Source: a candidate division TA06 bacterium SM23_40 (lineage in GTDB: Bacteria > LJUI01 > SM1-40). From it: a DNA stretch of 36,318 nt. Positions 1 to 36,318 of this stretch are shown here, piece by piece. The stretch spans positions 1 through 36,318 of the forward strand of contig LJUI01000030.1 in assembly GCA_001303705.1 (NCBI GenBank). Reading direction: 5' to 3'. Positions within the stretch are counted from its first letter, which is position 1. Each line of letters starts with the position of its first letter. The notes below the pieces were generated by a model that was not told the DNA's origin, made no database searches, and worked only from the letters and a program-made list of their open reading frames with translations. The position numbers were made by a program, and so were the translations under genes.

Positions 1-1569
1 TTCGAAACAGGGCAACAATGGCTGCAAGCTGTCGCGACGGAGTATGGGGGGGAGGAGGTCGCGGCATGGGCACGTCGAGACCTTGCGCGGCGTGCTGCCT
101 CATCGGGGGATTGGCAGGCTGCGTCGAGGCACTACGAGGCAGTACTGGAGAATCCCGCGCCTGAGGAGCTTGCCGAAGAAGCCATGTTCGGCCGTGGCGA
201 GTGCTGGTTTCGACTGGGAGCGTACGACGCCTGTTCTGACGCATTAGAGCAGTTCCTCGAGCTCTATCCGCACAGCGCGCTCGTCGCCGAGGCCGCCTAC
301 TTCCGGGCAATGTCGCTCGCACAGCTCGGGCTGCACGAGGAGGCGCTCGGTCATCTCGCCGAGTTTGAACAGGCCTACCCCGACGATGAACGCCTTCCCG
401 ACGTCCTTCTGGCCAGAGGCGATATGTTGCTCGAGATCGGACGCGAGCGCGCCGCGGCCGATCTGTACATGCGACTCAGTGAAGGCTATCCCTCTACTGC
501 GGCCGGCTGGGAGGGAGGGGTAAGGGCGGCCGATGCGCTGTTCGCGGCAGGAGACTATGAGTCCGCGCTCTCTGCCTATCGTCGTGTTCGAGAAGCCGTG
601 CCGGCTGAACAGGGTCAGACGCTGCGGGCCGGGGAGATCGCATGCCTGTTCAGGCTCGGGCACGTCCAGCGGGCGCTCGCCGCCGCCGAAGCCTTCGCGA
701 GCGATTTCGGTTCACATGCTCCCGGGATGGTGAGGATTCAATATGAAAAGGGGCGAAACCACCTCGAGCGGGGAGAGATCGGCGAGGCGATCGAGGTACT
801 CCGGCTGGCCCTTGAACGGCCGGACAACTCACCGTATCTGGGCGAGGTGATGTACGCGCTCGGCATCGCGAGGATGCGATCCGCCGATCTGGAAGGGGCT
901 ATCTCCCTGTTCCGGCAGGTACGTGAGTTGGAGCCTGGAGGTCGTCTCAGCAGAGAGGCGGCATTCAAGATGGGTTCGTGCCTGTACGGACTGGAGGAGT
1001 ATGAACAGGCAGCCGTCGCGTACCGGGCCGCCGCCGACACGTCGCCTGGTGGAGCGATGTCGGATGCGTCTCTGGCCGAGAGCGCGCTGTACAATCTGGC
1101 CGTGACAGAGCGCAGACGCGGTGAGTTCGGGGGCGCGATCAAGACAGCAGAAGAGTTGCTCGAACGGTTCCCCGGCAGCGAACACAGGACCGCGGCGCTG
1201 TTGCTGGTCGGGGGAGTCTATCAGGAGCAGGAGGATTACATCTCAGCACTCGAGGCTTATCGGTCGATCACTCAGTTCTCCTCGGATCTGGAAGAGGCCG
1301 AGGTCCGTTTCTGGATTGCCGAGTGTCTGCTCTCCCTCGGGGAGCCCCTCGAGGCTGCATCCGAGTTTCTCTCCCTCGTCTATCACTTCCCGGATCAGGG
1401 GCTCTGGACAGTCACCGCCGAGTACAGGTCGGGCGTGGCATATGAGGATGCGGGGAAGGTAAGGGAGGCAGTGGAGATCTATCGGGGCCTGATAGCCGAC
1501 CGCCCCGAGGGGGATGAATGGGCTCAGGCGGCACGGGAGAGGCTGGAGGCGCTCGGAGGAGGCCAATAG
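1..1569 (+). CDS. Tetratricopeptide-repeat protein (BamD/CpoB-like TPR array), 5'-truncated
   Basis: Frame is open from base 1 to TAG at 1567-1569. Repeated TPR helices end in YP.S/FP.S turns (LELYPHS, ERFPGS, YHFPDQ), and the C-terminus is 'AQAARERLEAL'. Confidence 0.85.
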   Translation, partial: FETGQQWLQAVATEYGGEEVAAWARRDLARRAASSGDWQAASRHYEAVLENPAPEELAEEAMFGRGECWFRLGAYDACSDALEQFLELYPHSALVAEAAYFRAMSLAQLGLHEEALGHLAEFEQAYPDDERLPDVLLARGDMLLEIGRERAAADLYMRLSEGYPSTAAGWEGGVRAADALFAAGDYESALSAYRRVREAVPAEQGQTLRAGEIACLFRLGHVQRALAAAEAFASDFGSHAPGMVRIQYEKGRNHLERGEIGEAIEVLRLALERPDNSPYLGEVMYALGIARMRSADLEGAISLFRQVRELEPGGRLSREAAFKMGSCLYGLEEYEQAAVAYRAAADTSPGGAMSDASLAESALYNLAVTERRRGEFGGAIKTAEELLERFPGSEHRTAALLLVGGVYQEQEDYISALEAYRSITQFSSDLEEAEVRFWIAECLLSLGEPLEAASEFLSLVYHFPDQGLWTVTAEYRSGVAYEDAGKVREAVEIYRGLIADRPEGDEWAQAARERLEALGGGQ

Positions 1570-1753
1570 TTCATTCTTATCCTTACGTGATGCACGTAGG
1601 CTCCAATTTCTCGGGGAGTTACGCGTTTTGACAAGACGATGCCTCGGACCGGGATCCTGCGGGATTCGTCTGTGCGGAGGCGTCTGGCCGACGCGGCAGG
1701 AGCGGCGATGCCCGATCGGGAGGATGGACAACGAACCGGCCCCCAATCCGGGC

Positions 1754-1783
1754 TTGACCACGGGGACACGATCGCGTTATATT
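1754..1783 (+). promoter_or_regulatory. Putative sigma70 promoter of the Cys-rich cluster
   Basis: TTGACC(1754-1759)-N18-TATATT(1778-1783) in an AT-richer patch. The palindrome ATGT-A-ACAT follows at 1787-1795. Confidence 0.5.
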
Positions 1784-1873
1784 GAGATGTAACATGATCC
1801 TACCGCAAACACCTCGCCTGGCGAGCAGGCGGCGGGGATGAAGGGAGTCCGCCGAGGACAAGAGGCCCACACG

Positions 1874-2284
1874 ATGCGATTCCAGATCATCTGTCTACTC
1901 ACTGCACTTGCCATCACCGGTTCGGGTCTCGCTGCCTCACAGGTTCAGAGGTCTGGAGGCAGCCAGATCTGCGCCGGCCGCGAGGCTCCACGACAACCCG
2001 TGCGGGACGCGGGTTGCACGTGCGGCCCGGCCGCGTGCGGCCTGGCGTGCGGGCCGGCGGTATGTGTCGCTCTCGAGATGGAGTGTACCTGTGGCCCCTC
2101 ATCGGTGGAGAGCTCAGCGGCAACTAGCCCGATGCCGAGAATCAGCGGGGACGTGCCCCTGCCCCCGACAGAGCTTCGGGTGCGCCTCGTGTCGTGCTCC
2201 CTGACAGTCCTTGTCGATGTCCTGCCGCAATCATTCGATGGCGAACCCCCTGAGGAGCCTCCTCGTACGTTGTTGCGTCTTTAG
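1874..2284 (+). CDS. Secreted Cys-rich small protein with Pro-rich C-terminus (DUF2946-like leader candidate)
   Basis: ATG 1874 follows GAGG. Signal peptide MRFQIICLLTALAITGSGLA, core GCTCGPAACGLACGPAVC...ECTCGP, C-terminus GEPPEEPPRTLLRL. Confidence 0.6.
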   Translation: MRFQIICLLTALAITGSGLAASQVQRSGGSQICAGREAPRQPVRDAGCTCGPAACGLACGPAVCVALEMECTCGPSSVESSAATSPMPRISGDVPLPPTELRVRLVSCSLTVLVDVLPQSFDGEPPEEPPRTLLRL

Positions 2285-2481
2285 TGGAGCAGGTGTCTGG
2301 GCCGGAACCGGGATGGGCGCCGCCTGCGAGTGCGGTACCAGCGTCGAGCACTGTGTCGGCGTGGCTCCAGGGTAGAAGAGCGTCCTGGCCTGGCTGCCGT
2401 CGCCGGAGTTCCTGCCGGCTGCATCGGGGCCGGTACAGGGCAAGCCTCAATCAACACGAATGTGAGAAGAGGGAGGAACCC

Positions 2482-3321
2482 ATGAACAAGTATCTGTACA
2501 CTATCGTGCTTGTCATCGTGGTCGCATTAGCGGCGGGAGCATTCTGGGGGTGCCAGCGCGAGCAAGCAGAGCTGTGCGCCATGTGTTCCAAGGAGATTCC
2601 TGCCAGGACGGGCGCCAGGCTCGTCTCCACGGCCGACGAGACGTACTACACGTGCTGCGCCCACTGTGCACTGCTCCTGGCGTCCCGGGCGGGCGACGAG
2701 GGAACGTCCTTCAGACTCATGAAGACCAAGGGCTACGAGACAGGCGATGTCATCGATCTGCCAGAGGCCTTCTTCGTCTATGGATCGGACGTTGTTCCCT
2801 GTTGCGTCCCATCAGTGCTGGCATTTGCCAGTCGCGAGCGGGCAGAGGAGTTTGCCCGGCGCGAGGGCGGTGAGGCACTCGATTGGGGCGGGGCGCGCGC
2901 CACGCTCGCTCTCGAGGCCGGGGATCAGTGTGAGATGTGCTCTAAGAGCCTCGATATCGAGGCCGCCAAGCCGACTGCCCTCCTCCTCGCCAGCGGCGGA
3001 GATCGTGTCGCCTGCTGTCCCCACTGCGCGTTCATGCTGGAGAAGATGCTCGCGGATCGTACAGATGAGCGGGTAGAAGAGATGTGGACCACCGGTGAGG
3101 ATGGCAAGCTGTTCCGCGTCGGCGACGAGACGCGGTTCGTCGCCGACAGCGACGCACCGATCTGCTGCACCCCGATGGTGGTGCCGTGTGCCTCGGAGGA
3201 GGCCGCGAGTGCGTTTATCTCTGAGCACGGAGGCAGGATGCTCGATATGGATGAAACGCGAGCGCTGATGCATGAGCACGCCGGGGAGGGGCGCCACAGC
3301 GGACGCCCTAGTAGTGGATAG
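2482..3321 (+). CDS. Lipoprotein with two tandem NosL-like Cys-rich domains
   Basis: ATG 2482 follows GGGAGGA. Lipobox-like FWGC. Two repeats of CxxC...CCxHC...CC, each ending like NosL (AFASRERAEEFARREGG; ASEEAASAFISEHGG). Confidence 0.75.
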   Translation: MNKYLYTIVLVIVVALAAGAFWGCQREQAELCAMCSKEIPARTGARLVSTADETYYTCCAHCALLLASRAGDEGTSFRLMKTKGYETGDVIDLPEAFFVYGSDVVPCCVPSVLAFASRERAEEFARREGGEALDWGGARATLALEAGDQCEMCSKSLDIEAAKPTALLLASGGDRVACCPHCAFMLEKMLADRTDERVEEMWTTGEDGKLFRVGDETRFVADSDAPICCTPMVVPCASEEAASAFISEHGGRMLDMDETRALMHEHAGEGRHSGRPSSG

Positions 3322-3449
3322 AGGTGACGTCCGGATGCAGACGATTGTGACAAACGTGAGGCGCAGTCGAAGAGGGTGCAGTTGAGCGCGCCGCCAGAAC
3401 AGGTTGAACGCCGTGCAGGAAGAGAGGGAAGCCTCAGAAGGAGAATCAT

Positions 3450-3797
3450 GTGGAGAAGCGAGGACTGACAGCCGCCCTGATCATCGTCGTGCTCATCGCT
3501 GCGGTGATGGCGAGCTTTGCCGAGCGTCGAATAGAGGGGCGGCTCGAGGCAGAAAGGCTGGTGGCCCGGCGGGCGTTGCTCCAGTCGCTGGGTGTCTCAT
3601 CGCTCGCTGTCACATCTGAATGCACCCTGGTGCGCAGTCTCACCGAGGGTCTCAGCGGGTGCTTAGGGGACGTGCCGGGTGGGTACTGCACATATACGAG
3701 TTGCGATGTCGTGACGCTCCCTGATTTCGAGACAGATTTCGCATTCGAGCTACGCATCGTGAGGAAGACGAAAGATGGGGATGGCGAAACACCGTAA
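3450..3797 (+). CDS. Small membrane-anchored hypothetical protein with four Cys
   Basis: GTG 3450 follows AAGGAG. N-terminal TM helix, then SEC...GCLGDVPGGYCTYTSC. Overlaps the permease start. Confidence 0.7.
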   Translation: MEKRGLTAALIIVVLIAAVMASFAERRIEGRLEAERLVARRALLQSLGVSSLAVTSECTLVRSLTEGLSGCLGDVPGGYCTYTSCDVVTLPDFETDFAFELRIVRKTKDGDGETP

Positions 3798-4971
3798 TCT
3801 CTGGTCGGTTGCTGCATACAATCTCTGGCGGTACCGGCCGAGGACGATCGCCATCCTGCTGCCTCTGGTCGTCGTGATGGGGACTGCGGGGTCGGTGACG
3901 TTCGTGCGCGACGGCCTGAGCCGGGATGCGTCGCTAACAGTGGCGATGCTTCCCGACATCACGGTGCAACAGCTTGTCGGCGGCCGCGTCGAGAGGATGG
4001 CACTCTCCTACGGTGACTCGCTCCGAGCCGTCGAGCACGTCATCAGCGCCGTCCCCAGAGTCTGGGGGTACGTTCCCGTGAGCGTACCTGGAGGTGAGGC
4101 AGCGTACACCCTGATGGGCATCGACCTGGAGCGTATGCCGATCGCCGAGGAGATCGGACTGAGCGTGGAGAAAGGGAGGTTCCTCGTTGCGGGAGACGTC
4201 GATGAGGCAGTCGTGGGGAAGGCGTTTGCCTCGGTCTTCCGGCTCGAGGTCGGCGACAGGATCAACCTCGAGGATGCCCTGGGGAATGAGGCGGAACTCC
4301 AGATCGTCGGTGTCTTCGGCACCGCGGTCGAGATCTACGCGGCAGATCTCCTCGTCGTTTCGCTCGAGACGGCGCGCAAATTCTTCGGGTACCTGGAGAG
4401 CGAGGCGTCGGATTTCTGTGTGTACCTCGATGATCCGGTGTACGCCGACCTGGCGGCGCAGCGGATCCTTGAGATCGGTAACAATCTCCGCGTACTGACA
4501 CGGGATGCCCTCGGGGAACTCACACAGCAAGCCTATGGGGGCCGGGGCGGCGTGTTTCAGCTCATGTGGATGATCCTGCTGCTCACCGTCTGCCTCGTGG
4601 CCTGGGCCCAGAGCGCGAGCATCGGGCTTGCACTGAGGCGGGAGATTGGGATATTGAAGGCCATTGGATGGGGGACTCTTGACATCATCGAAGTTAAAAT
4701 GCTGGAGACCGTCATCATCGCGCTCCTCGGCACATTCGGCGGGATACTGCTCGGCCTGGGGTACCTGGGGCTCGGTGCGCCCGGGATCAAGCAGTACTTC
4801 CTTGGATGGGCGACGGTATATCCGGAGTTTGCCGTGCCGATCTACATGAGCGTCAAGAGCCTGTTTCTGCTGCTCGTTGTGGGAATCTTTCCGCTCCTTG
4901 TGGCAACGGTGGTACCGGCCTGGCTGGTGGGGATCATCGAGCCCGATGAGGCGATCCGCGGCGAGCAGTGA
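3775..4971 (+). CDS. ABC transporter permease, FtsX/MacB/LolE (type VII) family
   Basis: One N-terminal TM, a large periplasmic domain (GRFL...EAVVGKAFA...L.VGD), RREIGILKAIGW, three C-terminal TMs, and the ending 'IEPDEAIR'. Confidence 0.9.
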   Translation: MGMAKHRNLWSVAAYNLWRYRPRTIAILLPLVVVMGTAGSVTFVRDGLSRDASLTVAMLPDITVQQLVGGRVERMALSYGDSLRAVEHVISAVPRVWGYVPVSVPGGEAAYTLMGIDLERMPIAEEIGLSVEKGRFLVAGDVDEAVVGKAFASVFRLEVGDRINLEDALGNEAELQIVGVFGTAVEIYAADLLVVSLETARKFFGYLESEASDFCVYLDDPVYADLAAQRILEIGNNLRVLTRDALGELTQQAYGGRGGVFQLMWMILLLTVCLVAWAQSASIGLALRREIGILKAIGWGTLDIIEVKMLETVIIALLGTFGGILLGLGYLGLGAPGIKQYFLGWATVYPEFAVPIYMSVKSLFLLLVVGIFPLLVATVVPAWLVGIIEPDEAIRGEQ

Positions 4972-5079
4972 CCAGGTCGAATTAGACCTAGAACAAGGAC
5001 ACTGTTGTTGGCATGTGAGCAGTGGCGCCGTCTGGTTGGTGTTGCTGTGTGACCAGCACAACGAACGTGGATGTGACTC

Positions 5080-5790
5080 GTGACAGCTGCCATTCAGCTC
5101 GAGAACGTGAGCAAGATCTTCTACTCCGGAAGAGAGAGAGTCGAGGCCGTGAAGGAGCTCACCTGTGCGATCGAGGCTGGTGAGGTGGTGCTGTTCAGCG
5201 GCCCCTCGGGAAGCGGGAAGAGCACGCTCCTCAACATGGTGGGCTGCCTGACGAGGCCTACGGTTGGTCGGGTCTTTCTGCGGGGCCGCGAGGTGTCACG
5301 GCTGGCCGACCATTTCCGGAGCGATGTGCGCCGCAATGAAATGGGATTCATCTTTCAACAATTCAACCTGCTTCCCGGATACTCAGCTCTCGACAATGTT
5401 GCGATGCCGCTCGTGCCTCTCGGGCTCCGGGCGAGTGAGAGGCGGGAGCAGGCCGGCATTCTACTGGAGCGGCTTGGCATGTCGCACCGGGCCAGCTTCG
5501 CGGCGAACGAACTGAGCGGGGGCGAGCAGCAGCGGGTGGCGATCGCCCGGGCCCTCGTGGGCGATCCCTGGCTCATTCTCGCAGATGAGCCAAGCTCTAA
5601 CGTTGACATGAAGACGGCACATAGACTGCTCTCCATCTTCTCCGAATTCAAGAAGGAAGGGAAGACACTCGTCATTGCATCTCACGATCAGATGCTGCTA
5701 GAGAGCGATCTCATCGATCGGGAGCTTGTGCTTCCGGATGGAGAGTGGGTGCGGCGTGGACGGTCGCAGGCGCCACCCACGGCGGTGTAA
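5080..5790 (+). CDS. ABC transporter ATP-binding protein (LolD/MacB-like)
   Basis: Walker [11 protein letters not shown]-loop GFIFQQFNL, signature [15 protein letters not shown], Walker B ILADEP, H-switch ASHD. Confidence 0.93.
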
Positions 5791-5804
5791 CAGAGGGTAT
5801 CGTA

Positions 5805-6776
5805 ATGGTCATCAGCGGGCTGACCGTGACCTATCTTCTCATCTCAGTCCTCACGTTGGTGGTCGCCATACCGGCTGCAGTCGTCGCCTTCGTCGTGGCG
5901 CGCCACTGGAGGCCGGAGTCAGGATTGGAGCAGCAACACCAGCTCGAGCGGTGGGTCTATCTCGTCATCACGCTCGTGGCTCTCGGGCTCTCACTCCGCC
6001 TCGGGCTCGTGCCGCTCTGGTTCCTCACGCTCTGGAGTCTGATATCGTATGTGCCTGGAGCCATGTGCCTCGCGGGGATGCACATGTTGTATCCGCCGTG
6101 GTCGTTCGTGGCCTCTGCTCTCAAGTTCGTCGTGCCTCTCATGTACGGGTACTGGTTGGTACTCAATGCGCTCGACAGGAAAATAGAAAGTCAGCCGTTC
6201 ATGCGTCGGAAGCTCTTCCTGCAGGCGCCTATTGCTCTACTGGTCCTCGTGGAGAGTAGTCTCGATTTCCGCGTTCTGGCGGCCGTCGAGCCCCGGAGCG
6301 TCAGCTGCTGCACATCGCTATTCGATATGCCGACGACAGCTGTGACGAAGGCCATCTCGTCGAGCACCCCGGTATGGGCCTGGACGTTTGTCGTCCTGGC
6401 CCTGGCCGTTATAGCGTTAGCGCTCGTGGTCCGTCGGATGCCAGCCATACCCCTGAGGGCTGCACTCGTCGTTGCAGCTGCGGCCACGCTGCCGATCTAC
6501 ATACTGGCGCTCCACACGAAGCTCTCCCCTCTTCTTCTCCATGCACCATTCCACCATTGCGTGTTCTGCGTCATGCAGATGTCAGTCGACATACCCGTAG
6601 CCAGCGGCCTCATCATCTCCGGGTGCTGGCTATCCTTCGTGGCGGGAGTCCTTCCCTCCGGCGTCGAGCAGGATGTGTACAGGGGGCTCCTGGACAAGCT
6701 CCTGCGCCTGTCGGTCGGAACACTTGCTGTTGGTGGTATCATGCTGGCGGTTCGGGTTTTTGTGACGGTTCTGTGA
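5805..6776 (+). CDS. Polytopic membrane protein with Cys/His motifs
   Basis: ATG 5805. About 8 hydrophobic segments, with loop motifs VPGAMC, VSCCTS and HHCVFC. Confidence 0.8.
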   Translation: MVISGLTVTYLLISVLTLVVAIPAAVVAFVVARHWRPESGLEQQHQLERWVYLVITLVALGLSLRLGLVPLWFLTLWSLISYVPGAMCLAGMHMLYPPWSFVASALKFVVPLMYGYWLVLNALDRKIESQPFMRRKLFLQAPIALLVLVESSLDFRVLAAVEPRSVSCCTSLFDMPTTAVTKAISSSTPVWAWTFVVLALAVIALALVVRRMPAIPLRAALVVAAAATLPIYILALHTKLSPLLLHAPFHHCVFCVMQMSVDIPVASGLIISGCWLSFVAGVLPSGVEQDVYRGLLDKLLRLSVGTLAVGGIMLAVRVFVTVL

Positions 6777-6818
6777 CGGCCGAAGAATTGGAGAGGTCGA
6801 GGACATTGTGTGAATGCA

Positions 6819-6840
6819 TTGACATGAAGTTCATTCATGT
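6819..6840. promoter_or_regulatory. Inverted repeat ACATGAA-N5-TTCATGT overlapping a TTGACA box; putative operator
   Basis: Perfect 7-5-7 inverted repeat at 6822-6840, TTGACA at 6819-6824, AT-rich intergenic setting. No convincing -10 at normal spacing. Confidence 0.45.
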
Positions 6841-6908
6841 GATGAGAGAGCCATAAGATACTACCAGCAACGTTCACTGAACGAACAGAAGACGTTGGAG
6901 GTTTCATC

Positions 6909-7859
6909 GTGCGAATAAGAGGCTGGATGGATACGGTGCCGATGCTCGCAGTAGTGGTGGTGATCTTCGTTGGGATGTGGAGCGGCGGATGCGCGGAGCG
7001 CAGGAAGCCGGGTGATACTGCGCCAGTTCTGCTCCAGGAGATCGATCGTGTCGAACTCCTGTACTCCGAGGATGGCTTCCGCGAGGCGATGCTTGTGGAG
7101 GTGCTGGGAGTGGGGCTGAACACCCCCGAGGCCGAGACTTATCGCTTCGACGTGGGTATTGTCGATACACTTCCTCTCGGAGAGACCCTTCTCTTTCCCA
7201 CCGAGAACCCGCTGGCGGTCTATACGTTCTATGGCAGAGAGTACGCGCTCCCGTGGCTCCTCGAGGAGGCAGGGGAGACGAAGCGGCTCCGGTTCGAGCT
7301 ATCCGATGTGCCGGCCATCGACCTCGATCAGGCGGTGACGTGCACGGTAAGTGATCAGTGTGGTGGGGCGTGCAGTGTCTGTTTCCAGTACTCGACGACG
7401 TGGAGAGGGGAGCAAGGGGAATGGGGCGACCTCGCCTTCGTCACATCGAAGAGTTCGATCCCCATCGGACGGGCCACCAATGTCGATGTCCTCATCTCCG
7501 TCAAGACAGGGATTCTCCGTGACGCCGTCTGCAGCATCATCATTCCCGTCCGCGTGAGAGGAGCACGCATCGGGCTCCGCGACGCCCCACAGGAGATGAC
7601 GGTGCAGCGGCACGATCGGTGGCTTCAACTCACCGGAGAGGTGAAGGGTGGCGTAGACACTTACTCAGTATCGATTGCAGTTGAGCCCTCTCTTCCGGGC
7701 ACGGTTGCCGTGCGGGACTTCGTCGTGGTGCGCGGGAATCTACCGGGTCTCATCGCATCCCCGGCGGCTGTGGTTACGGATCGGGAGGTCACGCGGACGA
7801 CCGGTACCGAGATCTACCACCGCGGAGATCTCCATATCACGGCAATGCAGGCTGACTAG
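6909..7859 (+). CDS. Hypothetical lipoprotein with a Cys cluster
   Basis: GTG follows GGAGG. Hydrophobic stretch ends in the lipobox SGGC; internal CTVSDQCGGACSVC; beta-rich remainder. Confidence 0.7.
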   Translation: MRIRGWMDTVPMLAVVVVIFVGMWSGGCAERRKPGDTAPVLLQEIDRVELLYSEDGFREAMLVEVLGVGLNTPEAETYRFDVGIVDTLPLGETLLFPTENPLAVYTFYGREYALPWLLEEAGETKRLRFELSDVPAIDLDQAVTCTVSDQCGGACSVCFQYSTTWRGEQGEWGDLAFVTSKSSIPIGRATNVDVLISVKTGILRDAVCSIIIPVRVRGARIGLRDAPQEMTVQRHDRWLQLTGEVKGGVDTYSVSIAVEPSLPGTVAVRDFVVVRGNLPGLIASPAAVVTDREVTRTTGTEIYHRGDLHITAMQAD

Positions 7860-7865
7860 AGCAGG

Positions 7866-7894
7866 TTGACTTTTGATGTTGAACATGGTAGTGT
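7866..7894 (+). promoter_or_regulatory. Putative sigma70 promoter of uvrA
   Basis: TTGACT(7866-7871)-N17-TAGTGT(7889-7894), preceded by TG. Palindrome ATGTT-G-AACAT (7876-7886) in the spacer. Confidence 0.55.
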
Positions 7895-7928
7895 CGGCAC
7901 GGTGATCAAGTCTGCGAAGGAGAGGATC

Positions 7929-10775
7929 GTGGCTTCAAACCGTGCCATCGTCGTTAAGGGTGCGAGAGAGCACAACCTCAAGAATATCGATGTGACGATC
8001 CCGCGAGACAAGCTCGTCGTCGTCACCGGGCTCTCCGGCTCCGGGAAGTCCTCTCTGGCCTTCGACACGATCTATGCCGAAGGCCAGCGGCGTTATGTAG
8101 AGTCGCTCAGTGCGTATGCTCGCCAGTTTCTGGGGGTGATGGAGAAGCCGGACGTCGACGCAATCGAGGGGCTGTCGCCGGCAATATCGATAGAGCAGCG
8201 AAAGGCCGCCCGAAACCCCCGATCTACGGTGGCGACAGTCACGGAGATCTACGACTATCTGCGGGTTCTGTTTGCGCGGATCGGCATCCCTCACTGCTAC
8301 AAATGCGGCCGTCTCATCGCCAGCCAGACGGTCAGTCAGATTGTCGATGCTGTGCTTTCTCTGGGAGAGGGAGCGAGGGTCCAGATTCTTGCACCACTCA
8401 TCAGAGGGCGGAAGGGCGAGCATCTTCGCGTGCTCCGACTGGCAAAGTCCCGCGGGTACGTGCGGGCCCGGATAGACGGCAAGGTGATCGATCTCGATGA
8501 GCTCCCGGCCCTCGACAAGAAGAAGGCGCATACCATCGAGCTGGTGATCGATCGGCTTGTCGTCAAGAACAAGGCGAAGCGCCGCCTTGCCGATTCGATC
8601 GAGACTGCACTCCGCGAGGGGGATGGTGTCATCATCATCGATCGCGGGCAGGCAGGCGAACAGGTCTATAGTGAACACTGTGCCTGCATCGAGTGCGGGA
8701 TCAGCTATGAGGAGCTTTCGCCCCGGATGTTCTCGTTCAACAGTCCGTATGGCGCATGCCCGACCTGCGGCGGGCTGGGGACCAGGCTGGAGATAGACCC
8801 CCAGCTCCTCATCGTCAACTCTGAGCTCTCGATCCTGGAGGGAGCGATCGGTCCGTGGGGGGAGCCGACGTCTCGCTGGCTCCTCACCCAGCTGGAGATG
8901 TTGCAGGAACGGCATGGTGTCGATCTCGATGCGCCGTACGGGAGTCTCGGCGAGGATGCCGAGCGGATCTTGCTGTACGGAACAGAGCCCGAGGGTGGAG
9001 CTGTGCCTGGAGAGGGGCGCGGCCGTGACGAAGAGAGATGGCGGTTTGAAGGAGCCATCCCCATGCTTATGCGTCGGTACCGTGATACACAATCGGATTG
9101 GGTCCGTCATGATATCGAGCGGTACATGAGTATACTCACCTGTCCGGCCTGCCGAGGTGCGCGGCTCCGGAAAGAGAGCCTGTCGGTTCGCGTCTGCGGG
9201 CTCTCGATCTCCGAGCTAGTCAGCATGTCGGTCAAGCGAGCGCACGCCTTCTTCTCCAGCGAGCTGGAGTTGAACGGGCGGGAGAAGGTAATCGGAGAAC
9301 AGGTGAAGGCAGAGATATCGGCGCGGCTGGGGTTCCTGGTCGACGTGGGCCTCGATTATCTGACGCTCGATCGGTCCACCGACTCTCTCTCCGGCGGGGA
9401 GGAGCAGCGCGTACGATTGGCAACGCAGATCGGCAGCGGGTTGACAGGTGTCCTGTACATCCTCGACGAGCCATCCATCGGGCTCCATCAGCGCGACAAT
9501 CGGCGCCTGCTCGATACCCTCACCCGGCTTCGCGATCTCGCCAATACAGTAGTCGTGGTCGAGCACGACCGTCAGATCATTTCTGCCGCTGATCACGTGA
9601 TCGATCTCGGACCGGGGGCGGGAGAGCTGGGTGGGCACGTCGTCGCCACCGGCACTCCGGCGGAGATTGCGGAAGAGAACGGGTCGCTCACCGGGGCGTA
9701 CCTGGCGAGGAGACGCTCGATCGAGACCCCCGGTCGGCTGCGGCGCCCGAAGAAGGGATGGCTGGTCGTCACGGGGGCAGCGGCGAATAACTTGAAGTCG
9801 ATCGACGTCCACATCCCGCTCGGGCTCTTCGTCTGCGTGACCGGTGTTTCGGGATCAGGAAAGAGCACTCTGGTCAACGACATACTCTATCGCGCACTTG
9901 CCCAGCGGTTCTACCGTTCACGCCGCCCTCCGGGGGCGTACGACCAGATCCTTGGGGTGGAGGAGATAGACAAGGTTATCAATATCGACCAGTCGCCCAT
10001 CGGGAGGACACCCCGGTCGAACCCGGCCACGTACACCGGCAGCTTCTCCTACATCCGCGAGCTCTTCGCTTCTGTACCGGAATCGAGGGTGCGCGGCTAT
10101 CGTCCCAGGCGGTTCAGTTTCAATCTCAAGGGCGGACGATGTGAGGCATGCGCAGGCGACGGGATCATCAAGATCGAAATGCACTTTCTTCCTGACGTCT
10201 ATGTGCTGTGTGAGTTGTGCAAAGGGAAACGTTTCAACCGCGAGACCCTCGAGATCACCTATAAGGGGAAGACGATCAGTGACGTGCTCGAGATGACGGC
10301 CGATGAGGCCATGCGGTTCTTCGGGGCGGTGCCGAAGATAAAGCGGAAGCTGAAACTCCTGGCCGATGTCGGACTCGGATACATCAAGCTGGGTCAGCCG
10401 GCGCCGACCCTGTCGGGCGGAGAAGCCCAGCGGATCAAGTTGGCCAAGGAACTGTCAAAGGTCGGCACTGGGAGTACACTCTACATTCTCGATGAGCCGA
10501 CGACCGGACTCCACTTCGAAGACGTGAAGATGCTCCTCAGGGTTCTCGACAGGCTGGTCGCAAAGGGCAACACGGTGCTCGTCATCGAGCACAATCTGGA
10601 CGTCATCAAGTGTGCCGATTGGGTTATCGACCTCGGGCCGGAGGGCGGGGACGACGGTGGTGATATTGTCGTCGCGGGACCGCCGCAGGAGATAGAGGAA
10701 TCGAGAACTTCCTATACCGGCGCTTATCTCCGTCGTGACCGAGAGGAGGAGCGTCTCTCTATGGCCAGCCCGTGA
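7929..10775 (+). CDS. uvrA: Excinuclease ABC subunit A
   Basis: [10 protein letters not shown], two Walker A motifs ([18 protein letters not shown]), [19 protein letters not shown], zinc fingers, LSGGEAQR. Start placed at GTG 7929 after GAGAGGA. Confidence 0.98.
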
Positions 10776-10787
10776 GGAGGAGGGAGT

Positions 10788-11891
10788 ATGGAAGAGAAAT
10801 CGCCCAGACGGACTCCTTTCTTCGAGAAGCACAAGGCGCTCGGGGCCAGAATCGTTGAGTTCGCGGGCTTCGAGATGCCGATCCAGTTCACGTCGATCAT
10901 CGAAGAGCATCGGGCGGGGCGGTCTAATGTCGGGATGTTCGATGTTTCCCACATGGGGGAGGTGACGATCCGTGGACCCGATGCTCTGGAGTTCGTGAAC
11001 TATGTGACTATTAACGATGCGGCTCAACTGGCGGTCGGTCAGGCGCAGTACTCAGCTCTCTGCTATGAAGATGGGGGGCTGGTTGACGATCTCGTGGTCT
11101 ATCGCCTCGTCGATCATTTCCTGTTCGTAGTCAATGCCGCGAACATCGAGAAGGATTACGACTGGATCGTCAGCAACCGGAGTGGAGATGTCGAGATAGA
11201 GAATAGCTCTTACGAGACGGGACAGCTCGCTGTTCAGGGTCCGAATGCCGAGTTGGTGATGCAGCGTGTAACAAATCTGAAACTCTCTGAGATACAGTTC
11301 TACTGGTCGGCTCAGGGGAAGGTCGGGGGCGTCGAAGCCCTCGTCTCGCGTACCGGCTATACGGGAGAGGATGGTTTTGAGATCTACATGGCGGCGGAAC
11401 ATGGTCCGCAGGTGTGGGATACCATCGTCGAGGCGGGGAAGGAGTTTTCGCTCAAGCCGGTCGGACTGGGGGCCAGAGATACGCTGAGGCTGGAAATGAA
11501 GTACAATCTCTATGGTAATGACATGGATGAGACGACGACTCCCCTCGAGGCCGGACTCAGCTGGATCACCAAGCTGGAAAAGGAGGAGTTCATCGGCCAG
11601 GAGGCCCTCAAGAAACAGAAAGAGGAAGGTGTCAAGCGACGCCTCATTGCGTTCGAGATGATGGGGAATGAGATCCCGCGCCCCGGATTCGACATCCTAG
11701 TCAACGGGGAAAAGGTGGGACATGTGACGAGCGGCACGTTTTCGCCTTCTCTCGAGAAGGGCATCGGCCTGGGGTATGTCGCTCGGCCCCATACTAAGTC
11801 AGGCACTGAGCTCACAATTGTCGTGCGGGGAGAACCGGCATCGGCCGCGATCGTGAAGCCTCCGTTCTATAAACATGGAACTCACCATTAG
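10788..11891 (+). CDS. gcvT: Glycine cleavage system aminomethyltransferase T
   Basis: FAGFEMPIQF, FDVSHMGE, SRTGYTGEDGFE, GLGARDTLRLE, C-terminal PPFY. Confidence 0.97.
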   Translation: MEEKSPRRTPFFEKHKALGARIVEFAGFEMPIQFTSIIEEHRAGRSNVGMFDVSHMGEVTIRGPDALEFVNYVTINDAAQLAVGQAQYSALCYEDGGLVDDLVVYRLVDHFLFVVNAANIEKDYDWIVSNRSGDVEIENSSYETGQLAVQGPNAELVMQRVTNLKLSEIQFYWSAQGKVGGVEALVSRTGYTGEDGFEIYMAAEHGPQVWDTIVEAGKEFSLKPVGLGARDTLRLEMKYNLYGNDMDETTTPLEAGLSWITKLEKEEFIGQEALKKQKEEGVKRRLIAFEMMGNEIPRPGFDILVNGEKVGHVTSGTFSPSLEKGIGLGYVARPHTKSGTELTIVVRGEPASAAIVKPPFYKHGTHH

Positions 11892-11952
11892 GGGAGCGAG
11901 GACGTGCGACCACACACACTCGAAATGACAGGCACACGGATGGAGGACTGAC

Positions 11953-13299
11953 GTGAGTTACATACCGAATACCGACCGCGACCGAGAGGAGATGCTGAAG
12001 GCGATCGGGGTGGGCGACTTCGAGGCCCTCATTGAGCACGTACCGGAGGGTATCAGGCTCGATCGGTTGCTTGATCTGCCGGCCCCTCTCTCCGAGATCG
12101 AGGTGCTGAAGCTTCTCGAACAGATGTCGGACCAGAACGGTGCGGCAGGCCTCGTCTCCTTTGCCGGTGCCGGTGCTTATGACCATTTCATTCCCAGTGT
12201 CGTCGATCACCTCATCTCGCGCTCGGAGTTCTACACCGCGTACACGCCCTATCAGTGTGAAGTAAGCCAGGGGACGCTCCAGGCGATCTATGAGTTTCAG
12301 AGCCTCATTGCTGAACTGACCGAGATGGACGTGGCGAATGCCTCGCTCTATGATAAAGGCTCAGGACTCGCTGAAGCGGTTCACCTCTGTCGGGCTGCCG
12401 CCCGGCGGCCCGAGGTCGTCGTCTCCGAGTCGATCCATCCCCACTATCTCGTGATCATCGAGACGTACTGCCGGGGGATCGATGTCCCGATCAGGCGCAT
12501 CCCCGCTCCTGAGGGGGTGACCGATCTCGACCAGCTGCGGGGAGCGATCGGGGATGAGACTGCCTGTGTTGTCGTCCAGCATCCCAATTTCTTCGGCTGT
12601 CTCGAACCGGCAGCTGCTGTGGGCGAGCTTGCGCACGCGGCCGGTGCGCTGCTCGTCGTCGGAGTCGATCCCATCTCGTTGGGGACCCTCGTGCCGCCCG
12701 GGCAATATGGATGCGATGTTGCCGTCGGTGAAGGTCAGGCTCTTGGCATTCCTCAGAGCTTCGGTGGGCCGTATCTCGGCTTATTTGCCACGCGTCGTGA
12801 TCTCATCCGGCTTCTCCCCGGGAGGCTTGTGGGAGCGACGACCGACACCGAGGGGACGAAGGGCTATGTCCTCACCCTTCAGACCAGAGAGCAGCACATC
12901 CGGCGCGAACGGGCAACCTCGAACATCTGCACGAACCAGGCGTTGTGTGCTCTCGCCGCCACCATCTACCTCTCACTCCTCGGAAAGCAGGGGATGAGGA
13001 AGGTGAGTGAACTCTGCCTCCAGAAGAGCCACTATCTCATCGAACAGTTGACGCAGATAGCCGGGGTGGAACGTCGGTTCGATATTCCGTTCTTCAAAGA
13101 GTGTGCAGTGAAACTGCCCGGGCCCGCGTCGGATCTGATTGATCGTCTCCTCGAGCGCGGGTATCTGGCCGGGGTAGATCTCGGGGGGTTCCGGGACGAT
13201 CTTGCTGACACTCTTCTCGTCGCCGTAACAGAGAAGCGGACGAAGGAAGAGATGGATCGGTTCGCGAAGGATTTCGACGAAGCTGTGCGTGGGGGGTAG
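11953..13299 (+). CDS. gcvPA: Glycine dehydrogenase (decarboxylating) subunit 1
   Basis: MSYIPNT..DR.EML, EFYTAYTPYQ.EVSQGTLQAIYEFQ, LQTREQHIRRERATSNICTNQAL, VAVTEKRT; 448 aa. Confidence 0.96.
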   Translation: MSYIPNTDRDREEMLKAIGVGDFEALIEHVPEGIRLDRLLDLPAPLSEIEVLKLLEQMSDQNGAAGLVSFAGAGAYDHFIPSVVDHLISRSEFYTAYTPYQCEVSQGTLQAIYEFQSLIAELTEMDVANASLYDKGSGLAEAVHLCRAAARRPEVVVSESIHPHYLVIIETYCRGIDVPIRRIPAPEGVTDLDQLRGAIGDETACVVVQHPNFFGCLEPAAAVGELAHAAGALLVVGVDPISLGTLVPPGQYGCDVAVGEGQALGIPQSFGGPYLGLFATRRDLIRLLPGRLVGATTDTEGTKGYVLTLQTREQHIRRERATSNICTNQALCALAATIYLSLLGKQGMRKVSELCLQKSHYLIEQLTQIAGVERRFDIPFFKECAVKLPGPASDLIDRLLERGYLAGVDLGGFRDDLADTLLVAVTEKRTKEEMDRFAKDFDEAVRGG

Positions 13300-13307
13300 T
13301 CCTTCCT

Positions 13308-14237
13308 ATGAAGCCAGCGTTCATCTATTCACCCAAGTATCGCGTCGACATCGGCTCGCACGTCTTTCCTATCGCGAAGTATGATCTGGTCGCAGATCGC
13401 TTGATAGAGCTGGGACTCGCCTCGCGGAGCGACCTGCTCGATCCGCCATCACCATCCCGGGAGGATCTGCTCGCCGTCCACACGCTCACCTACCTCGAGG
13501 ACCTCGATGAACTTCGATGGACAGAGCGGACGTGTCGCTCCGAGCTCCCCCTGACACGTGAGATCGTCGATGGATTCATGCTTGCCGCAGGAGGGACCAT
13601 TCTCACATGTGTCGAGGCGATGAAGAGAGGTGCAGCAGTGCATATCGGTGGAGGCCTCCACCACGCCTTCGCCGATCATGCCGAGGGATTCTGCTATGTG
13701 AATGATGTTGCCGTCGGAATACGGGGCCTCCAGCGGACCAATGCCGCCTCTCACGTCCTCGTCGTCGATTGTGATCTCCATCAGGGTAACGGGACGGCAC
13801 ACATCTTCCGCCACGACCCGTCGGTGTACACGTTTTCCATGCATCAGGAGAATAACTACCCGCTCAAGGAAGAGAGCGATCTCGACATCGGACTGGCTGA
13901 TGGGACCAACGACGAGGAGTACCTGTCGCGGCTGAATGAAGTTCTGCCACGCCTCTTCGATACACATCTGCCTGAGCTGGTTGTCTATCTTGCAGGCGCT
14001 GATCCATACTGCGGAGATCAATTGGGAGGACTCGACCTGTCGATCGAGGGGTTGCGTCGGCGCGACGAGCTGGTACTGGGAGAGTCGAAAGTCCGTGGCC
14101 TGCCGGTGGCAATCCTGCTGGCGGGAGGATACGCCTGGGACACGCAGGATACCGTCGAAATCCATATCAACACCTGCAGGACCGCGCTCGATCTGTTCGC
14201 CGCCAAGCCGACAGTCCCGGGGGGCGAGTCAGGATGA
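13308..14237 (+). CDS. Zn-dependent histone deacetylase family protein
   Basis: HVFP..KY, GGGLHHA, GFC, DCDLHQGNGT, AGADP..D and AGGY are all present. Confidence 0.93.
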   Translation: MKPAFIYSPKYRVDIGSHVFPIAKYDLVADRLIELGLASRSDLLDPPSPSREDLLAVHTLTYLEDLDELRWTERTCRSELPLTREIVDGFMLAAGGTILTCVEAMKRGAAVHIGGGLHHAFADHAEGFCYVNDVAVGIRGLQRTNAASHVLVVDCDLHQGNGTAHIFRHDPSVYTFSMHQENNYPLKEESDLDIGLADGTNDEEYLSRLNEVLPRLFDTHLPELVVYLAGADPYCGDQLGGLDLSIEGLRRRDELVLGESKVRGLPVAILLAGGYAWDTQDTVEIHINTCRTALDLFAAKPTVPGGESG

Positions 14238-16147
14238 AGAATCGGGAGCTAGCAGCCGTCTTCGATCAGATCGGAGATGCTCTCGAGTTCAAGGGAGAGA
14301 GCGTCTTCAAGGTAAATGCCTACCGGAAGGCTGCCCGTGTACTGCGGGAACTCTCCGAAGATGTCGCCGTGCTGCACGACGAAGGGAGGCTGAGGAAGGT
14401 CTCCGGCATCGGCGAGGGGATCGCCAAGAAGATCGAAGAATATCTCAGGACCGGAGCGATGAAGAAGCAACAGGATGCGATGGAGGGGATTCCCGACGGT
14501 CTCCTCGATCTGCTCCGGATTCAGGGGCTGGGCCCGAAGACACTGGCGCTCGTCCATCGAGAGCTCGATGTGAAGGGCCTCGACGACCTCAAGCACGTGC
14601 TCGACAACGGCAGTCTGGCGCAGCTTCCCGGATTGGGGGCGAAACGGGCTCAGTTGCTCAAGCGTGGTATCGAGCTCTTCGAACGGTCGCGTGAGAGGAT
14701 CCCCCTGGGCAGGGCTGCGCCGCTCGTCGAGCGAGTCATCAAGGAGCTCTCCGAAGAGGGAGGCATCGTCGACATCTCACCGGCGGGATCGCTGCGCCGG
14801 ATGCGCGAGACCGTGGGCGACATCGACATCCTCGTCTGCTCCCGGGCCGGTGCGGAGGTTATTGACCGATTCACCCATCTCCCTCTCGTTTCGGACGTGC
14901 TCGCGGCAGGCGCGACCAAGGCCTCCATCCGCACTGAGGAAGGAATCCAGGTCGATCTCAGGGTCGTCGATCGCAGCTCGTACGGTGCCGCACTCCAGTA
15001 TTTCACCGGTTCGAAGGCACACAATATCCGGCTCCGGGAGATGGCCAAGGCCAGGGGACTGAAGGTGAGCGAGTACGGGGTGTTTGAGGTCGGCGACGGA
15101 GAGGAGGTGCGGATTGCGGGGAAGACAGAGAAGGAGGTCTATCGGAAGCTCGGCCTTCCGTTGATACCGCCTGAGCTTCGCGAAGACAGGGGTGAGATCG
15201 AGGCTGCCCTGAAGAAGCAGCTGCCGGAACTCATCGACGAGGGTTCGATAGTCGGGGATCTTCACGTCCATTCCCAATACAGCGATGGAGAGGGCAGCCT
15301 GAGCGATCTCGCCACGGCAGCCCGCAGGTTGGGCTACTCCTATCTAGCGATCTGTGATCACTCGCAGTCGGTCTACTACGCGGGCGGGCTCTCCATCGAG
15401 AAACTCGAGGAACAGATCGCTGAGGTGCGGAAGCTGAATCGGCGCCTGAAGGGCGTGCGGTTGCTTGCCGGCTGTGAGGTCGACATCCTTGCCGACGGCA
15501 GCCTCGATGTGCCCGATGAGGTACTTGCACGGCTCGATTTCGTCGTCGCCTCCCTCCACACCGTGTTCAGGAAGCGAGCGACCGACCGCATGATCGAGGC
15601 AGTGCGTCATCCGCTCGTCGATACAATCGGTCACCCCACTGGGAGGCTCCTCTCCGGACGCGAGGGGTACGACGTCGATATCGAGGCTGTGATGCGTGAG
15701 GCGGCGGCCACCGGCACGGCACTCGAGATCAACGCGTACTACGATAGGCTCGACCTATCCGACATCCACGCGCGGCGGGCCAAGGAGTTGGGTGTCGTGC
15801 TCTCCCTCGGGACCGACAGCCACTGGCTGGAGGATCTCTCGATGATGCGGTTCGGGGTCGCGGTCGCCCGGCGTGCCTGGCTGGGCCCGGAAGATGTGGT
15901 TAATGCATGGCCGGCGGAGAAGATCGCCTCGTGGAGGGGATCCCGTCCCAAATCGCGCGGGTCGCACAAGCCGCGAACGCCGGTTACGTCACGTAAGTCT
16001 GGCGGGTCTGGCGCGTCGGTCCGGTCTCGCGCCTCGAGAAAGTCGCGCTCCTCGCGTCCGCCACGGACATCGCGCGGGTCACGGACTTCCCGCGGATCAC
16101 GGACTTCGCGCGCATCACAGAGGGCACGCAGATCGCAGAAGAGGTGA
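14234..16147 (+). CDS. polX: DNA polymerase X with PHP domain and an extra basic C-terminal tail
   Basis: HhH motifs (GIGEGIA, GLGPKT), GSLRR..ETVGDIDIL, QVDLR, YFTGSKAHN; PHP motifs DLHVHS, DHS, GHPTGR, GTDSH. Confidence 0.95.
   Translation: MKNRELAAVFDQIGDALEFKGESVFKVNAYRKAARVLRELSEDVAVLHDEGRLRKVSGIGEGIAKKIEEYLRTGAMKKQQDAMEGIPDGLLDLLRIQGLGPKTLALVHRELDVKGLDDLKHVLDNGSLAQLPGLGAKRAQLLKRGIELFERSRERIPLGRAAPLVERVIKELSEEGGIVDISPAGSLRRMRETVGDIDILVCSRAGAEVIDRFTHLPLVSDVLAAGATKASIRTEEGIQVDLRVVDRSSYGAALQYFTGSKAHNIRLREMAKARGLKVSEYGVFEVGDGEEVRIAGKTEKEVYRKLGLPLIPPELREDRGEIEAALKKQLPELIDEGSIVGDLHVHSQYSDGEGSLSDLATAARRLGYSYLAICDHSQSVYYAGGLSIEKLEEQIAEVRKLNRRLKGVRLLAGCEVDILADGSLDVPDEVLARLDFVVASLHTVFRKRATDRMIEAVRHPLVDTIGHPTGRLLSGREGYDVDIEAVMREAAATGTALEINAYYDRLDLSDIHARRAKELGVVLSLGTDSHWLEDLSMMRFGVAVARRAWLGPEDVVNAWPAEKIASWRGSRPKSRGSHKPRTPVTSRKSGGSGASVRSRASRKSRSSRPPRTSRGSRTSRGSRTSRASQRARRSQKR
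16062..16133 (+). repeat. 18-bp coding tandem repeat (3-4 copies) encoding SRTSRG-like units
   Basis: cacggacatcgcgcgggt / cacggacttcccgcggat / cacggacttcgcgcgcat / cacagagggcacgcagat. Confidence 0.8.
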
Positions 16148-16156
16148 CGACCAGGG

Positions 16157-17263
16157 GTGATGAGTACGCACTCAACCGTCTTCGGCGAGGTCGATTCGCC
16201 GCGCCATGAGGCAGACCTGTATGATCGCCTCGAGAACCGTCGCGTCCAGTGCAACGTCTGCCTCCGGCGCTGCATTGTCGCCGATGGGCGCGCCGGGTAC
16301 TGTTTTACGCGCCGCAACGAAGGCGGGAGGATGGTCACGCTCATCTACGGCGCAGTCTCTACCTGGTCCGTCGCACCGATTGAGATCAAGCCGCTGTACC
16401 ACTTCTATCCCGGATCGCATGCCCTGTCTTTCGGATCATTCGGGTGTAACTTCCGCTGTATTGGTTGCCAGAACTGGGAGATCGCCCATGTTGGGCCGAC
16501 CAGGTTGGGAGTCAAGGAGCGGCGGGTCACGCTTGATCGCGCGGTCCGGATCTCTCCCGCCCAGAGCGTGGAGATGGCGCTGCGGCACGGATGTCAGGGT
16601 CTCTCCTGGACCTACAATGAGCCGGCGCTCTGGCTCGAATATGCCACTGAGGCTGCGCGACTGGCAAAGCGGCGCGGCCTGTACACGAACTTCGTCACCA
16701 ACGGGGCCCTCACCCCGGAGGCGCTCGACTACATAGGACCTTCTCTGGACGGCTTTCGTGTCGATCTGAAAGGGTCTCGTTCACATACGTATCGTCGGCT
16801 GGCGAACTTCCGCGCCCTCGACGAATTGCTCGAGACGATCGAGCGTGCCCATCGGATGTGGAAAATGCACGTCGAGGTAGTGACAAATGTCACTCCCGGG
16901 TACAACGATAGTAAGGAGGAACTGCACGGTATCGCCAGGTTTATCGCCACGAGGCTGGGGCCTGATGTCCCATGGCACGTTACGCGGTTCGTTCCCCACC
17001 TCCGCCTCAGCCACCTGCCGTTGACGCCCGTGGGAACGCTGGAAGTGGCATGTGAGATCGGCCGTCGCGAGGGCCTCAAGTACGTGTACATCGGGAATGT
17101 CTCCGGCCACCCGGCCAACCATACCTATTGTCCCGAGTGCGGTCACCGCGTCATCGAACGGAGAGTTCATGGTGTCGTCAGCATATCGCTCGTCAAGGGA
17201 CGATGTCCTGCGTGCGGGACGTCGATCCCGATCATCGGCCTCTCGCCAATGGACGTCGCGTGA
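16157..17263 (+). CDS. amrS: AmmeMemoRadiSam system radical SAM enzyme
   Basis: N-terminal CNVCLRRC...GYC, PIEIKPLYHFYPGS, CNFRCIGCQNWEI, TYNEP, YVYIGNV, C-terminal CPEC...CPAC. Confidence 0.9.
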   Translation: MMSTHSTVFGEVDSPRHEADLYDRLENRRVQCNVCLRRCIVADGRAGYCFTRRNEGGRMVTLIYGAVSTWSVAPIEIKPLYHFYPGSHALSFGSFGCNFRCIGCQNWEIAHVGPTRLGVKERRVTLDRAVRISPAQSVEMALRHGCQGLSWTYNEPALWLEYATEAARLAKRRGLYTNFVTNGALTPEALDYIGPSLDGFRVDLKGSRSHTYRRLANFRALDELLETIERAHRMWKMHVEVVTNVTPGYNDSKEELHGIARFIATRLGPDVPWHVTRFVPHLRLSHLPLTPVGTLEVACEIGRREGLKYVYIGNVSGHPANHTYCPECGHRVIERRVHGVVSISLVKGRCPACGTSIPIIGLSPMDVA

Positions 17264-17709
17264 TGAATGTAGTCTACTCCCTGGGGACGAGTACTCGTTC
17301 GTTCGACGAGTTCGCCCGGATCCTGGCGACATATGGGATAGAGACCGTCGTCGATGTGAGACGTTTCCCGACGAGCAAGTACGATCACTTCCGTATAGAC
17401 CAGTTCTCTCGACTCCTCGCGGATCGAGGGGTCGAGTATATCTATCTCGGCGAATCGTTGGGGGGGTACCGGAAGGGGGGGTATCGCGACTACGCGTGTT
17501 CCGTTGAGTTCAGGCGTGGCGTCGAGCAGCTCGGGCAACTCGCGTCTGAGCGCACGACGGCCATCGTCTGCGCGGAGTTGCTCCCCTGGCGATGCCATCG
17601 GCGGTACATCTCTCGGGCCCTGGAGACCCGGGGGTGGCGTGTGATCCATCTCCTCGATGAGCGCCGCGCCTACCGGCAGGAGGGCGACGGCTGGAGGGCT
17701 GTGGGATGA
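17263..17709 (+). CDS. DUF488 family protein
   Basis: ATG 17263 overlaps the amrS stop (TGATG). Motifs YSLGTSTRS..EF, VDVRRFPTS, LGGYR, CAE..PWRCHR. Confidence 0.88.
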   Translation: MNVVYSLGTSTRSFDEFARILATYGIETVVDVRRFPTSKYDHFRIDQFSRLLADRGVEYIYLGESLGGYRKGGYRDYACSVEFRRGVEQLGQLASERTTAIVCAELLPWRCHRRYISRALETRGWRVIHLLDERRAYRQEGDGWRAVG

Positions 17710-17747
17710 AGCTCGGACGTTTCAGCAACTGTTCAAAGGAGTGACCG

Positions 17748-19094
17748 GTGGTGAGGGCAAGACCCGGCAGGAGGAGAAGAAGAAGGCCGAGGGTGAGACC
17801 CTCGACTCTGAGATTATCGAAGCGGAGGGCGCGGATATCAAGAGGGCAGGCGAGCTTCCTTCTGGGCGTGGGGCTCATGCTCGTTGCTGTCGGCTCGCTG
17901 CGCTGGGATTTTCGGACGAGGGCAACAGAGGAGGCTTCGATGGAAGTCGCCGTCCCGGCCGACGAGCCCGGCGACACCCTATCCGGTGTGGTCAGGCGTG
18001 CGGAGACGCTGTCGGAGGCCCTGGCGAGAAGCGGGATTGAACCGTATACGGCGCACGAGATCTTCTCCGCGCTTCGCGGGATCCTCGATTTCAGAAGATG
18101 TCAGCCGGGGGATCAGTTCATGGTTGTGCTCGATACCGACGGCGTGGTCGACTACTTCGAATACCGCACAGGGCCGATGGTCTCGTATGTTGTGGAACCA
18201 TCCCCTGAGGGGCTGCGGGGATACCGCTGCCAGGCACCCGTTGCGCGGCGCCTCGCCCTGGCTGCGGGGACCCTCGAGGAGTCTCTCTATCTGGCAATGC
18301 TGGAGCACGGCCATTCGCCGGAGTTTGTGTCGAAGTTCGCGGACATCTTTGCCTGGGATATCGACTTCTACACGGAGAGCCGGGATGGGGATCGGTTCAT
18401 CGCCCTATATGAAGAACTTTTCTCGGAGGGGAGGTGCATCGGGTACGGGGACATCATCTGCGCCAGATACTGGGGGAGGGAGGATCACTATGCCTTCCGG
18501 TACGTGGATCCTGAAGGGCATGCCGACTACTATGACGAGAACGGACGGTCGCTGCGGAAGGCGTTCCTCAGATCTCCCCTCAGCTATAGTCGCATCAGCT
18601 CGTTCTACAGTCGATCGCGGTTTCACCCCATCCTCAGGTACTACCGGCCGCACCACGGAATCGACTATGCCGCCCCGGTGGGCTCTCCCGTATCAGCTAT
18701 CGGCGATGGCGTCGTCGAGTTCGCAGGGTGGAACGGAGGATATGGCAAGTTCGTGCGCGTCAGGCACGCAAACGATTACAGGAGCGGGTATGGACACCTG
18801 TCGCAGATCGCGGCAGGGGTGCGGGCAGGCGGCAGGGTTGCACAGGGCGAAGTGATCGGATACGTCGGTTCGACCGGTCTTTCGACAGGGCCCCATCTGC
18901 ACTTCGAAATGAAGTACAAAGGGAGGTTTGTCGATCCGCTGAAGGTCAACCTGCCGGCTGCCAACCCGGTCCGGCCCGAGTTCATGGGCAACTTCGTTGT
19001 TCACCGTGATAGTCTGATGGCTATCATCTCCGGGGATGTGGAGACCCGGACAGCTCGATTGCCGGCGGGCAGCAGCTACACGGATGAGGGGTAG
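17748..19094 (+). CDS. M23 family peptidoglycan DD-endopeptidase (MepM/Csd-like)
   Basis: Basic N-terminus plus TM helix, FAWDIDF, RFHPIL...PHHGIDYAAP (HxxxD), YGHLS, STGPHLHFE (HxH). Confidence 0.92.
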   Translation: MVRARPGRRRRRRPRVRPSTLRLSKRRARISRGQASFLLGVGLMLVAVGSLRWDFRTRATEEASMEVAVPADEPGDTLSGVVRRAETLSEALARSGIEPYTAHEIFSALRGILDFRRCQPGDQFMVVLDTDGVVDYFEYRTGPMVSYVVEPSPEGLRGYRCQAPVARRLALAAGTLEESLYLAMLEHGHSPEFVSKFADIFAWDIDFYTESRDGDRFIALYEELFSEGRCIGYGDIICARYWGREDHYAFRYVDPEGHADYYDENGRSLRKAFLRSPLSYSRISSFYSRSRFHPILRYYRPHHGIDYAAPVGSPVSAIGDGVVEFAGWNGGYGKFVRVRHANDYRSGYGHLSQIAAGVRAGGRVAQGEVIGYVGSTGLSTGPHLHFEMKYKGRFVDPLKVNLPAANPVRPEFMGNFVVHRDSLMAIISGDVETRTARLPAGSSYTDEG

Positions 19095-19096
19095 CG

Positions 19097-20778
19097 ATGG
19101 AACAGCTGGCGGCAAAGCTGAAACGCATCGACGGTCGCGGGTATAAGGCGTACAAGTCGATCGCCGGCCGATATGCGTTCCCGAACTTCGAGTTGCACGT
19201 TGACCATGTCCAGGGTGATCCGTTCGCAGCTCCCTCCCGGATGAGGGTGCGAGTTGGCCGTGATACCGCTGGTTTCCCCAGGGAAACATACGCGGGCGAG
19301 AGCAGGAGGACGGCGCTCGAGGATTTCCTCACCCGTAGATACCGGGATGCCATCAACAGGACAGCGAAGGGACGGCGCGGTTCCGGTAAGAGCGGCACGA
19401 TCGGGATCATCCCGTGTGGTCAGGAGATCCTCAAGAGATCGTCGATGGTCGTCGACGACGAGTTCGTCGAGGCTCGGTTTGTCGTCGGCCTGCCGGCGCG
19501 TGGTCGGACGATCCTGGGCAAAGAGGCCGAGACGATCTTCTTCAAGGAGATCCCGCGCATCGTCGACGGGGCACTCCTGTTCGCTAATCTCGATGCTGAT
19601 CGGCTGTGGACTCATGTGAAGATCGCGGAGGATCAGGATTTCATCCGCCGCACCCTCCCGGACAAAGGGCTGGTCTCGTTTCTCGCTAATGTCTCGATCC
19701 TTCCCAGGCGGAGCGGTGTGGACGATCGGCCCATGGATCGGGAGACCGCCGTGCCTCTCTTCTCTCCTCCCTCGCTAGAGACCTCGTTCACCACGCCGAA
19801 TAGCGGTGTCGTGAACGGCATGGGGATTCCGGCAGGCGTGACGCTCATCGTCGGCGGCGGGTATCACGGGAAATCGACGCTCCTCCGCGCTGTCGAGCGC
19901 GGCGTCTATAACCAGATTCCCGAGGACGGGCGGGAGTTCGTCGTCACGAACCCGCATGCCGTGAAGATCCGGGCGGAAGATGGCCGCCGGGTGGAGAAGG
20001 TCGACATCTCCGACTTCATCGGTGACCTCCCCGGCGGGAAGAGCACAACTGCGTTCAGCTCGGACGATGCGAGCGGGAGCACCTCTCAGGCCGCGAACAT
20101 AGTGGAAGCCCTCGAGCTCGGCGCCGAGCTCCTGCTCATCGATGAAGACACCTCGGCCACCAATTTCATGATCAGGGATCATCGCATGCAGCTGCTAGTG
20201 GCCAAGGAGAAGGAGCCGATCACTCCATTCGTCGATCGCGTGCGGTCGCTGTACGGGCACCACGGGGTCTCGACGATCCTCGTGCTTGGCGGATCGGGCG
20301 ACTACCTCGATGTAGCCGACCTCGTGATCATGCTCGACGCGTACCGGCCGCGTGATGTAACGAGGGGGCGGAGAAGCCGCGCCGGCCTCGCCCGCGGGCT
20401 CCGCTCGCCCGGAGCTTCGACCCACGGCGGGGCAAGAAGGCGGTGAAGATCGATGCCAGGCGCATCGACACGATCTTCTACGGGTATGAGGAGCTCGATC
20501 TCTCCTATGTCGAGCAGATCGTCGACCTCGGTCAGACGAGAGCGGTCGGCGATGCGATCCACTACGCGGCACAACAGTATGTCGATGGCCGTCGGACCCT
20601 CAAACAGATCGTCGATCTGGTGATGCGCGACATCGATCGTGCAGGGCCCGATGTCATCAATCCGTTTCAGAGGGTGCCCTTCGGCGGGTACGTCGGCTTC
20701 AGAAAGTATGAGTTGGGCGCCGCGATCAACCGCCTTCGTACGTTGGTGGTGAAGTCGGGCTCGAGGCGCAGTCGCTGA
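19097..20778 (+). pseudogene. Predicted ABC-class ATPase (PF09818-type), frameshifted near 20362
   Basis: The first frame has HVQGDPFAAPS, GGGYHGKSTLL, ASGSTSQAA, LLIDEDTSATNFMIRD. After YRPRDVT the homologous-looking sequence continues in the -1 frame (..SFDPRRGKKAVKIDARR..DLSYVEQIVD..QTRA..ELGAAINRLR, stop at 20778). Confidence 0.8.
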
Positions 20779-20917
20779 TCTGCCCGCTCCTCCCGGCCGT
20801 CCGTGGGTGTTCGGTCGCCCGGTCGCTCGTCTGGTCGGCCGACTGCCAGATCCTCCGTTAGACCATCGATGCCCCGATACTGCATTCCACTCGCTGCCAT
20901 CCATTCGAGAGAGATCC

Positions 20918-22021
20918 ATGGCTCAGTGTCTCAGCTGCGGGAGCACGTCTCCTGAAATACCCGCGGTGCTCGGGCTCTGCCTCCGGTGTATCAGGGAAGG
21001 TACGGGGACGGCGGCGGACGTGGCCGCCGATGTCCACGCCAGAGCCCGCAGGTACTATGGGCTGCGGGAGGCCATCCCGGAGGATGATGAAGGTGTGCGG
21101 TGCGGAGTCTGCCGCAACAGATGTCTGATCGGAGAGGGGATGGCGGGATACTGCGGGCTGCGGGAGAACCGCGGCGGCCGGATCGTCGAGCTGGGCGGCA
21201 CCCCGGAGCGGGGATTTCTCGACTGGTACTACGATCCGATGCCCACTAACTGCGTGGCCGACTGGGTCTGCGCCGGCGGCAGCTCGGCAGGGTACCCGAC
21301 CTACTCCCGATCGCGCGGTCCTGAATACGGGTGTGTCAATCTCGCCGTCTTCTATCGAGCCTGCACGTTCGACTGCCTTTTCTGTCAGAACTGGCACTTC
21401 CGCGAGGGCGTAGGCGGAGGGCGGAGCACGAGCGCACACGAGCTGGCGGGGAAGGCATCGCCGCAGACGAGCTGCGTCTGCTTCTTCGGCGGAGACCCCA
21501 CACCTCAGATGCTCCACTCTCTGGCCGTGGCAGAGGAGGCGCTCGAGGCGGCCGGGGACAGACCGCTGCGCATCTGCTGGGAGACGAACGGATCGATGAG
21601 CCGTGTCCTCATGGCGAAGGCGGCGGAGGTCGCGCTCCGGTCCGGAGGGACGATCAAGATCGATCTCAAGACCTGGGATCCCAACCTGTCCCGGGCGCTC
21701 TGCGGCGTGGGCAACGAGCAGACGCTGGAGAACTTCGCCTTTGTCGCCTCGAAAATGGGGGAGCGGCCCGATCCTCCGCTCCTCGTCGCCTCCACGCTTC
21801 TCGTGCCTGGATACGTCGACGAGCAGGAGATATCATCGATCGCCCGATTCATCGCTTCGTGCAATCAGGACATCCCCTACGCGCTCCTCGCATTCCACCC
21901 CGCATTCGTCATGGACGACCTTCCTACCACAAGCCGCCGCCAGGCACAGGCCGCGGAAGCCGCCGCCCGGGCCGCCGGCCTCTCCCGCGTCCGCATCGGC
22001 AACATCCACCTCCTCACATGA
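20918..22021 (+). CDS. Radical SAM protein (PFL-activase/AmrS-related)
   Basis: ATG 20918. Two N-terminal CxxC, CGVCRNRC...GYCGLR, YYDPMPTNCVA, CTFDCLFCQNW, FFGGDP, CWETNG, RIGNIHLL. Confidence 0.9.
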   Translation: MAQCLSCGSTSPEIPAVLGLCLRCIREGTGTAADVAADVHARARRYYGLREAIPEDDEGVRCGVCRNRCLIGEGMAGYCGLRENRGGRIVELGGTPERGFLDWYYDPMPTNCVADWVCAGGSSAGYPTYSRSRGPEYGCVNLAVFYRACTFDCLFCQNWHFREGVGGGRSTSAHELAGKASPQTSCVCFFGGDPTPQMLHSLAVAEEALEAAGDRPLRICWETNGSMSRVLMAKAAEVALRSGGTIKIDLKTWDPNLSRALCGVGNEQTLENFAFVASKMGERPDPPLLVASTLLVPGYVDEQEISSIARFIASCNQDIPYALLAFHPAFVMDDLPTTSRRQAQAAEAAARAAGLSRVRIGNIHLLT

Positions 22022-22093
22022 CCGGGGACGAGCCAACCGGGGACGTTGGTAGGTTCAGAAGGTTACGGCGGGGACGTCCCTGGGATTTTGACC

Positions 22094-22122
22094 TTGACAA
22101 AGGTAATGGAGCGCAAAATAAT
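22094..22122 (+). promoter_or_regulatory. Putative sigma70 promoter of holA
   Basis: TTGACA(22094-22099)-N17-AATAAT(22117-22122). Confidence 0.65.
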
Positions 22123-22176
22123 TGAATTAGCATCTGTTCGTGCCGGCGAGGGTATGGCGTTGGGAGGGTTGCGACT

Positions 22177-23187
22177 ATGATCGTGAAATCCGAGCAGCTC
22201 ATGGCGGAGCTCTCGCGGGACAAGGTCGCCGCGGTTTATCTTCTGGCCGGGCCGGAGGATCTTCTCCGGCAGGAGGCGGTGGCTCGTCTCACACGATTGG
22301 TGCTGCGGGCGGGTGCTGAGGTGTTCGATCGGGACATACTCTATGGGGGCGAGGACGATCTTTCTAGGGTAGCCGGGCTTGCCGGCACACTCCCGATGTC
22401 GTCGCCCAAGCGGCTCGTCATCATCAAGCAGTTCGATCGAGCATCGCCGAAGGAGCAGCGTCTCATACTCGAATACGCTCAGCGCCCTTCTCCCATGACC
22501 TGTGTAGTGCTGGAATGTGATCGTGCGAATCTGCGGAGTGGGGTCTATCGGCAGCTCGCAGAGCACGCAGTCGCCACTATCTTCTGGCCGCCGTTCGAGC
22601 GACAGGCGAGAAGCTGGCTGGTGCGGCGCGCCAGGGGCGAGGGAGTCCGCCTTTCCCCCGAGGCTGCTGACCTGCTCCTTTCCGACGGGGGGGAGGGTCT
22701 GGCCGACCTCGCCGGCCAAGTCGAGAAGCTCGCACTGTACGCAGGTGCGGACGGCCATGTTTCAGCGGATGATGTCTCCGCTGTGGTCGGGTCCCCACAT
22801 GGTCGCAGCATCTTCGAGCTGTGCGATGCCGTCGGCACCGGGTCGCGTGCTCGGGCCTTCGAGATACTCGATCATCTGTGCAAGGTAGGTGAGGCGCCAT
22901 ATTATATAGTGAGTCTCCTTGGCAGGCACTTTCTCATCCTGTGGCGGGCCAAGATGATGATCGCGAGCGGCATGAGGGATGGGGTGGCCAGAAGGCTCGG
23001 ACTGAGCGAGCGAAACTTCCGCGGCTATGAACGTCAATGCGAGAGGCTGTCGCTACGACAGATACGGAAGGGCCTCGTACTCATCTTTCGGGCGGATCAG
23101 GCGTTGAAATCCGGGGCCCAGGATCGGACGACGATTCTGGACTCGCTCGTGTATGATCTTTCTAGTCTGAGTACGTCAGACGGCTAG
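22177..23187 (+). CDS. holA: DNA polymerase III delta subunit
   Basis: VYLLAGPEDLL, TLPMSSPKRLVII, EKLALY, SIFELCDAV, ADQALKSG; 336 aa; RBS GGGAGG. Confidence 0.9.
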   Translation: MIVKSEQLMAELSRDKVAAVYLLAGPEDLLRQEAVARLTRLVLRAGAEVFDRDILYGGEDDLSRVAGLAGTLPMSSPKRLVIIKQFDRASPKEQRLILEYAQRPSPMTCVVLECDRANLRSGVYRQLAEHAVATIFWPPFERQARSWLVRRARGEGVRLSPEAADLLLSDGGEGLADLAGQVEKLALYAGADGHVSADDVSAVVGSPHGRSIFELCDAVGTGSRARAFEILDHLCKVGEAPYYIVSLLGRHFLILWRAKMMIASGMRDGVARRLGLSERNFRGYERQCERLSLRQIRKGLVLIFRADQALKSGAQDRTTILDSLVYDLSSLSTSDG

Positions 23188-23252
23188 CGCCCGGCGGATT
23201 ACGCAATGGAGCCTGCCCAGTACGCGCGAGCGGGCATCGAAGGAGGAAAGAC

Positions 23253-24161
23253 ATGGGCGAGGAAGAGCTGGAGGAGGCTGCCGAACTCGACGTCGAGGAA
23301 CTCAAGGAGTTCGAGCGAGAGCGCGAAGATATCCTCCTGAAACTGGATCGCCTCGAGGAGAAGAGGGAGGAGTTCAAGAAGGCGGTCTATGACAAGGTGA
23401 AGGGTGACTACGAGAAGCGCCTCGAGGGGCTGTCGGCTCGTCTTGAGAAGAAGCGACGCGTCATAAGTGCAGAGATCATGCGTCTCAAGGATGAGAAGGC
23501 AGAACTCGGACGGCAGTGCGATATGATTCGGGACGAACTCGAAGAGCTCGATCTGCGACATGCTATCGAGGAATTCGACGATGCGGCCTATGAGAGCAAG
23601 GCCAGCGCCAAGAAGGACAGCCTGAAGGGGGCCGAGGAATGTCTCCGCGAGACAGAAGCCCAGCTCGAGTTCCTCGGGGGCCTCATAGGGGAGCCTGTGG
23701 CCGAAGAGGCGGAGGTGGCTGCTCCGGTGGGTGAGAAGGAAGAGGCCGAAAAGGAAGAGGCCGAGAAGGAAAAAGCGGAGGAGGAAAAGGTGGAGGAGAG
23801 GGAGGCGGAGAAAGAGGAGGAGGTAGTAGCAGAGAAAGAGGAGGAGGCAGTAGGAGAGAAGGAGGAATCTGAGGAGGAGGAGGCTGAGAAGGAAGAAACG
23901 CCGGAGGAGGTACCTTTACGGCCCACTTCGGCTCCGCCGGGAGTGATCAAGAGGGAAGAGTTCGAGGTGGAGCGCGGAGTGGAGCCGGAGCCAGTCGAGG
24001 CTGAAGCGAAAACAGAGGAAGCTGCGGTGGGTGATGCCGGGGAGGAGCCGACGCTCATCTGTCCCAAGTGTGGGGCGAGCAACAGGCCCGATAGCTGGTA
24101 CTGCGAGAAGTGCGGTGCCGAGCTCATGGGAAGCGCTGAGCCCGCAAGCCCCCCCAAGTAG
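23253..24161 (+). CDS. Acidic coiled-coil protein with C-terminal zinc ribbon
   Basis: RBS AGGAGG. N-terminal coiled coil, E-rich linker (EKEEA repeats), CPKCGASNRPDSWYCEKCG. Confidence 0.85.
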   Translation: MGEEELEEAAELDVEELKEFEREREDILLKLDRLEEKREEFKKAVYDKVKGDYEKRLEGLSARLEKKRRVISAEIMRLKDEKAELGRQCDMIRDELEELDLRHAIEEFDDAAYESKASAKKDSLKGAEECLRETEAQLEFLGGLIGEPVAEEAEVAAPVGEKEEAEKEEAEKEKAEEEKVEEREAEKEEEVVAEKEEEAVGEKEESEEEEAEKEETPEEVPLRPTSAPPGVIKREEFEVERGVEPEPVEAEAKTEEAAVGDAGEEPTLICPKCGASNRPDSWYCEKCGAELMGSAEPASPPK

Positions 24162-24261
24162 TGCGGATTGCATCGGGGAGCCCTATTGACCGCAGTCCAG
24201 GTCCGGGCGGAGATAAACGAATGGCGTTGCGGAGCGTGAGTGGGAGATGAGGCGCGACAGC

Positions 24262-26757
24262 ATGAGGGAGACAGTGGACCAGAGGATCTATCCATATGAA
24301 GAGGTCGAGCGGAAGTGGCGCGAGCACTGGGAGAGAATCGGCCTCTATACAACGCGCGATGACGACCGTCCTGAGTTCTATCAGCTTGTGATGTTCGCCT
24401 ATCCTTCGGGCGACGTCCACATGGGGCATTTCAGAAACTATGTGATCGGGGATCTCGTCGCGCGTTCCAAAATGATGCAGGGATACCGGGTACTCCACCC
24501 CTTCGGCTGGGATGCATTCGGCCTTCCTGCCGAGAATGCTGCTATCGAGCGCGGTATCCACCCGAGGGAGTGGACGCTGGGTAACATCGAGACGTCCCGG
24601 CAGACCCTGCGGAAGATAGCGATCAGCTACGACTGGGAGCGCGAGGTGATCACCTGCCTCCCAGATTACTACAGGTGGACGCAATGGCTGTTCCTTACCT
24701 TGTGGGAGCGCGACCTCGCGTACCGGGCAGAGGGGATGGTGAACTGGTGCCCGCAATGCCAGACTGTGCTCGCCAACGAGCAGGTCTCGGAGGGGCGCTG
24801 TGAGCGGTGCGAGACGCCGGTCCTCAAACGCGAACTCACGCAGTGGTACTTCCGCATCACGGCTTACGCTGACCGCCTCCTCGAGGATATCGATAACCTC
24901 GACGGCTGGCCCGACAGCATACGGACGATGCAGCGCAACTGGATCGGGCGCAGTGAAGGCACGGGGATCGATTTCCCGCTCGAATCGAAGGAACGGAAGC
25001 TCTCTGTCTTCACGACGAGGCCCGATACGATTTACGGCGTGACCTTCCTGACTCTCGCCCCGGAGAACCCACTCGTCAAGGAGCTCGTGCGGGGGACGGA
25101 GCGTGAGCGTGAGGTGACCGAGTACGTCGAGAAGGCTGTGGCGAAATCGGAGATAGAACGTGCCTCGATCGGCGCCAAAGACGGTGTCTTCACAGGGTGC
25201 TATGCTCTCCACCCCTTCTCCGGGGAGCGACTCCCTCTCTGGGTTGCAGACTACGTGCTCGCAACCTACGGGACCGGAATCGTGATGGGCGTCCCCGCCC
25301 ATGACCAGCGGGACTTCGAGTTCGCCAGGCGCTACGGGCTCGCCATCAGGGTCGTCATCGAGCCGGATTCCCGGACCCTGAGGGCCGAGGAGATGGAGGA
25401 GGCCTACGTCGATCCCGGAACGATGAGGAACTCGGATCAGTTCAACGGATGCCCCTCCGGGGAGGGGATCGAGAAGGTGACCGAGTACGCCATCGCCAAG
25501 GGGCTGGGGAGGCGGCGCGTCAACTACCGGCTGCGCGACTGGCTCATCTCCCGCCAGCGCTATTGGGGCGCTCCCATCCCCATGATCCACTGCCCCAAGT
25601 GCGGAATCGTGCCAGTGCCCATGTCCGAACTGCCCGTGGAGCTCCCCGTAGAGAATGTAGACTTCGTGCCCAAGGGGCGGTCGCCTCTCGCCGACATTCC
25701 TTCGTTCATAGAGGTCTCGTGCCCGACGTGCGGCGGCCCGGCAAAGCGGGATGCGGACACGATGGATACGTTCGTCTGCTCGTCGTGGTACTATCTCAGA
25801 TATCTCGACCCCAAGGATGAGGCAGAGCCGTTCACCAAGGAGCATGCCGCAGAGTGGCTCCCTATAGACCTGTACATCGGCGGAGCAGAACATGCGACCG
25901 GCCACCTCCTCTACTTCCGTTTCATCCACAAGGTGCTGTACGACGCGGGGCTGGTCCCGACGGACGAGCCGACTGAGCGTCTGTACAATCATGGAATGGT
26001 CCTCGATGCCGAGGGTTACGTCATGTCGAAGTCCCGCGGGAACGTCACGTCTCCTGCGAGCGTGATGGACGAAAACGGTGTCGATTCATCGAGACTGGGT
26101 ATGCTCTTCGCGGCTCCTCCTGACAGGGAGATAGAATGGACCGGGAGGGCGGGGAGTGGCGCCGCACGATTCCTCGACCGCCTGTGGCGCCTGGCCAACG
26201 ACCACATGGAACAGCTCCGGCAGTTCGATCCCGACTCCCTGCCCGAGCGTATCGATCCGACTGCTCTGAGCGGGGATGAACGGGATCTGTACCGTGAGCT
26301 CAATGTGATGTTGAAGCGCGTCTCCGACGATGTCGAGTCGCTCGATCTGAATACCGCCATCGCCGCAATGATGGAATTCCTCAATTCGCTGTACAGATTC
26401 AAGGCAACATCGAGCAGGATATTCCTACTCTCCCTGCGCAGGCTGGTGCACGCTCTTGCCCCATTCGCACCGCACATCGCCGAGGAGCTGTGGCATCGGA
26501 TGGGGAATGACGAGACCGTCTTCACGTCAGGGTGGATCTCGTACGACGAAGCCGCCACCGAGCAGGAGCTAATTACCATCGCCGTTCAGGTAAACGGGAA
26601 GGTGCGCTCGCGGCTCGAAGTCGCTCGGGATGCGGGTGAGGAGGAAATCCGCGAGCTCGCTCTGGCCGACGCGAGAGTGAAGCAGCACACCAAGAACAAG
26701 ACTGTCAGGAACGTAGTTGTCGTCCCCCGCAGGCTCGTGAATATCGTCACCTCCTGA
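24262..26757 (+). CDS. leuS: Leucyl-tRNA synthetase
   Basis: MFAYPSGDVHMGH (HIGH), GWDAFGLPAENAA, FTTRPDT, GTGIVMGVPAHDQRD editing motif, VMSKS, VQVNGKVR. Start could also be 24247 or 24274. Confidence 0.98.
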   Translation: MRETVDQRIYPYEEVERKWREHWERIGLYTTRDDDRPEFYQLVMFAYPSGDVHMGHFRNYVIGDLVARSKMMQGYRVLHPFGWDAFGLPAENAAIERGIHPREWTLGNIETSRQTLRKIAISYDWEREVITCLPDYYRWTQWLFLTLWERDLAYRAEGMVNWCPQCQTVLANEQVSEGRCERCETPVLKRELTQWYFRITAYADRLLEDIDNLDGWPDSIRTMQRNWIGRSEGTGIDFPLESKERKLSVFTTRPDTIYGVTFLTLAPENPLVKELVRGTEREREVTEYVEKAVAKSEIERASIGAKDGVFTGCYALHPFSGERLPLWVADYVLATYGTGIVMGVPAHDQRDFEFARRYGLAIRVVIEPDSRTLRAEEMEEAYVDPGTMRNSDQFNGCPSGEGIEKVTEYAIAKGLGRRRVNYRLRDWLISRQRYWGAPIPMIHCPKCGIVPVPMSELPVELPVENVDFVPKGRSPLADIPSFIEVSCPTCGGPAKRDADTMDTFVCSSWYYLRYLDPKDEAEPFTKEHAAEWLPIDLYIGGAEHATGHLLYFRFIHKVLYDAGLVPTDEPTERLYNHGMVLDAEGYVMSKSRGNVTSPASVMDENGVDSSRLGMLFAAPPDREIEWTGRAGSGAARFLDRLWRLANDHMEQLRQFDPDSLPERIDPTALSGDERDLYRELNVMLKRVSDDVESLDLNTAIAAMMEFLNSLYRFKATSSRIFLLSLRRLVHALAPFAPHIAEELWHRMGNDETVFTSGWISYDEAATEQELITIAVQVNGKVRSRLEVARDAGEEEIRELALADARVKQHTKNKTVRNVVVVPRRLVNIVTS

Positions 26758-26930
26758 CACTCCCCTCCGCCACGTGCCGATCGGTCGCCTCCGGCCGGGG
26801 GAGTCCCCGGACGTACCATAAGTGTTCATGTGCGCCGAGCTTCGGATTCTCAAAGGCGTGCGCCTGTGACGGAGGGAGACCGCCCCTGCGAGCACCGGCT
26901 CCCTGTGCGACGCCGCGGAGCATCTCGACG

Positions 26931-26966
26931 GGCGCACTGCAGCGGACAGGCGCACTGCAGCGGACA
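26931..26966. repeat. Perfect 18-bp tandem duplication GGCGCACTGCAGCGGACA x2
   Basis: Identical copies at 26931-26948 and 26949-26966 in the leuS-tRNA spacer. Confidence 0.85.
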
Positions 26967-27024
26967 GACGCCCTGTATGAGGGCATGTACCGTGCCCGCG
27001 AGCATCCTCCCTGCAAACAAACGC

Positions 27025-27053
27025 TTGACAAGCGCGTGGTTGCGTGGTACAAA
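27025..27053 (+). promoter_or_regulatory. Putative sigma70 promoter of tRNA-Arg/tadA
   Basis: TTGACA(27025-27030)-N17-TACAAA(27048-27053), with an extended -10 TG. Confidence 0.7.
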
Positions 27054-27100
27054 GAGCCTGCGACAGCAATAAGTGCAGGCAGTTCATCACGATTTGGGCC

Positions 27101-27177
27101 GCGCCCGTAGCTCAACTGGATAGAGCAACGGACTACGAATCCGTAGGTTAGAGGTTCGAATCCCCTCGGGCGCGCCA
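27101..27177 (+). tRNA. tRNA-Arg(ACG)
   Basis: Acceptor stem GCGCCCG/CGGGCGC, anticodon stem ACGGA/TCCGT with loop CT-ACG-AA, GGTTCGAATCC, encoded CCA. Confidence 0.97.
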
Positions 27178-27283
27178 TATGTATATTCATTTTGTCTCTG
27201 GATCCGGGCGGCGAGCAATGCTTACCCCTTTTGGACCGGATCGAGGCGCTTAACAGATCTCCACTACGACGACTCCCGATCGA

Positions 27284-27772
27284 ATGATCGATCTACACGT
27301 GGAAGAGCGGTTCATGCGGCAGGCGCTGACCGAGGCGGCGGAGAGCCTGCATGACGGCGAGGTGCCGGTCGGCGCGGTGATCACCCGGGGGGATCGCATC
27401 ATCGGGCGGGGGAGAAACCGTCGCGAGGGGCTGCGTGATCCCACCGCCCATGCTGAGATCCTCGCGATCGGAGCCGCGGCATCGAGCCTGGAGGCGTGGC
27501 GCCTCTCCGGGTGCACTATCTATGTGACTCTCGAGCCCTGCCCTATGTGCGCTGGCGCCATCGTGTTGGCGCGTATCGACCGATTGGTCATTGGCGCGGA
27601 CGATCCGAAGGGCGGCGCCTGTGGCTCGCTCCTCAACATCGTCGAGGACGAGAGACTGAATCACCGCGTCTCGGTGACGCGCGGCGTCCTTGCCGACGAT
27701 AGCAGCGCGCTCCTGCGACAATTCTTCGAGCAGTTGCGCGACCGCGGCGAGGGCGCACATACAGTAGCCTAG
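27284..27772 (+). CDS. tadA: tRNA adenosine(34) deaminase
   Basis: FMRQAL, GEVPVGAVI, DPTAHAE, WRL, YVTLEPCPMCAGA, DPKGGACGS, LNHRV, L..FF..LR. Confidence 0.96.
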   Translation: MIDLHVEERFMRQALTEAAESLHDGEVPVGAVITRGDRIIGRGRNRREGLRDPTAHAEILAIGAAASSLEAWRLSGCTIYVTLEPCPMCAGAIVLARIDRLVIGADDPKGGACGSLLNIVEDERLNHRVSVTRGVLADDSSALLRQFFEQLRDRGEGAHTVA

Positions 27773-27787
27773 AGCCGCACCAAGAAC

Positions 27788-27877
27788 GGAGAGATGGCCG
27801 AGTCTGGTTGAAGGCGCACGACTCGAAATCGTGTATCCCTTCGGGGATCGGGGGTTCGAATCCCTCTCTCTCCGCCA
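27788..27877 (+). tRNA. tRNA-Ser(CGA)
   Basis: Acceptor stem GGAGAGA/TCTCTCC, anticodon stem CACGA/TCGTG with loop CT-CGA-AA, long variable arm, GGTTCGAATCC, G discriminator plus CCA. Confidence 0.97.
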
Positions 27878-27995
27878 GTCTACGATTCTTTGTCGGATTC
27901 GGAGTCACGAGCCTGCACAGAGTGTCCGCGTCGACCTGTGCGAGACGGTGCGACTGGGAAACGGCAGAAGAAATCAGACATTCCGCGGCTGAAAC

Positions 27996-28408
27996 GTGAA
28001 AACGAACAGACCAGAGCCTCCCGCATACCTCTTCGTATGCCTACTCCTCGGGGTAGGACTACACTTCGTCGTGCCGATAGTGCAGCTGGTCCGGTTTCCC
28101 TACAGGTTGGGCGGAATCCTGCTTCTCTATTCAAGAAGGCGGAGACGACGGTCAAGCCGTTCGAGGAATCATCTGCCTTGATCGTAGAAGGGCCGTTCGG
28201 CGCGAGCCGTCATCCCATGTACCTGGGTATGGCCCTGGCACTTCTCGGGGTGGGACTCCTCCTCGGGTCGCTCGTCGCCCTGCTCGTTCCGTTCGCGTTC
28301 ATCGCCGCGATGGAGATCGCCTTCATCAAACATGAAGAAAGAGCTCTGGAGACGACCTTCGGGGAGGAATACAATCGGTACAGGCGGCAGGTGAGGCGCT
28401 GGTTGTAG
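27996..28408 (+). pseudogene. ICMT/PEMT-family membrane methyltransferase, frameshifted near 28127
   Basis: The N-terminus (PPAYLFVCLLLGVGLHFVVP...GGILLL) lies in one frame. The C-terminus (FKKAETTVKPF..SALIVEGPF..SRHPMYLG...EERALE..FGEEY..YRRQVRRWL) lies in the -1 frame. Confidence 0.82.
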
Positions 28409-28433
28409 GCTATTGAAATCGTCTGGAAGCGAC

Positions 28434-28931
28434 ATGACCGGCATGCGAAAGAAGCGATCGCGACTCAAGCAGTATCAGGTGCCAGTTCTGGCAGGAGCGC
28501 TTCTGTTGATCGTGGTGTTGTGCATCCGTTGCGGAGGCACAGACGCGGCGGAGCGATCCTGGCTCGATGACATCGAGGAGGGGGAGAGAGATCTCGTCCA
28601 CTGCGAGCGGTATCGCGTGCGGTGGAGTGCCGCGGCCGATACCGCTGCTGCCCGGGAGGCAGCGGGCCCAGTGCGGCGGGCTGTTGCCGAGCATCCCCGG
28701 CTGCTCAATCAGCTGGCGAGCGAGTGCTATCCAGATGGAGAGGGGGATATCCCGAGCCTCGAGTTCCGTTACCAGACGACCGGGCAGAACAGGGAGGACG
28801 GTCTGTTCGTCGTCAAGTACTTCGCCCGCATCGAGCACCCGCACATTGTCGCAGGGTATTCGTGTATCTTCGTCGTCGACGAGAAGAGCAAGGTCCAGGC
28901 GCTCTATATCGAGGCGCTGCCTCTCGAATAG
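28434..28931 (+). CDS. Hypothetical exported or membrane-anchored protein
   Basis: Basic N-terminus plus a hydrophobic stretch followed by C.GG. Start uncertain (28413, 28434 or 28443). Confidence 0.6.
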   Translation: MTGMRKKRSRLKQYQVPVLAGALLLIVVLCIRCGGTDAAERSWLDDIEEGERDLVHCERYRVRWSAAADTAAAREAAGPVRRAVAEHPRLLNQLASECYPDGEGDIPSLEFRYQTTGQNREDGLFVVKYFARIEHPHIVAGYSCIFVVDEKSKVQALYIEALPLE

Positions 28932-29188
28932 AAGAGAGGTCCGGCATTGTGAGGCGTGCCCTGTGATGCGAGGGAGACCAGCCTGAGCAGTGGTTATGCG
29001 TGAGCTGGAGGCCGGCGCGCCAATGAGACGCCACCCTACGAACGGGAAACGAGCGTGTGACTGAGGCGCGGACGAGGGGGTGGAATGCCGGCAATCGAGC
29101 GAAAGGTGAGGCCGGGAGCGAGACGCCAGCACGCGCCTGAGATGCGGACGCGCGGGCGGCACGCGAGCACTCGACGAAGGAGATCGCA

Positions 29189-29683
29189 GTGGGCATCATA
29201 AAGGGCCGGGTGATTAAACTCGGCGACAATATAGATACCGACGTCATCTATCCCGGCAAGTATCTCCCGATAATCGAGGCATCGGAGATGGCTGCCCATG
29301 CCCTCGAGGGCATCGATCCGTCGTTCCCGGAACGGATCGGACGTGGTGACATCATCGTAGCGGGATCGAACTTCGGATGCGGAAGTTCACGTGAACAGGC
29401 AGCGACCTGTCTCGCGGCTGCCGGCATCGGAGCGGTGGTCGCTAAGTCATTCTCTCGCATCTTCTACCGCAACGCGATCAACCAGGGGCTGCCACCGATA
29501 GAGTGCGCGCAGGCCGCAGACATGATAGAGGAAGGGGAGGAGGTCGAGGTCGATCTCGCCGGGGGGCAGCTGCGTTACAGCGGAGGCAGTCTATCGTTCG
29601 CTGCCCTGCCCGAATTCGTCATGGAGATTCTCAATGACGGGGGGCTCATCGCTCATACCAAGAAGGTTATGGGCAAGGCCTGA
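29189..29683 (+). CDS. leuD: 3-isopropylmalate dehydratase / homoaconitase small subunit (short LeuD/HacB type)
   Basis: GDNIDTDVIYPGKYL, AGSNFGCGSSREQA, AKSFSRIFYRNAINQGLP, IL..GGLI; 164 aa. Substrate specificity uncertain. Confidence 0.9.
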   Translation: MGIIKGRVIKLGDNIDTDVIYPGKYLPIIEASEMAAHALEGIDPSFPERIGRGDIIVAGSNFGCGSSREQAATCLAAAGIGAVVAKSFSRIFYRNAINQGLPPIECAQAADMIEEGEEVEVDLAGGQLRYSGGSLSFAALPEFVMEILNDGGLIAHTKKVMGKA

Positions 29684-29826
29684 AGGTTGATCCGAGAGAG
29701 GGTACGCGACAGCAGGGGACGGATGACACGGACATGAACGAGCTTTGGTTCATTTTCGATACGCCAGAAAGCTCGTGGGCAAGGCCTGAAAGTTGTCATG
29801 ACAGAGGATACGTGACAGAAAGGGAG
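29670..29826. repeat. Diverged direct repeat (about 50 bp, 106-bp offset) of the leuD 3' end and downstream RBS region
   Basis: Copies start at 29670 and 29776 with identical TGGGCAAGGCCTGAA. Ungapped hand alignment gives about 40/51 matches. Confidence 0.8.
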
Positions 29827-29833
29827 ACCAGAC

Positions 29834-30889
29834 GTGGCGAAGTACAGAATTGCGTGGATGCCCGGCGATGGTATCGGGCATGATGTGCTCGAGGCCGCGA
29901 AGATCGTACTCGATGCGATCGAACTCGATGCGGAGTATGTTCCCGCCGAAGTGGGATGGACCTGCTGGGAGAAGTACAGGGACGCGCTGCCGCCGGGGAC
30001 GATCGAGATCCTGAAGGAGTGTGACTGCGGATTGTTCGGGGCGATCACCTCCAGGCCGAATGTACCGGGGTACCGCAGCCCGATCGTGCGCATGCGTATC
30101 CTCTTTGATCTGTACGTCAACCTCAGGCCCTGCAAGGCTTTTCCTGGCAACCCTCTCAATTATCGCGATGACATCGATCTGGTCATCTTTCGTGAGAACA
30201 CTGAGGGCCTGTACTCCGGCATCGAGTACCGCCCGATCCCGGATGAGATCATGAAGCTCCCGGGAATGCGTCAGGTTGATCCCAATGAGGCCGCGATCTC
30301 CATCCGGCTGTTCACGAAGAAGGGGTGTCGGCGTATCGTGAAGGCGGCGTTCGAGTATGCGAAGAAACACGGGAGGAAGAAGGTAACAGCGGTCCACAAG
30401 GCGAACGTGGTGCGCGAAACCTGCGGGATGTTTCTCGAAGAGGCTCGGGAGGTGGCCGCGGAGTATCCGGACATCGCTTTTGAGGAACAGAATGTCGATG
30501 CCGTTGCCATGTGGCTCATCAAGAATCCACAGGACTACGATATACTTGTGACGACGAATCTCTTCGGCGACATCATATCGGATGAGGCTGCCCAGTTGAT
30601 CGGGAGCCTCGGGTTCGGTTCGAGCGGGAACATCGGTGACGATTTCGCAGTCTTCGAGCCCACTCACGGGTCTGCCCCGAAGTATGCCGGGCAGTACAAG
30701 GTGAATCCGATGGCCACGCTGCTTGCGACCAGGTTGATGTTCGAGTGGCTCGGCGAGGAGGAGAAGGCGCGTCGACTGGAGGATGCGCTGAGCAGAGTCA
30801 TCCGCGAAGGGAAGGTCAAGACCTACGATATGGGCGGCAGCTCTACGACGCTCGAGGTGGCTGAGGAGGTGGCCCGGGTACTGGGTTGA
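29834..30889 (+). CDS. Isocitrate/isopropylmalate dehydrogenase family enzyme, homoisocitrate dehydrogenase-like
   Basis: PGDGIG, GAITS...GYRSPIVRMR, RENTEGLY, VHKANV, NLFGDIISD, FEPTHGSAP, NPMA. Confidence 0.9.
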   Translation: MAKYRIAWMPGDGIGHDVLEAAKIVLDAIELDAEYVPAEVGWTCWEKYRDALPPGTIEILKECDCGLFGAITSRPNVPGYRSPIVRMRILFDLYVNLRPCKAFPGNPLNYRDDIDLVIFRENTEGLYSGIEYRPIPDEIMKLPGMRQVDPNEAAISIRLFTKKGCRRIVKAAFEYAKKHGRKKVTAVHKANVVRETCGMFLEEAREVAAEYPDIAFEEQNVDAVAMWLIKNPQDYDILVTTNLFGDIISDEAAQLIGSLGFGSSGNIGDDFAVFEPTHGSAPKYAGQYKVNPMATLLATRLMFEWLGEEEKARRLEDALSRVIREGKVKTYDMGGSSTTLEVAEEVARVLG

Positions 30890-30960
30890 TCTCGCATTCC
30901 GAACATCACATGTCTTGAGAACCGGCCCCAGGGGTGAGCGGAGCGGTCGAGGGGGAGGGC

Positions 30961-31845
30961 ATGTCTGGCGGTCGGCCGCGCGTGCTGTCGTTCCTGGCGC
31001 TTGTCGTTGGTGTTTGCGGTCTCAGCTCTCCATCCCGGGGTGCATTCGTCTCGCTCGATAGTCAGGCTTCTGGAGCAGGGATGGGTGGGCCGTTCGCCGT
31101 CGGCGCTGGTGTGTCGACGAGCGGGGCCGGGATCGCGCAGCTCGCACGCGCGGAGCTGGCGTTCTTCTACAGCGAGCTCTTCGGCCTCGACGACCTCCGC
31201 CTCGTTGCGATCACGTACGGTGGGCCGGGCCCTGTCGGAAAGATGGGGGCCGGTTTTCGTTCCTTCGGGGGATCGACCTACCGCGAAGATGTTCTCTGGC
31301 TCGGGTCAGGGTGGATGGTCGGAGAGCGGGTCGCGCTCGGCGGTGCGGTCAAGCTGATGTATCTCGTGATCGCGGGGTACGGCGAAGAGATGATTGGGGG
31401 CGCCGACGTCGGCATCCAGACCTGGCCGGCCGGAGAGGAGTCGTTCGCGCTCGGCATGTGGATCGAGAACGTGGATGGGCCGAGCATCAGAAGCGCCGGG
31501 GAACGGCTTCCTGCGGCCGCCCACGTAGGCTTCCACTGGCGTCCGACTGGACAATTGTTGGTTGCGGGAGAGATCTTCCAGGAACGGGGCTTCGATCCGC
31601 AGTATCGGGTGGGGCAGGAGATCTCGATCTCTCCTCTGGTGACGCTTCGCGCCGGGATCAGAACGGATCCCGCCTCGTTCTCTGCCGGACTGAGCGTCGG
31701 CAATGAACAAGTTGTCTTCGACTACGCGTGGCGCTCTCATCCCGTTCTCGGGGCGACTCAGATGGCCGGCGTGAGGATATTCTTCGGGATGAAAGATCGA
31801 GACGAGACCGGGGCCGGGGATCGATCTCCGGGTGAGGAAGAATAA
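30961..31845 (+). CDS. Outer-membrane beta-barrel protein (PorV/FadL-like)
   Basis: Signal peptide, GAGMGG hatch-like motif, alternating beta strands, LRAG, FDYAWRSHPVLGATQ. Confidence 0.7.
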   Translation: MSGGRPRVLSFLALVVGVCGLSSPSRGAFVSLDSQASGAGMGGPFAVGAGVSTSGAGIAQLARAELAFFYSELFGLDDLRLVAITYGGPGPVGKMGAGFRSFGGSTYREDVLWLGSGWMVGERVALGGAVKLMYLVIAGYGEEMIGGADVGIQTWPAGEESFALGMWIENVDGPSIRSAGERLPAAAHVGFHWRPTGQLLVAGEIFQERGFDPQYRVGQEISISPLVTLRAGIRTDPASFSAGLSVGNEQVVFDYAWRSHPVLGATQMAGVRIFFGMKDRDETGAGDRSPGEEE

Positions 31846-32069
31846 ACGGCCGAGAAGAGCGAACCTTCGAGGAGATTGGAGCGTCGAGAAGGGTGGATTG
31901 GCCGAGGAGAGTGAGTGGTCGAGCAGGGCGGCCGATCGTGAGGAAGGGTCAAGAAGTGTAAATGGTCGGCGAGAGCGTGCGGCGAAGAAGAATGAACCGC
32001 GACGTCAAATGGATGCCCAGGAAGATTGAATCATCGAGAAGAATGAACGGCCGCGAAGAGTGGATGATC
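31835..32069. repeat. Degenerate tandem array of about 14 purine-rich 17-bp units (consensus approx. GAGAAGARTGRAYGGYC)
   Basis: Examples: aggaagaataaacggcc (31835), gaggagagtgagtggtc (31904), aagaagtgtaaatggtc (31951), aggaagattgaatcatc (32019), gagaagaatgaacggcc (32036), gcgaagagtggatgatc (32053). Confidence 0.7.
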
Positions 32070-32095
32070 AACACGAACGAGGGCGGAGGGAGTCA

Positions 32096-34099
32096 GTGAC
32101 CCGGGTGCGCGTTCCTTTCCTCATCATCATTTTCGTCATCGTTCCCCACCTCCTGTCGGCCCAGGATGGCCTGACGGACCTCGAGGAACTCCTCATCGAC
32201 CCCGCTCTCGAGGAGGAGGGGGAATCACTTCTTCTTGAACTCCTTGACGAACTGGCACGCCATCCGATCGAGCTCAACAGGGCCACCTGGGAGGAACTCG
32301 CCGCGCTACCCTGGGTGACGCCGGAACTGGCGAAAGCGATCGTCTCCTACCGCAAGGAGTACGGGTACTTCTCGCGTACGAGCGAGTTGCGCGGCGCTCC
32401 GGGCGTGGATGAGGAACTCTTCCGCAGAATCGCTCCCTTTGTCTGCGCGGAGCCGTGGCTGAAGGAAGTGCCCCGCAGGCCCTTCGAGGTGAGGATGCGG
32501 ACGCGCATTCGAGATCGCCATCCCCATCGCGAGGGGTATCTCGAGCGTACGTTCAGCCCCACTCGCTACTCGGTGTACAACCGTCTCTCGGCGAAGGTAG
32601 GGGAGAGAGTGTCACTCAGCCTGCTGGCGGAGCGCGATCCTGGCGAACCCGGCCTGACAGATCACATGAGTGGTGCTGTGTCGATACGCGGCGGGGAGCG
32701 GAGCGGTATCGTGGGGGCGCTCGATCGGGTCGTCGTCGGGGACTACCAGCTACAATTCGGGCAGGGACTTGTCTTTGGCCCGCGCTACGCCGTGCTCAAG
32801 GGGCGCGAACTCGTCTCTTCGCTGCGCAGACAGGAACAAGGGATCATCTACTATGCGTCTGCCGATGAGACCCGGCTCTTACGCGGGGTCGTCACCAGCC
32901 TCGGGCACCGCAACCGCGCGGTGGCGTTCGTCTCGCTGGCCCATCGCGACGCCACACTCTCCGAGGAGGGGACGTCGGTCCAGAGCGTATACGCGACAGG
33001 ACTCCACCGGACAGAGACGGAACGGGCGAAGAAAGACAAGCTCGAGGAGCAACTGATGGGTGCGCGGCTGCGCTGGCAGCTCGGGGAGAAGCTGGCGATC
33101 GGAGCCACGGGGTACCATGCCACGTACGCTCCGGAACTCGACCCACCGCTCGAGGGAGGAAGGTACTACTCACTCCGTGGCCGGACTAATCAGGTTCTCG
33201 GTGCTGACGCGCTGCTCCACCTGGGCGAGCTCGGGCTCTTCGGTGAGCACGCGTGGTGTAGAGGGGGCGGGCGAGCCTGGCTTGCCGGGGCCAGCTATCT
33301 CCTCGGGAATACGGAGACGATCACCATCATCCGTGACTACGATTGGGATTTCTATAACGACTATGGATTCGCGCTCTCCGATGTGAGCGGTGAAGTGCGC
33401 AACGAACGCGGCGCGCTCTTCGGGCTGAGACATCGGGTGGGAGGGAGCAGAGTCTGGTTTCATTATGACATCTTTGAACATCCGTGGCGCCGTTACCTGG
33501 AGGAGATGCCGACGCGGGGACAGGAGTACTGGCTTGAGGTCGAACAGCGACTGGGTACGGAGTTGGCCTTCACTCTCAGGAGGCGCAGCCGATCGAGAGA
33601 GGCGCGTCAGGAGGTCGCGTCTGACATCGCTTCCGGAACGCTCGATCTCCTCACTGATCGCGAGACGACCAGGCTGGAACTGACATGGCGGTCGGGCGAG
33701 ACGATGAGGTCGCGGCTGCGCGGCGAGTGGGTGGAGACGGCCATACAGGAGCTGGGACGTTCTGAGGACGGGAGGTTGATCTTCTGGGGGTCGACTGTAC
33801 GGCCGTACGACGAACTGCGACTGGAGACGCGATGGATCTGGTTTGCCACGGACTCGTATGACTCGAGGATCTATGAGTTCGAGAACGATCTGCCCGGGGT
33901 CATGCGGAACATGCCTCTGTGGGGCCGGGGGAGCCGCTGGTACGTTCTGATCGGGCACCGCTTTCTCCGCAGGCTCGATGTGACGGTCAAGTACGCTCAG
34001 ACGGAGAGGGAGGGCGAGCTCTCCCGCGGCTCTGGAGTCGAGGAGAGGAGGGGGAGATCCGAATATGAGTACGGCCTGGCGTTGGATCTGGTCTGGTAG
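32096..34099 (+). CDS. Helix-hairpin-helix (ComEA-like) domain fused to a predicted outer-membrane beta-barrel
   Basis: GTG 32096 follows GGAGGGAG. Signal peptide, PIELNRAT.EELAALP.V...AKAIVSYR..YGYF....EL..APGV, ERDPGE, VGDYQLQFGQGL, SYDSRIYEFENDL, terminal aromatic residue (LDLVW). Confidence 0.85.
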   Translation: MTRVRVPFLIIIFVIVPHLLSAQDGLTDLEELLIDPALEEEGESLLLELLDELARHPIELNRATWEELAALPWVTPELAKAIVSYRKEYGYFSRTSELRGAPGVDEELFRRIAPFVCAEPWLKEVPRRPFEVRMRTRIRDRHPHREGYLERTFSPTRYSVYNRLSAKVGERVSLSLLAERDPGEPGLTDHMSGAVSIRGGERSGIVGALDRVVVGDYQLQFGQGLVFGPRYAVLKGRELVSSLRRQEQGIIYYASADETRLLRGVVTSLGHRNRAVAFVSLAHRDATLSEEGTSVQSVYATGLHRTETERAKKDKLEEQLMGARLRWQLGEKLAIGATGYHATYAPELDPPLEGGRYYSLRGRTNQVLGADALLHLGELGLFGEHAWCRGGGRAWLAGASYLLGNTETITIIRDYDWDFYNDYGFALSDVSGEVRNERGALFGLRHRVGGSRVWFHYDIFEHPWRRYLEEMPTRGQEYWLEVEQRLGTELAFTLRRRSRSREARQEVASDIASGTLDLLTDRETTRLELTWRSGETMRSRLRGEWVETAIQELGRSEDGRLIFWGSTVRPYDELRLETRWIWFATDSYDSRIYEFENDLPGVMRNMPLWGRGSRWYVLIGHRFLRRLDVTVKYAQTEREGELSRGSGVEERRGRSEYEYGLALDLVW

Positions 34100-35210
34100 T
34101 CTTCTATTCGTTCTTATCCTGCCGGCTCTGTCACAGGGAAGCCTTCTCGGATTCATGACTGACGGTGATCCAGTGATGAGCGTATCGGCCCGGGTCGCTG
34201 CCATGGGAGGTGCCTCGCTTGCCCTCGATGGCGCGGAGCTCGCCGCGTTCGCCAATCCTGCTCAGGCGGCATATGCTGAGGGGCCGGGGATATGGCTCGG
34301 TTTCGGGCGCCGGATGACGAGCGAGGAGATCGTCGGGCCGGAGACAGAGCCGGGCGAATTCGGTGCCCGTTCGACCAGCGAGGAACTGTTCGAGCCGCTT
34401 TCCGCCGGGATACAATGGGCGCCCGGCCGCCGCGTCGGCATCAGCCTGGGGACGACTCCCTGCTATGACTACCGCTATGAGAGCGAGATCGTGATCCGCG
34501 ATGCGATCCGTCCGGCTCGGGCGATCGGGGTCGAGCGGCTCGAGGGCAGGGGAGATCTGAGGCAGCACGTCGCGGCACTGGGCGTGCGGCCTGCGTGGTG
34601 GCTCTCCCTCGGGGTAGCCGGCGGGTTGGTGCGTGGCCAGCGGGACATGGAAACGGCAACTCACTACTACGACCCGGATTCGCAGAGCACGGCCAGCCAC
34701 GTGAGTGAGGACCTCGATTCAGAGCTGTACAGTGTGGGGCTCCAGGTGCGTGCGACTCAGTCATTGAGGATAGCTGCAGTCTATCGCAGCGGCCTCGATC
34801 TCGGGCCGATCTCGTATCCGGCCTCTCTTGGGCTCGGCGTGGCGTACGGGACGGGGAGAGGGCGGGGAGCCCTGTTCGCAGCAGATCTATTATACAGAGA
34901 TGACGGCGGGTCGTTTGAGCCCGGCCGAGCACTCGAGGCGGTCGAACTGAGGGTCGGGTCGGAGATACGGCTCCGGGGGGATGCGAGTGTGCGGTACGGG
35001 CTCGCTCTCATCCCATGGTATCGAGACGATACGATAGAGAAGGCGCTCATCTCGGCGGGGATAGGTCGGAGAGTATTCGGCCTGATGGTCGATGTCGCGG
35101 CCTCGGTCGGAACGAGAAACTACGTAGGTCAGACACCCTATCTGTCGGAGGAAGCCCGGGTCAACGAATCGACGACCAGGGTCGTCGTAACGGTCTCATA
35201 CGGGACTTAG
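34065..35210 (+). CDS. Outer-membrane beta-barrel protein (FadL/PorV-like)
   Basis: Signal peptide, SARVAAMGG...NPA hatch motif, amphipathic beta strands, ends VVVTVSYGT. Confidence 0.75.
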   Translation: MSTAWRWIWSGSLLFVLILPALSQGSLLGFMTDGDPVMSVSARVAAMGGASLALDGAELAAFANPAQAAYAEGPGIWLGFGRRMTSEEIVGPETEPGEFGARSTSEELFEPLSAGIQWAPGRRVGISLGTTPCYDYRYESEIVIRDAIRPARAIGVERLEGRGDLRQHVAALGVRPAWWLSLGVAGGLVRGQRDMETATHYYDPDSQSTASHVSEDLDSELYSVGLQVRATQSLRIAAVYRSGLDLGPISYPASLGLGVAYGTGRGRGALFAADLLYRDDGGSFEPGRALEAVELRVGSEIRLRGDASVRYGLALIPWYRDDTIEKALISAGIGRRVFGLMVDVAASVGTRNYVGQTPYLSEEARVNESTTRVVVTVSYGT

Positions 35211-35251
35211 GGTATGCGGATCCGGATAGAATCATCGCCGGCACAACAATG

Positions 35252-36316
35252 TTACCAGAAAGACACAGTGAACTCCGTACTCTCCTCATCGATCAGATCA
35301 TCCGGAGGCGTGCCGATCTTCACCGTATAGATGTACGTGCCGGTGGGAGCATTGAACGGAACCGTGTGGCAGATGTGGATGGCTTTGGTCTGGTGGGGAG
35401 ACACACAGATGTAGGTCGGCCCCGCGACGGGATTCCCCGGATATGAGTTTCCGTTCGGCAGCGTCACATCGGCTATCCCATAGAAGCACTGCTGCGTGCC
35501 CGTGTGGGTTGTCACGGTTGCCGTATAGCAGAAATCGCTGCCGAGGTGGATGTTGACCGAATCAGGATCGATGTGGACCGTGGCAGGACGCTGCGCGAAG
35601 GCCGGCGCAGCGAGCTTCGCGGACTGCAGCACCTCCCTCTCTTCGTCTTTTTGGAGGAATAGAACGGTCTCGCAGTTGTCCCAGACCCAGGCCGGATCGA
35701 CCGTGAAATACCAGGACATCTCGACCGTGTCGCCGGGTTGAGTTGTGATCGGCGTTCCGGATGGCCCGGGTACCATATCTCGCATGGTCTGGTGATGCCA
35801 GAGCATCTGGTTCGGAGCGGGCCAGTAAATATTCGACTCGGTAACGACACAGCGTACGACCAGGGCGGGCCACGGGATGGCCTGGGTAATGATGATCTTC
35901 GCCTTCAGCCGGCCGGTATCGCCCCCCATGCTCCCATCAAGGTGAATTTCGAAGAGGCTCGGCACGCTCTCGCGATTCGTAATCATCCCGTCCCAGTAAC
36001 TATGCGATGCGCCTGCGGGGGAGCCGTCGATCCAGAAGTACGGCACGTACCCGGGATCGTAGTAGTTGGTGCGTGCGGTGTTCTCAATGATGTTTGCCTG
36101 GTAGAAGGGATCAGCCGACGAAGGCCACCACGTGTGGTAGCGGATTAGTGCCAGAGTTGCGCTGTGTTCGATCGCCAGGGTGTCGAGCTTCAGATTTGCC
36201 GGCCGGCAGGGACCACAACTCGTGTTGGTGAAGAGCTCTCCCAGAACGATCCTCTGTGTAGCCATCGAGCTGGTTGCGACCGCGAAGAGGCTCAGTACAA
36301 CGATCGCAACGACAGA
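35252..36316 (-). CDS. Omp28-related thioredoxin-fold exported protein with C-terminal Ig-like domain, 5'-truncated
   Basis: Frame is open to the window edge through a signal peptide (SVVAIVVLSLFAVATSSMA). Motifs ELFTNTSCGPC, IRYH..WP...DPFY, VVTES, HHQTMRDM. Confidence 0.82.
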   Translation of the reverse strand, partial: SVVAIVVLSLFAVATSSMATQRIVLGELFTNTSCGPCRPANLKLDTLAIEHSATLALIRYHTWWPSSADPFYQANIIENTARTNYYDPGYVPYFWIDGSPAGASHSYWDGMITNRESVPSLFEIHLDGSMGGDTGRLKAKIIITQAIPWPALVVRCVVTESNIYWPAPNQMLWHHQTMRDMVPGPSGTPITTQPGDTVEMSWYFTVDPAWVWDNCETVLFLQKDEEREVLQSAKLAAPAFAQRPATVHIDPDSVNIHLGSDFCYTATVTTHTGTQQCFYGIADVTLPNGNSYPGNPVAGPTYICVSPHQTKAIHICHTVPFNAPTGTYIYTVKIGTPPDDLIDEESTEFTVSFW

Positions 36317-36318
36317 AT

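Follow-up and report, generated by a model that had tools for sequence, protein, structure and literature searches.

A conserved NosL, MacB/FtsX-type ABC, and eight-helix Cys/His membrane protein module as a candidate periplasmic copper relay

The question raised by this locus of the candidate division TA06 bacterium SM23_40 is what a Cys-rich NosL-type lipoprotein encoded beside an ABC transporter might do in a genome where no nosZ is found. In the cited portions of PMC13685413 and PMC7558416, NosL is described as a Cu(I) chaperone that passes Cu to an ABC-driven periplasmic machine, and the only role given to it so far is that of a maturation chaperone. Here we analyzed a stretch of 36,318 nucleotides (the window) containing the locus and compared the locus with related loci in other genomes.

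Locus layout and gene content

The initial annotation had listed seven co-oriented genes, and an ORF check of the sequence placed all seven (g1 to g7) on the + strand where that annotation had them. The features are as follows.

1754..1783, + strand: sigma-70-like promoter match upstream of g1 (TTGACC-18-TATATT, 10 of 12 matches; weak, consensus only)
1874-2284, + strand: g1, 136 aa, signal-peptide-like N-terminus, CTCGP twice; coding status uncertain
2482 (ATG)-3321, + strand: g2, tandem NosL-type lipoprotein (Pfam NosL), lipobox-like AFWGC
3450-3797, + strand: g3, one N-terminal TM helix and a predicted periplasmic domain, four Cys; 23-nt overlap with g4
3775-4971, + strand: g4, MacB/FtsX-type (type VII ABC) permease, 4 TM helices by hydropathy
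5080-5790, + strand: g5, ABC ATPase of the LolD/FtsE/MacB group; Pfam ABC_tran, 106.7 bits
5805-6776, + strand: g6, 323 aa, 8 TM helices; PGAMC88, SCC168-169, HHCVFC250-255
6909/6927-7859, + strand: g7, lipoprotein, lipobox-like WSGGC; Cx5Cx3Cx2C

Promoter-like sites in the region numbered three, compared with 1.4 expected from shuffles, and an Rfam search of positions 1-8000 found no element. Every Cys/His motif quoted in the initial annotation is present in the sequence, and relatives elsewhere were found for six of the seven ORFs. Five ORFs had been described as Cys-rich, and in four of them the motifs are conserved among relatives beyond chance. The exception is g1, which has no relatives among 63 related loci, matches only itself in a database of 5.8 billion proteins, and shows codon-position GC of 0.66/0.60/0.69, with an atypical GC2 compared with its neighbors (~0.65/0.44/0.74). 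Although it was originally counted with the other genes, g1 is an orphan ORF outside the conserved module and may be non-coding. The conserved unit consists of a NosL-type lipoprotein, a single-TM protein, a MacB/FtsX-type permease, an ATPase, and the 8-TM protein g6.

The NosL-type lipoprotein and the ABC motor

The lipoprotein g2 matches Pfam NosL at 55.9 bits (cut-off, 24) over two stretches and is the only NosL match that the profile search recovered from the SM23_40 genome. Each half carries one set of CxxC (CxMC), CCxHC, and CC motifs, and C33, C36, C59, C60, and C63 are invariant in an alignment of 19 cluster-linked NosL proteins; the Cys set appears TRASH/treble-clef-like. Weak Pfam matches to MerB and DUF5947 were also observed.

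The permease g4 scores 29.6 bits against Pfam FtsX (cut-off, 25.5), with a periplasmic domain of ~215 aa separating TM1 from TM2, and MacB_PCD was detected in its homologues. Assignment of g4 to LolCE was rejected, as it reached only 49 bits against the NCBIfam lolCE cut-off of 362. The Walker A, signature, Walker B, and H-loop sequences of g5 are intact by eye, and its NCBIfam scores for LolD (195.9 bits), FtsE (190.0 bits), and MacB (189.3 bits) are all under the equivalog cut-offs. In the small TM protein g3, the motif D-x-PGG-[YF]-C-x-H-x-x-C-D is kept in 17 of 19 aligned sequences.

With LolCE and LolD as the top NCBIfam matches of g4 and g5, and with g2 and g7 predicted to be lipoproteins, the locus could be regarded as a generic MacB/Lol-type exporter or lipoprotein handler whose Cys-rich neighbors are incidental. 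We consider this very improbable, as the Lol scores fall far under the equivalog cut-offs (49 versus 362 bits for g4 and 196 versus 308 bits for g5), and both the close association with g6 and NosL across phyla and the conserved Cys/His sets argue for a dedicated function.

The 8-TM Cys/His membrane protein

The most distinctive and best-conserved component of the module is g6, a point that the initial annotation overlooked. Its family comprises 1,154 representatives at 50% identity, no Pfam or NCBIfam model matches it, and a fold search gave no specific or convincing match; judged from these searches, g6 appears to represent a previously undescribed family. Residues C88, C168, C169, H250, C252, and C255 are invariant in a 21-sequence alignment, and among 71 diverse sequences C88 is again invariant, with conservation of the other motif residues at 90% or more. 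A conserved cytoplasmic Cys pair is absent from the 71-sequence alignment. Conserved acidic and basic residues are also found within the helices, and two His residues directly precede the CxxC.

The AF2 model of g6 (pLDDT 90.1, pTM 0.85) contains two four-helix bundles, with a flexible Cys-pair loop (pLDDT 54-67, residues 170-190) and the CxxC predicted at the periplasmic start of TM7. Loops 1-2, 3-4, 5-6, and 7-8 each average ~2.0 K+R, compared with 0.35 to 0.51 for the Cys loops 2-3 and 6-7 and 2.0 for the long, 32-residue Cys loop 4-5. In one genome, a g7-like lipoprotein domain is fused directly after TM8 of a g6 homologue (P0059). Because of this K+R distribution and the natural fusion, the Cys/His loops of g6 are predicted to be periplasmic.

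Such a protein might instead be a DsbB/VKOR-like membrane thiol-disulfide oxidoreductase that sets the redox state of its Cys-rich partners and carries no metal. Each half of the g6 model is a four-helix bundle, the placement of a Cys pair on a flexible loop and of a CxxC where TM7 begins presumably resembles the DsbB/VKOR arrangement, and ResA/TlpA-like thiol-disulfide oxidoreductase genes adjoin NosL in two related loci (L111 and L120). However, no match of g6 to DsbB/VKOR was obtained from Pfam or NCBIfam, neither protein is among the fold matches listed, and the His-His pair before the CxxC and the charged residues within helices are just as consistent with a metal site or an ion path. We regard this role as quite improbable; it is in any case compatible with the copper reading.

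The lipoprotein g7

In g7, C145, C151, and C155 (window-ORF numbering) are invariant in five sequences, but the fourth Cys is not. A database search returned two matches, and g7-like proteins were found in 4 of 54 non-redundant related loci and in one close metagenome relative. The AF2 model (pLDDT 71) is all-beta with two sandwich-like domains, for which the fold search gave generic Ig-like or mu-homology matches only; the match of the C-terminal domain to YcnI (Z 9.2, rmsd 2.4, 112 aligned) ties with those to many unrelated Ig-like folds. The suggestion that g7 may be the client of the system is not supported: because it is rare in the loci and is fused to a g6 homologue once, g7 is better explained as an accessory, and it looks like an accessory periplasmic domain of a minority of lineages.

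Synteny and distribution of the module

The first sample comprised 32 non-redundant loci in which the sequence upstream of the g6 homologue extended for at least 2.5 kb; 21 loci were well flanked on both sides. An FtsX-type permease and an ATPase adjoin the g6 homologue in 24 of the 32 loci, and g3 is present in 19. Among the 21 well-flanked loci, NosL lies within 6 kb in 13 and is absent nearby in 8; Pfam NosL was detected in 14 of 22 carrier genomes. The full adjacent ABC pair is missing from 8 of the 32 loci (7 with neither gene and 1 with the ATPase only), and g6 can therefore work apart from the pair. Neighbor clustering recovered only the five module families as recurrent, with any other present in no more than 3 loci, and no recurrent client family was found in these neighborhoods.

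A second, independent sample covered 301 genomes of one phylum, 51 of which encode the g6 family, and gave 30 loci, including 20 extended ones. The g6 homologue adjoins the ATPase in 26 of the 30 loci and the permease in 25, and the order NosL, small TM protein, FtsX, ABC, g6 is complete in 14 of the 20 extended loci. These g6 homologues share 25 to 31% identity with g6 of the window and keep GAMC and SCC, with HHCPFC in 12 of 13. The genes co-occur across phyla, with their Cys motifs conserved. The combination recurs in many anaerobic bacteria without nitrous oxide reductase.

Nitrous oxide reductase and other possible clients

The earlier remark that the window contains neither nosZ nor nosD also applies to the SM23_40 genome, which is 89.8% complete. 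Profile searches for nosZ of clades I, II, and III were negative in both the window and the genome; the best NosD score in the genome was 30.5 bits (cut-off, 300), and the best L-NosZ score (NCBIfam NF052460) was 27.6 bits (cut-off, 700), with none of 22 other carrier genomes passing the latter. A nosZ gene occurs in 1 of these 22 genomes, on a contig apart from the module. The module does not track nosZ.

No multicopper oxidase and no COX2/CuA domain were found in the SM23_40 genome, and none of the 16 carrier genomes searched for CopD, SM23_40 included, gave a match. Four HMA-domain matches were recovered from SM23_40, including an 837-aa open frame containing two such domains and another of 91 aa, which may be read as CopA-like and CopZ-like, respectively, by size and domain content only.

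Gene neighborhoods and the nature of the cargo

Another copper gene lies within 5.5 kb of the module in 6 of the 11 extended second-sample loci that were annotated. Loci L123 and L125 contain, in order, three multicopper-oxidase-like genes, a g6 homologue, a CusB-like adaptor with a heavy-metal-binding domain, an RND pump, and NosL, and L120 contains NosL, NosL, a CueO-like oxidase (179.9 bits), a ResA/TlpA-like oxidoreductase, a small protein, FtsX, ABC, and g6. YtkA-like proteins are encoded in L113 and L118, and Cu-oxidase_2 proteins are encoded in L115 and L118. The NosL proteins of this sample have Met/His-rich C-terminal tails, and Met-rich tails are typical of Cu(I)/Ag(I) sites. Among the 11 annotated first-sample loci, which include closer relatives of the window g6, a copper-named neighbor was found in only one (MctB, L032). 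Copper is favored as the cargo by the homology to NosL and by the copper-resistance neighbors in this sister subfamily (25 to 31% identity).

The sites are all-Cys, and both g2 and g6 have vicinal CC pairs; Zn, Cd, Hg, Ni, and sulfane sulfur would also be suitable ligands, and the module might traffic one of these or a metal-sulfide species in a manner tied to Fe-S/persulfide metabolism. In the first-sample loci L017 and L023, the module is flanked by NifU-type, FeS_assembly_P, and ParA/ferredoxin genes, with CoA-disulfide-reductase-like genes on the opposite side, one of them with a rhodanese domain, and a Fur-family regulator lies directly upstream in L013. Tungsten/molybdenum enzymes are neighbors in L029. 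In L030 and L032, the second half of the NosL partner resembles MerB (Pfam E 5.4e-14 and 9.7e-9), and a TRASH-like fold common to NosL and MerB is described in the cited portion of PMC10114901. On the other hand, L017 and L023 amount to about one observation because their source organisms are related, no mer genes were seen in the neighborhoods, copper context is commoner, and the NosL tails of relatives are Met-rich, so that a cargo other than copper seems rather unlikely.

If the cargo is copper, the module could serve cuproenzyme maturation, loading Cu into a periplasmic client (a multicopper oxidase, or g7 here) as NosDFYL does with NosZ. Multicopper-oxidase genes adjoin the module or the g6 homologue in L120, L123, and L125, g7 has a conserved Cys cluster, and maturation is the only function for which NosL has been characterized in the sources cited above. 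In addition, the cited portion of PMC13068155 describes a Parageobacillus NosDFYL locus without NosZ that is proposed to act on another cuproenzyme. Against this, the SM23_40 genome lacks a detectable multicopper oxidase, COX2/CuA, or nosZ of any clade, g7-like proteins are as rare as described above and once occur as a g6 fusion, and the neighbors include no recurrent client family. We therefore consider maturation unlikely. Because no such client was found, detoxification or homeostasis is favored over cofactor loading in SM23_40.

Comparison with known systems

The closest counterpart is NosDFYL, in which a NosL-family lipoprotein gene likewise lies beside an ABC system and, according to the cited portion of PMC13685413, the ABC ATP cycle drives periplasmic Cu(I) hand-over. 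The module differs in having no NosD above cut-off, a MacB/FtsX-type permease with 4 TM helices where NosY is of the ABC-2 type, two extra components (g3 and the 8-TM g6), a Cys-rich tandem NosL, and a distribution largely without nosZ. Like type VII ABC systems (MacAB-TolC, LolCDE, FtsEX, and HrtBA), it has a four-TM permease with a C-terminal FtsX domain and a large periplasmic domain, and its LolD/FtsE/MacB-like ATPase is a separate protein. Systems of this class are expected to act by mechanotransmission. However, all module scores are under equivalog cut-offs, the window contains no membrane-fusion protein or TolC-like gene, and the neighbors g6, g3, and NosL are absent from the characterized systems.

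CopCD/PcoCD and YcnI-YcnJ, which pair a periplasmic copper chaperone with an 8-TM inner-membrane protein, are similar by analogy only, and the multicopper oxidase of pco/cop operons recalls the oxidases found with a g6 homologue and NosL in L123 and L125. Yet g6 has no sequence match to CopD, and the ligand sets of CopC/CopD are His/Met, whereas those of the module are Cys-rich. In MerT/MerP, a periplasmic protein with a Cys pair hands a soft metal on to a membrane protein with vicinal Cys pairs, as proposed for the module, but g6 spans the membrane eight times and lacks a conserved Cys pair on the cytoplasmic side, the module includes an ABC motor, and mer genes are not seen. Finally, clade III (lactonase-type) nosZ clusters are similar in that they are reported to contain an ABC transporter of the MacB type, together with membrane b-type cytochromes, instead of nosDFYL (PMC13477213 and the cited portion of PMC13685413); in contrast to the module, these clusters are said to lack NosL, and no L-NosZ was found in SM23_40 or the 22 carrier genomes.

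Proposed mechanism and biological role

A machine in the envelope that uses ATP to handle a thiophilic metal, as first suggested for this locus, remains the best fit to the co-occurrence, conserved motifs, and copper context. More specifically, and by analogy, the module may be an ATP-driven periplasmic Cu(I) relay for detoxification, an analogue of NosDFYL and not a member of it, a proposal to which we assign about even probability. The identity of the metal, the protein-protein contacts, how ATP is used, and which way the metal moves are inferred.

In such a relay, the NosL-type g2 would capture periplasmic metal, with Cys here in place of the Met ligands of its relatives. Together with g3, the ABC pair of g4 and g5 would convert cytoplasmic ATP hydrolysis into periplasmic conformational change by mechanotransmission, comparable to the action of NosDFY toward NosL. 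At its periplasmic face, g6 would present a thiolate/imidazole site embedded in the membrane, in which five invariant Cys and two His from three loops take or give the metal. Efflux across the outer membrane is not evident because the window encodes no membrane-fusion or outer-membrane partner. In SM23_40, with CopA/CopZ-like proteins and no detected periplasmic cuproenzyme, the module would likely serve copper homeostasis or detoxification by removing or sequestering periplasmic Cu(I).

Gene cluster and its surroundings

The seven co-oriented ORFs listed in the initial annotation, g1 to g7, are all present in the window with the Cys/His motifs quoted for them. The cluster and the features around it are as follows:

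ends at 1569: TPR/YbgF-like gene, upstream boundary of the cluster
1874-2284, + strand: g1, 136 aa, signal-peptide-like N-terminus, 10 Cys, CTCGP twice
2482-3321, + strand: g2, Pfam NosL; CxMC, CCxHC and CC in each half
3450-3797, + strand: g3, single TM helix, 4 Cys
3775-4971, + strand: g4, FtsX C-terminal domain, 4 hydrophobic segments
5080-5790, + strand: g5, ABC ATPase, closest to LolD/FtsE/MacB
5805-6776, + strand: g6, 323 aa, polytopic; PGAMC, SCC, HHCVFC
6927-7859, + strand: g7, lipobox-like N-terminus; C-x5-C-x3-C-x2-C
starts at 7866: uvrA, downstream boundary of the cluster
27101-27174 and 27788-27874, + strand: tRNA genes, the sole Rfam matches in the window, distant from the cluster

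The reading frames of g3 and g4 share 23 nt, and little sequence separates the other genes. Elsewhere, the window encodes housekeeping functions (glycine cleavage, PolX, LeuRS, isocitrate/isopropylmalate dehydrogenase, and the two tRNAs). The Rfam scan of the window found no riboswitch.

A conserved five-gene module

The initial annotation made its reading depend on the genes occurring together in other genomes, and this was borne out in two samples and several phyla for a module of five: the NosL-type protein (g2), the small TM protein (g3), the FtsX-type permease (g4), the ATPase (g5), and the polytopic protein g6. A search of genome contigs with the single g6 protein returned no relatives; the alignment-based repeat succeeded, and motif-seeded scans with the g6 alignment yielded a first sample of 21 genome loci and 41 metagenome loci, from which the window's own sequence (L034) and copies of genome loci (L036, L045, L052, and L055) were left out. 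According to record titles, the genome loci belong to Omnitrophota, Desulfobacterota/Syntrophales, Lentisphaerae, Vulcanimicrobiota, Gemmatimonadota, Bacillota, and Acidobacteriota. Loci were counted with purpose-built HMMs. Where the sequence reaches 2.5 kb or more upstream of the g6 homologue (32 loci), we observed the permease and ATPase at 24 and the small TM protein at 19; where it also extends 1.5 kb or more downstream (21 loci), NosL lay within 6 kb at 13. The g6 homologue was partnerless at 8 of 54 loci, and at 6 of these 8 the sequence breaks off no more than ~330 bp from the gene on one side or both. When 404 neighbor ORFs were clustered, the recurrent families were g6 (52 loci), the ATPase (31), NosL (25), the permease (25), and g3 (16), and no other family recurred in more than three loci of this sample.

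A second, independent sample took 301 genomes evenly from across the phylum to which one carrier belongs, and the g6 profile matched in 51. Several of these carriers have megabase-size contigs and are therefore probably represented by isolates. Of the 30 best loci, with flanks of 1.5 kb, 26 had the ATPase and 25 had the permease next to g6. When 20 loci were extended by ~8 kb on each side, 14 had the order NosL(s), small TM protein, permease, ATPase, g6; g6 stood without the ABC pair in 4 (L108 and L123 to L125), one locus ends at the permease, and another has no detectable permease.

A tblastn search of plasmid sequences with g6 gave no match. Of 60 genomes offered as relatives of SM23_40, all were kin at the domain level only and one carried a g6 homologue; closely related genomes thus appear to be missing from that collection. 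Our literature search found no paper describing NosL together with a FtsX/MacB-type ABC system and a g6-type membrane protein. The module is real, conserved, widespread, and previously uncharacterized.

The g6 membrane-protein family

The anchor of the cluster is g6, the most distinctive part of the module and a member of a new family of membrane proteins. A 90%-clustered database contains 41 relatives, each ~320 to 340 aa long and none of them named, and a profile built from 21 relatives and searched among 1.84 billion proteins matched 1154 representatives (50% identity) at E ≤ 0.001, of which 821 pass E ≤ 1e-10 and 229 pass E ≤ 1e-30. C88, C168, C169, H250, C252, and C255 are invariant in an alignment of 21 sequences; across 71 diverse members, with identity down to 17%, G85, C88, and W117 are invariant, and at least 90% of the sequences retain C168, C169, H250, C252, and C255. 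The g6 proteins of the second sample are 25 to 31% identical to that of the window, with GAMC and SCC in 13 of 13 and HHCPFC in 12 of 13.

No Pfam or NCBIfam model represents this family, as any model matches at most 1 of the 71 members. By sequence, g6 differs from CopD (no match to PF05425 for g6 or any of the 71 members at E ≤ 0.01) and from DsbB and VKOR (no match in Pfam or NCBIfam), and its fold lists hold only generic helical bundles, although such lists may still miss a DsbB/VKOR fold. An AlphaFold2 model from the 21-sequence alignment (pLDDT 90.1, pTM 0.85) predicts two four-helix bundles (residues 1 to 165 and 183 to 320) built from eight long helices, with a low-confidence loop after SCC; the conserved E48, K107, D124, and E150 sit in the helices of the first bundle or at their ends. 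Foldseek returned nothing for the model at E ≤ 0.001, the top match of an exhaustive aligner (VIA) was a designed bundle at a Z score of 14.2, which is chance level for helical models, and the ESM Atlas yielded nothing but clusters without a name (“hypothetical protein”), from Nitrospirota, Thermodesulfobacteriota, and Planctomycetota. A heme-binding role was considered and set aside, the rows for cytochrome b, cytochrome bd, and CcmF being indistinguishable from the helical-bundle background.

Over the 71 members, loops 1-2, 3-4, 5-6, and 7-8 (9 to 13 residues) carry ~2.0 Lys plus Arg each and the 32-residue loop 4-5 carries 2.0, against 0.1 to 0.5 on the N-terminus and on the Cys/His loops 2-3 and 6-7. 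This distribution places the three Cys/His motifs, by prediction, outside the membrane.

NosL-type protein and ABC motor

The g2 protein passes Pfam NosL (PF05573) with 55.9 bits against a gathering score of 24, in two stretches, and its two halves are the only NosL matches in the SM23_40 genome (31.9 and 25.6 bits in the genome scan). Its N-terminus, MNKYLYTIVLVIVVALAAGAFWGC, reads as lipobox-like. The protein resembles solved NosL chains only weakly (E = 0.36), and the aligned residues differ, being CC in g2. MerB (PF03243) stays below its gathering score on g2 (16.9 against 27 bits); the NosL partners in two first-sample loci, L030 and L032, pass it (52.7 and 35.7 bits), the MerB-like half being the second. 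Among 19 module NosL proteins, C33, C36, C59, C60, and C63 are invariant, and the third CC pair occurs in only a subset, with a GSM motif instead in the others. Met-containing motifs of the second-sample NosL proteins (GVMT and GPMG) correspond to Cys (CC) in g2, where a thiolate would take the place of a thioether. Complex prediction of g6 with NosL repeat 1 gave scores of 0.26 and 0.16, against a mark of 0.32.

In g3, the motif D-x-PGG-[YF]-C-x-H-x-x-C-D is kept in 17 of 19 sequences. The FtsX C-terminal domain of g4 scores 29.6 bits against 25.5, and hydrophobic segments lie at residues 25 to 43, 260 to 278, 304 to 332, and 362 to 380, with ~215 residues between the first two; MacB_PCD is recognized in 8 g4 homologues, and the window g4 has no match to it at E ≤ 0.1. 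Judged by its FtsX domain, four TM segments, and large extracytoplasmic domain between TM1 and TM2, g4 has the predicted features of a type VII ABC (MacB/FtsX-type) permease. The module fits this class by architecture and belongs to none of its characterized families: scores fell short of LolCDE (lolCE, 49.3 against 362.45 bits; LolD, 195.9 against 307.75), and g5 is under the NCBIfam equivalog cut-offs of the LolD, FtsE, and MacB models. No membrane-fusion or outer-membrane component is encoded at the window's cluster.

Other ABC genes occur beside some modules. In L013, an Omnitrophota locus, the module is followed after 2 kb by a second and more typical MacB-type permease/ATPase pair (13095-14964; MacB_PCD 71 bits, FtsX 66 bits), with a caspase-domain (Peptidase_C14) gene further downstream. 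Upstream of the module in L014, ~2.5 to 7 kb from the g6 homologue, are genes for an HlyD-type adaptor, a duplicated ABC ATPase, and two ABC-2 permeases, and the same duplicated ATPase occupies this position in L021, L022, L026, L044, L049, and L060; all seven are related Desulfobacterales-type loci. These upstream genes are an exporter separate from the module.

Peripheral ORFs g1 and g7

The expectation that the Cys motifs would be conserved held for NosL, g3, and g6, extended to only three of the four Cys of g7 (invariant in an alignment of five sequences), and failed for g1, which has no relative. Related loci contained none, and among 5.8 billion proteins only g1 itself was found; because its codon-position GC is also atypical, we treat g1 as an orphan ORF of uncertain coding status. 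If coding, its product could be a secreted, very Cys-rich peptide confined to this lineage; otherwise the ORF could be noncoding.

A database search with g7 returned itself and one metagenome protein at 74% identity as close relatives, and distant copies occur in four first-sample loci (L012, L031, L032, and L039). P0059, a protein of L031 (9875-11764), is a single 629-aa frame in which a g6 homologue is joined to a g7-like domain directly after TM8, and the junction (…LLSGCAGGG…) reads as a lipoprotein signal peptide that doubles as TM8. A fusion through such a signal-like segment would fit a periplasmic C-terminus of g6. This fusion and the sparse distribution of g7 support its reading as a probable optional periplasmic accessory of g6. 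Fold searches with g7 returned generic mu-homology and Ig-like sandwiches, with the YcnI row tied with many others and so no more than a lead.

Independence from nosZ

A locus that strictly tracks nosZ would be a nos accessory locus of known type. The SM23_40 genome (2.88 Mb in 189 contigs, 89.8% complete) contains neither clade I nor clade II nosZ, no clade III L-NosZ (NCBIfam NF052460; 27.6 bits against 700, on a generic beta-propeller protein), no NosD above the cut-off (best 30.5 bits against 300), and no COX2/CuA domain. A weak Lactonase/L-NosZ match on contig C166 (32.6 bits against 700 for L-NosZ) proved to be a generic beta-propeller repeat protein without a cupredoxin domain. Among 22 other carrier genomes, clade II nosZ passed the cut-off in one, on a different contig from the module, and clade I or clade III nosZ in none; Pfam NosL was present in 14 of the 22. 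A scan with PF18764 (nos_propeller) was uninformative, as its control matched no genome. Since the SM23_40 genome and nearly all of the 22 carriers lack nosZ, the cluster does not strictly track it; these are draft genomes, and the pattern of absence is consistent with independence, though not proof of it.

The module and NosDFYL both combine a chaperone with an ABC motor. Unlike NosDFYL, the module has no NosD and no NosZ, its permease is of the FtsX type rather than an ABC-2 NosY, and it falls outside that system by membership tests. Clade III nosZ clusters are reported to contain a MacB-type ABC system and membrane cytochromes (PMC13685413); in SM23_40 and the 22 carriers, the module is unaccompanied by any L-NosZ above the cut-off.

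Evidence for and against a role in copper handling

The module is best read as a nosZ-independent copper-handling system, a reading to which we give about even odds, and the evidence for copper is indirect but convergent. NosL is described as a Cu(I) chaperone docking on an ABC-driven periplasmic machine (PMC13685413, PMC7558416). In the second sample, further copper genes lie within 5.5 kb of the module in 6 of the 11 annotated loci among the 20 extended. L120 has two NosL genes, a CueO-like oxidase (179.9 bits), and a ResA/TlpA-like thiol-disulfide oxidoreductase, followed by the module; YtkA-like proteins occur in L113 and L118, Cu-oxidase_2 proteins in L115 and L118, and a CusB-like gene in L118 as well. 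In L123 (3236-15418) and L125 (1353-13782), three consecutive multicopper-oxidase-like genes (two of ~405 to 460 aa and one weak match) are followed by genes for a g6 homologue, for a CusB-like adaptor that bears a heavy-metal-binding domain, for an RND pump, and for NosL. These two loci form an unusual copper island, with g6 lacking its ABC pair. One NosL type of the second-sample loci has Met/His-rich C-terminal tails, and such tails are typical of Cu(I)/Ag(I) sites.

ResA/TlpA-like genes adjoin the module NosL genes in L111 (11785-12351) and L120 (11192-11728), and their products may keep Cys sites reduced.

Against copper, only 1 of 11 annotated first-sample loci has a copper-named neighbor (MctB, in L032), and this sample includes the closer relatives of the window protein. 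RND pumps in L013 and L015 are unspecific as copper evidence, a Fur-family regulator neighbors the module in L013, and tungsten and molybdenum enzymes do so in L029; g6 homologues are also found without the ABC pair. In L017 (324-10247) and L023 (306-8440), Syntrophales-type loci of related organisms, genes for NifU-type, FeS_assembly_P, ParA/ferredoxin, and DUF1847 proteins lie upstream on the same strand and CoA-disulfide-reductase-like genes, one with a rhodanese domain, downstream on the same strand, which hints at a possible link of the module to Fe-S or persulfide metabolism. The MerB-like NosL halves of L030 and L032 also belong on this side, and the all-Cys sites of the module, which contain vicinal pairs, would be as suitable for sulfane sulfur as for any of several soft metals.

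Should copper be the substrate, handling of periplasmic Cu(I) would make more sense in SM23_40 than feeding a cuproenzyme, because its genome contains no multicopper oxidase, CuA domain, or CopD (absent from all 16 carrier genomes searched, SM23_40 included) and does contain HMA genes. Four HMA-domain matches were found; among them are a frame of 837 aa that carries two HMA domains and another of 91 aa, which we read as putatively CopA-like and CopZ-like.

Proposed mechanism and implications

In the mechanism that we propose, the NosL-type putative lipoprotein g2 would bind Cu(I) in the periplasm, as its family membership suggests, and g4 and g5, together with g3, would convert ATP hydrolysis into periplasmic movement in the manner of their ABC class. 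The motifs and predicted topology of g6 give it a periplasm-facing multi-Cys/His site that may exchange metal with NosL, with g7 as its optional periplasmic accessory. Given the absence of clients from this genome, the net role would be Cu(I) clearance or buffering. We class the module among chaperone-plus-ABC metal relays, as a variant not described before. More broadly, and as a tentative possibility that may well prove wrong, the g6 family, type VII ABC system, small TM adaptor, and NosL chaperones could constitute a second ATP-driven relay for copper (or copper-sulfur) in the periplasm, one that evolved separately from NosDFY and does not depend on N2O reductase. Anaerobes would use its all-thiolate pathway to rid the periplasm of Cu(I) or to supply multicopper oxidases, and g6 would then found an unrecognized, widespread family of membrane metal-site proteins.

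To our knowledge, NosL has been understood only as a chaperone that serves the CuZ site of N2O reductase. In the present case, it is part of a conserved module without nosZ, which occurs in about one-sixth of the genomes sampled from a major anaerobic phylum as well as in several others, and the g6 family, sizeable at 1154 clusters, has no name, domain model, or solved relative. Cu(I) toxicity is greatest in the absence of oxygen. If the copper reading is true, the module would fill a gap in the Cu(I) defense of strict anaerobes, many of which lack CopD and one of which, SM23_40, also lacks multicopper oxidases; it would provide a second case of ABC mechanotransmission used for metal hand-over, and it would caution against the use of nosL as a marker of N2O reduction in metagenomes.
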